In this document: piece by piece, positions 1 to 64,000 of the stretch
Layout of the letters: every line of letters starts with the position of its first letter
How positions within the stretch are numbered: position 1 is the first letter of the stretch
Virus record (IMG/VR): IMGVR_UViG_3300032236_001850
Location: 248,001 to 312,000 of that record
Length of the DNA: 64,000 nt
Strand: one strand, 5' to 3'
Program-made: the position numbers and the translations under genes
The notes under the pieces: model-generated
What the model was told of the DNA's origin: nothing
What the model saw: the letters and a program-made list of their open reading frames with translations, nothing else
The model's database searches: none

Positions 1-2
1 AA

Positions 3-293
3 GCAATGTGGATGATGTTACAGCAGGAAAAATCTGGAGATTATGTTTGTTCAACTGGCGTCTCGCATTCAGTGCAAGATCTTGTTGAGTATGTTTTTGG
101 AAAGCTTGGTCTAGATTGGAAACAATTCACTGAAACAGATCCCAAGTTTTTAAGACCAGAAGAACTGGAGGATCTTAAAGGTGATTCTACTAAACTTATA
201 AAAGAAACTGGATGGCAACCTAGATACACATTCGAATCAATGTTGGATGAAATGATAGAATATTGGTTAGATTATTATATGATTCCACAGTAA
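3..293 (+). CDS. gmd: GDP-mannose 4,6-dehydratase, C-terminal part (5' end outside window)
   Basis: AMWMMLQQEKSGDYVCSTGVSHSV...DPKFLRPEELEDLKGDSTK...GWQP matches the Gmd C-terminal pattern MWLMLQQ..P.DYV.ATGE.HSV...RP.EV..L.GD..K...LGW. Confidence 0.85.
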   Translation, partial: AMWMMLQQEKSGDYVCSTGVSHSVQDLVEYVFGKLGLDWKQFTETDPKFLRPEELEDLKGDSTKLIKETGWQPRYTFESMLDEMIEYWLDYYMIPQ

Positions 294-316
294 AGGTAAA
301 AATATCAGAAGCTAAC

Positions 317-350
317 AAAAACCATAACATATTACGTTATGGTTTTTTTT
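317..350 (+). terminator. Intrinsic terminator
   Basis: AAAAACCATAAC-atattac-GTTATGGTTTTT plus T-run after gmd. Confidence 0.75.
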
Positions 351-353
351 GTT

Positions 354-361
354 GATATATA
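354..361 (+). promoter_or_regulatory. Putative late promoter GATATATA
   Basis: Recurrent motif, about 25 nt upstream of ATG 386. Confidence 0.6.
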
Positions 362-385
362 CATTAAAAATTATACGTCATAAAT

Positions 386-1882
386 ATGAAAAGAGTATTA
401 GATTTTAGTGGATATAGCAAAATATTCGAAGCAGATACACCACCTGCACCTGCACCAGCGGGAGGAGCAACACCAGCTCCAACAACAGGAACAACACCTG
501 CACCAGCGGGAGGAGCAACACAAGCTCCAGCAACGGGAACAACACCTGCACCAGCGGGAGGAGCAACACCTGCACCAGCAGGCGATAAAAAAGAAGCTGC
601 TCCTGATAAAAAAGATGCCACTCCAGATAAAGCAAAATCATCCAATGCGCCAACAGCTGCCACATCAGTTGGGGATCAGCTATATAATGCTTTTATTGAC
701 ATATATTTCATATTAGTTTCAGGTATAGATGGGGGATATCCAGACGTGGTTGCTGATCTTCAAAGTGTTTCACAACAAACAGATGCAACTAAAAAAGGTG
801 ATGCAATGGCAGATGCTCTTAATAAGGTTTCGCAAAAATTAAATGCTGATTATAAATCACAAATAGGTGGAGATGTTAAAGGATTTAGCGACGATCTTAA
901 AAAAGCATACACTACACTTGTTACTTCTGACGAGGGTAAAAAATCATTGGATGGTATTAACAAGAGAATAGACGATTCGATTAATAAATATGTAACTGAA
1001 CTTGCTGCTGAGCTTAAAAAAGCAAAAGCACCTATTAAGGAATCATTCCAAGCTTGGAGAGAATCTGAACAATTAAACGAGGGATTATTTGATAAAAATC
1101 TATTTCCAGAAAGAAGACAAGAATTACTTAGCACCATAATAACTCCTAAAATGTCGCAATTTAAAACGATTGCTGACACCACGATGGATAGCGCTTACAA
1201 GCAAGCTGCTCAAACAGCATATGATGCAATGAGTAAGTTATCTGATGAATTATCCAAGGATGACACTTGGGACAAAATGAAGAGAAGAGAAAGAAAGGAT
1301 AGATTAGAAGCTATTCCTGGTGATGTTGATAAGATACAATCTGCAATGAATGATGCTACAACTAAATTTACTGCTCAACTTAAGATAGACAAGGATGTGA
1401 CTGATAGTCTTAAATCAGTTGATGATAAAGCTAAAGACATCAAATCAAAAGCAACGGAACTTGTTAATAAACAAGCTGCTGCTGAAGCTAAGAAAAAAGA
1501 AGAGGAAGAAAAGAAAAAAGGTGGTGATAAAAAAGAGGAAGATAAAAACGCTCCTAAAGAAATAAAATCGGGTAATATAGATAAAGATAATCTTAAGAAA
1601 ACTGGATCTAATTATCAAGCAATTAAAGACTTCCAAGGAAAACTTAATACAATTCTACCAGATAATCAGCAGATAAAAGCTGACGGTGGTTACGGTAAAA
1701 ATACAGAAGAAGCAATTAGAAGGGTTGCTAGACTTATAGGCGGTTCAACTGGTGAAGATCTAGTTAAGAGCACGGACGATGGTAAAAAACTAACACCAGA
1801 ATTCCAAACAATGGTTGCTAATTGGATAGATCCAAAGGTGCAGGCAAAAATGAAAGATCTAGTAAGCGGAAAGACATCATAA
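386..1882 (+). CDS. Putative internal virion protein with capsid-targeting-like N-terminus, Pro/Ala/Thr/Gly repeats, helical core and C-terminal peptidoglycan-binding-like domain
   Basis: N-terminus MKRVLDFSGYSKIFE|AD; C-terminal LKKTGSNYQAIKDFQGKLN...IKADGGYGKNTEEAIRR resembles PG_binding_1 (L..G......V..lQ..L.......DG.fG..T..A). Confidence 0.55.
   Translation: MKRVLDFSGYSKIFEADTPPAPAPAGGATPAPTTGTTPAPAGGATQAPATGTTPAPAGGATPAPAGDKKEAAPDKKDATPDKAKSSNAPTAATSVGDQLYNAFIDIYFILVSGIDGGYPDVVADLQSVSQQTDATKKGDAMADALNKVSQKLNADYKSQIGGDVKGFSDDLKKAYTTLVTSDEGKKSLDGINKRIDDSINKYVTELAAELKKAKAPIKESFQAWRESEQLNEGLFDKNLFPERRQELLSTIITPKMSQFKTIADTTMDSAYKQAAQTAYDAMSKLSDELSKDDTWDKMKRRERKDRLEAIPGDVDKIQSAMNDATTKFTAQLKIDKDVTDSLKSVDDKAKDIKSKATELVNKQAAAEAKKKEEEEKKKGGDKKEEDKNAPKEIKSGNIDKDNLKKTGSNYQAIKDFQGKLNTILPDNQQIKADGGYGKNTEEAIRRVARLIGGSTGEDLVKSTDDGKKLTPEFQTMVANWIDPKVQAKMKDLVSGKTS
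449..585 (+). repeat. Coding tandem repeat, about 48-bp period (PAPAGGATPAPTTGTT / PAPAGGATQAPATGTT / PAPAGGAT / PAPAG)
   Basis: cctgcaccagcgggaggagcaacac occurs three times. Confidence 0.9.
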
Positions 1883-2616
1883 TGGAAATTAAAAAATTCA
1901 GTGAATTTTCTGTTCTTCAAAGGGTATACGAAAAAAACGGAGACCCGGTTGAGCAGAACACACCAACAAAGACTGGCATAAAATATAGGGATAATATAAA
2001 TCTCCCAACCGAAGATACCGGAGACGACTCAGCGGGGCTATATACTATATTTCTAACACAAGCTTCATCTGTTATCAGTAGCATGTCAGATAATGTTGCA
2101 CCCATCAATCCAGATAAAGGGACTAAAGCAAGTAAAGACATAGCTGAATTAATAAAAAATCTGAAACCAACATATGAATCTCACAAGAATTTATGGAGTG
2201 AAATAGAAAAAATAAGTGACTATGTTGGCGGTGATTGGCAAAATATAAGCAAGGGGGAATTATCATCATTACATGCCTTTGATCCACAAGGAAATGTTTT
2301 GGGTACCTTTAAGCAGAATATGAAGAATCTTGATACTAGACTTAAATCAAAGGATATTACAGATTCACAATATGCAGACGAAGCTAAAAATCTTAGGATT
2401 GAAGCGAATAATAACCTGGATAGCTCAAGATCATTATACTATATGAAAATAGGTGAGGCTCTAGATTATTATATGCAGGCAACCAAGGTTTTTAAACAAG
2501 GAGCACTTTTATGCTTACAAAATATGGAATCTGAAGCAAAAGAAAATCCATCATCAGGAAAAAATTATCTGAATATTATAACGGAAAGTGCAAAAAACAT
2601 ACTAGGTCATAATTAA
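1882..2616 (+). CDS. Hypothetical protein, capsid-targeting-like N-terminus (start probably 1882, not 1822)
   Basis: TAATG stop-start overlap with upstream gene; MEIKKFSEFSVLQRVYE|KN. Confidence 0.65.
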   Translation: MEIKKFSEFSVLQRVYEKNGDPVEQNTPTKTGIKYRDNINLPTEDTGDDSAGLYTIFLTQASSVISSMSDNVAPINPDKGTKASKDIAELIKNLKPTYESHKNLWSEIEKISDYVGGDWQNISKGELSSLHAFDPQGNVLGTFKQNMKNLDTRLKSKDITDSQYADEAKNLRIEANNNLDSSRSLYYMKIGEALDYYMQATKVFKQGALLCLQNMESEAKENPSSGKNYLNIITESAKNILGHN

Positions 2617-3645
2617 ATGTCAAACATATCAAATAAAATAGTAAATGAAAGCTTTGGTTCTTGGCTTAATCAGGCAAGACAATGGGCAAGTGGTGTTGGT
2701 CAGGGTGCATTGAGTGGAACTGTATTTGACAAGGGAGACAAACAGGACTATAATGCACGAGTTCAGGATCAATTACAAAGAGCTGAAATATTACAAAGCG
2801 CAATTTTTGATGCAGGAAACACTATAGATAGTGTTCTTAATAGTCTAGAAGGCACAGATCTACAGAAAAAAGCAAAAAATGCTGCTTCTGATATGATATC
2901 ATTTCTACAGCAATCAATAAAAACTGTACAATCCATAATAAGCGAGGGAGGTCAGGGTGATATGACCAATAAATCTAGCTATGCAAATAATGGAGGATTG
3001 GATCCGGGTAGAAAAAAACAACTCGATGACGTTGCTGCAGGACTGGATAGAATCACTCAAAGAAGTGGGAGCAGCAAAGGCTATGAGAATAGTCCACTGG
3101 ATACATGGTGTAGAGAATTCTTAGGTAAACATAACGAGAACTTTGAATCCAACGAATATCTTTCAACGGGAAATTCACTTGTTGCTAAAGCACAATCCAT
3201 TATCAACGAAATAAGAAATGCAGCAGAGGTAGATAGAAAAATAGCAGAAAAAGACGTTGATAAGGTTATATCCAAAGGATTAAAACAGCTACAAAGATTT
3301 ATAGGTGGTAAAAGTGATACACAAGCAATATTAGTACCTAAACCAGGAAGTCAATTAGAGGAATTAATTAATAGGAATTCAAATAAGCCACAATCAGCAG
3401 CGGTACAGAAATTCAGAGAAGACCTAAGAAAACTCAACATTCAAACTTCAACCGAAGATGTTTGGTCAGAGAAGGACGATCCTTGTGCAGAAGAAGCTGC
3501 AACAGTCGTTAGTGCTATAACTAAGAAAAAATATGAACCTAAAGAAAAGGAGGGATTTAAAGAGTTACAGAGAGACGTTAAAACACTTGTGAAAAATCAA
3601 CCAAAGATAAAGGAGATATTAACACAAAAACCACCGAAAATTTAG
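2617..3645 (+). CDS. Hypothetical helical protein, possible internal virion protein
   Basis: Abuts previous stop; MSNISNKIVNE|SF resembles a prohead-protease site. Confidence 0.6.
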   Translation: MSNISNKIVNESFGSWLNQARQWASGVGQGALSGTVFDKGDKQDYNARVQDQLQRAEILQSAIFDAGNTIDSVLNSLEGTDLQKKAKNAASDMISFLQQSIKTVQSIISEGGQGDMTNKSSYANNGGLDPGRKKQLDDVAAGLDRITQRSGSSKGYENSPLDTWCREFLGKHNENFESNEYLSTGNSLVAKAQSIINEIRNAAEVDRKIAEKDVDKVISKGLKQLQRFIGGKSDTQAILVPKPGSQLEELINRNSNKPQSAAVQKFREDLRKLNIQTSTEDVWSEKDDPCAEEAATVVSAITKKKYEPKEKEGFKELQRDVKTLVKNQPKIKEILTQKPPKI

Positions 3646-3703
3646 GGTCCGTTAAAGTTTCGTTAAATAGTTAAAAAACCGAAACCAAAACGAAAAAACA
3701 CTG

Positions 3704-3850
3704 TAAGATAATTATCTTAATTTTCCCCCTGGTGAAGAATCTATTACTTATCTAATACATCTTAGAGCCCAAACTTTATTTTAAATAGATAAACATACCC
3801 CAATCTTAGACCCAGATTTTTAAATATAATAAAGATCCCCTAATCTTAAT
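3704..3850. repeat. 16-bp palindrome plus imperfect 40-44 bp tandem repeats in a non-coding gap
   Basis: TAAGATAATTATCTTA at 3704-3719; ATCTTA(G/A) units starting 3759, 3803 and 3843. Confidence 0.6.
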
Positions 3851-3918
3851 AATTCATTTAAAAAAGAAACAAAACACAAGATTTTCCATATTATAATAGA
3901 TAAAAATATTAATGTAAT

Positions 3919-5100
3919 ATGGCTAAAACAAACACAACAAAATCTTCATCCGGTTTTTCCTTTCTCAGCATGGACAAGGAGCTATCAAAAATATCCGGAT
4001 TTGAAACTGGATCAATCCTAGCAACAAATACTTTTAGTGAGGTTGACGAATGGATTCCAACAGGAAACTACCTATTAAATGCACAAATTTCTGGATCCCT
4101 ATTCGGCGGTGTACCAAACACTAGATCTTTTGGTGTTATGGGAGATCCTGGTACTGGTAAATCTTTCTTCTGTTTAAATGTGGTTAGGGAAGCACAAAAA
4201 ATTGGCTATGATGTTATCTATTGTGATACTGAAGGAGCCATTGATAAATCAGGAGCTGTTAAATTTGGTATAGATGTAAATAAGATTAGATACCAACCTA
4301 TACAAACTGTATCACAATTCCAGACTTTCGTTGCTAATGTTCTTGACATTGTCAAGAAAGCAAAAGCAAATGGTGATAATCCAAAAATCCTTATAGTTCT
4401 TGACTCCCTTGGTATGTTAAGTACTGATAAAGAATTGGCTGATGCAATGAAAGGTCATAACGCAGCAGATATGGGTGCTAAGGCTAAGGAACTTAGAAAG
4501 TTATTCAGAGTAATCACATTGGATCTTACTGCTGCTAAAATTCCGTTGATCTGTACCAATCACGTTTATGCTGGCGGTGGATATGTACCAACAAAAGAAA
4601 GCTCAGGTGGTGATGGACCTATCTTCGCTATGTCTGTTGTTGCTTTTCTTTCTAAAGCTCAATTGAAAGATGGATCTGGTACCAAAACTGGTATCGTTTG
4701 TACCTCGACATTAAAGAAAAGCAGATTCACTATACCTGAACAGATTAAATTCCATATATCATTCTCCCATGGTATGAATCCATATGTTGGGTTACAGGAT
4801 TATGTTACTTGGGAAGCATGCGGAATAGAAAGAGGTAAATTCGAGGAAGTTAAAAATGCTGATGGAAAGAAGGAATTGGTATTTAAACCAAGCGCATCTT
4901 CGACAAGATGGGGTGTTAGACATCTTGGTAAAACTGTTGCTTCCACTGAATTGTTTACTGATAAGGTTTTCACTATGGAAGTTCTTCAGCAACTTGATGT
5001 TAATGTAATAAAAGATAAGTTTAAATTTCCGGATCTTGCAGATCATTCAGAATTGCTTGACTCTATAGAGGATGAGGATTTAGAAGATGGAGAAGAATAA
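3919..5100 (+). CDS. uvsX: UvsX/RecA-like recombinase
   Basis: IPTGNYLLNAQISGSLFGG, Walker A GDPGTGKS, YCDTEGAID, IVLDSLGML, NHVY, SGGDG. Confidence 0.93.
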   Translation: MAKTNTTKSSSGFSFLSMDKELSKISGFETGSILATNTFSEVDEWIPTGNYLLNAQISGSLFGGVPNTRSFGVMGDPGTGKSFFCLNVVREAQKIGYDVIYCDTEGAIDKSGAVKFGIDVNKIRYQPIQTVSQFQTFVANVLDIVKKAKANGDNPKILIVLDSLGMLSTDKELADAMKGHNAADMGAKAKELRKLFRVITLDLTAAKIPLICTNHVYAGGGYVPTKESSGGDGPIFAMSVVAFLSKAQLKDGSGTKTGIVCTSTLKKSRFTIPEQIKFHISFSHGMNPYVGLQDYVTWEACGIERGKFEEVKNADGKKELVFKPSASSTRWGVRHLGKTVASTELFTDKVFTMEVLQQLDVNVIKDKFKFPDLADHSELLDSIEDEDLEDGEE

Positions 5101-5386
5101 AATAAAATTCAAATATATCATGGGTCTTTGGAAAACTCTTCCAAATTACCCAACAAAAGAGGATATAGTCTATGAGATTAGTCTATATCTTCTTAAGGAT
5201 AAAAGACCCAATGGTGAATTTTCTCCACAAACTTTTAATTCGATATTTGGTTCTAAATGGGAAAGTGGATCTCATGGGCTTGTAATCAAAAAAATGATTG
5301 AAGATGGTGATTTTATAGAAACAAAAAAAAGCACCGCAAGTAAGATATGGTATAAGATAAACAATAACCCTTATTATAAAAATTAA
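5087..5386 (+). CDS. Hypothetical protein
   Basis: 99-aa ORF overlapping uvsX stop, in operon with helicase. Confidence 0.65.
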   Translation: MEKNKIKFKYIMGLWKTLPNYPTKEDIVYEISLYLLKDKRPNGEFSPQTFNSIFGSKWESGSHGLVIKKMIEDGDFIETKKSTASKIWYKINNNPYYKN

Positions 5387-5388
5387 AA

Positions 5389-6687
5389 ATGGATTTAACA
5401 AACTCGGAAAATGTAATACTTAGGTATATTCTTCAAAATTCACCTTATCTCGACACGTGTAAACCCGACTTCTTCAAGAATGAATCTCTTGGTGTCATTT
5501 TTACCGGGGTCAAGGAGTTTTGGGACAGATACCATGAGATGCCCTCCGCTGAGCAGATGATAGAATCTTTTAAGATGAAAGGTGGGAATCTTGTGGATGC
5601 TTCCGAGATCAGATCAATCTATGCTATAGATCTTGCTAAGTACGAGGATGCTTGGTTAAAGGAAACAACCGAATTTTTTGTTGAGTATAAAAATCTAACA
5701 AAATCTGCTGTTGATGGATTAAAATATATTCAATCAACACCTGTTTCTTCTGAGAATATAAAAACTGTTATAGATACTTTCAAAAATATCATTGTTGAAA
5801 GAAACAGCATAAATTTTAGTTTTGATGAGGGACTAGATTTCTTCAATCCTGAAAACCATAAGCAGCTGACCCAAAATACCTTCTCTAGTGGATTTCCATT
5901 TATAGATACAGTTCTTGGTGGTGGATTTTCCGCTAAAGCTCTTTACGTTTTTATGGGTATGCCTAAGGTTGGAAAATCATTATGGCTGGGTAATATAGCA
6001 GCACAAGCGGTTAAGACTGGGCATAATGTTGCTGTTTTATCTTTAGAGATGAGTGATCGTAAATATGTTAAGAGAATGGGAGCTAATATACTTGGTGTTC
6101 CTGTATCTGAATATAATAAAATTGCTGACGATGAACAAGCAATGAAGAAAAAATTGGGATCGATGATGTATGACAATCTGAAGGTTCCTGGTCATTTAAC
6201 AATTAAGGAGTTTCCTACTTCACAAGCATCCGTTAATGACATTGAGAGATATTTGAAAAAAATGGAGGAAATTAAGGGTATCAAATTTAAGGTGATTGTG
6301 GTGGATTATATTAATATTATGAAGAACTGGAGGAATGCAAACTCCGAGAATACTTATATGAAGATCAAGCAAATTGCTGAGGATTTAAGAGGTATGGCCA
6401 TGCAAAACAATTGGTCAATCATTACCGCTACCCAAACTAAACAGGGTGATTTCGATGCTTCCGATTTAAGTATAAACTCGGCAGCTGAATCATCAGGTCT
6501 TGTTGCTACCGTTGACGGAATGTTCGGTATCATACAAGATCCAATTATGTATGCTAATAAGGAATATAAATTAAAAATTCTGGCAAACAGAGATGATGGC
6601 TATAAAAACGCCTACAAGGTATTTAGCGTTGATTACAGGTATATGAGAATTACCGAAGACGTGAATGTACCTATGCACGTAGAGTAA
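5389..6687 (+). CDS. gp41: Replicative DnaB-like helicase (T4 gp41-like)
   Basis: Walker A GMPKVGKS, SLEMS, IVVDYINIM, ITATQT, AESSGL..TVD. Confidence 0.92.
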   Translation: MDLTNSENVILRYILQNSPYLDTCKPDFFKNESLGVIFTGVKEFWDRYHEMPSAEQMIESFKMKGGNLVDASEIRSIYAIDLAKYEDAWLKETTEFFVEYKNLTKSAVDGLKYIQSTPVSSENIKTVIDTFKNIIVERNSINFSFDEGLDFFNPENHKQLTQNTFSSGFPFIDTVLGGGFSAKALYVFMGMPKVGKSLWLGNIAAQAVKTGHNVAVLSLEMSDRKYVKRMGANILGVPVSEYNKIADDEQAMKKKLGSMMYDNLKVPGHLTIKEFPTSQASVNDIERYLKKMEEIKGIKFKVIVVDYINIMKNWRNANSENTYMKIKQIAEDLRGMAMQNNWSIITATQTKQGDFDASDLSINSAAESSGLVATVDGMFGIIQDPIMYANKEYKLKILANRDDGYKNAYKVFSVDYRYMRITEDVNVPMHVE

Positions 6688-6703
6688 AAATAACCATTAA
6701 AAA

Positions 6704-7192
6704 ATGGAAGAAATCCAAGAAACCCCCGAGAATGAAAATGTAAATCCGGAGGTTGCAAAAAAACAGCTTGGTGATAAGATATTTGGAGCTCATAACAATC
6801 CAACAAAGGACAACGATTATAATGACAGTTTTGATATAGATCAGAGTCATAATATATTAAGCGAGTCCTATGATGAAGAGGAATATCTACATAGAAAAAA
6901 ATTAGAGGAATTGGTTTATGAAGCATTTCAAACTTCCAGATGGTTTCCTTTAAGTTACAAGAAGAAGATACCTAAGGATTTGGTACCTCATTTATTTCAA
7001 GAGATACTTGAAAAATTGGAGGATACTGAATTTTCATTTTCTGAAAAATTTGTTTCTATATGTGATTATGTTCAAATACCATACGCTAAAGCTTATGAAA
7101 TAACTCCTATCAAATATAAGGAGATTATTATAAACGAGCTGGAAGCAAAATACAGCATTTTAACAAAAAGAAAAATTAGAAAATTGTTTTAA
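6704..7192 (+). CDS. Hypothetical protein
   Basis: 162-aa ORF between helicase and gp47. Confidence 0.7.
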   Translation: MEEIQETPENENVNPEVAKKQLGDKIFGAHNNPTKDNDYNDSFDIDQSHNILSESYDEEEYLHRKKLEELVYEAFQTSRWFPLSYKKKIPKDLVPHLFQEILEKLEDTEFSFSEKFVSICDYVQIPYAKAYEITPIKYKEIIINELEAKYSILTKRKIRKLF

Positions 7193-7193
7193 T

Positions 7194-8312
7194 ATGAATG
7201 AGCCTATAAAATTAGTAAACGATAAAGCAAAAAGAGTTTGGTTTATAACGGATACTCATTTAGGTGTAAGAAACAATTCGAATGAATGGATAGACCAAAC
7301 AAGGGAATATTTCTTTGATTGGTTTTTTCCATTAGTTAGAAAAAATTATCAGCCGGGTGATATTCTTATTCATCTCGGCGATTTTTTTGATTCCAGACAA
7401 AGTATAAATTTAAAAGTGCTTAATCTTGGAATATCCATCGCCGAGGAAATGTCTTCCATATTCGTAGATGGTGTTTACGTGATAATTGGAAATCATGATA
7501 TTTTCGGTAAAAATACAAATGATGTTAACTCCCTTAAATCTATAAAATGGATTCCTGGAATAAATGTTTTAGAGGATCCCGTTACTCTTGAATTACCAGA
7601 TAAGAATTTCTTTTTAATGCCATGGAGGAGGGATCATAATGCAGAGATGGAAACACTCGATCTCATTAATCCGCATGATGTTCTTTGTTGTCATGCTGAT
7701 ATAAGAGGCTTGAAATTTAATAAATATGTTAATGTTGAATCAGGAGCAGATGTAACAAAATTTAGAAAATTCACAAAGGTGTATTCTGGTCATATCCATT
7801 ATGCTCAGAAGCATGAGAATATAACCATGCTTGGATCACCTTATGAACTGACCAGATCAGACATGGACAATCAAAAATCAATAACAGTTTTAAACATCAA
7901 GGATATGGTGGAAACTGTTTATGTTAATGATTTCTCTCCAAGGTTCAGAAAATTTTATTTCAGCGATATTTTGGAATCAACTCCTGAGGAACTTGAAATT
8001 AATTTCAGAAACAATTTTGTTGATATTATGATTGATCCTGTTATGGCTCTTAAAGCTCCTCTTAGCATGCTCACTGATATGGTGACCTCTCAGAGATTCC
8101 TAAAATTCCATCCGTATGATCCTGAAAAATCTACAAGTTTAACTGACCAGATTGTTGATTCTGATGGTGACACACAATTTAACGTTTTAGATTTCATTAA
8201 GACTTATGTTGAATCAATGGACTCCGACGAGGAGACAAAGAAAAAAATAATTGCTAGTTTATTTAAACTGCATACCATAGTAATAAACCAGGAACAAGAA
8301 AAGAAATTATAA
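7194..8312 (+). CDS. gp47: Recombination nuclease subunit, Mre11/SbcD-like (T4 gp47)
   Basis: Metallophosphoesterase motifs DTHLG, HLGDFFD, GNHD, GHIH, GSPY. Confidence 0.92.
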   Translation: MNEPIKLVNDKAKRVWFITDTHLGVRNNSNEWIDQTREYFFDWFFPLVRKNYQPGDILIHLGDFFDSRQSINLKVLNLGISIAEEMSSIFVDGVYVIIGNHDIFGKNTNDVNSLKSIKWIPGINVLEDPVTLELPDKNFFLMPWRRDHNAEMETLDLINPHDVLCCHADIRGLKFNKYVNVESGADVTKFRKFTKVYSGHIHYAQKHENITMLGSPYELTRSDMDNQKSITVLNIKDMVETVYVNDFSPRFRKFYFSDILESTPEELEINFRNNFVDIMIDPVMALKAPLSMLTDMVTSQRFLKFHPYDPEKSTSLTDQIVDSDGDTQFNVLDFIKTYVESMDSDEETKKKIIASLFKLHTIVINQEQEKKL

Positions 8313-9976
8313 TGAAAATACTGAAGATTGAATGGAGAAATTTCTCCTCTTATGGTAATAGATTACAAACTTTAGAATTTCCTAACGAGGCTTGTCTTTT
8401 TCAAATTGTTGGTGAAAATGGAGCAGGAAAAACTACAATATCTCAGGTAATAGCATTTGCTCTTTATGGAAAGGTAGAGGGTAAGAAACTTGGTGATATT
8501 CCTAATAGAATAAATGGACATGCATGGGTTAGGATAGAATTTGAAAATAATGGTAAAATAATATCAGTGGAGAGAGGTCTGGAGCCTTCTGTTTTCTCCC
8601 TTTCTATAAATGGTATACCCTATGATCAAGCAGGAAATAGTAATGTTCAATCTTATCTTGCCGACGATTTAATAGGTATTCCTTATTATGTTTTTAATAA
8701 TACAATATCCCTCTCAATAAATGATTTTAAATCTTTTGTGAAGATGTCACCTCAGGATAAAAGAGCCATTATAGATAAAATATTCGGGTTCAATATACTT
8801 AACCAAATGAGAGAATTATTAAAAGGAGAGATTAAAAAAATAAAGGAATCTTTGGACATTCTTTCAGGTAGCTTGGCTACTACTGAGTCAACCATTAATA
8901 AATCGACCGAGGAAATGGAATTATTAATAGAACAGATGGATGAGGATATAAAGAATGAAATGAGTTTGCTTTCTGAATCATTGGAGAAATTTCAGAATTT
9001 ACAAAAGCTTCATGCTGGTAAGATTACAGATTTCAAAGCAGAGGAATCAAAATTGGGTGATCTTATATACACATCAACAAAGGAACTTATAGAGATCAGA
9101 GGAAATATAGATACGTTAACAAATGGTCTAAAGTTATATGAGTCTGACATGTGTCCCACGTGCGAGAGCTCGCTCGAGGGGGAATTTCACAATCATAAGA
9201 AATCAATCATGGAATCTGATTTGGATTCATCAAAAAATAAATTGGATGAAGCTGAAGGTGTGATGGTTAAGCTAAGAGAGAAAGAATCAGAAATGATAAA
9301 AACCAAATCTGATCTTAGCGATAAAAATAATAAGATCCAGCAAAAAATAAGCGAAATCCTTAGAGATATAAAACTATTGAATGATAGAAAAAATGATGCA
9401 CAGGTAAAATCTCTAGAAAAAATTATAAAAAATCTGGAGGGCGAAAGAGATAGAATAAAAGAGGATGTTTTTAAATCTGCTGAAAAAAATGCTTGGATAA
9501 AAACTTTAGATGACATCTTAAGCGAGAAGGGTGTTAAGCAAATGGCTATAAAAACAATACTTCCCTCATTAAATTCCGAAATAATGGATCTACTAGAGGC
9601 TCTCCATCTGGATTATCAGGTTATTTTTGACGAAGAATTCAAAGCTTCCATTTATCAGATGGGTATAGAAATACCTGTCCAGACTCTAAGTACTGGTGAG
9701 ATGAAAAAGGTTGATTTCGTGGTTCTTATCGCCATAATGAAACTGATGAAATTAAAATTTAGTTCGATAAATCTTTTGTTTCTTGATGAATTATTCAGTT
9801 CTGTAGATCCTGATGGTGTAACATCAATACTTAGAATTCTACAAAAAAATTCTAGAGAGATGGGTCTTAATATATTCGTTATAAATCATGCTCCGATGCC
9901 ACATGAAATATTCGATTGGAAAATAGATATTAAAAAGACAAATAGTTTTTCTTCTATGACGATAGATCAATTTTAA
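8312..9976 (+). CDS. gp46: Recombination ATPase, Rad50/SbcC-like (T4 gp46)
   Basis: GENGAGKTT, coiled coil with zinc hook CPTC, LSTGE signature, LFLDE. Confidence 0.93.
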   Translation: MKILKIEWRNFSSYGNRLQTLEFPNEACLFQIVGENGAGKTTISQVIAFALYGKVEGKKLGDIPNRINGHAWVRIEFENNGKIISVERGLEPSVFSLSINGIPYDQAGNSNVQSYLADDLIGIPYYVFNNTISLSINDFKSFVKMSPQDKRAIIDKIFGFNILNQMRELLKGEIKKIKESLDILSGSLATTESTINKSTEEMELLIEQMDEDIKNEMSLLSESLEKFQNLQKLHAGKITDFKAEESKLGDLIYTSTKELIEIRGNIDTLTNGLKLYESDMCPTCESSLEGEFHNHKKSIMESDLDSSKNKLDEAEGVMVKLREKESEMIKTKSDLSDKNNKIQQKISEILRDIKLLNDRKNDAQVKSLEKIIKNLEGERDRIKEDVFKSAEKNAWIKTLDDILSEKGVKQMAIKTILPSLNSEIMDLLEALHLDYQVIFDEEFKASIYQMGIEIPVQTLSTGEMKKVDFVVLIAIMKLMKLKFSSINLLFLDELFSSVDPDGVTSILRILQKNSREMGLNIFVINHAPMPHEIFDWKIDIKKTNSFSSMTIDQF

Positions 9977-9991
9977 TAGGTTGATCTTTCG

Positions 9992-9999
9992 AATATATA
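9992..9999 (+). promoter_or_regulatory. Putative late promoter (AATATATA variant)
   Basis: Motif upstream of TTG 10015. Confidence 0.5.
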
Positions 10000-10014
10000 G
10001 AATAAAAAACTAAA

Positions 10015-11244
10015 TTGAGACCTAGACAATCAATAAGAGTAAATCCGGATCCCAAGGAGCTAAGTCCTAAACAGGAGAATGCACAAATAAAAAGCAATAA
10101 GGATCAAATTCCTGAGCTTATTAATGTTCCTGTTACTAGTTTTGAAATTCCTCCTTCCAACACCCAACAAAATATGCTTATAAAAAGCACAAAAAATAAG
10201 GTTGATGGAACTCAGGCTATTTCTATAGAGGACTTAAATGTTTTACCTTCTGAGACAAAACAGATGGGTATATTTGGTGTTGGTCTTCTTGCCCCTAGAA
10301 CAAATATACCTAATGAATATCTAACAAATGTTGTTTCACCAAGAAATATACCTGTTGTTTCTAAAGTTACTACGAGCACTTATTTTTTTATAATTTATGA
10401 TAATCCAAATATAGCTAGAGTTACAATAGAAAGCACAGTTAAATCTTTTGCTGTTATAGAAACCCTAAATCCGTGTACAGTTAGAGATTGTTCGGAGATG
10501 CTTAGATTGCATTATACAAACATAACTGCCATATCGGAATCTGATTATCTTACTGGGTTCTTTGAGCATCCAACTTATTGTAATGATTCTGGGTATCCCT
10601 TACAGATAAGGTATGCAGAAATTCCTATTATTAAACAGAAAACTCCGGGAAGATTGGATAATATTCCTTTAGGATATCCTAATTTTGATAGCACACCCGA
10701 TGGTGTCATAACAAGACAAGGTCCTGTTCCAACCCCTCCTTATACTAATTTTTCTTATTCTGGTAGTCCCAATGAATACATATCATATCCAGGTGCTACT
10801 AGTTCAGGATCTACAATCTATGTTTCGAGTACAATTGGATTAACTGCTGGTATGTACTTAACTATAACAACCCAAGGTGTAGGGACGCTTAGTCCAAATA
10901 CTAAGGTCATTAGTGTTTTGGATATTGGAAGATTTACAGTTAGTCCATCACCGCTTGTTCAACTTAGTGGAAAAAATAACGTTGTTACTGGGATCCTTCC
11001 TGCAAAAATAATACCGGGGGGAACGGTTCAATTTTCAGATACTAGTGTTAGAAACCCTTGGCAATTTGCTCCAACCGGATGGAAATGGACTTTTGGCCCT
11101 AGTGCTTCACCTACTGGTAGTACTGGAAGAAATCCACTTGTTACGTACGGAGCAACTGGTATCTATAGTGTTACGCTGACTGCATCTAATCAATCTGGTG
11201 CTACAACAAAAACAAAAACAAATTTTATAATAGTAACAAATTAA
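10015..11244 (+). CDS. Virion structural protein with C-terminal PKD (Ig-like) domain
   Basis: VQFSDTS...WKWTFG...NPLVTYGATGIYSVTLTASN is a typical PKD signature; TTG start uncertain. Confidence 0.7.
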   Translation: MRPRQSIRVNPDPKELSPKQENAQIKSNKDQIPELINVPVTSFEIPPSNTQQNMLIKSTKNKVDGTQAISIEDLNVLPSETKQMGIFGVGLLAPRTNIPNEYLTNVVSPRNIPVVSKVTTSTYFFIIYDNPNIARVTIESTVKSFAVIETLNPCTVRDCSEMLRLHYTNITAISESDYLTGFFEHPTYCNDSGYPLQIRYAEIPIIKQKTPGRLDNIPLGYPNFDSTPDGVITRQGPVPTPPYTNFSYSGSPNEYISYPGATSSGSTIYVSSTIGLTAGMYLTITTQGVGTLSPNTKVISVLDIGRFTVSPSPLVQLSGKNNVVTGILPAKIIPGGTVQFSDTSVRNPWQFAPTGWKWTFGPSASPTGSTGRNPLVTYGATGIYSVTLTASNQSGATTKTKTNFIIVTN

Positions 11245-11245
11245 T

Positions 11246-11992
11246 ATGTCTGGATTTTTAGAAAAGTTTAATATGGATGATGTGTATTTAAGAAACCTTA
11301 TAATAGGTTTACTTAGATCGCTAAATGATAAAGTTACTTATTTCCAAGTGAATGATCAGCAGGAAAAAATAGAGGTTTATGTTCCTTTCTTTTTCTCGCT
11401 TACCGGGGATGAAGCTTTTTTGGAAGATTCTTTCATAGAATATCAAAATTGTGTAACAGATCTTCCTCACGCCGAAGGAAATTATGATATTCTACCTAGA
11501 GGTGTGGTTTCTTATCAGTCAAGTTCAATTGATGCTCAAGCATTAACTAATAAATATGTTAGAATGTCTTATGCTGTTGAAGATGTTAAGGGTGAAATGA
11601 AAACATTGTCTGCACATACCACATCAATACCACTAAACATTACGTTTAACGTAGCTATGAAAATAGATACACTCCTTGATTCATTTAAGATGTATCAGAG
11701 TGTAATTAGAACTTTCTATAAAACTTATGGTTATAGTTTTGAATTTGAAGGTATGAGAATACCAGTTACTGTTGGATTTCCTGAGGAATATGAGTCTACA
11801 AAACAATATGAGTTTACTTACCAAAATGAGGAACCAATAACTTTTAACTTTTCAATAGCTCTTGAAACTTATTTTCCTGATAAGGATCTATCAACCGAAA
11901 GATTCAGAGGTAATCTTATGCAGGCTGGGCTTAAAGCTAAACAAGTAATATCTAAAAATACAAATCCACCTAATAACAGGGAGATACTATAA
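11246..11992 (+). CDS. gp15: Tail sheath stabiliser/terminator (T4 gp15-like)
   Basis: YLRNLIIGLL...EVYVPFF...ILPRG...IPLNITFNV pattern; located in neck/tail cluster. Confidence 0.6.
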   Translation: MSGFLEKFNMDDVYLRNLIIGLLRSLNDKVTYFQVNDQQEKIEVYVPFFFSLTGDEAFLEDSFIEYQNCVTDLPHAEGNYDILPRGVVSYQSSSIDAQALTNKYVRMSYAVEDVKGEMKTLSAHTTSIPLNITFNVAMKIDTLLDSFKMYQSVIRTFYKTYGYSFEFEGMRIPVTVGFPEEYESTKQYEFTYQNEEPITFNFSIALETYFPDKDLSTERFRGNLMQAGLKAKQVISKNTNPPNNREIL

Positions 11993-12005
11993 AAAAATTA
12001 AAAAC

Positions 12006-12296
12006 ATGGCAATAGACGATAGAATATTATCTATAGAAAATAGAATAATAGACGGAAGTGACAGTAAAACGAGAGACCAATTATATTTTATTGGTACTGG
12101 TGATGATTACGTTAGAAAAACTGATACCATAGAAATTATGACTGCTAAGTCGTCGGGGAATTTTTATTCCAATCCAAATCCAGTGGGTAAAGATTTTAGT
12201 GATATATTAGACGGCGGAGATTCGAGAAAAGGTGCATCACAATTTATTGCTCCTATAATCGGTGGGGTATTTCCAACAAGAAGAAGTGGGATATAA
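12006..12296 (+). CDS. Hypothetical protein
   Basis: 96-aa ORF in structural operon. Confidence 0.55.
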   Translation: MAIDDRILSIENRIIDGSDSKTRDQLYFIGTGDDYVRKTDTIEIMTAKSSGNFYSNPNPVGKDFSDILDGGDSRKGASQFIAPIIGGVFPTRRSGI

Positions 12297-12340
12297 TTGA
12301 AACAATAACAGCTAATATTAGTATAAATTAAAAAATAAAA

Positions 12341-12613
12341 ATGAGTCAAGAAATTAAACTAAGCGATGAGCTATTATTAGAGGTCCAAACATTAAAGGAC
12401 GAACTTACCGAAAATGTTGTAAAAATTGGTAGGTTGAATGTTCAGGTTTCTTTCTATGAAAGGGATTTGAAATTAATGAATCAGGAGCTTGAATACCTTT
12501 ATGAGGAAGCTGCTAAGATAAATATCAGAGAAGAGGAATTACAAGCTAAAGTTGTTGCTGAACACGGTGAAGGAAAACTGGATCTCATCAGCGGGATATA
12601 CAGAAAAGAGTAA
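12341..12613 (+). CDS. Hypothetical coiled-coil protein
   Basis: 90-aa ORF with heptad pattern, followed by terminator. Confidence 0.6.
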   Translation: MSQEIKLSDELLLEVQTLKDELTENVVKIGRLNVQVSFYERDLKLMNQELEYLYEEAAKINIREEELQAKVVAEHGEGKLDLISGIYRKE

Positions 12614-12631
12614 TTCTCACAAAACAGGTTT

Positions 12632-12662
12632 AAAAGAGGATCCATTGGATCCTCTTTTTTTG
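12632..12662 (+). terminator. Intrinsic terminator
   Basis: AAAAGAGGATCC-att-GGATCCTCTTTT plus T-run. Confidence 0.8.
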
Positions 12663-12682
12663 TTTATAGTCTAACATTTTTT

Positions 12683-12690
12683 GATATATA
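12683..12690 (+). promoter_or_regulatory. Putative late promoter GATATATA
   Basis: About 20 nt upstream of ATG 12710. Confidence 0.6.
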
Positions 12691-12709
12691 ATAAAAAGTA
12701 TAAACAAGA

Positions 12710-15202
12710 ATGAGTTTTTACCCAGAAAATAGATTTCCTAAGAAAGGTACTCCCGTATACAATACTGAGGGTGAACAATACGATATTTCCGATCCTAGAT
12801 ATGCATATCATGATGGACTTCAGAATACTGATAAAGTTCTTGAATCTTCGGTTGATAATATATTTAGCACTGAAGGTGGTGCAATGGCAAGAGCTAAACA
12901 AATAGGCTGTGGAGGATTTCACGAGGTTATTGTAAACGGCAATAAGATGTATATGCCATGCGAAAGCCCGGAGTATTATGGTTTAAGAATAGAGCAACTT
13001 GAAAGTGCCTTAAACTTCACCTATATAGGTAGTTACAGGGTATTAACATGGGATAAACCATTTGAAAATGTTACAAAGTTTAAAGGATGGATAATAGATA
13101 CTGTTTACTCCAATAATAATGGATCTATACTCGATTCCAATGATATAGCCATAGATTTTAGATATAGCATAGATGGAAAGACATGGTCGTTATGGACAAA
13201 TGTTGGTACAGCATTAAATGGATTAACAAACGATTTTTCTGATATATTCGTAATAAATCTTGATCCCTCTAATAAATTCTATCCGGAATTTAGATTCACC
13301 TCCGTTCTGATTGGTCCCGATGGCGGAATAATTTATAATAGTAACGAACCAATAGATCCATCCATAGTAATAGTTAGTTTTGATTTGGATCTTGAATTTG
13401 GTGATAGTCCAGAGAAAGTTCAAATTAAACCCGCACCTGTGTGTTCTGCTGAGATATCTAATCGCCCTGTTGTTTTTTCTGATTGCGGATTTACTTTCAA
13501 ACCTTATGCTGTTAATAAAGCTCTAAACATATATCAAGATTTAAGTCTTATGGTTAATAAAATGTTTGGACTGGATGCAAACTATTATTCTGTTCAACCA
13601 CAGGCTAGAGGTAGGGATGTTGTTCTTAGAGAATATACGCTGTTTAATGTTGTTGCTGAGAAGTGTGTTAAATTGATGGTAAATCAAAATCAGTTTCCTG
13701 ATAATAAAATCAATTTTGATCCATTCGGATTAAATTATGAGGATCCTTTTGAGGTTCAAATGGATAAAAGATATTTTGAATCTATCTTTGGTAAAGGATC
13801 TCAACCAAGAAAAAGAGATATTATATACTTCCCAATAACGAATAGGATATATGAAATAAATTCAACATATTTGTTTAGAGATTTCATGAATGCGCCAGTT
13901 TATTTTAAAATGGAGCTTAAGAAATATAATCCTAAGAGCAATACTTATTTCAGAGATCCGGCTCACAAGGAGGAACTTGATGGTATTAGCCTAACTACTA
14001 ATGATCTTTTTGGTGCTGAAGTTGAGAGTGAGGAATTAAAATTTGCTAATCCTCAACAATATGCAACAACAATAACACAGATGTCTCAGGATCCTATAAG
14101 ATCATATGTTTACAAGGATCTACAAATAATAGGATACGATCTTAATAATAATTGGACAATAGTATTTAATGATTATTATGATCTCTATGCAGCTTTTACC
14201 GATGATTCTGATTTTACCTATGATCCAAGACAATACAGACAAGCAATAAGATATAAGCTTCTTCCTAAAATAAGCATAGGTGAGGAACTAGCTTTTACTT
14301 CTTGGTTTAATATAAGAAATCTTTATAATAATCAGCAGTTATTGAAAAAACCATACCCTGTAATAAATGTTACCTTGGAATCTCATGATGATAATTATCT
14401 AACTTTTAATTCGTATCCAAGGAAGCATAATCTTCATAGATGGGAATCCTATAGTACAAATCCGGAGGGCTATGTTGCAATAAAAGGTGATGCTACACAC
14501 AGTGGTGGATATCAGGTTGAATTGGTATTGGATGAATATAGATTTACTGTTATAAATAAATCTCAGAATTTTTCATTACAACCAACAACCTGGAGAATGC
14601 AAAAAGCACAATCTAGAAATTTAATAAGTGGTCTATATCAAGATCAGAATGGCGATACTAAAGGATTTAGAGCTGATATAATACATTCCGGAATTATTGA
14701 CGAATTAACAAATCAATTTTTAGAAACAGGTAGTCTTGTTGTCAGATTTAATGATCTTATAATCAATTCTACTCTTCAGTTTGTTCCTCAAATTGATGAA
14801 TGGTATGGTATAGTTATAAATTTCTCCAATGTCTATAAACAAATATCGTCTATAATTTGGGGAATGACTTATGATCCAACAAATAGTTCACCTGACCAAT
14901 CTAGCAAATTACAGAAGCTTCACGAGGATTCTAGAATGTTTACTGATCATATAGTTTTTAATGCTCCTTCAGATATAGTAACTGATAAATTCAGTCCATA
15001 TTACGGAACGGATAATAATTCGTATAAAATATACACTGGACCAATATACCTTAGTAATATTAGATTATTCAAAAATATGATAGATATAGATAACCAGTCA
15101 ACTGTGCTTAATCAAAATATAGTTAGAGATTCACAGTTAGCACATATAATAGATAATGCTAAACCATTGCTAAATATACCAAAATTTGCAAGAAATAAAT
15201 AA
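12710..15202 (+). CDS. gp14: Neck protein, T4 gp14-like domain in a large multidomain protein
   Basis: FDPFGLNYEDPFEVQMDKRYF...PRKRDIIYFPITNRIYEI resembles gp14 (KFG...DE..F.I....F...P.EGDLIYFP....FEI); C-terminal beta-rich LamG-like part. Confidence 0.55.
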   Translation: MSFYPENRFPKKGTPVYNTEGEQYDISDPRYAYHDGLQNTDKVLESSVDNIFSTEGGAMARAKQIGCGGFHEVIVNGNKMYMPCESPEYYGLRIEQLESALNFTYIGSYRVLTWDKPFENVTKFKGWIIDTVYSNNNGSILDSNDIAIDFRYSIDGKTWSLWTNVGTALNGLTNDFSDIFVINLDPSNKFYPEFRFTSVLIGPDGGIIYNSNEPIDPSIVIVSFDLDLEFGDSPEKVQIKPAPVCSAEISNRPVVFSDCGFTFKPYAVNKALNIYQDLSLMVNKMFGLDANYYSVQPQARGRDVVLREYTLFNVVAEKCVKLMVNQNQFPDNKINFDPFGLNYEDPFEVQMDKRYFESIFGKGSQPRKRDIIYFPITNRIYEINSTYLFRDFMNAPVYFKMELKKYNPKSNTYFRDPAHKEELDGISLTTNDLFGAEVESEELKFANPQQYATTITQMSQDPIRSYVYKDLQIIGYDLNNNWTIVFNDYYDLYAAFTDDSDFTYDPRQYRQAIRYKLLPKISIGEELAFTSWFNIRNLYNNQQLLKKPYPVINVTLESHDDNYLTFNSYPRKHNLHRWESYSTNPEGYVAIKGDATHSGGYQVELVLDEYRFTVINKSQNFSLQPTTWRMQKAQSRNLISGLYQDQNGDTKGFRADIIHSGIIDELTNQFLETGSLVVRFNDLIINSTLQFVPQIDEWYGIVINFSNVYKQISSIIWGMTYDPTNSSPDQSSKLQKLHEDSRMFTDHIVFNAPSDIVTDKFSPYYGTDNNSYKIYTGPIYLSNIRLFKNMIDIDNQSTVLNQNIVRDSQLAHIIDNAKPLLNIPKFARNK

Positions 15203-15205
15203 ATT

Positions 15206-16003
15206 ATGCCAAGAAGAAAACCAAAACCGGAGAAAGTAATAGAGGAAAGAATAAAACAAAATCTTGATTCTATATTAATGGACGAGGGATTTAATGCTTC
15301 ATTCACTGCAGATTCTTTAGATCTACCAAGAATAAAAACAACAGATCTTATGGATTTTGCAGGAGCTCAGTCTTCTGCAGCTTCTGATGCTAAAGTTTTA
15401 ATGGATTCACTAGCTGAATTTTATGTTGATTTATCAACTGAGAATCAATCAGCTTTTCATGTCGAGCAGAAGAAAAAAATGGACACGATGAATGTTTCTG
15501 CCATGATGTTTCAACTAAAAACAGCACAACACACAATAACAAAGATTCTTGAGGAAATAGATCTTGGTAATACTAATCCAAGATTATTTGAGGTTTTAGC
15601 TCAAATGCAATCCCAGATAATGCAGATGCCTAAGGACTATCAGGCTTACCTCGAAAAGATGGAACAAAATTATAAGAAATCTAGAATTGAGATAGACGAG
15701 AAGAAACAATCCAATAGTGTTGTTATGAGTCAAGATTCCAATAGTGATTCATACAGTAGTCAATCTTCATCTGTTACTGAAAATGGCGGAATAAAATCAA
15801 GAGGAACTAGAGGTATAATGGAGGGTCTTAGGGATATAATAGGATCTGAGGTTGTTGATATCACGCCAGAGATAGTTGAACCAAATGCAGTAGTGAACGC
15901 TAAACATAAAAAAGTAATGGACCTTGATAATCCAAATGTTTCAAGAATTGATAACGATTCCGATGATTCGGATGGATTTATTATAGAGGATGATCTTTAT
16001 TAA
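15206..16003 (+). CDS. gp16: Probable terminase small subunit (T4 gp16-like)
   Basis: NPRLFEVLAQMQ resembles the gp16 PR..EV...L motif; directly upstream of the large terminase. Confidence 0.6.
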   Translation: MPRRKPKPEKVIEERIKQNLDSILMDEGFNASFTADSLDLPRIKTTDLMDFAGAQSSAASDAKVLMDSLAEFYVDLSTENQSAFHVEQKKKMDTMNVSAMMFQLKTAQHTITKILEEIDLGNTNPRLFEVLAQMQSQIMQMPKDYQAYLEKMEQNYKKSRIEIDEKKQSNSVVMSQDSNSDSYSSQSSSVTENGGIKSRGTRGIMEGLRDIIGSEVVDITPEIVEPNAVVNAKHKKVMDLDNPNVSRIDNDSDDSDGFIIEDDLY

Positions 16004-16005
16004 TA

Positions 16006-17832
16006 ATGGGTGAATTAATACAAAAGAAACAAGAACAGATAGAAACCTCTCTGTGGAACACCGAGAGAGTAAATGAGCTTCTTAGAAGAATAGATGAGGA
16101 GGGATTGGACTACAAAGATGTGGATAATCCTTTTTATGAACAAGATCCGGAATTAAAAAAACCTAGTCTTCAGTGGGAATATACTAGGGAGGAGGTTTTT
16201 GAGATGAAGAAGTGTGCAGAAGACGTCTCATATTTTGCAAAATATTGCAAAGTTATGACGGACGTTGGATTGGAATATATTCATCTTAGAGATTATCAGG
16301 AATCTGTTCTTAGAGAATATCAATCAAATAGATTCAACATATTTTTAGCTCCAAGACAGGTTGGTAAATCTATAACGTCTTCTATAATATTAGTTTGGTA
16401 TCTCCTTTTTAACCATGATAAAAATGCGATGATCCTTGCTAACGTCGGTGACACTGCGGAGGAGTTAATGGATAAGATAAAATCCATAATCAAAGGGCTT
16501 CCATTTTTTCTTAAACCTGGAATGATTATTAATAATGTGATGTCAATGCGTTTCGATAACGGATGTAGGGTATTAGCTAAAACAACCACGAAAACATCTG
16601 GTATTGGTTTTACCATTCACTTTCTATACATGGACGAGTTTGCACACATTAATGAAAACTTCATGGAAGCTTTCTTCAGATCAACCTATCCAACTGTATC
16701 TTCTTCCAAGGTTTCACGTATTATAATTACGTCAACCCCAAACGGGATGAATAAATTCTATGAGCTTTACCAGGGTGCATTAGATGGTGACAACAGTTTC
16801 AATCCGATAAGGGTTGACTGGTGGCAAGTACCTGGTAGAGATGAAGCTTGGAAACAAAGAGAAATTGGTAACCTTGGTAGTGAGGAGTTGTTCAACCAGG
16901 AGTATGGTAACCAGTTTTTAAGTTCATCCAGTTTATTATTAGGATCGGACGAACTAAAAAGAATCAAGAAAAACGAGACTGAATATGAATGGAAGGAAAT
17001 AAGTGAACTGCATAATAATAATATAAATTATGAAAACTTCAGATGGCATCCTAAATTCGATATTGATAAGTGTGATGAACCAGGCAAAAAGTTCGTTCTG
17101 TCTATAGATCTTAGTGGTGGTGGAAAGGGAGATTTTACAGTTATTAATATATTTAAAGTTACACCTCTTCCCAAAGTTATTATAGAAAAGATGACCGAAT
17201 ATGAGGATGAATCTGATTTCTTTGGATTGATTCAGGTTGGTGTGTTCAGAGACAATGAGATAAAACTAGAGGATGTTGTTAAGCTTCTTCAGATATTGTG
17301 CGAGAATGTATTCACTGTGGATAGGGTTAAAATAGCCCTTGAGATGAATTTTAAAGGTGAGCTTCTTTATGATAAATTAATATCTAGAGATGAATTTTTC
17401 GATGAAATGTTTCTTTTTACTAAACACACGGAGAGCGCAAGAACTCTAAAACCAGGCATAAAATACAACGAAAAAAACAAAATGAAATATTGTGAGTTGT
17501 TAAGAAGCTTGATAAGGGAAAACAGAATACTGGTAAATGAAAAGAAATGGACAATTCCTGAATTATTTACTTTTGGTTTAAATAACAGAGGAACTTATTC
17601 CAGTCAGAGTGGACATGATGACGTTGCGATGACTCTAGTTAATCTTCCTGGTTTATTGGATGGATACGATTTCAATCACATGGTCGGTGAGGTGTTTGAT
17701 GAAATGGTGGACAGTCCCTATAGGGATATAATAATTAGAAAACTTGAAGGTGATCAGATTTTTGATGAGGATAGGAAGGGACCTTCGACCAAGGAAGGTA
17801 AATCATATAGTGACTTCAATAACTTAATGTAG
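16006..17832 (+). CDS. gp17: Terminase large subunit (T4 gp17-like)
   Basis: LRDYQ, PRQVGKS, YMDEFAH, STPNGMNKFY, SIDLSGGGKGDF, HDDVAM. Confidence 0.96.
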   Translation: MGELIQKKQEQIETSLWNTERVNELLRRIDEEGLDYKDVDNPFYEQDPELKKPSLQWEYTREEVFEMKKCAEDVSYFAKYCKVMTDVGLEYIHLRDYQESVLREYQSNRFNIFLAPRQVGKSITSSIILVWYLLFNHDKNAMILANVGDTAEELMDKIKSIIKGLPFFLKPGMIINNVMSMRFDNGCRVLAKTTTKTSGIGFTIHFLYMDEFAHINENFMEAFFRSTYPTVSSSKVSRIIITSTPNGMNKFYELYQGALDGDNSFNPIRVDWWQVPGRDEAWKQREIGNLGSEELFNQEYGNQFLSSSSLLLGSDELKRIKKNETEYEWKEISELHNNNINYENFRWHPKFDIDKCDEPGKKFVLSIDLSGGGKGDFTVINIFKVTPLPKVIIEKMTEYEDESDFFGLIQVGVFRDNEIKLEDVVKLLQILCENVFTVDRVKIALEMNFKGELLYDKLISRDEFFDEMFLFTKHTESARTLKPGIKYNEKNKMKYCELLRSLIRENRILVNEKKWTIPELFTFGLNNRGTYSSQSGHDDVAMTLVNLPGLLDGYDFNHMVGEVFDEMVDSPYRDIIIRKLEGDQIFDEDRKGPSTKEGKSYSDFNNLM

Positions 17833-17857
17833 CATCAATAATTCTTATTTCTTTTTT

Positions 17858-17865
17858 GATATATA
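17858..17865 (+). promoter_or_regulatory. Putative late promoter GATATATA
   Basis: About 30 nt upstream of sheath ATG 17895. Confidence 0.6.
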
Positions 17866-17894
17866 GTACAGAAGTAAAAATATATTGAAAAATA

Positions 17895-20800
17895 ATGGCA
17901 AATAAGGTAAAAATAGACTATTCTCAATTTAGAGCATCTGGTGTCTATACGCTTGAATTTGACGCATCACAAAACGTCATACTTACATCACAAACAATAA
18001 GACTGGTTATAGGTTTCTCAAATAAGGGACCTTTCAATACTCCTGTCTATATTCCTGATGCAACAACGATGATATCAATCTTTGGTGACATTGACGCGTC
18101 TCTTGAAAATAAAGGATCTTTCTTCCATAGATCAATATTAACCTGTTTAAATGCTGGACCAGTTTTCGCATTGAATCTTTTAAAATTGAACGATAATTTG
18201 GAAACTTCTGATCCTGATATGGTTACGTATAGATCTTTTTCGGTTGATACTGAGGAATACAATGGCGAAGTTACTAGTGAATTATACTCTTCCTATTACA
18301 ATAAGGAGAGATTCTGGTTTGCAGATCCTAATTATTTCTTAGCAACTTTAAGTTTTGCAGATCAGGGTAAATTACTAAGTTTAACTAATCTTGGTAAATC
18401 ACCTATGAGTTTAATAATCAGAAAATCTACTGATTCAACTACACCTCTACTTGGATATAATATATTTGCCATTGATTGGTATGGTGCTAACAATGTACCT
18501 ACATTTATGCACCCATATGATTATATAAGTGATTATTTTATAGATGTAATAGCAGTTTATGGTAATTGGACAAATTACCAAGCATTGTCTGTAGATCCAT
18601 ATTGGGGAGCTACTGGCCTTCAAATGTTTACTAATAATGGATTTGTAAAGAACAAAATAGATCAATTCCTTGCTAATCCAAATGTTTCAATAGTTACTTC
18701 TGTTACTGGATGTATCATCCCAGATTTTGTTGATCTTAATGGTGTTAATAAATACATTCAAACCCTTATAAATAACAATACAGCATCAACAGGTTTATTC
18801 TGTGCAATAGATGAACAAGCCTTTGATGATCTTTGTAACAATCCATATAGAATTGATCTTGTTGGAAATCACTTAATAGATGAACTTAGCGGTGATAGGG
18901 ATCTTCCAAATCCAAGAATAAATTTCTTAAGTTACGATCAGGCATTAGAGGCTGATTACCTATACACACAAAATGTAGTTGGTATAACCGGTGCTACTGG
19001 ATTTGTTAGTCCTGTTGGGGTTACCGGTTTTACAAAAGGTGCTAAGGTTGGTACTCTATTTACTATAGGTGGAGGAACAGGAGCTACTGCTGGTGTTTAT
19101 CAGGGATCCTTTGTTACTTATGATCCAAATGCATATGATACAGGTATGCATTATCTTTTAACTAAAAGTATTACTGGTACAACCGGAGGTATTTTACAAA
19201 ATGCTGCTCAGAAAGCTGCTCTTAAATCTTTCCTTAGCGTAACCTCATCCGATGACGAAAAATTCATTCTTGGAGTTGTACAGGGTGTAGCTGGTTTAAC
19301 CGGAGCTCTTATAAGTCAATTCAACGAAGCTGATATAGTAAAACTTAAAGTTACTGGAACTAAGGATGTTAGTGGGGAATTACTTATTTGGTGGACTCAT
19401 CCTCTAGATACTGCACAATACAGATCTCAAGGAGTTACTGTTAAACCTACATATAACTTATCAACATACAACACTGGTGCTTCTGGAAGTAATAAACCAT
19501 ATTATCCTAATTCCTATCAGTTTGGTAATTCTGATTATTTTGATATAATAAGTTTAGCAACACCAACTGGAGCTACTGGACCTGGTGCTCCTACTGGTTA
19601 TACAAATTCTGTTGTTGCTTATAATGCATCAACATTCTTTCAGAATCACAAATATAAGGAGATAGTTGATGGAGATTCTATTTGGATCACACCAACGGGT
19701 ACACCGTACGAACAATATCTTGGATTCCAGAATACTGTTGATAGAGATCAATTTGATCTTACATATGCTAGAGCATATTCACAACAAGGTACTCTTGATT
19801 CTAGTACGATAGTAAATATTGCAGATTTCGGTACATCTTATGCTTCTAATAATATAGGTCTTCCCGTAAGTGCACAAAAGCTTGATATAATTTCTCAAAT
19901 AGGTTCAATCAATCAATTTATAGATTGTACTAAATTAGATGTTAGTAAATTTACAATAAACACTGTTAATAACGTTTCACCTTTATCTGTGGGAGATTGG
20001 GTAGTTTCTACGGATCTTGATATATGTGTGCCAGCTAATGGTAATAGACAAAGTAGACTTACTAAAGTTAAATCTGTTGCACAAACAGGAACTCCTGGTT
20101 TATTGAAAGTTGAAACTACGAGACCAGTTTTATATTATTCTGGCGTTGGTGGTGCTCTTAGAGTACAAAAATTCAAATCAATACCACAGTTTACAACATC
20201 TTTTGATTTTACATTCCTTAAAGGATTTACAATGAAGGAAAGACATAGACCTAATGGAACTGACGCAAGATTAAATGAGATACTTAACGTTTTATATGAT
20301 ACAAATATTGCTAAGACACTTGCTTCTAAGGATGTAATCTCATTCAGATATATCGTGGATACTTTTAGTGGTATTATAGGACCAGAATCTAAATCACAAT
20401 ATAGTAGACTTGCAAAAATGAGACAGCAAGCTTTGGCTATTATAAATGCGCCATCTATGGCACAATTTAGAGCTAGTACTGATCCTAGATTTACTGATGC
20501 AGCTACTGCTTCTAATCCTTATCCTCCACTAAATACAGCTTATATTGCTGATGGTGGTAATCTTTCATTGAATCCATCATACACATTTAGTTTACCGACT
20601 GAGGAAGATGGATCTAAATTCTGTGCATTCTATTCTCCTTATATAGTTATAAGAAATGGTAATAAGAATCTTAGTGTTCCACCAGCTGCTTACGTTTCTA
20701 ACAATTTCATTAGAAAATTTGCAAACGGTGAACCATATGCTATCGTTGCTGGTCAGAAAAGAGGTATCATAAGCGGTGGTAATATAGTTGGTGTTGAATA

Positions 20801-21263
20801 TGACTTTACTAATGAGGATAGAGGAAATCTTGAACCTTTTGGTATCAATCCAATTATTAAAAGAAAAGGCATCGGTGTGGTTATATACGGTAACCAAACA
20901 GCTTATCAGCAAGTAAACTCAGCATTCAACCTAGTTCATGTTAGAGATTTGTTGATCAGTATTGAGAATGACGTTCAGGAGATATTAGCAAACTATCTTT
21001 TTGATTTCAATGAAGATTCAATAAGATTGGAGATTAAGACATTAGTTGATAACTATCTTGATGGAGTTAGATCAGGTGGTGGTATTTATGCTTACCAAAC
21101 GATAATGGACTCGTCAAATAACACTCCAGCTATTATAGACATGAATATGGGTATAATAGACATCATAATCGAACCTGCTAGAGGTATTCATAAATTCATC
21201 AATAGAATTACAGTTACCAGAACAGGTGGAATAGCTGCTGGAGGATTTATACAGTTCGTATAA
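17895..21263 (+). CDS. gp18: Contractile tail sheath protein (T4 gp18-like) with large insertion
   Basis: SGVYTLEFD, GFSNKGPFNTP, INPII, GNQT, NVRDL-like HVRDLL, FDFNE..IR, IEPARG. Confidence 0.92.
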   Translation: MANKVKIDYSQFRASGVYTLEFDASQNVILTSQTIRLVIGFSNKGPFNTPVYIPDATTMISIFGDIDASLENKGSFFHRSILTCLNAGPVFALNLLKLNDNLETSDPDMVTYRSFSVDTEEYNGEVTSELYSSYYNKERFWFADPNYFLATLSFADQGKLLSLTNLGKSPMSLIIRKSTDSTTPLLGYNIFAIDWYGANNVPTFMHPYDYISDYFIDVIAVYGNWTNYQALSVDPYWGATGLQMFTNNGFVKNKIDQFLANPNVSIVTSVTGCIIPDFVDLNGVNKYIQTLINNNTASTGLFCAIDEQAFDDLCNNPYRIDLVGNHLIDELSGDRDLPNPRINFLSYDQALEADYLYTQNVVGITGATGFVSPVGVTGFTKGAKVGTLFTIGGGTGATAGVYQGSFVTYDPNAYDTGMHYLLTKSITGTTGGILQNAAQKAALKSFLSVTSSDDEKFILGVVQGVAGLTGALISQFNEADIVKLKVTGTKDVSGELLIWWTHPLDTAQYRSQGVTVKPTYNLSTYNTGASGSNKPYYPNSYQFGNSDYFDIISLATPTGATGPGAPTGYTNSVVAYNASTFFQNHKYKEIVDGDSIWITPTGTPYEQYLGFQNTVDRDQFDLTYARAYSQQGTLDSSTIVNIADFGTSYASNNIGLPVSAQKLDIISQIGSINQFIDCTKLDVSKFTINTVNNVSPLSVGDWVVSTDLDICVPANGNRQSRLTKVKSVAQTGTPGLLKVETTRPVLYYSGVGGALRVQKFKSIPQFTTSFDFTFLKGFTMKERHRPNGTDARLNEILNVLYDTNIAKTLASKDVISFRYIVDTFSGIIGPESKSQYSRLAKMRQQALAIINAPSMAQFRASTDPRFTDAATASNPYPPLNTAYIADGGNLSLNPSYTFSLPTEEDGSKFCAFYSPYIVIRNGNKNLSVPPAAYVSNNFIRKFANGEPYAIVAGQKRGIISGGNIVGVEYDFTNEDRGNLEPFGINPIIKRKGIGVVIYGNQTAYQQVNSAFNLVHVRDLLISIENDVQEILANYLFDFNEDSIRLEIKTLVDNYLDGVRSGGGIYAYQTIMDSSNNTPAIIDMNMGIIDIIIEPARGIHKFINRITVTRTGGIAAGGFIQFV

Positions 21264-21303
21264 TTTTCGTTCTTTTGATCATCAAAGATAAATATAAGTA
21301 ATT

Positions 21304-21858
21304 ATGGCAGGACTATCACATTATCAAAACTCACTATCAGCAATAAACAAGTATGAACCTGTTTATCTGAACCAATTTGAAGTAACAATAATACCTCCAG
21401 CTGCTGTGGCAGGGGGTAGTATTTTGTTACAGCACGTTAGCAAAGTTAATGGACTTTCGTTAGATAAAAATCCAGGAACAGTTCAACAAAAATATAAATT
21501 TGCTAAAAGGAATTATGCGGGATCAAAGCCTGAAAATACCTTTATGGATCTTAGTATCACTTTCAGTGTCAACCTTAATGATGCGAATTCAATGTACGTT
21601 TTTAAAACATTAAGACAGTGGTCTGATTTGATCTATAATCCATTAACTGGAGCAATGGGTCTAAAAAACGATTACACAGGAAGTATAATCATCTCTGTTT
21701 TTAATAAAGCTGGTGACGTTTATAGAAGAATAACATGTAAAGATACGTTTCCGACTAAACCTATCTCGCCAATGAACTTGAACTATACAAGTACTGATCT
21801 ATATAAAATAGATGATATGGTGTTTGCGGTTGATTATTGGGACGATCTATTCCTATAA
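21304..21858 (+). CDS. gp19: Tail tube protein, copy 1 (T4 gp19-like)
   Basis: Follows sheath; EPVYLNQFEV...WSDLIYNP.TG.MG...DY...FP pattern. Confidence 0.85.
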   Translation: MAGLSHYQNSLSAINKYEPVYLNQFEVTIIPPAAVAGGSILLQHVSKVNGLSLDKNPGTVQQKYKFAKRNYAGSKPENTFMDLSITFSVNLNDANSMYVFKTLRQWSDLIYNPLTGAMGLKNDYTGSIIISVFNKAGDVYRRITCKDTFPTKPISPMNLNYTSTDLYKIDDMVFAVDYWDDLFL

Positions 21859-21872
21859 AATAAAAAACATAA

Positions 21873-22448
21873 ATGGCTGGATTACCACATTTTACAAATT
21901 CTCTTGCAGGTATAAATAATTTTGAGCCTGTATACCTTAATCAGTTTGAGGTACTGATAAGCCCACCTGCTGCTATTGTTTCAGCAAGTACGACTTTCCA
22001 TGGTGAGAGTATATTAACTCAACAGGCTAAATCCATAACTGGATTAGCTGTTGATATTGCTCCAGCACAAACGGTAAACCAAAACTATAAGTTTGCAACT
22101 AGAAGATATGCTGGGGGTGAACCTCAAACGAGTGATATGAATTTAACCATTGAATTCGAGGTTAACCTTAACAAGTCAAATTCTATGGAACTTTATAAAA
22201 TTCTTAGACAATGGTCTGATTTGATCTATAATCCATTAACTGGAGCAATGGGTCTAAAAAACGATTATGTTGGTTCCATACTTATCTCAATATTCAACAA
22301 ACAAGGGGACGTTTTCAGAAGAATAAGAATTCCTTCGTGTTTTATAAGTGAACCTATAAACGCTATGGATCTTGATTACGAAACTCCTGCTATCTATACT
22401 ATAAGAACTTCGTGGGTCTGTGATTATTGGGAAGATCTATTCCTATAA
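21873..22448 (+). CDS. gp19: Tail tube protein, copy 2 (paralogue)
   Basis: Same motifs as copy 1; 56-bp identical tract shared. Confidence 0.85.
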   Translation: MAGLPHFTNSLAGINNFEPVYLNQFEVLISPPAAIVSASTTFHGESILTQQAKSITGLAVDIAPAQTVNQNYKFATRRYAGGEPQTSDMNLTIEFEVNLNKSNSMELYKILRQWSDLIYNPLTGAMGLKNDYVGSILISIFNKQGDVFRRIRIPSCFISEPINAMDLDYETPAIYTIRTSWVCDYWEDLFL

Positions 22449-22466
22449 GAAATAAAATTTTAGAAG

Positions 22467-22492
22467 AAGGTCAAATTTTGACCTTTTTTTTT
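22467..22492 (+). terminator. Intrinsic terminator
   Basis: AAGGTCAA-att-TTGACCTT plus T-run. Confidence 0.75.
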
Positions 22493-22525
22493 GTGGTATG
22501 TTATATAGAATAAAATTAATTTTTT

Positions 22526-23638
22526 ATGAATAATATGGACATATCACCGGAAGAGATATTAAAAAGAAGAGAGGAACTGAGCGGAATCGTTTACGATGAT
22601 CCGGTAGAAGACGAAGAAGTTCCAGTAATAAATCAACCAGTATTAAATCAGGAACCAGAAATTGTAAAAACACAAGATCAACCAATTTTCAAACAACCTG
22701 AGGTATTATCAACTCTTGGTAATATAAATGACGGTAAACCGGAACCTGAACCAATTACATCATTTGGTAAAGCTCAATCTTACGCCGATTCACCATCATT
22801 CGATATCGGATGGAAGAATCTTCCTGTGGATCTGTTACCTTCTGGTGGACTATTTTATCCAAGTGGAACAAAAATAGCTATTAGAGCTGCTGAGGTTAAA
22901 GAGATAAGACACTTCTCTGCTATTGACGAGGACGATAGACTTGATATAGAGGAAAAACTTGGTTATATTATTGAAAGATGTCTCAGAATGGATTTTCCTG
23001 GTGAAGGTGTGGTTTCTTTTAAAGATCTTGTTCAGGAAGATAGATTTTTTGCAATTATGGCTATAAGGGATTTAACCTTTATAAATGGTGAAAATTCAAT
23101 TATACTCATGCCTAAAATAAAATGTGATGATAATGCTGAATGTCCATTTTCTAGAGGTATTGAATTAAGAACGGGAGCATTGAGATCCTATGATTTGGAT
23201 CCTCAGATAACAAAATATTATAATCCATCCAGTAGAAGTTTTACATTCGATGTTAAAAAAATAGGAAAAACAATAGAGATGACTGTACCTACTATAGGTA
23301 TAAATAGAGCTATTAGTGATTTTATAGTTTATTGTTCTGCAAGAAGTATAGATATAGATGAGGGATTTTTAAAAATAGCACCTTTCATTCTTAAAGAATG
23401 GAGAGGACTAACAAATGAAAAGATTCTAATGAGAATGAGAGAGGCTGATTATTGGTCCAAAGAGGAATATAGTTTATATTTTGGGCTTTCTGAGAAAATA
23501 AAGATCGGCACAGAGATTGACGTAAAACAAGTTTGTCCGGTTTGTGGTAAGGAGGTCACTGCGGACATTGCCTTTCCCTCAGGGCTCAGATCTCTTTTCG
23601 TTATTTCAGATATCTTTGGAGAATTACTTGGAAATTAA
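22526..23638 (+). CDS. Baseplate hub / tail assembly chaperone (T4 gp26-like)
   Basis: LLPSGGLFYP...IRAAEVKE, C-terminal CPVCG and FPSGLRSLF; lies between tube and tape-measure genes. Confidence 0.6.
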   Translation: MNNMDISPEEILKRREELSGIVYDDPVEDEEVPVINQPVLNQEPEIVKTQDQPIFKQPEVLSTLGNINDGKPEPEPITSFGKAQSYADSPSFDIGWKNLPVDLLPSGGLFYPSGTKIAIRAAEVKEIRHFSAIDEDDRLDIEEKLGYIIERCLRMDFPGEGVVSFKDLVQEDRFFAIMAIRDLTFINGENSIILMPKIKCDDNAECPFSRGIELRTGALRSYDLDPQITKYYNPSSRSFTFDVKKIGKTIEMTVPTIGINRAISDFIVYCSARSIDIDEGFLKIAPFILKEWRGLTNEKILMRMREADYWSKEEYSLYFGLSEKIKIGTEIDVKQVCPVCGKEVTADIAFPSGLRSLFVISDIFGELLGN

Positions 23639-23804
23639 ATTCAGATTGTTTTATGAGCACGATTTAGACATGAATTGGGTAGAGAATGTTCCATACTACG
23701 AATATCAAATATTTCTAGCTAATCTCAATAAAAAGATAGAGGCTGAAAATCTGGAGAGTCAGGAAAGCGAAGGTCTTAAACAGCTATTCAACTTTTCCAA
23801 GTAA
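23544..23804 (+). CDS. T4 gp51-like hub assembly protein; start unclear, overlaps previous gene in +1 frame
   Basis: SLENYLEIKFRLFYEHDLDMNWVENVPYYEYQIFL resembles gp51-like SLENYY..NF.LM.HH..SL.EIE.M.PWE..IY. Confidence 0.55.
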   Translation: MVRRSLRTLPFPQGSDLFSLFQISLENYLEIKFRLFYEHDLDMNWVENVPYYEYQIFLANLNKKIEAENLESQESEGLKQLFNFSK

Positions 23805-23811
23805 ATTTTAA

Positions 23812-23819
23812 AATATATA
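23812..23819 (+). promoter_or_regulatory. Putative late promoter (AATATATA)
   Basis: Upstream of ATG 23832. Confidence 0.45.
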
Positions 23820-23831
23820 GAATAAACCTAA

Positions 23832-25406
23832 ATGGCTACAGACCAAAAACTTGTTGCTCAATTATTAGATCTTAGCAGAAATGTAGAGAAACTTTCTGGT
23901 GAGATAAAAAAGAATACAAGTGTAAATAAGGACCTAGTAAAATCCGATGCAGCAGAAACAAAATCTCCTGTTGAATCTAAGGATGCAGCAAAGATAGCGG
24001 AAGGATTAAAATCTCTTGATTTTAAGGGTCTTAAGGATGAATTTAAAGGACTTAAAGATGGATTAAAGGGTATAGATAAGCTTGACTTTAAAGGCCTTGA
24101 AAATGGTCTTAAAAGTCTTGATTTCAAAGGCCTTGAAAAAGGATTGAAAGGTTTAGATTTTAAAGGTCTTGAAGCTGGTTTAAAAGGATTTGATGTAAAG
24201 AGTATTACAGAATCATTTAAGGGCATCAGTGATCTCAAAAATATTGATATTGGTGGGATTACTAAAAACCTTGCTTCTGGCGGAGGAGTTAAGGATCTCA
24301 TATCTGGATCGATTGGTAATCTAGGAAAGGGACTTCTTGGCGGATTTGCAAGCGGAGGTGTTGTTAAAAATCCTGGTGCTTATTTAGTGGGAGAAAAAGG
24401 TCCAGAGATTGCTAATCTTCCAAAGGATGCCACTGTAATACCCAATGATAAAACTGAGGCCATTTTATCCGGAAATCCATCGTCAATAAATGCTAAGCTT
24501 AAAGCAAAGAATGGTACACAATATCCATCCAAGGAAGAAATAGAAGCAAAGAAAAGTGAACTTTTAAAAAGTGATCCAATTTTCTATTCTGATCCTACTG
24601 AACTCAATGATGAACTTGAGTATTACATTAATAATTATAAAGCAGTTAAACAATTAGATGCTTACAACAAAGGAGGTTTAGAACAGCTTGGTAAAAGTAC
24701 AGCTAAACCAGCAACAGAACAAACATCTGAGGTTAAAAAAACTGCAGATGAGTTAACAAAAGTTAATCCAATTCAAAATAAAAAAGAAACCAAGGCTGAG
24801 TCAGTCGAGAAAAAACCTGGACTTTTTTCCAAAATATTTTCCAAAGAAAATATTAAAAATATTGGGGGTAAGATTGAAGCAGGTGCAGCTGGTTTATTAG
24901 GTGGTGGATTAAAAGATAAGCTAACTGGTACATTGAAGGGATCTGCAGAATCATTGATTAATAAGGAAAGTTTAGGAATACCAGATTTTGCTAAAAGCTC
25001 GTTAGCATCGGGTCTTTCATTTCTCAATAAAGAACCAAAAAAACAGTCTGCTGATCTTGGTATTGCTGTGCCTGATATCAAACAGAATTTACCGTCTCTT
25101 TCTAATCTACCGATAGTAAAACCTAAAAATGAGCCTGTACAAAAAAATGAGCCACAAGCACCTGTTGCTAAAGCCGCGCCAGTAAATGATGCTCAGACAA
25201 ATCCGGTCGCAAGCGCTCCCGCGGGAGAAACAGAGTCTCCAGGTAGCAATATTACGGAAACGAAATCACAGGCAGAGTCACCAATAACAAAAAAAGATAT
25301 AGATACAATAATTTCCTTACTTTCCAGAATGGGATCTCTATTGGAAGGACCACTGAGCGTGGCATCTCTAGATTCTCCTTTTAGACCAGATTCCAGAAGA
25401 ATTTAA
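23832..25406 (+). CDS. Tape-measure-like tail protein
   Basis: 11-aa repeats GLK(S/G)LDFKGLE; GFASGGVV...LVGEKGPE motif common in tape-measure proteins; position after the chaperones. Confidence 0.6.
   Translation: MATDQKLVAQLLDLSRNVEKLSGEIKKNTSVNKDLVKSDAAETKSPVESKDAAKIAEGLKSLDFKGLKDEFKGLKDGLKGIDKLDFKGLENGLKSLDFKGLEKGLKGLDFKGLEAGLKGFDVKSITESFKGISDLKNIDIGGITKNLASGGGVKDLISGSIGNLGKGLLGGFASGGVVKNPGAYLVGEKGPEIANLPKDATVIPNDKTEAILSGNPSSINAKLKAKNGTQYPSKEEIEAKKSELLKSDPIFYSDPTELNDELEYYINNYKAVKQLDAYNKGGLEQLGKSTAKPATEQTSEVKKTADELTKVNPIQNKKETKAESVEKKPGLFSKIFSKENIKNIGGKIEAGAAGLLGGGLKDKLTGTLKGSAESLINKESLGIPDFAKSSLASGLSFLNKEPKKQSADLGIAVPDIKQNLPSLSNLPIVKPKNEPVQKNEPQAPVAKAAPVNDAQTNPVASAPAGETESPGSNITETKSQAESPITKKDIDTIISLLSRMGSLLEGPLSVASLDSPFRPDSRRI
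24002..24195 (+). repeat. Coding 33-bp (11-aa) amphipathic repeats
   Basis: GLKSLDFKGLK / LDFKGLEN / GLKSLDFKGLEK / GLKGLDFKGLEA. Confidence 0.8.
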
Positions 25407-25435
25407 AAATAATTCAAAAATAATTCAAAAATTAT

Positions 25436-25466
25436 TTTTTTATCCCGTATTTTTAATTTATATTTG
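25436..25466 (+). promoter_or_regulatory. Putative early promoter, Bacteroidota-type TAnnTTTG
   Basis: TTTTTTATCCCG then TATATTTG at 25459-25466, upstream of dCMP deaminase and ECF sigma. Confidence 0.6.
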
Positions 25467-25488
25467 TAGGTAATAAAAATTGTTCCCT

Positions 25489-26043
25489 ATGAAATTTGAA
25501 ATCTACCGAGATACCTCATTTATAACTGAGGATTTTCTCAAAAAACCTACCTGGAAAATTAAGAAAAATAAACTTGAGAATTATTTCGAGGTTTATTTTT
25601 CTGAATCAATAAATTCTAAGCTTGACTCAGAACCTAGAGAACACCAGAAGGACTCGATATACATGGAGATGTCCCAGGTGTGGGCTAAAAATTCTAAATG
25701 TAAGAGAATGCAGGTTGGATCCTTGATAGTTAAGGATAAATCTATCATATCCGATGGATATAATGGTTCACCCAGTGGATTCCCTAATATCTGTGAGGTT
25801 GATGATGTTACCCTACCTTATGTGCTTCATGCTGAAGCTAACGCAATAACAAAATTAGCCAGAGGAACTCAAAGTTCCGATGGCTCGACATTATATGTAA
25901 CCTTATCTCCCTGTTACGAATGTTCAAAACTCATAATACAATCAGGAATCAAGAGGGTTGTATTTTCAGAAATTTATAGAAAGCCAGAATCAATATCTTT
26001 TCTTGCTGAAGCCGGAATAGAGATTTTAAGAAAACCCAAATAA
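25489..26043 (+). CDS. dCMP deaminase (ATG 25489 preferred over TTG 25480)
   Basis: CKRMQVG, GYNGSPSG, HAEANAI, PCYECSKLIIQSGI. Confidence 0.92.
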   Translation: MKFEIYRDTSFITEDFLKKPTWKIKKNKLENYFEVYFSESINSKLDSEPREHQKDSIYMEMSQVWAKNSKCKRMQVGSLIVKDKSIISDGYNGSPSGFPNICEVDDVTLPYVLHAEANAITKLARGTQSSDGSTLYVTLSPCYECSKLIIQSGIKRVVFSEIYRKPESISFLAEAGIEILRKPK

Positions 26044-26044
26044 T

Positions 26045-26713
26045 ATGCAAGGAAAAGAAAAAAATATACAAAAATTAGCAAGTGAATTTATAAAACATAG
26101 AAATGACAGATCCTTTAGAAATCTATTTGAAAGATTAAAACCTGGTATATTAAATCATTGTTTTTTAATAGTAAAAGATCCTTCTCTTGCGGAGGATGCT
26201 TTTTTGAACACCATGTCAAAGATCTGGCAAAAGATAGATCAATATAATGACGAGAGAGGTAATTTTTCAACCTGGTGTTACAACATAGCAAGGAATGAAA
26301 CTTTACTTCTAATGAAGGAGGAAAAGAAGTATAATGCAAGAACAAGTCTGGAGATGGAATTTTTCTCTTCTAATAATGAAGTAGGTGATATTGGTGGAAC
26401 CTACAGCATGGAGGAGGATCAGACAAATTCTTTTTTCAACGAAACAAGTAAATTTGATGAAATATATGGTTCTGTTATAGATGAAATAGAAGGACTTCCG
26501 GATCTTTATAAGAATATTATGATTGATAGGGAGATCAATAATATGAAATATAAAGATATAGCTGAAAAATATGATTTAAAGAAAAGATCAGTAGCAACAA
26601 GAATTAGAAGGGCTAGAAGCAAAATTACAAAGAATGTTGGTACGGAAGCTGTTGAAATTATAACAGGTAAAAGCAGAAACGTTACGAGAAATTCAACATC
26701 AAAGAAACTTTAA
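26045..26713 (+). CDS. ECF-type sigma70 factor
   Basis: Region 2 AEDAF...IWQKIDQY...FSTWCYNIARN; region 4 LPD...KYKDIAEKYDL...VATRIRRAR. Confidence 0.88.
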   Translation: MQGKEKNIQKLASEFIKHRNDRSFRNLFERLKPGILNHCFLIVKDPSLAEDAFLNTMSKIWQKIDQYNDERGNFSTWCYNIARNETLLLMKEEKKYNARTSLEMEFFSSNNEVGDIGGTYSMEEDQTNSFFNETSKFDEIYGSVIDEIEGLPDLYKNIMIDREINNMKYKDIAEKYDLKKRSVATRIRRARSKITKNVGTEAVEIITGKSRNVTRNSTSKKL

Positions 26714-26745
26714 GTGATTTTTTCTGTATAAAATAATAAATTGTT

Positions 26746-27192
26746 ATGTTTAAATTGCATAGAGTAATTAAAGAAATAGCACTATATAGAGAATTTACTA
26801 AACAGATAAAATCTGAGGAACTCAATTCACCTTCATGGAGTAGAAGAAATTTAAGAAGAGATTATTTGAATAGAATATACACTGTGGTAAATCTACCACC
26901 TGAGGTTCTCCTGTCTAATGATCTACCAAAGGAAGCTAGACCTTCTTTCGTTCTTAATGAGATAAAACCAATAAACGATTATCTAAAATCTTTAAATCTA
27001 GAAGAAATACTGACACTTTGGATAGATCCAGTTAAAGGTACAAATGAGGAATCATATCTAGTTGTCTACCAGTTTGTTTTTAGAGAAATAAGTTGGTTAT
27101 GGATATTTAGATTTATTATCGAGCTTGGTGTTATTGGGTTTGCCGTTATAAAATGGCCATGGATTTCTAATCTATTACACCTTCCATGGTAG
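26746..27192 (+). CDS. Hypothetical protein with C-terminal membrane anchor
   Basis: Hydrophobic WLWIFRFIIELGVIGFAVIKW. Confidence 0.65.
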   Translation: MFKLHRVIKEIALYREFTKQIKSEELNSPSWSRRNLRRDYLNRIYTVVNLPPEVLLSNDLPKEARPSFVLNEIKPINDYLKSLNLEEILTLWIDPVKGTNEESYLVVYQFVFREISWLWIFRFIIELGVIGFAVIKWPWISNLLHLPW

Positions 27193-27998
27193 AGGCAATA
27201 GAGAAGGCAAGACTTGAGATAAATGCCAAGCTAAAGTTTTTTGAAGATAATAAATTCAATTTTGATGAGCCCAGTCATGTTTATAGATATAATGGAGTAA
27301 AGTTTGATTCTGTTACTACATATCTTAAAACATTTAAAACTCCGTTTGACAAGGAATATTGGTCCAAGAAGAAAGCTAGGGAGCAAGGAGTCGATCAATC
27401 CGTTATATTGAACGAATGGAAAAAGAAAGGAGATGTTGCTAATGATCTTGGAACAAGAGTACATAAATTTATAGAGGATTTCTGGAGTGGATTAAATCCT
27501 GAATTACCGGAGGAGGGAACTGAATATAGAACAAGAGTTGATAAATTTTTGGATTTATATAACAGAAAATTCCATTCTCTCGTCCCTTTAAAATCTGAAT
27601 TAAGAATATTTTCTAAGAAGTGGAGACTAGCAGGAACCATAGATCAACCATTTCTTTTTTGGGATTCTAAAAGAAATAGAGTACTCTTTATATTGGGTGA
27701 TTGGAAAACGAATGGTGAATTTAAGGATGACAACCATCCTAAGGGAAAATACAAAAAGCTTCTTAGACCATTTACATTCCTTTATGAAAATCACCATAAT
27801 GAGTATTCCATTCAAATATCCCTTTATAGATTAATATTGGAAGAAGAATTGGGTATAGAAACAGAGAGCGGATTTTTGTGTCATATTGGACCTGATGATG
27901 AGCCCAAAATATATCCTGCTAAAGATCTAAGAGAACCGTTAAAGGCATATTTGGATCAAAATAGATGTAATAATCTTGATATTTTTGATCTAGCATAG
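27186..27998 (+). CDS. PD-(D/E)XK exonuclease (lambda-exo/Cas4-like fold)
   Basis: SVTT, GTRVH, E-LRIF, AGTID, DWKT, Y..Q..LY motifs. Confidence 0.8.
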   Translation: MVEAIEKARLEINAKLKFFEDNKFNFDEPSHVYRYNGVKFDSVTTYLKTFKTPFDKEYWSKKKAREQGVDQSVILNEWKKKGDVANDLGTRVHKFIEDFWSGLNPELPEEGTEYRTRVDKFLDLYNRKFHSLVPLKSELRIFSKKWRLAGTIDQPFLFWDSKRNRVLFILGDWKTNGEFKDDNHPKGKYKKLLRPFTFLYENHHNEYSIQISLYRLILEEELGIETESGFLCHIGPDDEPKIYPAKDLREPLKAYLDQNRCNNLDIFDLA

Positions 27999-28024
27999 AA
28001 ACAAAAAATAAAAATCAACTAAAA
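27998..28024 (+). promoter_or_regulatory. Putative middle promoter GAAAC...AACTAAAA
   Basis: Shared motif class upstream of 28046. Confidence 0.45.
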
Positions 28025-28045
28025 ATATAAAATATAAAAACTATT

Positions 28046-28573
28046 ATGTCAAAACAAGGTAAAAAATTAGAAAAAATTGAGGCTATAAATGATGGCCCTG
28101 ACGCATCATCAGCTGTTGATTTTAACGATACAGATTTTGTTAGTACTCTTGATGATGCTTTAATTAAAGAATTAAAAGAAAAGCTTGAGAATAAAAAATC
28201 GGAAATCAGAACTAAAGTTTATGCTGTTTCTTGTACTAAAGAGATTTTCTCTCTATATAGCGACTTCATAAAAAATAAAGCTGAATGGGCTTCCACTGAA
28301 GCTCTTGGTATCATCCAAATCAACAAGGAGATTCAAAAAATTGAGAAAGACGGAATAAAAGATAATGTTATCTTTTTAGGAGCTCTTCCTCTTGAGGCTA
28401 GTCACTATTTCATATCTAAATCTAAAGGTATAGGAGTTGATAGTGCAACTGAATTTATTACACTTTATAAAGCTTTTGATCAGGCACTTTCTGATGCTAA
28501 GAAAGATGCAACAGAGGTTAAGGAGATTGAATCTCAGCTTAATGCAGCAATGCAAGGTGTATCATTGGGATAA
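28046..28573 (+). CDS. Hypothetical protein
   Basis: 175-aa ORF followed by terminator. Confidence 0.7.
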   Translation: MSKQGKKLEKIEAINDGPDASSAVDFNDTDFVSTLDDALIKELKEKLENKKSEIRTKVYAVSCTKEIFSLYSDFIKNKAEWASTEALGIIQINKEIQKIEKDGIKDNVIFLGALPLEASHYFISKSKGIGVDSATEFITLYKAFDQALSDAKKDATEVKEIESQLNAAMQGVSLG

Positions 28574-28593
28574 TAACAACACATACAAAAAAT

Positions 28594-28620
28594 AAAGCTA
28601 GGTTATCCTAGCTTTTTTTG
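28594..28620 (+). terminator. Intrinsic terminator
   Basis: AAAGCTAGG-ttat-CCTAGCTTT plus T-run. Confidence 0.8.
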
Positions 28621-28634
28621 TGATTATTTTTTTG

Positions 28635-28642
28635 GATATATA
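28635..28642 (+). promoter_or_regulatory. Putative late promoter GATATATA
   Basis: Upstream of ATG 28669. Confidence 0.55.
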
Positions 28643-28668
28643 AAAAATAAACATTTAAACTTGTGAAG

Positions 28669-28944
28669 ATGAACAAATTTTTAAACGAAAACGGAAACAA
28701 AATAATTATAGGACTTCTGATTCTGATATTTTTTAAGTCGTGTTTTAATGGCAGTGACATTAAATCAATAAGAAAGGAATTATCAAAAGTTGAATCTAAG
28801 GTTGATACATTAGCTACAAAAAAAGATATCACAATAGAGGGTCTTAGAGTTGAAAAAAGAATGATACAGTCCACTGACAGAAAAATACTTGATGTTAATA
28901 GACAAAGCGAGATTGACAAGGAAATATCTAGATTAAATAAATAA
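28669..28944 (+). CDS. Small membrane or lipoprotein-like protein with coiled coil
   Basis: MNKF...IIIGLLILIFFKSC followed by a heptad region. Confidence 0.6.
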   Translation: MNKFLNENGNKIIIGLLILIFFKSCFNGSDIKSIRKELSKVESKVDTLATKKDITIEGLRVEKRMIQSTDRKILDVNRQSEIDKEISRLNK

Positions 28945-29553
28945 TTGATGGAAAATAGGAGCAAACTGGTTAGAGGATTTGTTATAACTACATTTGTACT
29001 TTTATATCTGATTGTTTCCATCATTTCAACAATACATGTTATAGATTTCTTTAAATTGTCAAATCCTGAATGGCTTGCTATATCATTAGCATTGGCATTT
29101 GAGGTTGGTGCTGCTGCATCATTAGCTTCTTTGGTTGTTTTACATAAGATGAACAAATTTATAGTTTGGAGTCTTTTTATATTATTAACATTGGTACAAG
29201 CGATGGGTAATACATACTACGCTTATTCACATCTTGCCAATTTTAATAAATGGATAGAACTATTTGGTCTTGTTGATGAGGATGTAATCTATCAGAAAAG
29301 AATACTTTCTATAATAAGCGGTGCAATATTACCATTGGTTTCTTTGGGTTTTATTAAATCCCTTGTCGATTACATAAGACCGGAAGAACAAATGGAAAAT
29401 CAAATTGAGAATAGCGAACCTGAAGTTTTGGAAGATTCCCACAAGATAGAAGATATCGTGGATATAGAAAATCCACAGGAGAAAAAGATTACACCACTGA
29501 GAGATATGGTTTACACAGAAGCTCCACATATAGATCCAACTCTTCTTAGATAA
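28945..29553 (+). CDS. Integral membrane protein, about four TM helices
   Basis: Four hydrophobic segments in the N-terminal 140 aa. Confidence 0.7.
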   Translation: MMENRSKLVRGFVITTFVLLYLIVSIISTIHVIDFFKLSNPEWLAISLALAFEVGAAASLASLVVLHKMNKFIVWSLFILLTLVQAMGNTYYAYSHLANFNKWIELFGLVDEDVIYQKRILSIISGAILPLVSLGFIKSLVDYIRPEEQMENQIENSEPEVLEDSHKIEDIVDIENPQEKKITPLRDMVYTEAPHIDPTLLR

Positions 29554-29569
29554 AATAACAAATATAAAA

Positions 29570-30259
29570 GTGCAAAATTTAGAAACACCCAGCATTAACA
29601 ATTACGACGGTGGATCCTCAGCAAGTCCTGGAGGCAACGAAATATTCGGTGGAAATTCTGGATTTCCCATAGGTCCTGGACAATACCCAACAAACGGTGC
29701 TACTGGTTCTTTTAAAACAGAATATAAAAACATAGTAAATACTAGGGATCAATTTAAACTAATAGAGGCTACCTTTCAGAGGTTTAATGAACCAGTGGGA
29801 GTAAAATTTATAAAAGAATCTTTTGATGTTGTCTATCAGTCTCAGGTTTTAGATTTTCTTGATGTTGCTGAATTTTTTCATCCACTGCAGGATTTTTCAA
29901 ATTATCAAAAGCAAACAATAATAATAAATCCAACAACATCATTCAATCTTGATTCTGGATCATTTACTGACACAAATGGAGAAATATCTATGTTGATTGC
30001 AAGAGCTGAGTATCTACCAGAGGCTGCTAATAATGATAGAGTTTTATTATGGGACTATTTGGGTTCTCAGAGAAATTTAATGGGAGATTTTATGGTTCTA
30101 ACCGGAGCTATAAAAAAAGGATACAATTGGAAAGGATGGGATATAGATCCTTTCAGTAATTATGCACATAACGGATTAGCAAATAGTGCTAACGGTGGAT
30201 TTATATTTACCAATCCAACAAGTATGGTTGTAAAACTAACAATAATAACAGCAAACTAA
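29570..30259 (+). CDS. Putative structural protein, paralogue A
   Basis: GTG start; shares MGDFMVLTGA / GW / NGGFIFTNP motifs with the next gene. Confidence 0.6.
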   Translation: MQNLETPSINNYDGGSSASPGGNEIFGGNSGFPIGPGQYPTNGATGSFKTEYKNIVNTRDQFKLIEATFQRFNEPVGVKFIKESFDVVYQSQVLDFLDVAEFFHPLQDFSNYQKQTIIINPTTSFNLDSGSFTDTNGEISMLIARAEYLPEAANNDRVLLWDYLGSQRNLMGDFMVLTGAIKKGYNWKGWDIDPFSNYAHNGLANSANGGFIFTNPTSMVVKLTIITAN

Positions 30260-30260
30260 C

Positions 30261-30746
30261 ATGGCAACAAGACCAATAGCGTGTCCTTATGACGCACCTG
30301 AAGGATTTAGATTTTATAGAGATAATCTAGTTTTAGATGATGGTACAAAATCATCTCCTCCTAAATATCTTTCTATGAAGGATCTTTTTATTGGAGTTGA
30401 TTCTTTTTCGAAAAGTAGGGTTTCTTTAAATCCTGGTGAATCTTTTCTGTTGAGTCAAAGTGACATTGGTGATGATATGGGCTATGTTTCTTTTATTGCA
30501 ATAAAAGCAAAATTCCCGGACACTGTTGTTGAATCTAGGAAATATTTAACCTGGACATATAAGGGTCAAATGATGAATATGGGAGAGTTAATGATTCTTT
30601 CTGGTGCTAAACAATATGCAACAGATTCATCATACGATGGATGGAATTTATCTAAACCTAATGAATACCTTAATAATGGCGGAATGATATTTAATAATCC
30701 ACATACGGATTTTCAGATAAAATTAGAGATATTGATAGGTAGATAG
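30261..30746 (+). CDS. Putative structural protein, paralogue B
   Basis: MGELMILSGA / GW / NGGMIFNNP. Confidence 0.6.
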   Translation: MATRPIACPYDAPEGFRFYRDNLVLDDGTKSSPPKYLSMKDLFIGVDSFSKSRVSLNPGESFLLSQSDIGDDMGYVSFIAIKAKFPDTVVESRKYLTWTYKGQMMNMGELMILSGAKQYATDSSYDGWNLSKPNEYLNNGGMIFNNPHTDFQIKLEILIGR

Positions 30747-30798
30747 CAAAATATTTTGTTTAGTAAATATATAGTAAAAAGTTTCTTGTCCTTGTATG

Positions 30799-30806
30799 GA
30801 TATATA
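30799..30806 (+). promoter_or_regulatory. Putative late promoter GATATATA (second copy AATATATA at 30766)
   Basis: About 22 nt upstream of ATG 30829. Confidence 0.6.
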
Positions 30807-30828
30807 ATCAATAAAAAAAAAGTAAACC

Positions 30829-33402
30829 ATGGACTTTATAAATCAAGTTAAAAAAGTAAAAGAATCAACAAAATCTCCTGAGGTGAAGGCTTTATGTGAA
30901 AGTTACCTTAGTGGTGGTACAGTTTCTAGAGAGAAATTAGTACTTTTGATTAGTGAGAATAACGCATCCGTGGAATCAGATAATACTGGAAATAACATAC
31001 AAAATCATATGGATTTAATAAAAAGAGAAGAGTCGGAGATCTCTAAAAAAGCTGCTGCTTCCCTAATGGAATCATGGGGAGGATTAGGAAAATCTACAAC
31101 AGGTAGTAATTCTGGATCTTATAACGGTAAACCGAATGAGACCAAAAATGATGAAAACTCTCTTTATGAAAGTATTAGTAGTTTAGAATCTTTAGATCCT
31201 GCTGCAAAATCATTTATTGAAACACAGAGTATCAAAAATCTTGGTGTTAGAGGTGCTATAGAGAAAATAAAAGAATCTTCAATATACACATATCCTAAAG
31301 CAAAAATGGTTTGCGAACAATATCAGTACCTTTTGGAAAACAAAGGCATTCCTGAATTTTCACTTATTCATAATTTTGTAAATGAACTTGCTTCATTTTC
31401 TTGGGATTCTTCAATAGCTCCTATTGCTGAGGAACTTAAGGAAAAAACTAAAAAATTATCTAGAGAAATAGAGGTTGCTAAAGTTTTAGAATCTATTAAA
31501 GGAAGCGGAAGCTCTTCATTCTACTCTGAACTTTCTGATACCCTTAATACCTGGTTGGTTTCTGAGAGCAAATCTAATGGATTGTTAATTAGAAACATCT
31601 CTAAGTATTCATTTAACCCAGTAGTAAAAAATCTTATTAATTTCTTAAATATTCAAGAAAGTACAGATAGTAGAAAATTAGAGGTTCCTGTTAATGTACA
31701 AGGTGAATCTACGGTTTCTAAAGTTTATTCTCCCGTTCTTTTTGAAGGTGGAAGAACATTCTTCTTTATTGGCGGATGTATATTCGAAGCAACTTCAAAT
31801 TCATTAAGAAAGTTAGCAAAATCTGAGTATTCTGCTTTATCAGAAGGTTATTTAAGACTTTCTTTAACTACAATGAAACCACACGTTAAAATAAACGAAT
31901 CTGGTATTTCTGTTAAACTGGGTAACAAGATAGTTACTATGGTTGAAGAAAATGATAAAGTTTCTGTTTATCTTGGAAAAGATAAACTTAGATTTGGTGA
32001 CACAATAGGTTTAGCTAAGATCGTTGGTCTTGAATCCTCATCATATTTCGGAGTTAATGAATCTGAGGCTGTTGATGATATCATGACACTTTATACAAAC
32101 TATTCAAATGTTGTTGAATTGGATTTCGCTAAATCGATAACTTCCAATGTTTATGAAGGACTTGCTATTAATCTTTTCAAATGGAATGGACAAATTTATC
32201 TTCAGAAGATAAACGAGGCTATGAGAGAAAATTCACTTTATGAAGTTAATGGATCTCAAGCAGTTGCGATGGTTAAAAACTTTATGAGATATGATATATC
32301 TGAGGGATTAACAGAATTCTTAGAAGGTGAATCTAGAATTAAATCAGTAATGATTAATGATAGAAACAAGGTTCTTGAAAATATTTCTAAGATAGAAGGA
32401 GAAATCAATAAGGTTGAATCTCTTATGGAATCAAATCCATTATACAAAAACTCTAAGGAAATAAGAGTTGCTCATTCTATGTTGGAAAAAGAATTACAAT
32501 CGCTTAAAACTAAATGGAATCAAATAAACATAGAAATCCAAAAAATTGAGGAAGATATAGAGCTTCAGCCAAATCCGGATTTATTTGAGGATCAAAAATT
32601 CAATATTGGTTCTTTTGTGAAAGTTAAAGAATCTGGGGAAACTGGTAAAGTTATCTCTATAGATGGATCATCGGGAAGATACACAGTTCTTTTAGACAGC
32701 GGTAAAACTGCTGATCATCAAATAAACGAGCTTGCTGATTTAGACGAGGCTTTAAACAAAGCTGCTGATGATAATGCAGAATCTGCTGAGGATAACAATG
32801 ATGATGCTGGAGAAGTTAAAGAATCAAACAACCTTAATAAATCTCAGCTTCCTATAGGAGAGCAAAAGAAAATGCTTAAAAAACTTGCAGGAATGCACGG
32901 ATTCTCAAAAGCACCTGGTGCTAATAACGAGAAAATAGATATGGACGGTGATTCATTACATGGATACAACAGAACAATGAACGAGGGTAAAGCTGATCTT
33001 AAGAACGGAACACCTAAAACTAATTATTCTAAAGCTCCTGGTAACGATAAAAAAGCTCCCGCTTCAACTCCTAAAAATAAAACATTAGCAAGTGCTCCTA
33101 ATAAAAAAGGAAATTCTAAGCTTACTAAAGGAACAACAGATCCTAATTTTTCTGATGCTCCTGGTGATGATGTATTAGGCAAAGGTAAAAATGCAAATCC
33201 AAAAAAGAGTTTAGCTGTTGCTCCTGGTGATGGTGCTAGAATAAAAGCTAAAGAATACGGTAAGGATAAACTTAGAGAAGCACCAGATGATAAAAACGGT
33301 GATTTAAGATTTGACGTTTCTGGAGTTAGAGATGAAAAAGAGTACAAAGCTGGATACAATCTTAAGGATCTTAAAGAATCTGAAGAAGTAAAAAAAAACT
33401 AA
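30829..33402 (+). CDS. Large putative head/core protein with coiled coil, KOW/SH3-like module and KAPG-repeat tail
   Basis: FNIGSFVKVKESGETGKVISID..GRYTVLL; repeated (K/S/D)AP(G) motifs; ends at A-AAA-AAC-TAA. Confidence 0.65.
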   Translation: MDFINQVKKVKESTKSPEVKALCESYLSGGTVSREKLVLLISENNASVESDNTGNNIQNHMDLIKREESEISKKAAASLMESWGGLGKSTTGSNSGSYNGKPNETKNDENSLYESISSLESLDPAAKSFIETQSIKNLGVRGAIEKIKESSIYTYPKAKMVCEQYQYLLENKGIPEFSLIHNFVNELASFSWDSSIAPIAEELKEKTKKLSREIEVAKVLESIKGSGSSSFYSELSDTLNTWLVSESKSNGLLIRNISKYSFNPVVKNLINFLNIQESTDSRKLEVPVNVQGESTVSKVYSPVLFEGGRTFFFIGGCIFEATSNSLRKLAKSEYSALSEGYLRLSLTTMKPHVKINESGISVKLGNKIVTMVEENDKVSVYLGKDKLRFGDTIGLAKIVGLESSSYFGVNESEAVDDIMTLYTNYSNVVELDFAKSITSNVYEGLAINLFKWNGQIYLQKINEAMRENSLYEVNGSQAVAMVKNFMRYDISEGLTEFLEGESRIKSVMINDRNKVLENISKIEGEINKVESLMESNPLYKNSKEIRVAHSMLEKELQSLKTKWNQINIEIQKIEEDIELQPNPDLFEDQKFNIGSFVKVKESGETGKVISIDGSSGRYTVLLDSGKTADHQINELADLDEALNKAADDNAESAEDNNDDAGEVKESNNLNKSQLPIGEQKKMLKKLAGMHGFSKAPGANNEKIDMDGDSLHGYNRTMNEGKADLKNGTPKTNYSKAPGNDKKAPASTPKNKTLASAPNKKGNSKLTKGTTDPNFSDAPGDDVLGKGKNANPKKSLAVAPGDGARIKAKEYGKDKLREAPDDKNGDLRFDVSGVRDEKEYKAGYNLKDLKESEEVKKN

Positions 33403-33560
33403 GCCGCAACTTCTATTTCGCTCCTAAGGGCGAGAATCAGGATAAACCTGGACAACCATTCGTTCAATCGATGAAGGGAAAATTCGCTAAAGCACCCACG
33501 GGTAAGGACACCAATCCCAAGGATGAGGAGGAAGATGATTCAGGCGAAAAGAAACAATAA
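33399..33560 (+). CDS. Putative -1 frameshift extension of the 857-aa protein (53 aa)
   Basis: -1 frame reads LSRNFYFAPKGENQDKPGQPFVQSMKGKFAKAPTGKDTNPKDEEEDDSGEKKQ*, continuing the KAP motifs. Confidence 0.55.
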   Translation, partial: LSRNFYFAPKGENQDKPGQPFVQSMKGKFAKAPTGKDTNPKDEEEDDSGEKKQ

Positions 33561-33566
33561 TTTATA

Positions 33567-33600
33567 AGAATGTAGTATTTTTTACTACATTCTTTTTTTA
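33567..33600 (+). terminator. Intrinsic terminator
   Basis: AAGAATGTAGTA-ttttt-TACTACATTCTT plus T-run, placed just after the -1 frame stop. Confidence 0.8.
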
Positions 33601-33605
33601 TGAAT

Positions 33606-33633
33606 GAAATCTTTTAGCATTTAGCAACTAAAA
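33606..33633 (+). promoter_or_regulatory. Putative middle promoter GAAAT...AACTAAAA upstream of gp55-like gene
   Basis: Shared motif class. Confidence 0.45.
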
Positions 33634-33664
33634 TACTAAATACCCAAATATAACCCAAATATTA

Positions 33665-34024
33665 ATGGCAAAAGTTTATGTAAAGAATAGTGAACTCATG
33701 GCAGCAGTGATTGAATCAAAAAATGCTGGAAAATTGACACCCGAAACTATAGAGATGTTCAATCTTATGATTGAAGGTATATCTAAGAAGATGTCATACA
33801 AAGATCCTGAGGATAAAGAGGATTGTATGGCTTTTGCCATGGAAGATCTTTGTAAATATTGGAATAGATTCAATCCAGAAAAATCAAATAATCCATTTGC
33901 TTATTTTACTCAGATAGCAAAACACGGATTTGCTAAGGGATGGAAAAAATTACATCCACCAAAAAATCCAGTAACGATACCATTTAGTTATATTACTGGT
34001 GATGATAATTCATATAACGTATAG
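33665..34024 (+). CDS. gp55: Minimal late sigma factor (T4 gp55-like)
   Basis: RFNPEKSNNPFAYFTQIA matches the gp55 FDP.KS.NPFAYFTQ signature; only 119 aa. Confidence 0.8.
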   Translation: MAKVYVKNSELMAAVIESKNAGKLTPETIEMFNLMIEGISKKMSYKDPEDKEDCMAFAMEDLCKYWNRFNPEKSNNPFAYFTQIAKHGFAKGWKKLHPPKNPVTIPFSYITGDDNSYNV

Positions 34025-34027
34025 ATT

Positions 34028-34513
34028 ATGACTGATATTAAAAAGATAAAACCTAACGGTGAATATAAATCTGGTAAATATGATCCAAAAAATCCAGAAA
34101 AGTATATAGGCGATATCCATAATATCATATACAGATCATCATGGGAATATAGATTCTGTACATATTGTGACACTAATGAAGCAATATTAAAATGGAGTTC
34201 TGAACCCGTGGTTATACCATATTATAATCCTCTTGATAAAAAAGACCATAATTATAATGTCGATTTCTATATTAAGGTTTTGAAAGAAGATAATAGTGAG
34301 CAGGAATGGATCATAGAGATAAAACCTGAAAAACAAACGGTTAAACCTATAATGGAAGGGGTTGTAACGATGGCTAAATTGAAATCCTATAATAGAAATA
34401 TGCAAATATGGATAACAAATCAAGCTAAATTTAAAGCAGCCAAGGAATGGGCTGATAAAAGAGGATATAGATTTGGTGTTATCGATGAAAACTTCCTATT
34501 CAAGAGCAGATAA
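34028..34513 (+). CDS. gp4: Head completion nuclease (T4 gp4-like, TnsA N-terminal fold)
   Basis: KYIGD..NIIYRSSWE...WSSE...IPY...DFYI...IEIKP...NQAKF.AA. Confidence 0.85.
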   Translation: MTDIKKIKPNGEYKSGKYDPKNPEKYIGDIHNIIYRSSWEYRFCTYCDTNEAILKWSSEPVVIPYYNPLDKKDHNYNVDFYIKVLKEDNSEQEWIIEIKPEKQTVKPIMEGVVTMAKLKSYNRNMQIWITNQAKFKAAKEWADKRGYRFGVIDENFLFKSR

Positions 34514-34523
34514 CAAAAATATC

Positions 34524-34531
34524 GATATATA
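34524..34531 (+). promoter_or_regulatory. Putative late promoter GATATATA
   Basis: About 20 nt upstream of portal ATG 34552. Confidence 0.6.
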
Positions 34532-34551
34532 CATATCAAATAATAAATTAA

Positions 34552-36186
34552 ATGGCAGGTTTTGTAGATAATAATAAACCATCAGAGTCACCGGTTATAC
34601 AGAGGATAAGGGAATCAGTTAAAAAATTGAGTACCTTTGGTATGAAGTATGATGACATGGTAATAAGAAATTCGCAAGCTGTCGGTGTAACTGAAGCTGC
34701 ATTTCTTAACAAGAATAAAGCTAACGTTGAAGACGAAAGCATGCTATGGTCTCTAGCCAAGCAGGATATTACATCCAGACAATTCATAGGTTACTTTGAC
34801 AAGGATTATAAGGGAAAAAGAGATTTTCTAAGAATGTTTTCTTTGAATCCTGAAGTTGAATGGGTTCTTGATACCATTTGTGACGAGGCTATAACATATG
34901 ATCCAGCAAACTTTTTTGCGTACCCAGATTTTATAGATCTTTCCGATGTAAACGAAAAGGTAAAAGACGAGCTTTATGACGTTTATAAGAACCTATACGA
35001 TATATGGGGATTCTCCGATGATATAACAGCATGGCAATATTTTAGACAGTTTATAATTGATGGATTTCTAGCTTTTGAAATTGTTTACGATGACAGCGGA
35101 AAAAATATAGTTGGCTTCAAGGAACTTGATCCTATAACATTAATTCCTAGCGTTGAAAAACAACTTGATGGAAGTTTTGTTAGTACATGGACACAATATC
35201 CGCAAGATCCTAAAAAGAAGCGTACTCTCTACGATCCACAAATAATCTATATCTCATATGCTAAGGGTAACTCCATATCGAGAGTTAGTTACATTGAAAG
35301 ATTAATAAGACCTTATAATATATTAAGAATTATAGAATATACTAGGGTTATATGGTCTGTAATGAACGCTTCATTCAAATTGAAAATGACCGTTCCAATT
35401 GGTACCAAATCTCAACAGAAAGGCATGCAAACTCTGGGTGAACTTATGAGTGTATATAAGGAGGACATACAACTTAATGATGAGAGTGGTGAACTTACAG
35501 TTGATGGTAGACCTAAGATTCAATTTTATAAAAATTACCTTATGCCATCAGGTGTTAATGGTACACCAACAATAGAACCAATTAATACGGAGGGACCTAA
35601 TCTTAACGATCCAGCTCCTCTTACATATTTCTTTGATAAATTCATACTTGAATCTAAGGTTCCACCTTCAAGATTTCATAACCCAGATGGTGGTAGCACT
35701 TCACCATATTCAAATGGAGCTGAAGGTCTAGATAAAGAGGAGATAAGATTTTATAAATTTATTTCTAGACTGAGATCAGTGTTTCAGGAGATATTGGTTA
35801 AACCTATGTGGATACAAATGGTTAAAAAATATCCTCATTTAGAAAAGGATTTTCTTTTCAAAAGTCAACTTGGACTTAATTATTGGTCTGATAATCCATT
35901 TAAGGAAAATCAGGAAATTGGTAAAATGACTCAAAGAAAAGAAACAATTACCGGTCTTGGTGCTCTTATGAACGATGACGGTAAACCTTTCTTCTCGAAT
36001 GCTTTTCTTATAGAGGAATTTTTAGGTATGTCTAAACAAGACATAGCAGCAAACAAAGAGGCTAAAGAAAGAAAAATAAAGGAAAAAGCAGCAGCTGAGA
36101 AAAAAGCAGCAGGAGCAACTGGAGCAGCAGGCGGCGGGGGTAAAAAAGAAGGCGGTGAAGAAAAACCACCACAAGTAACACTATAG
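34552..36186 (+). CDS. gp20: Portal vertex protein, copy 1 (T4 gp20-like)
   Basis: FRQFIIDG, ELDP, SYIERLIRPYN.LRI.E...VIW, KNYLMP, EEIRF.KFI.RLR. Confidence 0.9.
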   Translation: MAGFVDNNKPSESPVIQRIRESVKKLSTFGMKYDDMVIRNSQAVGVTEAAFLNKNKANVEDESMLWSLAKQDITSRQFIGYFDKDYKGKRDFLRMFSLNPEVEWVLDTICDEAITYDPANFFAYPDFIDLSDVNEKVKDELYDVYKNLYDIWGFSDDITAWQYFRQFIIDGFLAFEIVYDDSGKNIVGFKELDPITLIPSVEKQLDGSFVSTWTQYPQDPKKKRTLYDPQIIYISYAKGNSISRVSYIERLIRPYNILRIIEYTRVIWSVMNASFKLKMTVPIGTKSQQKGMQTLGELMSVYKEDIQLNDESGELTVDGRPKIQFYKNYLMPSGVNGTPTIEPINTEGPNLNDPAPLTYFFDKFILESKVPPSRFHNPDGGSTSPYSNGAEGLDKEEIRFYKFISRLRSVFQEILVKPMWIQMVKKYPHLEKDFLFKSQLGLNYWSDNPFKENQEIGKMTQRKETITGLGALMNDDGKPFFSNAFLIEEFLGMSKQDIAANKEAKERKIKEKAAAEKKAAGATGAAGGGGKKEGGEEKPPQVTL

Positions 36187-36190
36187 TAAC

Positions 36191-37843
36191 ATGGCAGGAT
36201 TTTTAGACTTTTTAAAACCCAATCAAGCAGCTTTGGGTAACATACTTAAAAATTTGGGTAGCATATCCAAATTTGGTATGCAGTACGATGACATGGTTGT
36301 TAGAAATTCGCAGGCTATTGGTAGAACCGAGGGTGCTTTTTTCAATCAGGAAGGAACAGGATATACTAAGGATAGCGCATTTCAATGGACAGCTTCGTAT
36401 CATGACACTAAGGTAAGAAAATACATAGCTTATTTTGATAAATCATATGGAGAAAAAAGAGATTATTTAAGAAAGTTTTCCATAAATGGTGAGATAGAAT
36501 TCATACTGGATATCATAACAGATGAGGCCATAGTATATGACGATAGAAACTATTTTGCGCAGCCTTCATTTTCCAATCTTGATCTTAAGGACAAAGTTAA
36601 GGAGAGGGTAAGCACACATTTCAATAGACTTTATAATATATTTCAGTTCCAGAATACAGTATTGGGCTGGCAATATTTCAGACAATTTATAATAGATGGA
36701 TTCTTGGCTTTTGAGATAATCTATGATAATAAGGGAAAGGAGATAATAGGATTCAAGGAACTTGATGCTATTTCTTTACAACCAACGGTAGAAAAAGTTG
36801 GTGAAAATGAATATAAGCAGTTCTGGATACAATATCCAAGTAATCCACAAATGTTTAGAAAACTTACTAATGAACAAGTTATCTACATATCATATGCGAA
36901 GGGTAATACTATATCAAGAACAAGTTACGTTGAAAGACTTGTAAGATCTTATAACATTCTAAGAATTATGGAGAATTCTAGAGTTATCTGGAACGTAATG
37001 AATGCCAGTTATAGAATGAAATTCATAATTCCCATAGGAACACAGTCTCCACAAAAAGCCATGCAAACTTTGGGACAACTTATGTCCAACTATAAGGAAG
37101 AGATTAGCATAAATGATTCATCCGGAGAATTAACAGTAAACGGTAGACCTAAGGTTCAATTCTATAAGAATTATTTATTTCCCGAACAGAATGGAGTTTC
37201 ACCAGAGATATCTTCTCTGAATCCAGCTGGACCTGATTTCAATGTTATGGATAATGTTCTTTATTTCTTCAATAAATTAAAAATGGATTCTAAAATCCCA
37301 TATGCTAGATTTGCTGCAAAAAATGGAACACCTGCTAATTACCAAATAGCAATAGATCAGCTTGAAAGAGATGAAATAAGATTCGAAAAGTTTCTAAGAA
37401 GACTTCGTTCAATATTCCAGGAAATCCTGGTTAAACCACTCTATATACAAATGTGTTTGGAATACCCAGAATTGGCTAAAGATAGAAATTTTAAAACCAA
37501 CATAGGTTTAAATTTTAATAGAGATCTTGAATTCGAGGATCAGGTTGAAATGACTAATCTTAAAAAGAAAAGTGAATTTGTAACTGCTCTTTCAGATTTA
37601 AAGGTAAAAGCTGGGGAGGAGGATGTACCTTATTTCGATAATGACTTTCTGATACAGAGATTTTTAGGTATGTCTCCTGATCAATTGAAATTGAACGAGG
37701 AATACAAGAAAAAAGAGGAAAAAGCCGGAGCTGCACCTCCTGCTGCTGGCGGAGAATCAGCACCCGCTGCCGGATCGGCTGCTCCCGCGGGAGAAACCCC
37801 ACCAGCAGGTGGCGAAGCAAAAGCACCACAGGTAACACTATAA
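36191..37843 (+). CDS. gp20: Portal vertex protein, copy 2 (paralogue)
   Basis: Same motifs: FRQFIIDG, SYVERLVRSYN, KNYLFP, DEIRFEKFLRRLR. Confidence 0.9.
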   Translation: MAGFLDFLKPNQAALGNILKNLGSISKFGMQYDDMVVRNSQAIGRTEGAFFNQEGTGYTKDSAFQWTASYHDTKVRKYIAYFDKSYGEKRDYLRKFSINGEIEFILDIITDEAIVYDDRNYFAQPSFSNLDLKDKVKERVSTHFNRLYNIFQFQNTVLGWQYFRQFIIDGFLAFEIIYDNKGKEIIGFKELDAISLQPTVEKVGENEYKQFWIQYPSNPQMFRKLTNEQVIYISYAKGNTISRTSYVERLVRSYNILRIMENSRVIWNVMNASYRMKFIIPIGTQSPQKAMQTLGQLMSNYKEEISINDSSGELTVNGRPKVQFYKNYLFPEQNGVSPEISSLNPAGPDFNVMDNVLYFFNKLKMDSKIPYARFAAKNGTPANYQIAIDQLERDEIRFEKFLRRLRSIFQEILVKPLYIQMCLEYPELAKDRNFKTNIGLNFNRDLEFEDQVEMTNLKKKSEFVTALSDLKVKAGEEDVPYFDNDFLIQRFLGMSPDQLKLNEEYKKKEEKAGAAPPAAGGESAPAAGSAAPAGETPPAGGEAKAPQVTL

Positions 37844-37870
37844 AGGAATATTCATATATTCCTTTTTTTG
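37842..37870 (+). terminator. Intrinsic terminator
   Basis: AAAGGAATAT-tcat-ATATTCCTTT plus T-run. Confidence 0.75.
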
Positions 37871-37880
37871 TGTCTATTAT

Positions 37881-37910
37881 TTTTTTATCCGAATAATTTT
37901 ATTAAATTTG
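37881..37910 (+). promoter_or_regulatory. Putative early promoter, Bacteroidota-type TAnnTTTG
   Basis: TTTTTTATCCG then TAAATTTG at 37903-37910, upstream of ligase. Confidence 0.6.
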
Positions 37911-37931
37911 TAGAGAATTAAAAAATTAAAC

Positions 37932-39269
37932 ATGATAGAGAAATTAAAACTTTTTAAAGAGCTTGAATCATTAACAGGCAACGGGTCACAAAAATCAAAA
38001 CAGGATTTAATCAGAAGTAACATTGACGATGAACTAAAGTATATTCTTGATGTTTGCTTCAACCCATTCGTGACAACAAAACTTCATAAGATTACTTTTA
38101 ATGAAACTATATCGGAAAGTAATCATAATCTATGGGAAGATTTTAGATCTCTCTTAGAGGAGCTTAAAACAGCTCCAGCAGCAAACGATTTCCTTAGAGG
38201 TAGAGCAAGCAACCTCATTTCATCAAGAATTAGTGATGATCCCAAAGAGGATCTTGAACTTAGATCCATTTTGATGAAGATCATAACTAAAAGAATGAAT
38301 ATAGGAATCGGTGCTAAATTAATAAACAAAGCACTTTCCTATGAGCTTATACCAGATCCTTCCGTGATGCTTGCTACTGATGACCAGGAAACAATTGAAT
38401 CGTGGAAAAAAATATATTGTGAGGAAAAATATGACGGTGTAAGAGTTATTGCTATATGTAAATCTGGTGAAATCTCATACTTTACCAGGGCTTTCAATGA
38501 GCTTGATCCAACTTGTCTTTCCCGTATTTCTTTCTCGTTAAAAACAGCCATGATTAATAGTGGACAAGGAATATTGGGAGACTGGTTCTTTGATGGCGAA
38601 TTGACAGATCTTAATAGAAAATCGGTAAGTGGTAAGGTGACACAAATACTAAAGGGAACAGCACCTAAAAACATAGATGATAATATGTTATTTAATGTTT
38701 TTGATTTTGAGGAAGTTTCAACACTAACTCATGGATCTGGTGTTCTAGATTATCTTACAAGAAGAGCAACCCTAGAAAAGGTCACTTCTTTCCTTCCTGA
38801 GAATAGTCCGGTAGTTCTTGCTAGAATGTGGGAGCTTGATAATTCTGCGGATGTTACTGAGATTTATAAAAAAATAGTTGCTGATGGTGGTGAGGGTGTT
38901 ATCTGTAAAAGCAACTCGGTTTATGAATGTAAAAGATCTAAAACATGGATCAAGCTGAAAGAAGTTAATGATTGTGATTTAGTTGTTAGTGGATGGTATC
39001 CAGGTGAAGGTAAAAGGGAGGGATTTATAGGTGGTTTCATTTGTACCGATGCATCGGGAACACTGAACGTGAAGGTTGGTTCCGGTTTTACCGATAATGA
39101 TCTTAAAACTTTAAGTGAAACACCGGATCAGCATATCGGTAAAATAATTGCAGTTCAATATAATGTTACGATAGAAGACAAGCATGGTAATAGATCTTTA
39201 TTTTTACCTAGATTTATCGAAATAAGAAATGATAAGGATACTGCTGATGATTTAAGTAATAAATTTTAA
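37932..39269 (+). CDS. ATP-dependent DNA ligase
   Basis: EEKYDGVR, FDGE, FDFE, EGVICK, WIKLK, GSG. Confidence 0.95.
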   Translation: MIEKLKLFKELESLTGNGSQKSKQDLIRSNIDDELKYILDVCFNPFVTTKLHKITFNETISESNHNLWEDFRSLLEELKTAPAANDFLRGRASNLISSRISDDPKEDLELRSILMKIITKRMNIGIGAKLINKALSYELIPDPSVMLATDDQETIESWKKIYCEEKYDGVRVIAICKSGEISYFTRAFNELDPTCLSRISFSLKTAMINSGQGILGDWFFDGELTDLNRKSVSGKVTQILKGTAPKNIDDNMLFNVFDFEEVSTLTHGSGVLDYLTRRATLEKVTSFLPENSPVVLARMWELDNSADVTEIYKKIVADGGEGVICKSNSVYECKRSKTWIKLKEVNDCDLVVSGWYPGEGKREGFIGGFICTDASGTLNVKVGSGFTDNDLKTLSETPDQHIGKIIAVQYNVTIEDKHGNRSLFLPRFIEIRNDKDTADDLSNKF

Positions 39270-39276
39270 TTAATAC

Positions 39277-40221
39277 ATGATACAAGAATTATTAACAGAA
39301 AAGCTCCGACCAAAGAAGCTGGAGCATATGATATTACCATCCAGAATATCAAAGGTTTTTGAAAATGGATTGGGTCAGAATGTTTTATTAAGTGGATCTC
39401 CAGGATGTGGCAAAACTACATTAGCAAAAATATTAGCCTCCCCATTTCCCCATTTATTTATAAATGTATCCGATGAGAGCTCTGTGGAGGTCATCAGAAC
39501 TAAAATAACGGACTTTTGTTCAACTATATCCGTTATGGATGGTAAATCTTCCAAAAAGGTTGTCGTATTGGATGAGTTTGATGGTGCATCTGATCAATTT
39601 TATAAAGCATTAAGAGGAACTGTTGAAAAATATGCAGCAAACACAAGATTCATAGCAACCTGTAACTACATAAATAAAGTTCCGGATGCTATGCAAAGCC
39701 GATTTGAAGTTATTGACTTCAATCCAATAAGTACCTCTGAGGATGAAGCTTTGAAAGGGGAATGGTCGAATAGAGTAAAACTCATTCTTGGTAAGATTAA
39801 CGTTACTATAGAGGAGGAAGCACTTTCTGAATTTCAAAAGAGTTATTATCCAGATTTCAGAGCAGCACTAAATAAGATTCAAGCATGGATGATTGAAGGT
39901 GTTACTAATATAGATTCAGCTAGAGTTAAGGAGTTTGGCTGGTCATATGAACATCTTTACAATTTATTAGTTTCATCTAAGGATCCGGTTAAGAATTACC
40001 AGATGCTTGTCGGTGAATATCAAGGAAAAACTGATGATGTCATGTCAGCTCTTGGCGAAGAGTTCATAAATTGGATAATAAACAATAAACCAGAATTATC
40101 TAAAATTATACCAGCAGTTATCGTTCTCGTTGCTGAACATCAGGCTCAGAGGATCCAAGTAATAGATCCAATGGTTTCTTTGCTATCCTTATTCTTTCAA
40201 ATTCAGAAACTTATAGAATAA
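39277..40221 (+). CDS. gp44: Clamp loader ATPase subunit (T4 gp44/RFC-like)
   Basis: GSPGCGKTT, VVVLDEFD, FIATCNY, QSRF, YPDFR. Confidence 0.9.
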   Translation: MIQELLTEKLRPKKLEHMILPSRISKVFENGLGQNVLLSGSPGCGKTTLAKILASPFPHLFINVSDESSVEVIRTKITDFCSTISVMDGKSSKKVVVLDEFDGASDQFYKALRGTVEKYAANTRFIATCNYINKVPDAMQSRFEVIDFNPISTSEDEALKGEWSNRVKLILGKINVTIEEEALSEFQKSYYPDFRAALNKIQAWMIEGVTNIDSARVKEFGWSYEHLYNLLVSSKDPVKNYQMLVGEYQGKTDDVMSALGEEFINWIINNKPELSKIIPAVIVLVAEHQAQRIQVIDPMVSLLSLFFQIQKLIE

Positions 40222-40742
40222 TGGATAATAAAAGAATTATATTAGTTGGAAAGGGTGCATGTGGTAAAGATTATGCAAGACAACAATTAGAAAATTACGG
40301 CTTTAGATACTGTGTTTCCCATACAACCAGACCTCCTAGGGAAGGTGAAATAAATGGTACCGATTATCATTTTATAAGTTTGGATTCTGCAATACATCAT
40401 TTTATTGCAAAGAATCTGTTTTACGAGTATGTAGAATTTAATGGCTGGATATATGGGACTACCATAGAGGAATTTCAAAAATCTAATCTTTTTATCATGA
40501 CTCCAGGGGGTATAAGTAAATTAAAAACCTTTGATAGGGAGGAATCATGGATAGTCTATATAGATATACCAGAAAACATCAGAAGGGAGAGACTACTCAA
40601 ACGTAACGATGCTGATGATGTCGAGAGAAGATTGGCTGCTGACGAAAAAGATTTTGAAAACTTTACTGATTTTGACGCTAGAATAACTGATCCTAACTTT
40701 AATATAGAAGGTGAATTAAAATGGATAAACTTATCCAATTAA
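40221..40742 (+). CDS. gmk: Guanylate kinase
   Basis: GKGACGKD, VSHTTRPPREGEINGTDYHF. Confidence 0.85.
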   Translation: MDNKRIILVGKGACGKDYARQQLENYGFRYCVSHTTRPPREGEINGTDYHFISLDSAIHHFIAKNLFYEYVEFNGWIYGTTIEEFQKSNLFIMTPGGISKLKTFDREESWIVYIDIPENIRRERLLKRNDADDVERRLAADEKDFENFTDFDARITDPNFNIEGELKWINLSN

Positions 40743-40758
40743 TTAAAAAAAATTAATA

Positions 40759-41913
40759 ATGATAAACATATGTATAGATGGTAATCACCATTTCCATAAA
40801 ACCTTTGGAGTTTTTGCAGGTTATGGAAATCTTGATCCAGGAAAGGTCCTTAAGGAAAAATCGGAACAAGCTGCTTTTATAAGAAAAGTTGCTACTGATC
40901 TTTGTGCATCTCTTAAAATGCTTCCACAAGGTGGAAGAATGATATTTACTGCGGATAGCAGAAGTTGGAGAAAGGACGTTGAGATAGAGGATGGCGGGTA
41001 TAAATCAGGGAGAGTAAAAGATGAAAATGTGGATTGGACTATATTCTTTGAACTTATGGCATCCTTTGGTGAGCAATTAGAAAAAATGGGATTTATATTT
41101 TCAAGGGTTGAAGGAGCGGAGGGAGACGATCTTCTGATGTTTTGGTCCGATTATTTCAATTTGCTTGGTGAAAACTGTTTAATTATAAGCGGGGATCACG
41201 ATATGCACCAATTAGCAAAAATGAATGATAAGGCTTGGACTGCTGTTTGGAATACAAATTCTAAAAAGAATATGCTTTCTGTGCATGGTGGATGGGAGAA
41301 TGAATGGTTGAATAAGAATGAATCTGTTGGAATGAGTATATTTAATATGTCATCCGCAATTTCACCAGAGAAGGATAGATTTAAGGAATTTCTAAAAAAA
41401 GTAAATATAGAAAAAATTGATAGCTACGCTTTTATATTTCATAAGATACTAATTGGTGATGATGGTGATTCTGTTCCTAGTGTTTGGGAATATAAAGTTA
41501 AGGACAAAAATGGTGAAGATAAGGTTGTTAGGTTTACTGACAGTAAAGCAAAGAAAGTTTATTCTGCATTTCTTGAAACTGAATGGATTAATATACCATT
41601 TGATAAACTAATTAAAAATCAGGATTTTCTTAATTGGATAAGCGGTTTAATTCTGAGAACAACTAAAGATCTTGATAGCATGGACAATAGAAAGAAAGTT
41701 TCTAGTAATCTTGAAAGAAATTTAATTCTTATGTGGCTTAATCATAAAGTTATTCCGCAGTTTGTCATTAAGGGTGCATCTCAAGAAATTTTAAGAGGGA
41801 TGGAGATGCAAAAGAAAAATGTTACTCTCGATCGCATAAAAATACTTGAAGGTAGCGAATGGGTAACTTCTGGATATCAACCGAAAGGATTTGATCCTTT
41901 CTCATATTTATAA
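40759..41913 (+). CDS. 5'-3' exonuclease / RNase H (FEN/PIN fold)
   Basis: IDGN, D..SWRK, YK..R, EGDD, SGDHD..QL, ILIGD.GD.VP. Confidence 0.8.
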   Translation: MINICIDGNHHFHKTFGVFAGYGNLDPGKVLKEKSEQAAFIRKVATDLCASLKMLPQGGRMIFTADSRSWRKDVEIEDGGYKSGRVKDENVDWTIFFELMASFGEQLEKMGFIFSRVEGAEGDDLLMFWSDYFNLLGENCLIISGDHDMHQLAKMNDKAWTAVWNTNSKKNMLSVHGGWENEWLNKNESVGMSIFNMSSAISPEKDRFKEFLKKVNIEKIDSYAFIFHKILIGDDGDSVPSVWEYKVKDKNGEDKVVRFTDSKAKKVYSAFLETEWINIPFDKLIKNQDFLNWISGLILRTTKDLDSMDNRKKVSSNLERNLILMWLNHKVIPQFVIKGASQEILRGMEMQKKNVTLDRIKILEGSEWVTSGYQPKGFDPFSYL

Positions 41914-41915
41914 AA

Positions 41916-42338
41916 ATGGAACTTTTTGATATAGTAAAAAATATATTCTCAAAAAATCAAAGAATCTGGGATTCCGTAGGAAAAAACGACAAGACTCGTA
42001 ATTTTTTTATGATCAACAGAATAATGGCTATACAGTTTCCTGTACAAGCAAACCAATTCAACAAAATGAGGGTTACTCCACATTTTGTTGTCGATTGGTG
42101 GAGAAACACATTATCTAATAGATTTTCAAAACCACCAACCTGGATATACACGAAAACAATAAAGAAAGAAACTGTAAATAAAAAAACAAAAACATCAGAT
42201 TATAGCGAAGTTGAAAATTTTATTTGTGATAAATATAAGATATCCAAGAGGGATCTTCTGCAAATAAAGGAATTCTATCCCGATAGATATAATGCCTGGA
42301 TGATTGACGTTGCAGATCAGTTAGGTTTAAAAAAATAG
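41916..42338 (+). CDS. Probable clamp loader small subunit (T4 gp62-like)
   Basis: FMINRIMA...ANQFN...W..K...ICDKYKIS resembles gp62 (FIINR.LS...ANEMN...KW.K...EYYGYS). Confidence 0.5.
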   Translation: MELFDIVKNIFSKNQRIWDSVGKNDKTRNFFMINRIMAIQFPVQANQFNKMRVTPHFVVDWWRNTLSNRFSKPPTWIYTKTIKKETVNKKTKTSDYSEVENFICDKYKISKRDLLQIKEFYPDRYNAWMIDVADQLGLKK

Positions 42339-42349
42339 ATATATAGAGG

Positions 42350-42886
42350 ATGAAAAAGGAAACCGATAAAGTTATTGATAAGATCCTTTCCGGGATGGAT
42401 TGGGATGTTATATTTGAGGTTAATAAATGTTTTAAACATGGTGTCGGTGACGGGGTATCTGTCATTCCTGGTGTTAAAAGAAAAGCATTTGCCGACGGAA
42501 TCACTAAAAATGATTTAAAAAATGAATTAAAAAGTCTCCTTAAGTATGTCATAGAAAACAATATTCCTGAATTAATATACGGTTATTGGATGATATTTTG
42601 GAATAATCCTTTATGGACTGATGAATATCTTGATGAAATCAAGGAAGAAATGGGTGAGGATGAGAGTGATCTAATAGGAGATCTTATAATAGATCCAACA
42701 TTAGAGGTAATATATTCTCCTCAAAGAATGTACATCATAGCTAATAATATAAAAAATCAACAGGAGACTGTAAGTACAGATTCCGATGCTCTTGAGACAA
42801 TGTTAAATAAAGCACTTGGTGATGAAAAATTTGAACTTGCTGCTAAGATAAGAGACGTTATCAATTTGCAGAAGGATCAAAAGTAA
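42350..42886 (+). CDS. Hypothetical protein with C-terminal UVR (UvrB/UvrC) motif
   Basis: LNKALGDEKFELAAKIRDVI. Confidence 0.65.
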   Translation: MKKETDKVIDKILSGMDWDVIFEVNKCFKHGVGDGVSVIPGVKRKAFADGITKNDLKNELKSLLKYVIENNIPELIYGYWMIFWNNPLWTDEYLDEIKEEMGEDESDLIGDLIIDPTLEVIYSPQRMYIIANNIKNQQETVSTDSDALETMLNKALGDEKFELAAKIRDVINLQKDQK

Positions 42887-42901
42887 AATAATAATCTTTA
42901 G

Positions 42902-43381
42902 ATGAAACACATTAAGAGCATATACGAGTACCTTGACGGCGGAGTATTTGGTGACACGTACGGTCTAGGTAGCGGTAACGGTGTTATGAAAGTTAGTTAT
43001 AAACCATATAACGATCTTTCAGTATCCGTTGGTCCTGATCCTAATATAGATAGAACTGTGAAAGGTTCAGAATTTCAGCTTGGTGATGTTGTAGAATCAC
43101 AACCCTTGGATTCTAAGAAAAAGGTTATTGGTGTTATAGTGAGATGTTTCAGAAACCCAGACAATAAGCAATATAGATACTTTATACAAGCTTATTATAA
43201 GGGTAAGAAAAGTAAGAAAATCATAGAAATAAAATCAGATTGTATTAAATTTGCTGAAGGTGGAGATCATGGAAACATGGAAACAATATCAAAATCTAAA
43301 GCAAGTGATATACCAGGATCAGCTTATAATTCTAAAACTGTTTATGGATCTAGTGAATTAGGTCAAGAAAACAACGTTTAG
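42902..43381 (+). CDS. Hypothetical protein, capsid-targeting-like N-terminus
   Basis: MKHIKSIYE|YL. Confidence 0.6.
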   Translation: MKHIKSIYEYLDGGVFGDTYGLGSGNGVMKVSYKPYNDLSVSVGPDPNIDRTVKGSEFQLGDVVESQPLDSKKKVIGVIVRCFRNPDNKQYRYFIQAYYKGKKSKKIIEIKSDCIKFAEGGDHGNMETISKSKASDIPGSAYNSKTVYGSSELGQENNV

Positions 43382-43382
43382 A

Positions 43383-43410
43383 GAAACCAATTCAATCATT
43401 TATAGTACAA
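43383..43410 (+). promoter_or_regulatory. Putative middle promoter GAAAC...AGTACAA
   Basis: Shared motif class upstream of 43427. Confidence 0.45.
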
Positions 43411-43426
43411 ATAAGAAACCCTATAG

Positions 43427-44332
43427 ATGATATTCGGACACAATCAAACAAACATATCGTATCTTGGTATCCCCAAGAAATCAATAACAGTAGACAAGAG
43501 GATATGCTCATATGAGGATATCCTCGATCTTATTTTGGCACTATGCATTGTCAATTCTAAAATATCCTCAAAAATAGTTTGTCTAAATCTTGGTGAACTT
43601 GAAATAACTGGTGAATTCCTGAATTCTGATTTTATAGAGGAGGAAGATCCAATTATATCCGAAAGAATAAACGAGATAAACTCCATAATAAATAAGAACT
43701 CCATGAGAGTTGTATTTTTTATAGGAAAGGATTATTTTTTAGGTAGTCAGCTTGAGGAGGTTAAGGAAAAAACAATAAAAGTTTTAAACAAACTTTCGGA
43801 TGTCCTAGAAGCTATAGGTATGAATGGTCCATCAATTGTTATAAGAATTGGATCAGCATACGGGAACAGAAAAAGAACAATGTCCGAGTTTTGTACCATG
43901 ACCAAGAAGCTGAATTATTCAACAATACAAAGATTGACCGTAATGAATGACGAGAAACCTAGTTTATTCTCTATTACGGATCTACTCTCTGGGGTTTACT
44001 ACGAAACCGGTATTCCTTTATGTTTTAGAATATTACCACATCAATTTAACGACGGTGGTTTAACAATAAGGGAAGCCATGTTTCTTGCAGCTTCAACATG
44101 GAAAGTTAATTCAAAACCTTTCTTTTTTCATTCGGAAGCATCTGATATTGATAGCAATGGTAAAGCATTATCTCCCGAATGTTCAGATTCACTAACTATG
44201 AGAATACCAACATTCGGTCTTGATATTGATGTTATAATCGATTCACCAAGCAGAGAACTTTGCTATCTTGGTTACCTGAAATCCCATAGAGGTTTACCTC
44301 CAACTGTTATTAATAAAATTTCAAAGAAATAA
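43427..44332 (+). CDS. UvdE/UvsE UV-damage endonuclease homologue with degenerate active site
   Basis: IGSAYGNRK, RLTVMNDEK.SLFS, IPLCF, GGL..REA..LA.STW, GLDIDVII follow the UvdE pattern. Confidence 0.7.
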   Translation: MIFGHNQTNISYLGIPKKSITVDKRICSYEDILDLILALCIVNSKISSKIVCLNLGELEITGEFLNSDFIEEEDPIISERINEINSIINKNSMRVVFFIGKDYFLGSQLEEVKEKTIKVLNKLSDVLEAIGMNGPSIVIRIGSAYGNRKRTMSEFCTMTKKLNYSTIQRLTVMNDEKPSLFSITDLLSGVYYETGIPLCFRILPHQFNDGGLTIREAMFLAASTWKVNSKPFFFHSEASDIDSNGKALSPECSDSLTMRIPTFGLDIDVIIDSPSRELCYLGYLKSHRGLPPTVINKISKK

Positions 44333-44335
44333 TTT

Positions 44336-44363
44336 TTATTTCCGTAATTATTGATTATATTTG
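44336..44363 (+). promoter_or_regulatory. Putative early promoter, Bacteroidota-type TAnnTTTG
   Basis: TTATTTCCG then TATATTTG at 44356-44363, upstream of the 3'-5' exonuclease. Confidence 0.55.
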
Positions 44364-44378
44364 GATAAAATTATAATT

Positions 44379-45077
44379 ATGTTCAAACTAGAAACAATAG
44401 AAAATTACCTTTATTTTGATGTTGAAACAGTCTGCTCAGAGAAGGATCTTTCAACACTACAGATTAAAAATCCAAGACTTGCTGAGCTATGGAAAAAAAG
44501 AGCCACTTATTACAGAGGTGCCAATCCTGAGATCTCACAATGGAGTGATGATGATGTATATCTAGCTAAGGCATCACTGGAACCTGAATTTTCTAGAGTT
44601 GTTTGTGTTTCCTTTGGATCTTTTAGTAATGGAGAAAAAGTTTTTAAATCTTTTTACGGAACCGATGAAATAGACATTTTAGAAAAAAGTAACAAAGTTT
44701 TTAATAACGCATTGGCAAAAAATTGGAAATTATGTGGACATAACATAAAGGGTTTTGATGTACCTTGTTTAGGTAAGAGAATGGTTTATAATGGTATAAA
44801 TCCATCTTTAAATTTGCAGGTATGGGATAAAAAACCCTGGGAAATACCTTATATTGATACCTCAGATGTTTTTGCTTTTGGAAGCTGGACTCAACAAAAA
44901 TACCTAAGTCTGGATCTTCTCTCGTGTTCACTTGGTATTAAATCACCCAAAGAAAATATGGATGGCTCCAAAGTTAATGAACATTTTTGGAATAATCAAG
45001 CATATGAGGAGATAAAGGATTATTGCGAGATAGATGTCAGAACAGTCATGGACGTTCTCCAGAAAGTCTGCTTCTAA
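44379..45077 (+). CDS. 3'-5' exonuclease (DnaQ/PolB-exo-like)
   Basis: FDVETV, GHNIKGFDVP, YCEIDV (DEDD motifs). Confidence 0.85.
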   Translation: MFKLETIENYLYFDVETVCSEKDLSTLQIKNPRLAELWKKRATYYRGANPEISQWSDDDVYLAKASLEPEFSRVVCVSFGSFSNGEKVFKSFYGTDEIDILEKSNKVFNNALAKNWKLCGHNIKGFDVPCLGKRMVYNGINPSLNLQVWDKKPWEIPYIDTSDVFAFGSWTQQKYLSLDLLSCSLGIKSPKENMDGSKVNEHFWNNQAYEEIKDYCEIDVRTVMDVLQKVCF

Positions 45078-45095
45078 AAAACAATCAAATACATT

Positions 45096-45132
45096 AAAGC
45101 TTTCCTTGGATATATAAAGGAAAGCTTTTTTT
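45096..45132 (+). terminator. Terminator hairpin whose loop is the late promoter motif
   Basis: AAAGCTTTCCTT-GGATATATA-AAGGAAAGCTTT plus T-run. Confidence 0.7.
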
Positions 45133-45948
45133 GTGGACAAAATATTCAATTTTAATTTATTTATAGAAAATGATGGTGACTCAATTTTTGAAAAGAAAGT
45201 TGGAGCATTCTATCATGATGAATTAAATCCAATTTTCTGGAAAAAGAAAAAGGATAAAAATGGAAATATCGAATGGGTATTCGATCAGCGAGTTAGAAGA
45301 AAACTTTTAAGAATAGCTAACGATTTCTATGAAAAATACTCCGAATTGTTAAAAGGAAGAGTAATAAAGGACATCCAACTAACCGGATCCTTATCTAATT
45401 ATAACTACACTAATTTCTCTGATCTTGATGTACATATCATTGTAAATCTTGATGGTATAGATGACGAGAATCCAAAAATACTTAAGACTGCCATTGATGG
45501 TATAAGATTTGTCTGGAATCTTAGACATAATATATCAATTAGAGGATATGACACCGAACTATATCTTCAGAGTGAGGATGAACCACATGACTCATCCGGT
45601 CTTTTCTCACTATTAAATAATGAATGGATAAAGACACCAGTATTTTCACCGCCTGTAGTGGATGAGATGGATGTGAATAAAAAGTATGGATCCATAGTTT
45701 TTGAGATAGACAAATTACAAACGAAATTAAGAGATCTTTCGGATCTTCCAAGTAATGCCAAGTCTTTATACAAAAGATGTATTAAACTTAAAGATAAGAT
45801 CCAAAAAATGAGGAAAGAAAGCCTTTCTAGAGACGGTGAGATGTCAATTGGTAATCTTGTATTTAAAAAGCTAAGAAATGAGGGATATATAGAAAAATTA
45901 ATAGATACCATATCTAAATCTTACGATAAAATTTACACTGAAAAATAA
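45133..45948 (+). CDS. Pol-beta-superfamily nucleotidyltransferase with capsid-targeting-like N-terminus
   Basis: LTGSLSNYNYTNFSDLDVHI (GS...DxD) and GYDTELY; N-terminus MDKIFNFNLFIE|ND (GTG start). Confidence 0.7.
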   Translation: MDKIFNFNLFIENDGDSIFEKKVGAFYHDELNPIFWKKKKDKNGNIEWVFDQRVRRKLLRIANDFYEKYSELLKGRVIKDIQLTGSLSNYNYTNFSDLDVHIIVNLDGIDDENPKILKTAIDGIRFVWNLRHNISIRGYDTELYLQSEDEPHDSSGLFSLLNNEWIKTPVFSPPVVDEMDVNKKYGSIVFEIDKLQTKLRDLSDLPSNAKSLYKRCIKLKDKIQKMRKESLSRDGEMSIGNLVFKKLRNEGYIEKLIDTISKSYDKIYTEK

Positions 45949-45956
45949 TTTGAATT

Positions 45957-48740
45957 ATGAATATAATTTTACCTAAAGCTGGAAAATATAACATGGGTGA
46001 TGACTTTCCTATGATAAGTATTCCAACTGATATATCATCACTTAACCCAGAGGAAAAAACATTCGATGATTTTCAATGGTGGGCACAAACAAGTGAGTTC
46101 AAAAAGTGGATGGACAAAAATAAGAGAGAATGGCAAGCTGATTCTGAGGATATGTCTAAATATGGTGGTTCAATAACAGATATAATTAAGGAACATGTTG
46201 AATCATACATTCTTGATAATCAATTGAATGAATCTGATGTTCTTTCTTTTAATGAATTTGATACCATTAACGAGGCTGACGAGAATGCTCTTTCTGAGGA
46301 TGCAAAAAAAGGTATTAAATTTCATTATGCTTACAATAAACTCAAATCAGAAGGAAAATTAAAAAATATAACAAATGTTGATGCAGATTTTCCTACTGGT
46401 GCTGAAAAAGCAGTTTTTATAAGTATGGAAGATCAGGAGACTAAAAAAAATATAGATGAGACATTGAAAGCCTTCAAAATGATAGGTTTACAAAGCTCTT
46501 CTGAATCAAAAGTAAAAATAATTTCAGTTACTGAATCTCTACCTGGCGGAAAATTAGATCCTGATACAACTATGCAGGAACTTGTTGAGGGAATGTTAAA
46601 AACAGCTGGTGAATATGCTGCTATTGGTGTTGGTGTAGGTATAGCATGGGCGGTATTAAAAAGAGTTGGTTACGGGGTTAGCGCTGGATATGTTCTTAAA
46701 AAAATAAAAGGCCTTGCTCCTGTAGCCAAGGAAGGCGAGGAAGTGGTAAAAACAACAGGGGCTTTAGCTAAAGCCGGTAAATATGTTAAGGGTCTTGCAT
46801 CCGGAGGTATTAAAAAAGTTAAAGTTCTTGGTAGTGGATTGGTGGATCTTGCTCAATTTAAGAATATAAGAAATGCGGGGGTTGGTGCTTATAAGGGTTT
46901 TACATCATCCTTTAAATTTACTAGAGGTCAATCGTCAGCAACAAGAATAGGAAAGGCTTTATTAAAGGGTAAAAATTTAGGTGCCGAGGGTGCTGTTAAA
47001 ATAGCAACAGAAGCCGGTGCTAAGGGAGCTTCTAGATTTATCCCCTTTGTCGGCGAAGTTCTTTTAGCAATAGACGCCATTGGGTCAACTTTCAACTGGT
47101 TTGGTACAAATCAAGCACCAAAATGGGATGAAATTGAAGGAACTATTGCAACAGGTAAGGGTGGTAAAGAATTCGATCCTGGTAAAATAGCGGATGGTAC
47201 TTCAATTACGATATGCTGGAGACAACCGGCAGGAACCGGTCTTGGTATCGCTGCAAGTTTTGCTTGGAATAATGATACAAGAACAACAGCCGAATTATTT
47301 AAGATTGGTAAGGGTAAGGATGGTGATTCCATATTTATATTAACTGCAATAAATTCTAAGGAATACCAAAAAGCTCTATCCGATCATGCAGTTACGTTAG
47401 TATCCATTAAGAATGGTCCTATAAATTCACAGAGTGGATTTTCAGCATTAAGAAGAATCGTTGATAATGAGGATATGGACGTTAAAGTAGCTTATTTAGA
47501 TACTCCAGATAAGATTGCAAGTAGTTTTAATTTTATGGGTATATGTGACTGGAATCTTCTTATGCAATATTACGATCAGGCATCTGATCAGTATTTAATA
47601 ACAGATAGTAATGCTCCAGAAACATACGAATATTACTATCAGACAGCAAGAAAGGATTATGTGAACGTTTCTGGTAAGCTTCTAAATAATGAAGAATTAG
47701 GTGCAAAAAGTATTACTGATATAGATGAAATATTCGCAGATTCTAATAAAAAATTAAATAATAAAAAGCCTGAGGAGAAAGAAACTGAAAAAAAGAAGGA
47801 AAAACATGTTGTTAATCCTGGAGATAATGGACCACCTAAATACGATGAAAAGAAGCAGGGTGCAACAGGATCTTCTGAGCCTAAGGTAAATGATTCCGAA
47901 AATAACAAGGAACTTTGGATGGTTCCTATGATCTCTGAAGCATCTAATAGTGGTTTAGTTATTCGTAAGTTTTCTGAATTTGAGGATGTTCTTGAATATG
48001 TAAATACCATAGGTAAATACCCGGAACATATGAAAATTAACGAGAGTAAAGGTGATGATGTATTAAGACCGACCGCGGAGGAAGCATCAGGCCCTGCCAA
48101 ACTAGCAGTATATGACGTTACAAGTATGCAATATGCAAACCCTGCAGATAAACAATATACACCAAATGCCTTCAAATACTTCATCATAGGTCCTGATGAT
48201 TTTGATGCCAAAGTTGGATCCAGTATAGAGGTAGGTATTAGTACAGATGAGACCTTAATAGATCCTAGAAGAGGTGTTTATGAATACAAGGAAGAGGTTA
48301 AGAAGAAAGACGAGGAAGAAGGAAAAACGTCAACGAATCCTGAAGAGAATCCAAAACAAAATGACGAAGAATCTGGTGACGACCAAACAAAGCCTAGAAA
48401 GGATGATTACTTCATAACAGCAGATCCTGATGATATAAGCATTAAAAACAGAAAGAATGCTACAGTGATAAGGGATCATAATTTCAAGGGCGGTATAAAC
48501 ATTGTGGACGAATTCCTTACAGATAAGGAAAAAGAAGTTTTAGGAATACCTACATGGAAAGCAATAACATTAGCTAAAACATTCATGAATGGACAAGGTG
48601 AAGTTATAAAAGTTAAGCTTAAAAATAGATATGCTCCTATGTTTAATACTGTAAAAACATATGAAGTTAGGGATGGTGAAGCTTTCCAAATTGCTAAAAA
48701 ATTCGCTAAAGAGGTTGAAGATAGAATAAAATTTCAATAA
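45957..48740 (+). CDS. Large putative internal virion/ejection protein
   Basis: Gly/Ala-rich hydrophobic segments (AAIGVGVGIAWAVL; IPFVGEVLLAIDAIG); several (L/I)NE sites. Confidence 0.55.
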   Translation: MNIILPKAGKYNMGDDFPMISIPTDISSLNPEEKTFDDFQWWAQTSEFKKWMDKNKREWQADSEDMSKYGGSITDIIKEHVESYILDNQLNESDVLSFNEFDTINEADENALSEDAKKGIKFHYAYNKLKSEGKLKNITNVDADFPTGAEKAVFISMEDQETKKNIDETLKAFKMIGLQSSSESKVKIISVTESLPGGKLDPDTTMQELVEGMLKTAGEYAAIGVGVGIAWAVLKRVGYGVSAGYVLKKIKGLAPVAKEGEEVVKTTGALAKAGKYVKGLASGGIKKVKVLGSGLVDLAQFKNIRNAGVGAYKGFTSSFKFTRGQSSATRIGKALLKGKNLGAEGAVKIATEAGAKGASRFIPFVGEVLLAIDAIGSTFNWFGTNQAPKWDEIEGTIATGKGGKEFDPGKIADGTSITICWRQPAGTGLGIAASFAWNNDTRTTAELFKIGKGKDGDSIFILTAINSKEYQKALSDHAVTLVSIKNGPINSQSGFSALRRIVDNEDMDVKVAYLDTPDKIASSFNFMGICDWNLLMQYYDQASDQYLITDSNAPETYEYYYQTARKDYVNVSGKLLNNEELGAKSITDIDEIFADSNKKLNNKKPEEKETEKKKEKHVVNPGDNGPPKYDEKKQGATGSSEPKVNDSENNKELWMVPMISEASNSGLVIRKFSEFEDVLEYVNTIGKYPEHMKINESKGDDVLRPTAEEASGPAKLAVYDVTSMQYANPADKQYTPNAFKYFIIGPDDFDAKVGSSIEVGISTDETLIDPRRGVYEYKEEVKKKDEEEGKTSTNPEENPKQNDEESGDDQTKPRKDDYFITADPDDISIKNRKNATVIRDHNFKGGINIVDEFLTDKEKEVLGIPTWKAITLAKTFMNGQGEVIKVKLKNRYAPMFNTVKTYEVRDGEAFQIAKKFAKEVEDRIKFQ

Positions 48741-48777
48741 TTCAATAAAAAATCGAAAAAATACAGATATATCCGTT

Positions 48778-48785
48778 GATATATA
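48778..48785 (+). promoter_or_regulatory. Putative late promoter GATATATA
   Basis: Upstream of ATG 48799/48808. Confidence 0.6.
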
Positions 48786-48798
48786 AGTAACATAAAAT

Positions 48799-50763
48799 AT
48801 GTACAAAATGCCAACAACTAAAAAATTAAACGAAGAATTAGTTTTCATTCTAGAAAGACAATCATCCGTTCTTGAATCTTCAAGAAACGATAATGATGAT
48901 TATGTCCTTGAAGGTATTGCTGCTGTTTTCGGTAAAGAGAACAACAATAATAGAATATATGAAGAAGCTGAATATCTTCCTCACTTAAACTATCTTAATG
49001 AGAAAATAGCTCAGAGAAGATTGGTTGGAGAATTGGATCATCCTGAAAAATTTGACGTTTCTCTTAAAAACATTTCCCATATAATCGAAAAACTTGATTA
49101 TGATAAAAATGGAAGAGAAATTAAAATTAAAGTTAGACTTTTAGATACACCAATGGGTCAGATAGCTAAAAATCTTGTTGATGCAGGAGTTCCTCTTTCT
49201 ATTTCTTCCAGAGCAGCTGGTTCTGTTGGTAATGATAAAAAAGTTCAAATTAAAAAAATATTCACATATGACCTAGTTGCTGATCCTGGTTTTCAAGACG
49301 CACAACTAGAAAGAGTATATGAAAGCGCTGGTTATCATTTTAGTGATTTCTTCGAAATGAGAAATAAAAGTGTAACTAACGATCTACTTTGTGTAAATGA
49401 ATCATTAGGTCTAAAAAATGATTCAGATGTGAAGATATATAAAGTTGAAAATAACGAAGAATTTAATAACCTCGTATCAAAATCAGATAAAAATAAGACG
49501 ATCCTCATGGAGAATAATGAATTTGTGACTGCAGAAGAATTAAACCAATATTCTGTTTTCTTGAAAAAAGAGATGGAAGCAATGAATTCTAAAATTGCAG
49601 AAATTAAAGAACAAAAGCAAGTATTAACTGAATCTAGCTTTGAAGATAAAAATTCAAACCTTGAAGAAAGAGTTGCTAAATTAGAAAAATATTCTGAGTA
49701 TTTAGCTGAGAATTTAGATAATGCTATTAAGTATGGTGAATACCTTGCTGAAAACTTAGACGAGAGTATAAGTTATAGCAAATATTTAGCTGAAAACTTA
49801 GATAAGAATATTTCTTATTCTAAATATCTTGCTGAAAATGTTGACAAATCAATTTCTTATACTGAGTACGTTGCTGAATCAACAGATAAAGGTATAGAGT
49901 ACACTAAATATCTTGCTGAGAAATTAGATCAGAACATTCAATACTCTGAGTACTTAGCAGAAAACTTAGACAAAGGTATTTCTTATTCTGAATATCTTGG
50001 TGAGAACTTAGACAAAGGTATAGCTTACTCTGAGTACCTAGCAGAAAAATTAAATGATGGTATCGAGTATTCCGAATACCTTGCAGAGAATCTTAACAAG
50101 AATATCCAATATTCCGATTACCTAGCAGAAAATGTTAATAAAGGTTTAGATTATTCTGATTACTTAGCAGAAAAATTGAAAAAATCAATCTCTTACAGTG
50201 AATATATAGCTGAGACAGTTAATACAACTAAATACAAAGCTACTGACTCATTAAGAGAAAGTGTAGATCTTTCAGCTTCAGCAGGATTAAATGAATCAGG
50301 ATTTGCTGGAGATTATACAGATCTTACAACAAGAATAGATAGTTTGATAGAATCAGTTAAAACACAAAAAACTGAGTCAAATATAAATGAAGCTTCTAAA
50401 TCAATGAAGCAAACAGCCAACACACAAAAGGCAGACGAAGTTCTTAACGAAAATGAGAACAAAAACAAAACAGGTCTTAATTTTATTGACACAATGCCTG
50501 AAGAATACACACAAGTTTGGGAATCACTTACTGAAGGACACAAGCAATCAATTATTGCTCAAAGTAACTTCTATAGATTAGATACACCTTACCAAGTGAA
50601 AAACTTCTGGTCAACACGTCAATTAGGAACTGCACCAGTTGGAGTTCAAAAATTAGACGAGAGCGAAAATATCGCAATGCCTAATGCACAAACAAGCGGT
50701 TATTCTAACGAATATATGAACGCTATTGCTGCTGCATTAGAGAAAAAATTTCAAACAAGATAA
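48799..50763 (+). CDS. gp21: Prohead protease (T4 gp21-like) fused to scaffold/core domain
   Basis: NNNNRIY, GELDHP, ISHII, LDTPMG, SSRAAG, TYDLVADPG; C-terminal coiled-coil repeats. Confidence 0.9.
   Translation: MYKMPTTKKLNEELVFILERQSSVLESSRNDNDDYVLEGIAAVFGKENNNNRIYEEAEYLPHLNYLNEKIAQRRLVGELDHPEKFDVSLKNISHIIEKLDYDKNGREIKIKVRLLDTPMGQIAKNLVDAGVPLSISSRAAGSVGNDKKVQIKKIFTYDLVADPGFQDAQLERVYESAGYHFSDFFEMRNKSVTNDLLCVNESLGLKNDSDVKIYKVENNEEFNNLVSKSDKNKTILMENNEFVTAEELNQYSVFLKKEMEAMNSKIAEIKEQKQVLTESSFEDKNSNLEERVAKLEKYSEYLAENLDNAIKYGEYLAENLDESISYSKYLAENLDKNISYSKYLAENVDKSISYTEYVAESTDKGIEYTKYLAEKLDQNIQYSEYLAENLDKGISYSEYLGENLDKGIAYSEYLAEKLNDGIEYSEYLAENLNKNIQYSDYLAENVNKGLDYSDYLAEKLKKSISYSEYIAETVNTTKYKATDSLRESVDLSASAGLNESGFAGDYTDLTTRIDSLIESVKTQKTESNINEASKSMKQTANTQKADEVLNENENKNKTGLNFIDTMPEEYTQVWESLTEGHKQSIIAQSNFYRLDTPYQVKNFWSTRQLGTAPVGVQKLDESENIAMPNAQTSGYSNEYMNAIAAALEKKFQTR
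49690..50235 (+). repeat. 13 tandem 42-bp (14-aa) coding repeats, consensus YSEYLAENLDK.I.
   Basis: Counted directly in the translation. Confidence 0.9.
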
Positions 50764-50780
50764 AAAAAAGTAAATAAATC

Positions 50781-52505
50781 ATGAAATTGATTAACGAACA
50801 AGAAATCTACGATACATGGTCACCGCTTATCGAGAGCAAAGCTGGTATCACAGATGAAGGAAAAAAAGGGTGGTTAACTAAATATTGCCACTATCACTCA
50901 TTAAACGAGTCTGCTGGTGCTTATAACACTTTAGGTGTTGTAAATGGTATGGGTAACGTTGCTCCTCCTGCATTCCCAGGAATGAATATGGGTGGTACAA
51001 CATTATCTACACAAGCTAATGCTGGTTTCTACAACACACAATGGCAAGGTTCAGGTGATAAATTCCCATCATTATTACCTTTAGCAATTCAAGTTGCTGC
51101 AAAAACTATCGGTTTCGACATCGTTCCGGTTATCCCTATGTCAGGTCCAACTGGTATCTTATCATACTTGGATTATGTTTATGCTGGTGGTAAAATTGCT
51201 GCTGCTGCTGGTACTGATGCTGCTTCTCAGTTAGCTAGTGCCCCATCAATGATCAAATTCCCAGTTTATCAGTCATCTACTGGTGCTACTGGTGCTACTG
51301 GTGCTACTGCAGGTACATTTACAGCTGGTGCTACTGGTAACATTGGAACATTAAACTTAACATTCATAGGTCTTTCTAGAATTGATGGTTTCCCAATCTT
51401 CCAAGTAACTGGTATGGCTGCTGGTTCTAACATTGCTAGCTATATTAACGGTACTCCTACTGTACTTACTAACTTTGGTTCTAGTGGTTTCTATACTGGT
51501 GCTACATATTCTAGTAACGGTTATACAGCTCAATTAGTTAAAGCTTTAGAGGATCACATCCAAGGTTTCTCTGGTGCTGGTTTTAATAATACTGATGCTT
51601 GGCAAGGTCCTTACGTTGATGGTACTAAAACTTACAATCCTATGTTAAGAGGTGTTGGTGAGTCTACTTACTTCAACTCAATGGGTCTTTCGACTTTCAC
51701 TAAATTCGTTGAAGCTGAGACATTCCAAGTAGCTGCTTCTGTTACAACAGAGCAAATACAAGACCTTAACAAACAATTCGGTATCGATGTTATTTCAATG
51801 ATCGAGAACGCATTGGTTAATGAGGTATCTCAAGCTATTAACAAACACATCTTAGCAAGAGCATTTGCTTTAGGTTGGTCAAATCACGTTTTATTCAACA
51901 GTGTTGAAAACCAAAACTTGAACTTAAACCTTGTGATCAACGGTTCTGCTGGTACAACATTCTCTTACATCAACAAAATTGATGCTAACGTTGCAATGGC
52001 AATTCCAGCTGGTCCTGCTTCAGGCGGTTATGAGAACTTATCAACTCTTCAAAGAAGATTATTCTCAAGAATCCTTGCAGCTGCAAACGTAGTAGCTAAC
52101 AGAGGTAGAAGAGGTCCTGCTAACTTCATCGTTACTAACGCTGCTGTAGCAAGTGCACTTCAAGATATCTCTCAGTTCACTTTCGCTCCATTCTCTAACA
52201 CATTAACTCAAAACAATGGTACTTTATACCCTGTAGGTTCTCTTGCTGGTATGACTGTTTACGTTGATCAGAATATGCAGTATTCTGATACGAGAGTATT
52301 AGTTGGAAGAAAAGGTGGTGATGATGAACCAGGATTAAAATTCATGCCTTACATGATGGCAGAGTCTATTCAGACAATCTCTGAAGGTACTATGTCACCT
52401 AAGATCGCAGTTAAATCTAGATATGCTTTAGTAGAAGCTGGTTTCTTACCAGAAACTATGTACTTAACATTCTTTGTTAACGTACCTGCTGGTGGTTTAG
52501 CATAA
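50781..52505 (+). CDS. gp23: Major capsid protein (T4 gp23-like)
   Basis: W.PLIE, LNE|SAG propeptide, VIPMSGPTG, QDL..QFGID, RGRRGPANF, MPY, KSRY. Confidence 0.95.
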   Translation: MKLINEQEIYDTWSPLIESKAGITDEGKKGWLTKYCHYHSLNESAGAYNTLGVVNGMGNVAPPAFPGMNMGGTTLSTQANAGFYNTQWQGSGDKFPSLLPLAIQVAAKTIGFDIVPVIPMSGPTGILSYLDYVYAGGKIAAAAGTDAASQLASAPSMIKFPVYQSSTGATGATGATAGTFTAGATGNIGTLNLTFIGLSRIDGFPIFQVTGMAAGSNIASYINGTPTVLTNFGSSGFYTGATYSSNGYTAQLVKALEDHIQGFSGAGFNNTDAWQGPYVDGTKTYNPMLRGVGESTYFNSMGLSTFTKFVEAETFQVAASVTTEQIQDLNKQFGIDVISMIENALVNEVSQAINKHILARAFALGWSNHVLFNSVENQNLNLNLVINGSAGTTFSYINKIDANVAMAIPAGPASGGYENLSTLQRRLFSRILAAANVVANRGRRGPANFIVTNAAVASALQDISQFTFAPFSNTLTQNNGTLYPVGSLAGMTVYVDQNMQYSDTRVLVGRKGGDDEPGLKFMPYMMAESIQTISEGTMSPKIAVKSRYALVEAGFLPETMYLTFFVNVPAGGLA

Positions 52506-52527
52506 TCTTAGGATTAACAAATATATC

Positions 52528-52557
52528 AAAAGTCCCGGATATACCGGGACTTTTTTT
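52528..52557 (+). terminator. Intrinsic terminator
   Basis: AAAAGTCCCGG-atata-CCGGGACTTTT plus T-run. Confidence 0.85.
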
Positions 52558-52590
52558 ATGACCTGAACTTAAATAAAAAATCTCTGTTGG

Positions 52591-52598
52591 GATATATA
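52591..52598 (+). promoter_or_regulatory. Putative late promoter GATATATA
   Basis: About 22 nt upstream of ATG 52621. Confidence 0.6.
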
Positions 52599-52620
52599 GA
52601 TGATAAAAATAAATCAATTT

Positions 52621-53775
52621 ATGAAATGTATTCCATCTTTTGAGGATTTTGAAGAATATGAGGGTCTTATCGAAAATCTAGATCCTTCGCTACTTAAAGA
52701 ATTAAGATCCATAGAAATACCAGAATTAGAATCTCCTATAAACGAGGGAAGAATAGCAAATTTTCTAACAAATAAACTTTCCAGATTCCTTCTTGGATCA
52801 TTTTCTGGTGTTGGTATGATAGATGAAGCTATTAGAGCAATTCTTTCAATTGAACTTGATCTTATAAGAAAAAATAGTGATTTCAAAAAAGTTATAGCTA
52901 AGTATGATGATCAAATAGATCAACTTGCTAAAGAAGGAAATAAAGATAAAATCTCTGCAGTTTCAAAGGAAAGAGAAGCTAAAACTAACGAGTTTGATGC
53001 ATATGAAAAAGCTCAGAATCTTAAACTTAAGAAAGCTAAAGAGCTAGCTAAACATATTGTTAATGGTAATGCGAGAAGAAAAGAATATATTGAGTCTTGC
53101 TATGCTGAAAATGAAATAGAAATGGCTGAACTTGAATATAAATTAGCTAAGGAGAGATCCGAGGATCAGACAGCATTAAAAGCTTATGAGGAAAGAATAG
53201 CTAAAGCTAAGGAAGAAGCAGAAGCTAAAGCTAAGGAAATAGAAGATCAGATGAAGGATGCAGAGGAGAACGAACCAAAAGAATCCAAATCCGATGTTTC
53301 TATGGATGTGGAGAAGGAGAAAAAGGTTATTTCTAGAAAAAGAGGTGGTGACGTGATTAAAAGAAAAAATGAATTGGAGAAGGAAATAGCTGATATTAAA
53401 TCCGACATGGAAAGAAAGCTAAATCAAATATCCAATAAAATTAAAAAGTCTCAAAAGCCTTTAACTGAAAGATATCTTGAAAACGCTAAGCTTGATCTAA
53501 TAGAGATGGCTACAGCTTTGGATTATAAAAAAGAGCTTCTAACAACATTTAGAAATCTTGGCAAAAATGCAGCAGAAATCGAGAAGAAATTAGATAATAA
53601 TAAAGAATTCAAGGATGCTATTGAGAAAATCAATAGAGGTGCAGGTAATGCTAAACAAATCAAGGGTGAGGTATTAAAAGCATTTAGAGATGCTTTCTCG
53701 TCGGTTGGTATAGGTAAATCTGGGGTTTTAACCACAGAAATTATAGACAAACTTAAGGAAAAATTAAATAACTAA
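52621..53775 (+). CDS. Coiled-coil putative internal head protein, paralogue A (start 52621 preferred)
   Basis: MKCIPSFEDFEEYEGLIE...INE|GR. Confidence 0.6.
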   Translation: MKCIPSFEDFEEYEGLIENLDPSLLKELRSIEIPELESPINEGRIANFLTNKLSRFLLGSFSGVGMIDEAIRAILSIELDLIRKNSDFKKVIAKYDDQIDQLAKEGNKDKISAVSKEREAKTNEFDAYEKAQNLKLKKAKELAKHIVNGNARRKEYIESCYAENEIEMAELEYKLAKERSEDQTALKAYEERIAKAKEEAEAKAKEIEDQMKDAEENEPKESKSDVSMDVEKEKKVISRKRGGDVIKRKNELEKEIADIKSDMERKLNQISNKIKKSQKPLTERYLENAKLDLIEMATALDYKKELLTTFRNLGKNAAEIEKKLDNNKEFKDAIEKINRGAGNAKQIKGEVLKAFRDAFSSVGIGKSGVLTTEIIDKLKEKLNN

Positions 53776-53777
53776 TC

Positions 53778-54680
53778 ATGACTTTAAAATTTAAGGAGTG
53801 GGATCAGCTTAATGAAGCTAGCTTAATCGATAAAGTAAAAAATTGGTTTAGTAGTAAATTTGGTGGTCCGGTGGGCAAGATTGACGACCTTATAGAGGAG
53901 TACAAGTCCGCGGAAAGTGACTATGTTGATGAATGGGAAAAATTACAATCCGAACTTGATAAGCTTGACCTAGAAAAAGGACAAACTAAAAGCGATCCTG
54001 CTGAATTAAAAAGAATTGAAAAATTCATAGATAAGAATACTCATGCACTCGAAGCTGGTGAAAAAGCACACGCTAAGAGAATAGATCTTTTGATGGCTAA
54101 GGTTAAACAAGAAATCAATGGTGACACAAAACTCAAGAAGTATTGGGAATTCAATAAAACAAAAGTTGATGCTGAAATTGCAGAGGACATGTATAAGAGA
54201 GCTAAAAATTTAGCGGATGCAACTTTAGGTAAATCCCTCTATAATAAATACAAAGCAACAGTACTTAGAGCAAAAGAAAAAGATGCTGAATTTAGAAAAC
54301 TGTATGGTGATCTAATAAATGGTACCGGAAGAGACAGGGAAAATGAACCAAATTCAAAAGTACCAGGTGGAGGATCTACAGGTTTAAGTGATTCTCAGAT
54401 GGAGCAATTCCTAAACATGTCAATAACCGAATTTGCCAAGGAGGTAAGAACAATGGAAAAAGGTGATATAAGAGAACTTGTTTCTTTTCTTATAAGAAAA
54501 AGAAATGATCTTTATGTGCAAATGGACACTGAAAGAGATGCACTCAATGAATTGATTGCTAAGAAACAAGGTGCAGGTGCAACCAAAGAAAGCGCAGCAG
54601 CTAAGCTTAAAGAAATCCGTGAAAAATACATGGACAAGATTAGAGATCTTAGAGGAAAAATAACAATAGTTAGAAGATGA
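53778..54680 (+). CDS. Coiled-coil putative internal head protein, paralogue B
   Basis: MTLKFKEWDQLNE|AS. Confidence 0.6.
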   Translation: MTLKFKEWDQLNEASLIDKVKNWFSSKFGGPVGKIDDLIEEYKSAESDYVDEWEKLQSELDKLDLEKGQTKSDPAELKRIEKFIDKNTHALEAGEKAHAKRIDLLMAKVKQEINGDTKLKKYWEFNKTKVDAEIAEDMYKRAKNLADATLGKSLYNKYKATVLRAKEKDAEFRKLYGDLINGTGRDRENEPNSKVPGGGSTGLSDSQMEQFLNMSITEFAKEVRTMEKGDIRELVSFLIRKRNDLYVQMDTERDALNELIAKKQGAGATKESAAAKLKEIREKYMDKIRDLRGKITIVRR

Positions 54681-54937
54681 TAACATTTAATACTTTCAGA
54701 TTATTGGAGGATGATTCCGAAGCAACAAAGGTTCAGGAACTCAGATTACAATTATCACAAAATTTTGATGAACTAACAGATGCTAAAGCTCTTAAGAAGG
54801 AAGGTGATCCTGCTTCGGAATCTGCAAGTTTAGATAAGCAATCTGCTATTTATGTACAGATATCAAACACAATGAAGGCTCTTTCTGCCGAAATCAAAAA
54901 ACAACAAACAACAGTAGCAACGCCTACTACAACATAA
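54677..54937 (+). CDS. Small putative internal head protein
   Basis: MITFNTFRLLE|DD. Confidence 0.55.
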   Translation: MITFNTFRLLEDDSEATKVQELRLQLSQNFDELTDAKALKKEGDPASESASLDKQSAIYVQISNTMKALSAEIKKQQTTVATPTTT

Positions 54938-54949
54938 AAAGATAAAGAG

Positions 54950-57526
54950 ATGAATCAATATTTAAAAAATAATCCAGTAGCTAGAGCAATCTTTGAAAAC
55001 CATAGAGCTGAAAGACTATTTGAAAATGAAGCTGTTGATAATGTTTTAAGAACAATTACTGATGCTTGTATGGGCATATATCAGAAATTAGTTTTTGATA
55101 TGGCACCTTCCAGAGAAAGAAATCCCGATGGTACAAGAACTAAGCTTTCTCCAATAATAGATGCAAAGGATATCGATGGATTAGTGGCAGTACTTAGAAA
55201 CGATTCAGCAGAAAGCGGGGTTAAATCCACAAATTATACCGAAGCTAAGAATTTATATTTACAAGCATTAGAAAAATATACCGAAGCTTTAGTAAGTGCA
55301 TGTAAGGTAAACAAGGCTAATGAAAAATTCATTCTTGATTATGCTAAAAATAGTGCACAGACTATGCAGAGGAGAACTGAACAACTTGCAAAATCTGCTA
55401 AGGAGGAAAACGAAGCTAAGATGAATGATTCAGAATCTTTTTATTTTAATGGAGAACTTTCACGTCTCTACGAGAGCGGAATTTTTACTGGTTATAAAGG
55501 AAGAGTTGAGGATCTTAGAAAACTTTTAGCTAATCTTATACTTGCTTCAAATGGTAAAACATCCAAAAATGGCTATGGAAGGGATTGGCAAACAACATTT
55601 GTTGATCTGGACGAAAAAAGAAAATCCCTTGATACATCTAAAGGTGCATTTGGGGAAAAGGATAAAAAAGCACTTGATGACCTTGAAGCTCAAGTTGATA
55701 AATACAGACTTGAGTTTATAAAGGCTTCTAATGCTGCAGTGGATAAATCTTTAGCTGCTGTTGAAAGTGACGAGGAGCTTAATGGTTCGTATGGTGACGT
55801 TAATACCCTTTGTGACGAGGCTAAATTGCTTAAGACAAGAGCAGATTCACAATATGCAACAGCTCTAACAACAATAAAGGATGATCACAAGGAGAAGGAA
55901 GAGGTTTTCAATAAAACATTATTTCCTATAAAGAAAGGTGACACCGATGCTGATGATAAATTCAAAGATAGTGGATTGATATTTGCTATACAAAAAGCTC
56001 TTTGTGACGGAATACCTGCAGCTGGTAAATTAATAAAATCAAAAGGTGGACCTAATGGTAAATATGGTCCAGCTACAAAATCTGTTATTGCAACATTACA
56101 AAAAATGGAGGGTAATAAGAATGTTAATGGTGATTTGGATCAGGCATTACTTTCTGATATTCTTTCATCCGATTGGGTTTCTGACGAGAACAAAAAGGCT
56201 GTACACAAAGCACTCGATATAGCAAAGGTAAAGATGAATGAAAGTTTATCGACAGTTTTTTCTTTTGCTGATTTTGCTAAATCCTCTACGATTAATGAGA
56301 ATAAGATTGTTTTCAATAATGATGATTTTTCTAAGGAACTTGATGCTCAGTATAAAGAAACTGTTTCAAGTGAACCTCTTTCTCAGGAAGGTGGGACAGA
56401 CACAAAAGAAGGTGATGATAAATCAGAATCTAATAAGTCTGCTGATGTTGATAAATTATCCAAATTACTTAGAGTAATATATGGTGTTATTAAGGAGCCT
56501 GAAACTTTCAATAGAGAAAATGGATCACTTAAACAAGCATATAGTCCCAATTTTATAAAAGCTTGGATATCTGCACTAGAAAGTGTTAAGGACAAGGAAC
56601 CTAAAAGTTATGCATATTTTTTCTATGATGGTGGATTATACAGAATAGATTCAATCAAGACTTCACTGAAGTCACCATGTAACTGGCCTAAGTTTGAGAA
56701 GGTTGATGATACTGATGATCCTAAATTGTTCCTTACAAATTATCTAAAACCTTTTGACGATAAGCCTATTGGAAGTCTTGGTTTAATAAACGGAGAAAAT
56801 AGACTCGCTGCGGTAAAGAAACTTATGGATGCAAGTAGCTCAGCTGAAGATTCAAATGATATACTACGTACAGGTGGGATGGGCAGGGTATATGGAAAAT
56901 TATCCGCTTTTATTGTTAATAAGGAAATGCCATATATCACTATAGACGATCTTAAGGAGGTAAAGGATGCTTTCAAGAAAGCAATTGATGATTATAGTGA
57001 TGATCCAGACATGGGATATGAGAATTTTATAGCTCTAAACAATCTGATGGTTATATCTGCAAATATGATAGCTTATAATAAAAACAAGGATAATTTTGTG
57101 AGTGTTGTAAAATGGCTACATGATAATTTATTGACTGAGACTGTTATTGACAGAATAATGAATGATAATATAATGAGTTCTCCATCATGGGCGAAAAATA
57201 GAAACTCACCGTCCATACTTAAATTTGATGGTAAGGGAGGAATAGTCATGGTCAGCTTTAATGATTATCAGAATTATATAGCTAAACATCAATTTACTAA
57301 ATTTGATTTAACTAAGGATCTTTCAGGTTTCAGTAAAGCAGTAAACTATGAAAGCAAAAATAGTAATGCTGATAAATCTGTACCAAGAAATGCATTTGTT
57401 ATAAACCTAAGAAAAATAGCTAGCAGTATCTATCCTAATTTAAAAATCCAATTAAGAAGGATAAATTCACAGCAGTTTTCTGATGTGCCACAGCCTGGTA
57501 AATTTAATTGTACTGAAGTAAAATGA
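54950..57526 (+). CDS. Large putative internal virion protein with peptidoglycan-binding-like domain
   Basis: IKKGD...IFAIQKAL...PNGKYGPATKSVI; RAIFE/RLFE and internal NE sites. Confidence 0.55.
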   Translation: MNQYLKNNPVARAIFENHRAERLFENEAVDNVLRTITDACMGIYQKLVFDMAPSRERNPDGTRTKLSPIIDAKDIDGLVAVLRNDSAESGVKSTNYTEAKNLYLQALEKYTEALVSACKVNKANEKFILDYAKNSAQTMQRRTEQLAKSAKEENEAKMNDSESFYFNGELSRLYESGIFTGYKGRVEDLRKLLANLILASNGKTSKNGYGRDWQTTFVDLDEKRKSLDTSKGAFGEKDKKALDDLEAQVDKYRLEFIKASNAAVDKSLAAVESDEELNGSYGDVNTLCDEAKLLKTRADSQYATALTTIKDDHKEKEEVFNKTLFPIKKGDTDADDKFKDSGLIFAIQKALCDGIPAAGKLIKSKGGPNGKYGPATKSVIATLQKMEGNKNVNGDLDQALLSDILSSDWVSDENKKAVHKALDIAKVKMNESLSTVFSFADFAKSSTINENKIVFNNDDFSKELDAQYKETVSSEPLSQEGGTDTKEGDDKSESNKSADVDKLSKLLRVIYGVIKEPETFNRENGSLKQAYSPNFIKAWISALESVKDKEPKSYAYFFYDGGLYRIDSIKTSLKSPCNWPKFEKVDDTDDPKLFLTNYLKPFDDKPIGSLGLINGENRLAAVKKLMDASSSAEDSNDILRTGGMGRVYGKLSAFIVNKEMPYITIDDLKEVKDAFKKAIDDYSDDPDMGYENFIALNNLMVISANMIAYNKNKDNFVSVVKWLHDNLLTETVIDRIMNDNIMSSPSWAKNRNSPSILKFDGKGGIVMVSFNDYQNYIAKHQFTKFDLTKDLSGFSKAVNYESKNSNADKSVPRNAFVINLRKIASSIYPNLKIQLRRINSQQFSDVPQPGKFNCTEVK

Positions 57527-57548
57527 TAATTTTTTTTAAAATAAAGCA

Positions 57549-57577
57549 AGGAGGATCTTAAAAATCCTCCTTTTTTT
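57549..57577 (+). terminator. Intrinsic terminator
   Basis: AAGGAGGAT-cttaaaa-ATCCTCCTT plus T-run. Confidence 0.8.
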
Positions 57578-57595
57578 GTGTAATTTTATAGGGTC

Positions 57596-57623
57596 GAAAT
57601 CAAATTAATTTTTGCATCTATAA
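57596..57623 (+). promoter_or_regulatory. Putative middle promoter GAAAT...ATCTATAA
   Basis: Shared motif class upstream of kinase 57629. Confidence 0.45.
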
Positions 57624-57628
57624 TATTT

Positions 57629-58183
57629 ATGATATACGTATTTGAAGGACCTAGAAATTCTGGCAAGAGCTATCTTTCCAAAGCTATAGAAAAAAGCTTG
57701 ATTATACCAAGATTCCAATTTGACTTTGGAAGTTATTTTAATATGCTTGAACTAAAAAGCAAAGATAACAGGGAGGCTCATTCTTTCTCTATGGGTAAGG
57801 AACTTATGATAATGCAAATAGCTAAAGATCTTAAAAGATCCCTTCCTGATTACATACATGATAGAGGTATATTAACTGTACTGGCTTGGGGTTTATCCGA
57901 GAATAGAATAACTGAGGATGATGTTATAAAACAGATAGAATTTATAAAGGAACATGATCTCATGTCAGAAATTACAGTTATCTATGTCAATGGTGACAAT
58001 CCTGATAAATCCAACAGAAATAAAGATCAGTGGGATTATGCAGAACTTGATGATAAGGAAAGATCAGCTTTTAAATTTGTTATCTTTAAATTTATGGAAC
58101 TCGGATTCCAAAATATAAAGATTTTTGAAAATAAGTTTGATGACGAAAGTGTTGAGAGATTAAAGAATTATATAAACGATTAA
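57629..58183 (+). CDS. P-loop (d)NMP kinase, thymidylate-kinase-like
   Basis: FEGPRNSGKS and HDRG (DR motif). Confidence 0.7.
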   Translation: MIYVFEGPRNSGKSYLSKAIEKSLIIPRFQFDFGSYFNMLELKSKDNREAHSFSMGKELMIMQIAKDLKRSLPDYIHDRGILTVLAWGLSENRITEDDVIKQIEFIKEHDLMSEITVIYVNGDNPDKSNRNKDQWDYAELDDKERSAFKFVIFKFMELGFQNIKIFENKFDDESVERLKNYIND

Positions 58184-58193
58184 ATAGAAATAT

Positions 58194-59600
58194 ATGTGTG
58201 GTATCATATTAACTACCGGAGCTAAGACAAATCCTGAAATATTAGATTCCATAAAACATAGAGGTATAGAGAGTCATAGTGAGTCTTTTGGAAATGTAAC
58301 TTTATGTCACCATAGGCTTCCAATTCAAACCTTGGATGGTGATGATTGGGGTCAACCGATTAATGTCTCTAAAGACATCTATATGATGTTTAACGGTGAG
58401 ATATTCAATTACGATCAAAAACAATTCTCCTCAGATACCGAATATCTTTGTAATTTGTTTTCCAAACTTGATGGTACCAATCTTGAATTTTTTGCTGCGA
58501 TGTATATTCCACATATTTGTACATGGGATGGTTTCTGGTCGATAGTTCTATATAGTACTGTAACTGGTCAAGTGATAGCATTTACAGATCCACTTGGAAA
58601 GAAATGTCTTTATAAGAATGAGCTTGGTGAAGTTTGCTCGGAGATAAAAGGTTTATACACTAGCAATTCTAAAATGGATGAGAAATTCATAAGCACTGTC
58701 AGAAAGTTTGGTTATAATACAGATAATAGAACTGCTTACACCAACATAAAAAGATTGCTACCAAACACGATATATTCATGGAATATGGGATCTCCGATGT
58801 TCGAACAAACCTATAACGAGTATTATAGAATATGGGATACACCAATACCTGAACTGGTTGGGGAGGATTATGAAACACATAAGGATTGGCTATGGGATAG
58901 GATGTTTGAGAGCGTTAACAATAGATTGGTATCCAGAAACTATCCTATATCAATATTGGTTTCTGGTGGACTGGATTCTGCTATAATCGCAGCAATTCTA
59001 AAGGAATTAAATGCTGATGTTAAATGGTTCAGCATAGAGAATGGAGAAACCCCCTTTGTTAATGATTTAGAAGCTCATTTAGGCACTTCTACAAATTTTC
59101 TAGGATATGATATGGATCCGGAAAAAAATGCTCTTATATACGCCCAATGGAATGAATCTCCAATAGATCTAGGATCCGTGATTCCACAATTCCATCTCTT
59201 TGAAACTATCAGAAAAAATACCGACTATAGAATAGTTTTAAGCGGTGATGGTTCTGATGAGTTATTCGGCGGGTACTCACGCATACACGAGTACGACTCT
59301 CAGAAATCTGACATCTTTCAAGAATTAAGTTTTTATCATTTACCTAGACTTGATAAAATGTCCATGGCCCACACCCTTGAATTGAGATCACCATTCCTAA
59401 ATAATGATATAGTGAGATTTGCGATGCATCTTCCACTGGAATGGAGAACTGATAAAAAAATACTTAAGGACACCTTTGGTCCTATGCTTCCCGATTCCGT
59501 TGTCAATAGAAAAAAAGAAGCTCTAAAAAATCCTGAAATAAAGGAGGATAAATTAGCCTACAGACAGAAGGCCGTTGATCTTTTTCTTTCTAAAGCATAG
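58194..59600 (+). CDS. asnB: Asparagine synthetase B-like glutamine amidotransferase
   Basis: N-terminal MCGI, HRL.I, NGEIFN, SDTE, SGGLDS, SGDGSDELFGGY, RSPFL. Confidence 0.88.
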   Translation: MCGIILTTGAKTNPEILDSIKHRGIESHSESFGNVTLCHHRLPIQTLDGDDWGQPINVSKDIYMMFNGEIFNYDQKQFSSDTEYLCNLFSKLDGTNLEFFAAMYIPHICTWDGFWSIVLYSTVTGQVIAFTDPLGKKCLYKNELGEVCSEIKGLYTSNSKMDEKFISTVRKFGYNTDNRTAYTNIKRLLPNTIYSWNMGSPMFEQTYNEYYRIWDTPIPELVGEDYETHKDWLWDRMFESVNNRLVSRNYPISILVSGGLDSAIIAAILKELNADVKWFSIENGETPFVNDLEAHLGTSTNFLGYDMDPEKNALIYAQWNESPIDLGSVIPQFHLFETIRKNTDYRIVLSGDGSDELFGGYSRIHEYDSQKSDIFQELSFYHLPRLDKMSMAHTLELRSPFLNNDIVRFAMHLPLEWRTDKKILKDTFGPMLPDSVVNRKKEALKNPEIKEDKLAYRQKAVDLFLSKA

Positions 59601-59624
59601 TCTTTATTAATCTGAATCTTCTTG

Positions 59625-59632
59625 GATATATA
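59625..59632 (+). promoter_or_regulatory. Putative late promoter GATATATA
   Basis: About 20 nt upstream of ATG 59652. Confidence 0.6.
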
Positions 59633-59651
59633 CATAAATAAAAATCTAAGA

Positions 59652-60302
59652 ATGACAAGAATAGTTAAGGATTTTGATTCTTTCTACAATGAAGAACCAA
59701 TTCATGAAGACTTTGATATAATGGGATTACTTGGTAAAACCATTGGATATTTAGGTGATGGTTTTATTGACACAATAAAGCAGAAATTTGCAGCTATGTT
59801 GATGGAAAAACTTGGAATAAGAGAAAAATCCATAGCTTCTGAGTTTGTGCAACAGGTTGTTTCGAGTATAGACATGAAAGAATGGCCAGGTATACTTAGT
59901 GGAGAAAACGACAATAAGAAATTCTTTATACCTAAAATTGCAGAAGCGATACAATACACATTAGAAAGAAAGGGATTTGAAGGGATTGCAAATTCTATTG
60001 GTCTTGAATCCGAGGGATTGATAATGAGAACTTTAATAAATACGATACAGAATAAAGCAACAGGTAAAGCTAAAATAGAAAAATTTCTTTTTGATCTTTT
60101 TGGTGACGAGAATGTTGGTGGAAATATCATATCCTCTCTAGATAGCAAAGATAAACAACAATTTAGTGATGCTCTTTCTAAAGCAGCAAGTAAAAAAGTA
60201 AATTACAAACCAGGATCTTCTAATTCTGATGGTGGTGAATCGTTTATTGGTAATATAATGGGAGGTTTACTAGGCGGTAGCAAAGGAATAGCAACAGCAT
60301 AA
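59652..60302 (+). CDS. Putative internal head protein (start 59652 preferred)
   Basis: MTRIVKDFDSFYNE|EPIHE. Confidence 0.6.
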   Translation: MTRIVKDFDSFYNEEPIHEDFDIMGLLGKTIGYLGDGFIDTIKQKFAAMLMEKLGIREKSIASEFVQQVVSSIDMKEWPGILSGENDNKKFFIPKIAEAIQYTLERKGFEGIANSIGLESEGLIMRTLINTIQNKATGKAKIEKFLFDLFGDENVGGNIISSLDSKDKQQFSDALSKAASKKVNYKPGSSNSDGGESFIGNIMGGLLGGSKGIATA

Positions 60303-60317
60303 AATAAAAGATAAGCA

Positions 60318-60653
60318 ATGAATCAAAAAGATGTAAGCAAAAGAGATATATTGGACTTTGAAAAGTTTTTGACAAAGGTTCATGATGACAAATATAAACC
60401 ATTTGCTCCTGTAAATCAAGAAGATAGGGAGGATGCTAATGGTTTATCCAAAATAAAAAGAGAGGCAAGATACGATTTTGTTGGCTATGCTGATGCAGTA
60501 TTTGGACATAATTCAAAAATAAATGTACCTGGATATAGAGTTGATGTCGGAGGTAAACCTGGTATGGCAGATGCTGGTGCATTTGGTACTGCTTTCAATA
60601 CAAGTGAATCTGAAAACAATGATAGCTTTATTAAGAAACTATCGGATTTCTAA
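60318..60653 (+). CDS. Hypothetical protein
   Basis: 111-aa ORF; contains ILDFEKF near N-terminus. Confidence 0.6.
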   Translation: MNQKDVSKRDILDFEKFLTKVHDDKYKPFAPVNQEDREDANGLSKIKREARYDFVGYADAVFGHNSKINVPGYRVDVGGKPGMADAGAFGTAFNTSESENNDSFIKKLSDF

Positions 60654-60667
60654 TCGAATGCAATTAT

Positions 60668-60699
60668 AAAAAAAAGAGAGCATCTGCTCTCTTTTTTTA
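60668..60699. terminator. Bidirectional terminator between convergent genes
   Basis: A-run GAGAGCA-tc-TGCTCTC T-run. Confidence 0.8.
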
Positions 60700-61422
60700 T
60701 GTGATTGTTTCTATAAATTTTTCTTTTGCTAGTTTGTAGATATCAGAATCTTCATCGAAATCCTCATATATTTCTATAACAAAAAGTTCAGGAGATACGT
60801 TTTTTTCTATTGAAAATTCTTCCAGAATCTCGTGGTATATGAATTCATAATTCATCGAGTATCTTGAATTTTTCAAATTTATCCTTTTTAGAACACATAT
60901 TTGTTTGTTACCGTGCTCAGTTTTCATTGTAACTGCACCTTGCCAGTAGTATGGTATGATTTTATCCGTTACCATGTTTCTTATGATGAGTATACCAGAA
61001 TTAGCTGGTTCCTTCTTCTCCGCATTGAATTTAGATTGAACCTTAAATATTTTGATCTTAGATTCCTCATCCTTTAGCATATCCAAAAATATTTCTGAAT
61101 ATTCATAGAGTGTTTCTAGGGATGATTCTATAATTGATTCGATGGTATCCCTTTTTTCTTTGCTTAGCTTTTTGAAATCGAAATTATTTATGTACTCTCT
61201 TTCCTCTTCGGTTAGCTGGGAAATTATAGTTTTTCCTATAGTGTTGTTTTTCTTAAATTCGTTAAGAGATTTAACTATCTTGGAAACAGCCCGTAATATT
61301 GGATAACAGTTTTTTGAATTTATATTTTTGCTTATAGATTTTAGGTAATCTAAAAGAACATATTCTTTATGTTCTGTGTCTATTGGTTCCTTAATAAACC
61401 AAATTGTGCTTAAATTTTTCAT
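60697..61422 (-). CDS. Hypothetical protein, the only credible minus-strand gene
   Basis: 241-aa ORF filling a gap with no + strand ORF; bidirectional terminator at its 3' end. Confidence 0.75.
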   Translation of the reverse strand: MKNLSTIWFIKEPIDTEHKEYVLLDYLKSISKNINSKNCYPILRAVSKIVKSLNEFKKNNTIGKTIISQLTEEEREYINNFDFKKLSKEKRDTIESIIESSLETLYEYSEIFLDMLKDEESKIKIFKVQSKFNAEKKEPANSGILIIRNMVTDKIIPYYWQGAVTMKTEHGNKQICVLKRINLKNSRYSMNYEFIYHEILEEFSIEKNVSPELFVIEIYEDFDEDSDIYKLAKEKFIETIT

Positions 61423-61449
61423 CTTTAACTTTTAAAAGTTGGATCCTAT

Positions 61450-61488
61450 TATATATTTACATTCTAATTTTTTCAAAATGGATATATA
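61450..61488. promoter_or_regulatory. Divergent late promoters
   Basis: AATATATA on the - strand (61450-61457) and GATATATA on the + strand (61481-61488). Confidence 0.5.
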
Positions 61489-61508
61489 CTTTAAAATATT
61501 TTCTAGAG

Positions 61509-61955
61509 ATGAAAAGAATCAACGAGGGAAGAATTTATGATTATTCTGCTTTTACCGATAGTAAAAAACCAACTAATAGCAATGATTATACATTTGGTAT
61601 AGAATTGGGATATACTGATATAGACATAACCAATAGGCCTGACGAATACGAGGACATATCCGATGCTAAGATATTTATAGATTACTCAGTAAATTTGATC
61701 ATTAAGAAAAGTGGAATAGATGCTATTGATATGGTTGTGAACTCAATGGAACTTGATTTTGAAGTTGATGATTATCCTAATGAAACTAAGGAATTTGATA
61801 TAGATCTAATACCTGGTAGAACTGTAGATTATAATCAGATAGAGATTGATAAGAACGATATACTTATACCAACCTATCCAAAATCTGTTCAAATTGATAT
61901 GAATAAATCAACGGAAGCTAAAAATTTTAAAATAAACGTGGTTTTTGGATCATAA
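61509..61955 (+). CDS. Hypothetical acidic protein (start 61509 preferred)
   Basis: MKRINE|GRIYDYSAF. Confidence 0.6.
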   Translation: MKRINEGRIYDYSAFTDSKKPTNSNDYTFGIELGYTDIDITNRPDEYEDISDAKIFIDYSVNLIIKKSGIDAIDMVVNSMELDFEVDDYPNETKEFDIDLIPGRTVDYNQIEIDKNDILIPTYPKSVQIDMNKSTEAKNFKINVVFGS

Positions 61956-61966
61956 TAAATAAAAAC

Positions 61967-62929
61967 ATGAGAATTTTAGACTTTAGAAATTTTATATTAA
62001 ACGAGGAGGCTTCTCCCATGTATGACGAGATACCAGAAGTAAAATCAATATCTGATGATGGATATGAGATAGAGGCAGAAAGATTTGATGATGAAAATCA
62101 GGATCCACCATTTGGTAAGGTGTTACTAACAAAGGATTCTCCTAAAAATGTTAGACTTTCCTTTCATAACTATAAAGGTAAAAAAATTAAGGATTTGTGG
62201 ATACCTAAGGATCATTGCCAGATTAAGGACGGTAAGGATGATTCGTGTTTGGTGACAATACCTGGTGATAGCAATTGGTTAAATTCTGATGAGAATAGAA
62301 ATAAACTTGAGGATTTTATAGAGGGATTATATAATAGTAAGATGAGGGATAAGCTTTATTCCGATGATATAATTGAAACCATAAAAAATGACGTGTATCA
62401 TATAATGGATATGATCGGTATACCTTGTGAGGTTGTAAGTGTTAATAAACTTGATGGTGATAACGAATATGAGGTTGTGTTGGATAATGATATTTCAATA
62501 GACGTTAATAAAAAATCAGCAAAAGAGCTTCTTGGAAATTTTAAGATGTACAAGAACAATAGAGAAACATCTCCTTCGGTTGAGATAAAAAGCAAGGGTG
62601 GAAAGCATAATTTTTATTTCTATAACGAAGATTTGCCAAATTTAGAGGATGAATCAGATTTAATAGACGTTAAGAAGAATCATAGATTATATTACTTGCT
62701 TAAAAAATCATTAGGTGTTGATAATAATGAGGATAGAGAAATTTTTTACAATCATTTTGAGGCGAAATCTAAAAATTTTAACAATGAGAATGGCGAAAAA
62801 CTAAATCCTGAAATGAAAAGAATGAGAATTGAGGACGGTAAAAAGTTAAAAGATCTTAAGAATATTGCAAGTACTTTTAAACCAGAGAATGAAATAATAA
62901 AAATATTTCCAAAAAACTTAGTAAATTAG
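61967..62929 (+). CDS. Hypothetical protein, capsid-targeting-like N-terminus
   Basis: MRILDFRNFILNE|EA. Confidence 0.65.
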   Translation: MRILDFRNFILNEEASPMYDEIPEVKSISDDGYEIEAERFDDENQDPPFGKVLLTKDSPKNVRLSFHNYKGKKIKDLWIPKDHCQIKDGKDDSCLVTIPGDSNWLNSDENRNKLEDFIEGLYNSKMRDKLYSDDIIETIKNDVYHIMDMIGIPCEVVSVNKLDGDNEYEVVLDNDISIDVNKKSAKELLGNFKMYKNNRETSPSVEIKSKGGKHNFYFYNEDLPNLEDESDLIDVKKNHRLYYLLKKSLGVDNNEDREIFYNHFEAKSKNFNNENGEKLNPEMKRMRIEDGKKLKDLKNIASTFKPENEIIKIFPKNLVN

Positions 62930-62939
62930 TAAAAATAAC

Positions 62940-62990
62940 GAAACAAAACTCCATTATGTAATCTACAATGTTTATGTAATGGAGTTTTTG
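62940..62990 (+). promoter_or_regulatory. Putative middle promoter GAAAC...ATCTACAA inside a terminator-like hairpin
   Basis: Arms AAAACTCCATTA (62945) and TAATGGAGTTTT (62977). Confidence 0.45.
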
Positions 62991-63031
62991 TATGTGAAGA
63001 ACTCGAAAAAGAAAAAAGAAACTCTAAAATA

Positions 63032-63688
63032 ATGATATCAGGTATTAAAAATCTTTTTTCCTCAAAAAATAAAAAACCTAAAAGAATGAATTTAGCTGAA
63101 ATTAAAACTATTGATGAAGTAAAAGCGCTTTATAACAATATGGAATTCCAATGGATCAAGGGTGATGATGTTGGTGCTATTGAATCTTATAAGAATGTGA
63201 CATCTGTTGGTGATGATTTTTTCCTTGAGTTTAACAGTGGCAAAAGAATGAATGTGAATCTTGTGGATGAGTTTCTGATGTACTATCCAGCCCCACCTAA
63301 ACAGGATCTTGGAATAAAAGCTGAATTTGTTGAGGTCTCTAAACCTTCAAGTGTTACGTCAATAATCTATAATGACACTCCGACTAGAAATGAATTCGAA
63401 GAATCACCGATATATAAGCTGTTAAAAAAGCAGAAAAAAAATTCTGTTGAGGTTGGAATAAAACTCAAATTAAACCTTCCATCAAAAGAACTCTATGGCG
63501 TTTTATCAAGTTCATTTGAAGATGCGGAGAAAGAAATAATAGATTTTGTTCTCTCTGGTGTTGATATAGATGATATTAAGGCATCACTTGCTGATTCGAT
63601 AAAAAGAACCTATTACGTTTCTGAAGATAAAAAGGAAACAGTGAAACCTGCTAGAGGTCAAGCAAATAAAAAAGAAACAAATGAGTAA
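63032..63688 (+). CDS. Hypothetical protein
   Basis: 218-aa ORF overlapping the next start. Confidence 0.65.
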   Translation: MISGIKNLFSSKNKKPKRMNLAEIKTIDEVKALYNNMEFQWIKGDDVGAIESYKNVTSVGDDFFLEFNSGKRMNVNLVDEFLMYYPAPPKQDLGIKAEFVEVSKPSSVTSIIYNDTPTRNEFEESPIYKLLKKQKKNSVEVGIKLKLNLPSKELYGVLSSSFEDAEKEIIDFVLSGVDIDDIKASLADSIKRTYYVSEDKKETVKPARGQANKKETNE

Positions 63689-64000
63689 AGAAAAAATATT
63701 ACTTGAAACCCCCAAATTTGATGTTGTAGAAAGAGGTGAAAAACCTGGTGTAGTTTCAAGAGTTGAGACTGTTATGATCCTCCCCTTTATAAGCGACGAT
63801 CAGGGGCTACCTTTAATGATTGGTGTTCTTAAAGAACAAAATCTTTTCAGAGATGGCGGAAATGCTCAAAGTCTAATAACAGGAACATGTGACGAGGAGG
63901 ATCCTGATTATTTAGCAACAGCAAAAAGGGAGCTTCTTGAGGAATCAGGCTATGATGTACCTGATAATAATAAGTGGTATTTTTTAGGTACAGTTTCCGG
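63681..64000 (+). CDS. Nudix hydrolase, 3' end outside window (not in ORF track)
   Basis: My translation: MSKEKILLETPKF...ITGTCDEEDPDYLATAKRELLEESGY (Nudix box). Confidence 0.8.
   Translation, partial: MSKEKILLETPKFDVVERGEKPGVVSRVETVMILPFISDDQGLPLMIGVLKEQNLFRDGGNAQSLITGTCDEEDPDYLATAKRELLEESGYDVPDNNKWYFLGTVS

What the first reader, a model, noticed from the sequence alone, without database searches (positions are those of the whole stretch)
43427..44332. UvdE homologue with apparent systematic loss of metal ligands (pseudo-enzyme)
Seen versus the family pattern as I recall it: HP.QF -> FIGKDY, IH -> IR, ENDD -> MNDE, D..HH -> RILPHQ, AH.D -> ECSD, EAK -> DSP. The scaffold motifs and the full-length ORF are retained. 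Known: UvdE is a TIM-barrel nuclease needing His/Glu/Asp ligands for its metal cluster. Inference: a catalytically dead lesion- or modified-base-binding protein that might shield phage DNA or act as a decoy.
Basis: partly seen in the sequence, partly recalled or inferred. Interest (0 to 1): 0.6.

Follow-up and report, generated by a model that had tools for sequence, protein, structure and literature searches.

The report
Phage UvdE copy without metal site
A giant phage carries, beside a normal UV-damage endonuclease gene, a second well-conserved copy whose metal-binding catalytic centre has been dismantled and partly replaced by arginines, so databases that call it a UV endonuclease are probably wrong about what it does.

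The parts
43427..44332 (+). UvdE-derived ORF (301 aa) lacking the trinuclear metal site; complete (beta/alpha)8 barrel
43718..43732 (+). F98-I-G-K101-D102 at the end of strand 3: the first ligand His is replaced by Phe, and the probing finger Q/Y by Lys/Asp
   Evidence: family column 98 = F53 Y32 L13 S10; columns 101/102 = K90 R22 / D64 E35; canonical = H, then P/H/Q, then F/Y
43844..43870 (+). R140-I-G-S-A-Y-G-N-R148 after strand 4: the ligand His (Tth H143) is replaced by Arg, inside a family-invariant motif
   Evidence: R116/116, G, S, A, Y, G 116/116, N115, R115; canonical column = H93/93
43943..43987 (+). M173-N-D-E-K-P-S-L-F-S-I-T-D-L-L187 at the end of strand 5 and the following loop: the bridging ligand Glu (Tth E175) is replaced by Met; the N-D-[DE]-x-PSLFS-xx-DLL signature is invariant across the whole ligand-less clade
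   Evidence: column 173 = M63 T26 V14 L9 against E93/93 canonical; PSLFS is 19/19 in the clade representatives
44015..44062 (+). P197-L-C-F-R201-I-L-P204-H205-Q-F-N-D-G-G-L212, strand 6 and loop: ligand Asp (Tth D200) -> Arg (nearly invariant), ligand His (H203) -> Pro, second His (H204) kept
   Evidence: R115 K1; P89 A20; H116/116; canonical D93, H93
44126..44131 (+). F234-H235 at the end of strand 7: ligand His (Tth H231) -> Phe/Ile; H235 corresponds to the canonical Tyr, not to the ligand
   Evidence: column 234 = I75 F33 against H92/93; column 235 = H89 Y27 against canonical mostly Y
44180..44188 (+). C252-S-D254: ligand His (Tth H244) replaced; the position is variable in the family
   Evidence: P45 S18 T14 C12 against H93/93 canonical
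44240..44248 (+). D272-S-P274 after strand 8: the only ligand position that keeps an acidic residue (Glu -> Asp/Glu); the conserved Lys is replaced by Pro
   Evidence: D80 E33; P81; canonical E93, K85
42350..42886 (+). Conserved block neighbour: 178-aa protein with a C-terminal UvrB/UvrC-type UVR motif
   Evidence: Pfam UVR E=0.0011; the orthologue in L089 carries a precomputed PF02151 hit; present in 81/81 loci
42902..43381 (+). Conserved unknown gene immediately upstream (159 aa)
   Evidence: 81/81 loci; no family hit; AF2 model poor, pLDDT 50.7
44361..45077 (+). 3'-5' exonuclease (PolB-exo/DnaQ-like) immediately downstream; in 23/78 relatives a Nei/Fpg glycosylase gene lies between it and the UvdE-like gene
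   Evidence: Pfam DNA_pol_B_exo2 2.1e-11 and phrog_25228 8e-36
40759..41913 (+). 5'-3' exonuclease / RNase H (FEN-like) of the same conserved block
   Evidence: Pfam 5_3_exonuc_N (33.8 bits, just under its 34.3 cut-off) and phrog_107; 81/81 loci
37932..39269 (+). ATP-dependent DNA ligase at the head of the block
   Evidence: Pfam DNA_ligase_A_M and OB_2; 74/81 loci

Best explanation
The ORF encodes a folded, selected descendant of UV damage endonuclease (UvdE) in which the three-metal catalytic centre has been dismantled, along with the lesion-flipping finger and base pocket. It therefore no longer performs canonical UvdE incision; the phage's intact second UvdE does that. The old active-site face is still the functional face. 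Two former ligand positions are now invariant or nearly invariant arginines (R140, R201), and they sit next to the retained H205, N174-D175, K177 and D272. I infer that the guanidinium groups occupy the space and charge of metals 1 and 2, pair with the surviving acidic residues, and form an anion (phosphate) pocket. The most likely role is a non-cleaving factor that binds DNA backbone or DNA ends (a nick, gap or lesion-intermediate sensor or adaptor). It would work within the conserved phage replication/repair block of ligase, clamp loader, FEN-like 5'-3' exonuclease, UVR-motif protein, (Nei/Fpg glycosylase) and 3'-5' exonuclease. Shown: homology, fold, ligand loss, clade-wide conservation, purifying selection, coexistence with a canonical copy, and synteny. 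Inferred: absence of metal binding, the arginines acting as metal mimics, DNA as the ligand, and the adaptor role.
Against: There is no direct evidence of DNA binding or of lack of activity. No model coordinates were available, so the orientation of R140 and R201 towards the old metal site is inferred only from their positions at strand ends and from homology. The family pI is acidic (median 5.6), although the canonical copies are the same. The near absence of Arg/Lys exchange at R140, R148, R201, R215 and R259, together with about 20 invariant polar residues, looks more like a precise catalytic or ligand-specific site than generic backbone binding. The loops carrying the new motifs have lower pLDDT (69-78). 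Expression data could not be obtained.
Confidence: 0.4

Rival explanations
1. Neo-enzyme: the UvdE barrel has been rebuilt into a metal-independent catalyst. It would use an Arg/His/Lys/Asp (possibly Tyr) site, for example for phosphoryl transfer or a lyase-type reaction on DNA ends or repair intermediates, or it would act on a nucleotide or sugar-phosphate rather than on DNA.
For: Strictly invariant polar residues cluster after strands 4-6: R140, S143, Y145, N147, R148, N174, D175, K177, S179, S182, T184, D185, Y192, R201, H205, N208, R215 and E216. There is almost no Arg-to-Lys exchange. Omega is very low. The neighbours are enzymes of DNA and nucleotide metabolism, including a guanylate-kinase-like gene.
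Against: I know of no precedent for metal-independent chemistry in the xylose-isomerase-like/EndoIV/UvdE barrel superfamily (own knowledge). No match to any other enzyme family appeared in Pfam, NCBIfam, PHROGs, PDB sequences or fold searches. Several of these invariant residues are not conserved in the basal subgroups of the clade.
Confidence: 0.3
2. It is still a metal-dependent nuclease, with a smaller mono- or binuclear site rebuilt from other residues (for example D175, E176, H205, H235, E237, D272, C52), so the ligand loss is compensated.
For: D175, H205, E237 and an acidic residue at 272 are conserved in the family. The barrel and its groove are retained.
Against: Two cationic arginines sit in ligand positions and would repel metal ions. 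The candidate replacement ligands are not conserved: H235 is Tyr in 27 of 116 members, and C52 is I/V in the basal members. D175 and H205 are already present in canonical UvdE without being among the eight ligand columns. Canonical enzymes keep all eight ligands invariant.
Confidence: 0.1
3. One reading: a dead lesion- or modified-base binder that shields phage DNA, or a decoy or inhibitor aimed at host repair or defence nucleases.
For: Pseudo-enzymes often act as substrate traps. A neighbouring gene carries a UVR motif of the kind that mediates UvrB-UvrC contact, so some interplay with host excision repair is conceivable.
Against: The lesion-recognition residues of UVDE are not retained. No PADLOC match was found. 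The gene sits in a core replication/repair block, not in an accessory or anti-defence island, and it is syntenic in all 81 loci. No evidence for DNA modification genes next to it was found.
Confidence: 0.1
4. A decaying, functionless remnant of a duplicated UvdE gene.
For: Catalytic residues are lost. It evolves about 1.9 times faster than the canonical paralogue and is the second fastest gene in its block.
Against: The ORF is intact in all 82 copies examined, omega is 0.01-0.09, 34 columns are invariant, the model is confident, and the gene is conserved in phages as divergent as 45% identity.
Confidence: 0.02

Closest known systems
UV damage endonuclease UvdE/UVDE/Uve1/UvsE (Pfam PF03851; structures of T. 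thermophilus 2j6v and S. acidocaldarius 3tc3/4gle)
   Different: 7 of 8 metal ligands are replaced, two of them by invariant or nearly invariant Arg. The probing finger Q/Y is replaced by [KR][DE], and the strand-2 pocket loop (R..SS..P.S) is lost. A segment of about 27 residues after strand 1 is missing. It fails NCBIfam's UvsE equivalog cut-off. It forms a separate clade seen only on phage contigs, which coexists with a canonical UvdE in the same genomes.
Endonuclease IV (Nfo/Apn1), the sister three-metal TIM-barrel nuclease
   Different: A much weaker match than to UVDE. Endonuclease IV keeps all its metal ligands and cleaves at abasic sites; here the site is absent.
Catalytically inactive PHP domain of E. 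coli-type DNA polymerase III alpha (analogy recalled from my own knowledge, not tested here)
   Same: A barrel domain that ancestrally held a trinuclear metal site and lost several ligands. It persists under selection with a non-catalytic role next to a DnaQ-type 3'-5' exonuclease.
   Different: An unrelated fold family, and a domain of a polymerase rather than a free-standing protein. No interaction between the UvdE-like protein and the neighbouring exonuclease was tested.
Other ligand-poor UvdE-like proteins found in the same search (P0322/P0324, P0384, P0276, P0286)
   Same: UvdE homologues with several ligand columns replaced.
   Different: They fall inside the canonical part of the tree, so they are independent losses. 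They lack the R140/R201 pair and the PSLFS signature.

Membership tests
UvdE (PF03851) as a homologous superfamily member | Significant match to the family profile above the curated threshold | tested here: met
   55.3 bits against a cut-off of 24, E=7.7e-15, but only profile positions 83-241 of 275
UvdE (PF03851) as a homologous superfamily member | UVDE-type (beta/alpha)8 TIM barrel | tested here: met
Functional UV damage endonuclease (UvsE equivalog) | Score above NCBIfam TIGR00629 equivalog cut-off | tested here: not met
   50.3 bits against a cut-off of 124.45; the genome's canonical paralogue scores 170.9
Functional UV damage endonuclease (UvsE equivalog) | Eight His/Glu/Asp ligands of the three-metal site (Tth H101, H143, E175, D200, H203, H231, H244, E269) | tested here: not met
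   F98, R140, M173, R201, P204, F234 and C252 replace seven; only D272 stays acidic. The canonical columns are invariant in 92-93 of 93 representatives
Functional UV damage endonuclease (UvsE equivalog) | Probing finger (Sac Q103/Y104; the aromatic residue is required for activity) | tested here: not met
   K101/D102 in the query; the family has K/R and D/E; canonical representatives have F/Y at the second position (PMC3553973)
Functional UV damage endonuclease (UvsE equivalog) | Undamaged-base pocket loop after strand 2 (Sac L65, S67; canonical R..SS..P) | tested here: not met
   The canonical R, P and Ser columns are replaced or variable in the clade (C/I/V, D/E/S, P/Q/S/N); only the hydrophobic position is kept
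Functional UV damage endonuclease (UvsE equivalog) | Mn2+/Co2+-dependent incision 5' of CPD or 6-4PP | not testable with these tools
   Needs a biochemical assay
Pseudo-enzyme (non-catalytic homologue kept by selection) | Homology to an enzyme family with loss of the residues essential for its chemistry | tested here: met
Pseudo-enzyme (non-catalytic homologue kept by selection) | Maintained under purifying selection | tested here: met
   Omega 0.01-0.09 for pairs with dS 0.05-1.0; 0.05-0.08 for the query against its four nearest relatives
Pseudo-enzyme (non-catalytic homologue kept by selection) | Demonstrated absence of any catalytic activity | not testable with these tools
   A new metal-independent activity cannot be excluded computationally

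The most novel reading that the evidence does not exclude
The clade is not dead. It would be a new, metal-independent DNA-processing enzyme built on the UvdE barrel, with an Arg140/Arg201/His205/Lys177 (plus Tyr or Asp) active site in place of the three-metal centre. For example, it might clean or cleave blocked 3' or 5' ends left by the adjacent Nei/Fpg-type glycosylase. That would be the first metal-free catalyst in the EndoIV/UvdE/xylose-isomerase-like superfamily.
Probability: 0.2. Interest if true: 0.85.

Novelty: new variant of a known kind. Interest (0 to 1): 0.58.

Why it matters
There are four reasons.

1. Annotation. Hundreds of proteins on huge-phage contigs are labelled 'UV DNA damage repair endonuclease' by automatic pipelines (names), although they lack the catalytic centre. 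Counts of phage UV-repair capacity based on Pfam hits are therefore inflated.

2. Enzyme evolution. This is a clean natural example of a trinuclear metal site being replaced stepwise by arginines while the barrel is kept, with a basal subgroup that still retains one ligand histidine. It is useful for studying how metal sites are lost or converted.

3. Phage biology. The protein is a fixed component of a replication/repair gene block in a widespread clade of Lak-related huge phages, probably infecting Bacteroidota. It coexists with a true UvdE, so it points to an uncharacterised step in phage DNA repair or replication.

4. Chemistry. If the protein turns out to be catalytic, it would define a new chemistry for this fold.

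Tried and rejected
- **Ligand list from papers.** I tried to take the Tth UVDE ligand list from the primary literature. Protein Sci 2009 (doi 10.1002/pro.54, PMC2760361) is not held, and the SacUVDE paper gives no residue list. I defined the ligands instead from invariance in 93 canonical representatives and checked the numbering through the mutant PDB entries.
- **Phage database outgroup.** The only hit in the phage genome database (LR756502, 31% identity) is a canonical UvdE, not a clade member.
- **PADLOC.** No defence-system match.
- **Promoter and terminator scan.** Nothing above chance: 25 promoter-like sites found against 27.8 expected.
- **Upstream gene 42902-43381.** The model was too poor to search with (pLDDT 50.7).
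- **Co-variation among block genes.** A crude partial correlation of identity profiles is not phylogenetically controlled, and I do not use it as evidence.
- **Origin of the clade.** The tree does not resolve duplication of the phage's own UvdE against separate capture, because the branch is long and the root is only at the midpoint.
- **Complex prediction.** Not run. The report makes no binding claim, and gene adjacency alone is not sufficient reason.
- **Model coordinates.** None are exposed, so the side-chain geometry of R140 and R201 could not be inspected.
- **Genetic code.** No alternative genetic code was needed or used.

Full report
**What is at the coordinates.** Window 43427..44332 (+) is a single intact ORF of 301 aa with an ATG start. 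It sits in a run of same-strand, tightly packed genes. The window is part of a complete 434,509-bp virus record with direct terminal repeats. The record has T4-type hallmarks: large terminase, sheath, two gp20-type portals, a gp21-like prohead protease, gp23 capsid protein, UvsX, a DnaB-like helicase and gp46/47-like SbcCD. Its capsid protein is closest, at 44-45% identity, to Lak megaphages and other 'huge phages'. G+C is about 33%, and no tRNA genes lie in the window.

**The ligand columns, defined without relying on memory.** An exhaustive profile search of 1.84 billion representatives returned 1033 hits at E <= 1e-3. I aligned the best 150 and tabulated the candidate columns. In 93 full-length canonical representatives eight columns are invariant or nearly so: H, H, E, D, H, H, H, E (92-93 of 93), followed by a Lys in 85 of 93. 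They correspond to Tth H101, H143, E175, D200, H203, H231, H244 and E269, the ligand set I recall from the TthUVDE structure paper and from the homologous endonuclease IV site (own knowledge). The numbering was checked. PDB chains carry a 21-residue tag, and the E175A and K229L substitutions can be seen directly in the mutant chain sequences aligned. The entry titles name these mutants ('UVDE E175A', 'UVDE K229L', 'UVDE K229R'); the pairing of sequence rows to entry codes in the tables does not agree with those titles, so I rely on the sequences and titles and not on the codes. The SacUVDE paper states that the enzyme needs Mn2+ or Co2+ and uses three-metal catalysis (PMC3553973).

**What the query has in those columns.** It has F98, R140, M173, R201, P204, F234, C252 and D272, so seven of eight are replaced and the last is conservatively kept. 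The trailing Lys is P274. Each residue lies at or just after the C-terminal end of a predicted strand (strands 3 to 8), where TIM-barrel active sites sit, and this supports the alignment. Three independent alignments agree. H205 is the retained second His of the canonical 'D..HH' motif, not the ligand. H235 aligns with the canonical Tyr that follows the ligand His, and it is Tyr in 27 of 116 family members, so it is not a compensating ligand.

[quoted passage not shown] L65 and S67 build the pocket for the two flipped purines (PMC3553973). The query has K101/D102 at the finger (family: K/R and D/E; canonical: F/Y at the second position). The conserved strand-2 loop residues of canonical UvdE (R, SS, P, S) are replaced or variable. 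The family also lacks about 27 residues that follow strand 1 in canonical proteins.

**This is a family trait, not an accident of one genome.** A word-based search found 202 relatives of about 300 aa at 45-100% identity. A degenerate-pattern scan found 148 viral contigs that encode a relative. In 116 aligned members the former ligand columns read as follows:
- column 98: F/Y/L/S
- column 140: R in 116 of 116
- column 173: M/T/V/L
- column 201: R in 115, K in 1
- column 204: P/A
- column 234: I/F
- column 252: P/S/T/C
- column 272: D/E

New invariant motifs surround them: R140-x-GSAYGNR148, N174-D-[DE]-K-PSLFS-x-TDLL187, P197-x-CFR-x-LPH-x-FN-x-GGL212, R215-E-A and R259-IPTFG264. Invariant positions are twice as frequent on the C-terminal face of the barrel as elsewhere, 27% against 12%.

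**Selection.** All 82 copies recovered from viral loci are intact ORFs of 292-310 aa. Nei-Gojobori dN/dS is 0.01-0.09 for pairs with dS between 0.05 and 1.0, and 0.05-0.08 between the query and its four closest relatives. The higher values all come from pairs with dS above 1, where the estimate is saturated. Between the same pairs of complete genomes the protein diverges about 1.9 times faster than the canonical UvdE. It is the second fastest gene of its block, with median identity 49.7%. So it is constrained, but less so than the true enzyme.

**A canonical copy coexists.** The same genome encodes a second UvdE at G000:C1:389742-390554: 317 aa, 184 bits over the whole profile, all ligands, and it passes NCBIfam's UvsE equivalog cut-off at 170.9 against 124.45. 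The window's protein fails that cut-off at 50.3 bits. Five of five other complete relatives (289-430 kb) also have exactly one canonical and one divergent copy. The ligand-less copy is therefore not the phage's UV endonuclease.

**Phylogeny and range.** In a maximum-likelihood tree of 112 sequences, 25 ligand-less proteins form one clade (SH-aLRT 99), separated by a long branch from all canonical UvdEs. The phage canonical copies form their own clade (100) among other canonical sequences, including that of megaphage LR756502. The basal subgroup of the ligand-less clade (P0254-type, 247-268 aa) still has His at column 140 but already has R201, I173, I234 and D272. A second subgroup has R140 but N201. 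This fits stepwise remodelling after a single origin, but the root and the donor are unresolved. Two other ligand-poor lineages (P0322/P0324, P0384) and three partial ones lie inside the canonical part of the tree and are independent events. A pattern scan of 185,579 species genomes found only two clade members. Both lie on contigs that carry the phage gene block, and one is binned with a Saprospirales MAG; the other two hits are canonical UvdEs. As far as sampled, the clade is restricted to phages, and the hosts are probably Bacteroidota.

**Genomic context.** In 81 of 81 loci with flanks, all the block genes that the locus covers lie in the same order: DNA ligase, RFC-like clamp loader, guanylate-kinase-like protein, FEN/RNase H-type 5'-3' exonuclease, an unknown 140-aa protein, a protein with a UvrB/UvrC-type UVR motif, an unknown 159-aa protein, the UvdE-like protein, a PolB-exo/DnaQ-like 3'-5' exonuclease, a phrog_36119 protein and a large low-complexity protein. 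The block is wedged between the portal genes and the prohead protease and capsid genes. In 23 of 78 loci, and in the deeper lineages L086 and L089, a Nei/Fpg (NEIL1-like) glycosylase gene is inserted between the UvdE-like gene and the exonuclease. In the window's genome Nei/Fpg lies elsewhere. Even the basal subgroup keeps the exonuclease downstream. The context is DNA replication and excision repair, not anti-defence (no PADLOC hit).

**How it most likely works.** Shown: a UvdE-fold protein without the metal ligands, the finger or the pocket; conserved; selected; co-resident with a true UvdE; and embedded in a repair and replication block. Inferred: with Arg in two ligand positions, metal binding at sites 1 and 2 is implausible. 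The arginines probably pair with the surviving D175 and D272 and, together with H205 and K177, form an anion pocket where the scissile phosphate used to sit. I therefore favour a non-cleaving factor that binds DNA backbone or DNA ends and hands repair or replication intermediates to the neighbouring nucleases and ligase (confidence about 0.4). The strict invariance of many polar residues, with almost no Arg/Lys exchange, keeps a metal-independent neo-enzyme as a serious rival (about 0.3). Decay is excluded.

**Comparison with what is known.** Reviews list UvdE among the sporadic repair genes of jumbo phages (PMC7824862). The GOS survey noted many viral UVDE homologues (PMC1821046). In five full-text searches I found no description of a ligand-less UvdE paralogue. 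Automatic annotations call these proteins UV damage endonucleases. It is a member of the UvdE homologous superfamily, but it fails every tested functional criterion of the enzyme. It is best filed as a new, phage-specific, metal-site-free variant: a pseudo-enzyme or a neo-functionalised paralogue.

**Limits.** The ligand identities rest on invariance plus recalled literature. dS is saturated for distant pairs.

Noticed in passing
window 34552-36186 and 36191-37843: Two tandem T4-type portal (gp20) genes, 49% identical over their full length. A duplicated portal is unusual and suggests a hetero-oligomeric or alternative portal.
   Followed up: partly
window 37932-48740: A block of replication and repair genes (ligase, RFC-like clamp loader, guanylate-kinase-like, 5'-3' exonuclease, UVR-motif protein, UvdE-like, 3'-5' exonuclease) is wedged between the portal genes and the prohead protease and capsid genes. 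The order of the genes covered is the same in all 81 related loci.
   Followed up: yes
L063:6887-7696, L079:6926-7720, L086:5935-6744, L089:5777-6577; own genome G000:C1:425783-426130 (L091): A Nei/Fpg (NEIL1-like) DNA glycosylase gene lies between the UvdE-like gene and the 3'-5' exonuclease in 23 of 78 relatives and in deeper lineages. In the window's genome it is about 130 kb away.
   Followed up: partly
window 42350-42886: A 178-aa protein whose C-terminus matches the UvrB/UvrC interaction (UVR) motif. It is conserved two genes upstream of the UvdE-like gene and could contact host excision-repair proteins.
   Followed up: no
G000:C1:389742-390554 (L001:1489-2442): A canonical, ligand-complete UvdE paralogue lies directly after a Toprim/topoisomerase-II-like gene (L001:19-1440).
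   Followed up: yes
proteins P0322, P0324, P0384, P0276, P0286: Independent UvdE-like lineages with partial or extensive ligand loss fall inside the canonical part of the tree. P0324 lies on a phage-like contig next to DHFR and methyltransferase genes. Loss of the metal site has happened more than once.
   Followed up: partly
window 45957-48740 and 48799-50763: A 927-aa low-complexity (K/E/G-rich) protein with no family match lies directly upstream of an unusually long (654-aa) prohead protease. It may be a scaffold or internal head protein.
   Followed up: no
window 58194-59600: An asparagine-synthase-like gene (glutamine amidotransferase plus Asn_synthase domains) sits among structural genes; it is either an auxiliary metabolic gene or a modification enzyme.
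   Followed up: no
L098 (CALAZP010000278.1, 70 kb) and L097 (CALAYS010000242.1): Contigs carrying this phage gene block are binned into bacterial MAGs, one labelled Saprospirales. This is likely mis-binning, but it hints at a Bacteroidota host.
   Followed up: partly

Follow-up and report, generated by a model that had tools for sequence, protein, structure and literature searches.

A gene on the genome of a 434-kb freshwater phage encodes a nucleotidyltransferase (NTase) of the Pol-beta superfamily whose N-terminus resembles the capsid-targeting sequence (CTS) of phage T4, and the protein may be carried in the capsid and enter the host along with the DNA, as T4 Alt does. Virion delivery is plausible because of the class of the leader, the late-type promoter of the gene, its position next to head genes, and domain fusions of the kind seen in polyvalent proteins; we put its probability at roughly 40%. 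The protein itself is best explained as belonging to a large, apparently phage-restricted, uncharacterised branch of the superfamily, which combines a minimal catalytic core with a C-terminal three-helix bundle. The NTase gene and its neighbouring features lie in the 64,000-nt stretch of DNA that was analysed (hereafter, the window) and are listed in Table 1.

Table 1. Coordinates of the NTase gene, its parts, and neighbouring features (positions in the window)
Feature	Position	Strand	Details
gp55-like late sigma factor	33665..34024	+	phrog_234 'late sigma transcription factor', 2e-15
PolB-exo-like 3'-5' exonuclease	44361..45077	+	Pfam DNA_pol_B_exo2, 2e-11; phrog_25228, 8e-36
Terminator-like hairpin	45096..45132	+	12-bp perfect stem, 9-nt loop, T run up to start codon
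GATATATA, late-type promoter element	45109..45116	+	24 nt upstream of the NTase GTG
NTase gene	45133..45948	+	271 aa, GTG start, stop codon included
NTase leader, residues 1-20 (MDKIFNFNLFIENDGDSIFE)	45133..45192	+	I4, F7, F10, then F-I-E12, I-F-E20
Minimal Pol-beta-type NTase core, residues ~26-170	45208..45642	+	
Metal-binding motif G85-S86 ... D97-L-D99, then H101	45385..45429	+	Sequence and conservation
E142, third carboxylate	45556..45558	+	Invariant in 13-sequence alignment
C-terminal three-helix bundle, residues 178-271	45664..45945	+	AlphaFold2 model
Conserved 927-aa downstream partner gene	45957..48740	+	Starts 9 nt past the NTase stop
GATATATA of protease-scaffold gene	48778..48785	+	
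T4 gp21-type (S77) prohead protease fused to repeat scaffold	48799..50763	+	Peptidase_S77, 1.8e-8; phrog_207, 1.2e-39
T4-type major capsid protein	50781..52505	+	Pfam Gp23, 7e-42

The coordinates given for the gene by the first-pass annotation, which had been made from the sequence alone, were exact. The gene is on the + strand, and its GTG is the earliest possible start of the reading frame, with an in-frame TAA at positions 45115 to 45117. Both strings on which that annotation had based its assignment to the Pol-beta superfamily were found in the translation (LTGSLSNYNYTNFSDLDVHI at residues 83 to 102 and GYDTELY at residues 138 to 144), and the assignment was borne out. The superfamily motif hG[GS] x9-13 Dh[DE]h is present as G85-S86, 10 residues, and D97-L-D99, followed later by E142. 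In an alignment of 84 sequences (34 to 87% identity), G85 was invariant and S86, D97, D99, H101, and E142 were each at least 90% conserved. Structure prediction, which had been suggested as a check on the fold, gave a model with a minimal NTase-type alpha/beta core (mean pLDDT, 89.9) when AlphaFold2 was run with an alignment, built without three sequences from annotated records; from the single sequence alone, the program produced no usable model (pLDDT, 50). Within the three-helix bundle, several residues of basic or polar character are conserved (K184, R227, N241, K245, and R248). Judged by its sequence, the gene product is apparently a catalytically competent enzyme.

Pfam, PADLOC, NCBIfam, and Foldseek provided no subfamily assignment. 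The protein could not be placed with the CD-NTases/cGAS, MenT toxins, or AMPylators named in the first-pass annotation, so the targets proposed there (tRNA, protein, or nucleotide signals) are guesses. The CD-NTases CdnC, CdnD, and CdnE share with the phage protein the GS...DxD...D/E triad and a helical C-terminal half and were among its weak Foldseek matches, at E values of 0.02 to 0.08; these did not amount to a cGAS-like superposition (TM scores, 0.16 to 0.25; root mean square deviation, 15 to 20 Å). Searches with CD-NTase sequence models produced no PADLOC cyclase (PDC-S09 alone, E = 0.003) and no Pfam match. Models of the MenT and AbiEii/DUF1814 types had no Pfam or PADLOC match to the protein either, and a small antitoxin-like partner was not found among its neighbours, which are the exonuclease and the 927-aa protein. 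In a profile search against the PDB, the best sequence match was DrrA (E = 0.005), and the aligned part was confined to the universal GS-DxD motif (~53 residues). The AMPylation domain of DrrA/SidM, a GlnE-like NTase of an injected Legionella effector, is similar over the GS-DxD strand pair. It differs in that the match is sub-threshold, with SidM_N scores of 17 to 18 bits in two homologues against a cutoff of 27, and in that no fold-level match stands out.

The best matches among solved structures were ANT(9), ANT(4')/KNTase, AadA, and LinB (Foldseek E values, 5e-3 to 1e-1; TM scores, ~0.2), with the best ANT match at an E value of 5e-3 and a TM score of 0.21. Aminoglycoside/lincosamide NTases likewise join an N-terminal NTase domain to a C-terminal helical domain in ~250 to 270 aa, and one cyanophage homologue is annotated as being of this type. 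The phage protein differs from them in having no Pfam match, and an antibiotic substrate is not expected from the phage context; curated NCBIfam models of aminoglycoside NTases gave no match at an E value of ≤1. A phmmer search of the PDB with the single NTase sequence returned nothing meaningful. VIA-align, applied to all PDB representatives and, separately, to re-rank the Foldseek matches, found mostly generic three-helix bundles over residues 175 to 271, and 2rff was its sole match to the NTase core.

Searches for homologues recovered 1,288 sequences, and the family comprises 3,582 clusters at 50% identity; among the matches with recorded taxa, it is apparently confined to phages. The true family of the protein is phrog_36119 (1e-35), no member of which has a known function. 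Clusters from uncultured Caudovirales named 'Polymerase nucleotidyl transferase domain-containing protein' belong to the same family (AFDB/BFVD E values, 1e-15 to 1e-27; TM scores, 0.65 to 0.82), and relatives from the Atlas had TM scores of 0.76 to 0.83. The Pfam models NTP_transf_2 and Polbeta scored 16 bits on the NTase itself, against a cutoff of 21, and exceeded the gathering score (23 to 25 bits) on the homologues P0188, P0206, and P0183. Domains homologous to the NTase are fused to ART-PolyVal (2.7e-17 in homologue P0261), M23 peptidase, Zeta toxin, NUDIX, GNAT, and adenylate kinase domains and to a possible NT5C-like domain.

Such long multidomain phage proteins are similar to polyvalent proteins, for which packaging and injection have been predicted (Iyer et al. 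2017, PMC5512222). That study also describes an NTase clade, a minimal form that comes mostly from conjugative elements of firmicutes and is fused to ArdC-N. Polyvalent proteins have 2 to 15 effector domains, whereas the NTase consists of one catalytic module and a leader; the Pfam Polbeta model PF18765 gave sub-threshold matches in a few of its homologues. Since the family is large, has an intact active site, and recurs in fusions, identification of the substrate would annotate thousands of phage genes, and it would probably reveal new host-takeover or counter-defence chemistry.

The claim that the gene has its own promoter was supported by a promoter-like motif, with one correction to the earlier description. 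The promoter-like element GATATATA is of the type found at structural genes and is kept in relatives of the phage (at -26 and -29 of the NTase gene in L004 and L005, respectively). It occurs 15 times in the window, always on the + strand, compared with 6.2 ± 2.6 copies expected, and none of 100 shuffles reached 15. Ten of the 15 copies are located 9 to 37 nt upstream of ORF starts, and genes for the sheath, portal, protease-scaffold, and tail-fibre-like proteins are among those preceded by the element. The gp55-like sigma factor likely reads it. Sigma-70 promoters, by contrast, were not enriched (15 found in a scan versus 21 expected). The correction is that the copy belonging to the NTase gene sits in the loop of a hairpin, which the terminator scan missed because the loop is 9 nt long. 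The RNA fold of positions 45096 to 45128 has a free energy of -17 kcal/mol (z = -4.9), equalled by none of 200 shuffles, and in L004 the hairpin is kept with changed stem bases and an unchanged loop motif. The hairpin would fold in RNA reading through from the exonuclease gene and not in RNA begun inside the loop. In contigs from RNA runs (metatranscriptomes), capsid and protease genes of relatives were covered, and coverage of the NTase and 927-aa genes was zero.

Upstream of the hairpin, the exonuclease gene closes a DNA-repair block (ligase, clamp loader, FEN, UvdE, and exonuclease) with the same gene order in the relatives L004 to L006. The position of the NTase gene directly after this block was counted against virion delivery. 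Downstream, a gap of 2 to 9 nt, here and in L004 to L006, separates the NTase gene from a gene for a protein of 850 to 930 aa, and the order of NTase, ~850-aa protein, protease, and capsid protein is conserved together with the promoter at 59 to 68% identity. The first-pass annotation had described the NTase as leading into a large putative ejection protein. The adjacency is real, but nothing supports the label, and the 927-aa protein has no Pfam, PHROG, or NCBIfam match. Its N-terminal 200 aa are acidic and contain six [LI]xE motifs, and a Gly/Ala/Lys-rich stretch follows at residues ~215 to 400. The Atlas model of this protein had a pLDDT of 0.33, and a search of the Atlas found no credible relative; it is possibly a prohead core or internal protein. 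In the scaffold part of the next protein, the translated repeat unit is YSEYLAENLDK with variants, which places L-A-E there in many copies, and the capsid protein has L-I-E18 and L-N-E43 ahead of its Gp23 core.

The adjoining block raises the main alternative, that the NTase is an intracellular, unpackaged enzyme of DNA repair or nucleotide metabolism. As a transferase it might fill gaps or modify ends in the infected cell, or it might modify nucleotides, and its N-terminal motif would then have another purpose, for example, in folding, stability, or the assembly of a cytoplasmic complex. The conserved block (ligase, clamp loader, guanylate kinase, FEN, UvdE, (Fpg), and PolB-type exonuclease) ends at the NTase, and homologues are found beside NUDIX, MazG, and RNR genes in Maribacter phage Molly, between gp55 and RNR in S-B68, and beside DNA polymerase and RegA in DSL-LC02. 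Taken together, the homologues in Molly and in cyanophages are located among NUDIX, RNR, and DNA polymerase genes and away from head genes. Fusions to NUDIX, adenylate kinase, and possible NT5C-like domains also suggest nucleotide chemistry, and many homologues have no leader. We nevertheless regard an intracellular role as rather unlikely. The strong hairpin terminator and the late-type promoter part the NTase gene from the repair genes and tie it to the genes downstream, to the first of which, itself preceding the protease and capsid genes, it is closely joined. Furthermore, the annotated replication and repair enzymes in the window are all without the leader, and no likeness to a repair NTase was seen, Pol X and RlaP being absent from Pfam at an E value of ≤0.1 and from the PDB and Swiss-Prot Foldseek matches listed (50 and 30, respectively). 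Because homologues are often leaderless and located among replication and nucleotide metabolism genes, virion delivery, if real, would be lineage specific. One leader-bearing homologue, in another jumbo phage, is located near topoisomerase genes.

The capsid-targeting-like N-terminus noted in the first pass proved to belong to a leader class that recurs throughout the genome, of which the NTase is an atypical member. The motif of the class, M-x-x-[IL]-x-x-[FY]-x-x-[FY]...[LIV]-x-E, is present on ~60 to 70 unrelated ORFs. The pattern ^M..[ILVM]..[FYW]..[FYW] was matched by 45 of the 592 ORFs of the genome, compared with 9 of 2,192 internal methionines. Among these 45 ORFs, I or L occupies position 4 in 42, and F or Y occupies position 7 in all 45, as demanded by the selecting pattern. 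A relaxed pattern retrieved 71 ORFs, 59 of them mutually unrelated beyond residue 25, and [ILVMF]xE occurs at residues 9 to 22 in 72% of the relaxed-pattern ORFs (controls, 22 to 27%). The leader is conserved at the amino acid level and not at the codon level. It is associated with the late-type promoter element, which precedes 31 of 63 leader ORFs and 43 of 529 others (odds ratio, 10.9; P = 1e-14).

The leader of the NTase fits the genome consensus weakly, with a position weight matrix (PWM) score of 0.5 bits against a median of 19; in leave-one-out scoring it ranked 16th of 548, and no internal-Met control scored as high. Among homologues, the leader is variable or absent, and its presence in some and absence from others mark it as a module; in 118 of 122 leader-bearing homologues, an [ILVMF]-x-E lies no more than 12 residues from the core. 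Residues 12 to 21 of the NTase are disordered in the model (pLDDT, <50), and this stretch, directly before the fold, contains the sole [LI]xE of the protein (IFE, residues 18 to 20), with none in the core versus 3.3 expected. Avoidance of protease sites by leader-bearing proteins was weak, though in the direction predicted: depletion of [LI]xE was marginal both genome-wide (observed/expected, 0.96 versus 1.17; P = 0.07) and within the NTase family, whose sequences are not independent (0.64 versus 0.84; P = 0.048). A complex prediction for protease residues 1 to 240 with NTase residues 1 to 45 had a score of 0.00, which weighs neither way on binding. The cultured relative PTm1 has no leader-type N-termini around its similar head module. 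This leaderless head region, the weak PWM score, the marginal [LI]xE depletion, the zero coverage of the NTase gene in metatranscriptome contigs, and the homologue loci away from head genes were counted against virion delivery.

By analogy with T4, we propose that the leader of the NTase acts as a propeptide for capsid targeting and contains a protease site. The T4 CTS is MKTYQEFIAE. Its targeting rests on residues 4 and 7 and its processing on residues 8 and 10 (PMC9026906). T4 Alt is cleaved at ITE-6 and LTE-619. In Alt and IPI-III, which are CTS cargo processed by the gp21 prohead protease, [LI]-x-E comes after a short N-terminal propeptide whose residues 4 and 7 are hydrophobic or aromatic. 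In the NTase, positions 4 and 7 are matched by I4 and F7, and the putative processing motif I-F-E at residues 18 to 20 is accompanied by a gp21-type S77 protease in a phage whose capsid protein is of the Gp23 type and whose late sigma factor is of the gp55 type. As in T4, the leader is common to otherwise unrelated proteins, and the cargo enzyme belongs to a host-modifying superfamily. The two systems differ as follows: the leader consensus of the phage, MKNIKxFExFINE, is one helical turn longer than the T4 sequence; the T4 sequence is carried by a handful of proteins rather than dozens of ORFs; and the Alt cargo is an ADP-ribosyltransferase, not an NTase.

Other leader-bearing ORFs encode cell-wall enzymes of the SLT, CHAP, glucosaminidase, and Tlde1/YkuD kinds, which are typical of virion-delivered proteins. 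To our knowledge, a capsid-targeting tag on ~12% of all ORFs would be unprecedented, and the tag may therefore mean something else. It might direct proteins to the envelope, the periplasm, the outside of the cell, or another phage-built structure, with the NTase as one cargo among others. The abundance of peptidoglycan-active domains, including OmpA, would suit cargo bound for the periplasm, ~12% of ORFs is much for capsid cargo, and four distant homologue clusters have a double-glycine-type, bacteriocin-like leader (...ELSDEELEQVAGG) before the domain. A non-capsid destination is nonetheless improbable in our assessment: Sec, Tat, and lipoprotein signals do not share the short, acidic, amphipathic character of the leader; the leader fits the T4 CTS at the experimentally defined positions 4 and 7 and has the T4 protease motif at its end; it is tied to the promoter of structural genes; and an NTase needs cytoplasmic NTPs.

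Under virion delivery, late transcription of the NTase gene would start at its own gp55-type GATATATA promoter. The gene would head a unit with the 927-aa gene, and this unit immediately precedes the protease-scaffold and capsid genes. The leader would anchor the protein in the scaffolding core inside the prohead, where the S77 protease would cut the leader off at I-F-E20 and possibly at E12 too. The mature enzyme would stay in the head, enter the host with the DNA, and transfer a nucleotide to a host molecule ahead of any phage gene expression. It is very improbable that the NTase is instead a head-assembly or structural factor that keeps the NTase fold, for example, a core component acting with the 927-aa protein, with a morphogenetic rather than a host-modifying role, which would be compatible with its late-type promoter, its conserved place ahead of the protease-scaffold and capsid genes, and its tight coupling to the 927-aa gene, because the triad and H101/H132 are conserved across thousands of diverse homologues, mostly in other contexts, the domain is mobile and recurs in fusions with other enzymes, and PTm1 has no NTase-type gene between its portal and protease genes.

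A broader reading, which we advance with some doubt, is that this phage and motif-sharing uncultured jumbo phages use an extended T4-like leader on ~60 to 70 unrelated proteins (~12% of genes) as an injected arsenal. With each leader gene having its own late promoter, the capsid would carry a large set of injected proteins, comprising cell-wall enzymes, an ATP-grasp ligase, nucleases, and the NTase of a new family. No other nucleotidyltransferase is known to reach the host by way of a CTS and a prohead protease, and this one would then be the first. Should the leader be a capsid-targeting signal, the injected cargo of uncultured huge phages would become readable from sequence, and dozens of enzymes would be preloaded, far past the T4 paradigm. 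The T4 CTS already serves as a tool for packaging foreign proteins, and the leader described here is a possible tool for loading such proteins into large capsids.

The NTase region is contained in DNA runs from pond and other aquatic metagenomes. An alternative genetic code was considered and rejected, as translation with table 11 gives a coding density of 92% and normal stop codon usage.

Judged from its gene content, the phage is a huge T4-related myovirus. Its genome, a single contig of 434,509 bp (35% GC) in which the window occupies bases 248,001 to 312,000, is read normally by translation table 11, with 92% coding sequence and 592 ORFs in a simple ORF call. It encodes a major capsid protein of the Gp23 type (Pfam, 7e-42), a sheath, a large terminase, and an S77 prohead protease of the T4 type to which a repeat scaffold is fused. 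Among named proteins, those closest to the capsid protein belong to uncultured huge phages (LR7565xx) and Lak megaphages, and more distant ones to jumbo phages of Flavobacteriia. The DNA runs holding the region came from pond and aquatic metagenomes.

Features of the region surrounding the nucleotidyltransferase (NTase) gene (window positions, except for locus L007)
Feature	Position	Match or remark
Leader examples	386, 45133, 52621, 59652, 61967	
Second sigma-like protein	26045-26713	phrog_1740 2e-22; within structural region
gp55-like late sigma	33665-34024	phrog_234 2e-15; within structural region
Two tandem T4-type portal paralogues	34552-36186, 36191-37843	Portal_T4 5e-56; phrog_213 5e-68
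DNA repair block	37932-45077	between portal and protease genes
159-aa ORF	42902-43381	inside repair block
NTase	45133-45948 (+)	phrog_36119 (unknown function) 1e-35
Second GATATATA	45884-45891	within NTase coding region
927-aa neighbor	45957-48740 (+)	
Protease-scaffold	48799-50763 (+)	
Metatranscriptome coverage	48805-50999	protease-scaffold and capsid genes of relatives
Asparagine synthase-like protein	58194-59600	Asn_synthase 1.6e-39, with GATase domains
Homologue locus L007	3301-4746 (of locus)	listed with the double-glycine-leader homologues

The NTase ORF (271 aa) begins at a GTG, the first start possible past an in-frame TAA; close homologues are of equal length, and several also use a non-ATG start codon. 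In an alignment of 84 sequences (34 to 87% identity), G85 was invariant, and S86, D97, D99, H101, W128, H132, E142, and a set of basic residues in the C-terminal part were at least 90% conserved. The AlphaFold2 model built with an alignment (pLDDT, 89.9) comprises poorly defined residues 1 to 24, a beta-hairpin plus a classical minimal NTase alpha/beta core (residues ~26 to 170), and a long three-helix bundle (residues 178 to 271). The conserved motif residues and this core bear out the NTase assignment of the first-pass annotation, whose quoted peptide strings were found in the protein and whose observation was confirmed in all its sequence-level parts. Pfam NTP_transf_2 scored 16 bits on the single sequence (cutoff, 21). 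Foldseek matches among PDB and Swiss-Prot models were weak and mostly to two-domain NTases (ANT(9), KNTase, AadA, LinB, CdnC/D/E, and TENT5; best E value, 5e-3; TM score, ~0.2). A family profile matched the DrrA/SidM-type AMPylation domain at an E value of 0.005, with overlap confined to the universal GS-DxD strands, and PADLOC and NCBIfam searches gave no useful match. Strong matches were to unnamed proteins only (AFDB clusters to 2e-21, BFVD to 8e-27, and Atlas with TM scores of 0.76 to 0.83), those with recorded taxa being tailed-phage (Uroviricota) proteins. The protein is therefore rightly called an NTase, of a very large family (1,288 clusters at 90% identity and 3,582 at 50%), and its matches place it in no known subfamily.

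The N-terminal motif that the annotation had called a packaging leader proved to be a striking genome-wide feature. The pattern M-x-x-[ILVM]-x-x-[FYW]-x-x-[FYW] opens 45 of the 592 ORFs, compared with 9 of 2,192 internal methionines, and its consensus is MKNIKxFExFINE. A relaxed pattern retrieved 71 ORFs; overall, about 60 to 71 of the 592 carry the leader. Because 59 of these 71 have no detectable mutual similarity past residue 25, the leader is a module rather than a signature of paralogy, and codon variation at its conserved positions argues that selection acts on the peptide. An [ILVMF]-x-E site occurs at residues 9 to 22 in 72% of leader ORFs and in 22 to 27% of controls. Leader ORFs encode cell wall domains (SLT, CHAP, glucosaminidase, Tlde1/YkuD, and OmpA-like), a RimK-type ATP-grasp, an RNase T-type exonuclease, and AAA ATPases, although a few of these domain-bearing ORFs were probably picked up falsely by the relaxed pattern. 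The leader is absent from all annotated replication, repair, transcription, and major structural proteins of the window. The 159-aa ORF has a leader-like start (MKHIKSIYEYL), and its homologues in the related loci L004 and L005 begin MKHIISINEF and (V)KLRYIKTINEFF, respectively.

The capsid-targeting sequence of T4 is MKTYQEFIAE; according to mutational work, its residues 4 and 7 serve mainly targeting and residues 8 and 10 processing (PMC9026906). Like it, the leader opens with M-K and is hydrophobic at position 4 and aromatic at position 7; unlike it, the leader has [IL]-N-E one helical turn further on. T4 gp21 cleaves after the Glu of [LI]-x-E-type sites (e.g., ITE-6 and LTE-619 in Alt). 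The scaffold repeats of this phage contain L-A-E, and in its capsid protein L-I-E18 and L-N-E43 precede the Gp23 core, as a gp21-like specificity would predict. The scaffold consists of many tandem ~11-aa repeats (YSEYLAENLDK and variants); many contain the gp21-type L-A-E, which suggests that it may be diced into short peptides.

The leader of the NTase itself, MDKIFNFNLFIENDGDSIFE, contains I4, F7, F10, F-I-E12, and, later, I-F-E20. It belongs to the class but is divergent (leave-one-out PWM score, 0.5 bits; rank, 16 of 548), with a score that no internal-Met control reached. IFE18-20 is the sole [LI]xE in the whole protein (core, 0 versus 3.3 expected) and lies in a low-confidence stretch of the model, with five residues separating it from the conserved core. 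Of the homologues whose NTase domain is N-terminal, 122 have this kind of leader and others begin directly at the core, so the leader is gained and lost as a unit; in 118 of the 122, a hydrophobic-x-E site is kept ≤12 residues from the core. T4 injects Alt but makes the related enzymes ModA and ModB after infection (PMC5512222), a pattern that the leader-bearing and leaderless homologues fit.

In many homologues, which are longer, the NTase module is fused with further enzyme domains: ART-PolyVal (2.7e-17), M23 peptidase (also in 98% of one Atlas cluster), Zeta toxin, NUDIX, GNAT, and adenylate kinase; one such protein in BFVD is named an amidoligase. Domains of such kinds form "polyvalent proteins" predicted to be packaged and injected (Iyer et al., PMC5512222). 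These fusions show the module to behave as a mobile effector-like unit; packaging of the present copy does not follow. Four distant homologue clusters (P0173, P0178, P0183, and P0186) open with a double-glycine bacteriocin-type leader (...ELSDEELEQVAGG), followed in at least two by a second leader-like motif (e.g., MKDLFAIWRHHLNE). In L007, neighboring genes begin MKLLMESWRxFLNE; one of them carries the Pfam Acb5 family.

The window contains 15 copies of GATATATA, all on the + strand (6.2 expected), of which 10 lie 9 to 37 nt 5' of ORF starts, usually directly past a hairpin and T run. Genome-wide, 65 + strand and 27 - strand copies track gene orientation, and a copy is found at the start of each of 74 ORFs, including those for the sheath, one portal, the protease-scaffold, and several giant tail-fiber-like proteins. 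T4 late promoters have a similar 8-bp AT-rich element, TATAAATA. From this likeness, the position before structural genes, and the gp55-like sigma, we infer that GATATATA is a late promoter. It precedes 31 of 63 leader ORFs versus 43 of 529 others (tenfold likelier; p = 1e-14). Upstream of the NTase, it occupies the loop (9 nt) of a hairpin with a perfect 12-bp stem and a T run after it (RNA fold dG, -17 kcal/mol; z, -4.9), a predicted compact terminator of the exonuclease gene with the promoter within. L004 has the same arrangement with different stem bases, and L005 keeps the motif at -29, in agreement with the annotated promoter of the NTase's own. The first portal paralogue has its own GATATATA and the second does not. 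Genome-wide, distances to the start prefer exactly 12 nt or 21 to 37 nt (examples, 42338 and 52591 versus 45109 and 48778); the 12-nt spacing, common on leader-bearing ORFs, implies near-leaderless mRNAs.

Three relatives (59 to 68% identity) share the order portal, ligase, clamp loader, guanylate kinase, FEN, three small ORFs, UvdE, (Fpg), PolB-exo, NTase, an 820- to 930-aa protein, protease-scaffold, and capsid protein. The repair block is conserved in L004 and L005, sometimes with Fpg; it looks like an insertion, since portal and protease genes are nearly adjacent in the cultured Tenacibaculum phage PTm1. Leader, protease site, promoter, synteny, and fusions are together read most coherently as marks of a virion-delivered NTase (probability, about 0.4), every step from translation onward being one that we infer. 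Its main rival, an intracellular repair or nucleotide role, is possible though less likely: the gene stands at the junction of the repair block and the head unit and could belong to the former, and homologues lie among nucleotide/DNA metabolism genes in Maribacter phage Molly, Synechococcus phages S-B68 and DSL-LC02, and the jumbo phage locus L029. However, the terminator, the promoter, and the 2- to 9-nt spacing to the downstream gene tie the NTase to the head unit. The L029 homologue keeps the leader, and GATAAATA/TAAATAAATA-like elements were read by eye upstream of it and of another leader-bearing neighbor. That the leader serves a destination other than the capsid is improbable. The interpretation first proposed is partly supported: virion delivery is coherent with leader and context, but the accompanying subfamily and ejection protein labels found no support.

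The latter label, for the 927-aa neighbor, was a guess: a family search and structure modeling yielded no match and no usable model. The N-terminal part of the protein is acidic and contains several [LI]xE sites, and its middle is rich in Gly, Ala, and Lys; the protein could equally well be a prohead core or internal protein. The metatranscriptome contigs (freshwater and wastewater runs; 85 to 99% identity) included none over 45000-48800; the left-most piece begins at 48805, just past the promoter at 48778. The second GATATATA, 73 nt 5' of the 927-aa gene and over conserved G-Y-I-E codons, could be an internal promoter or a mere consequence of codon choice.
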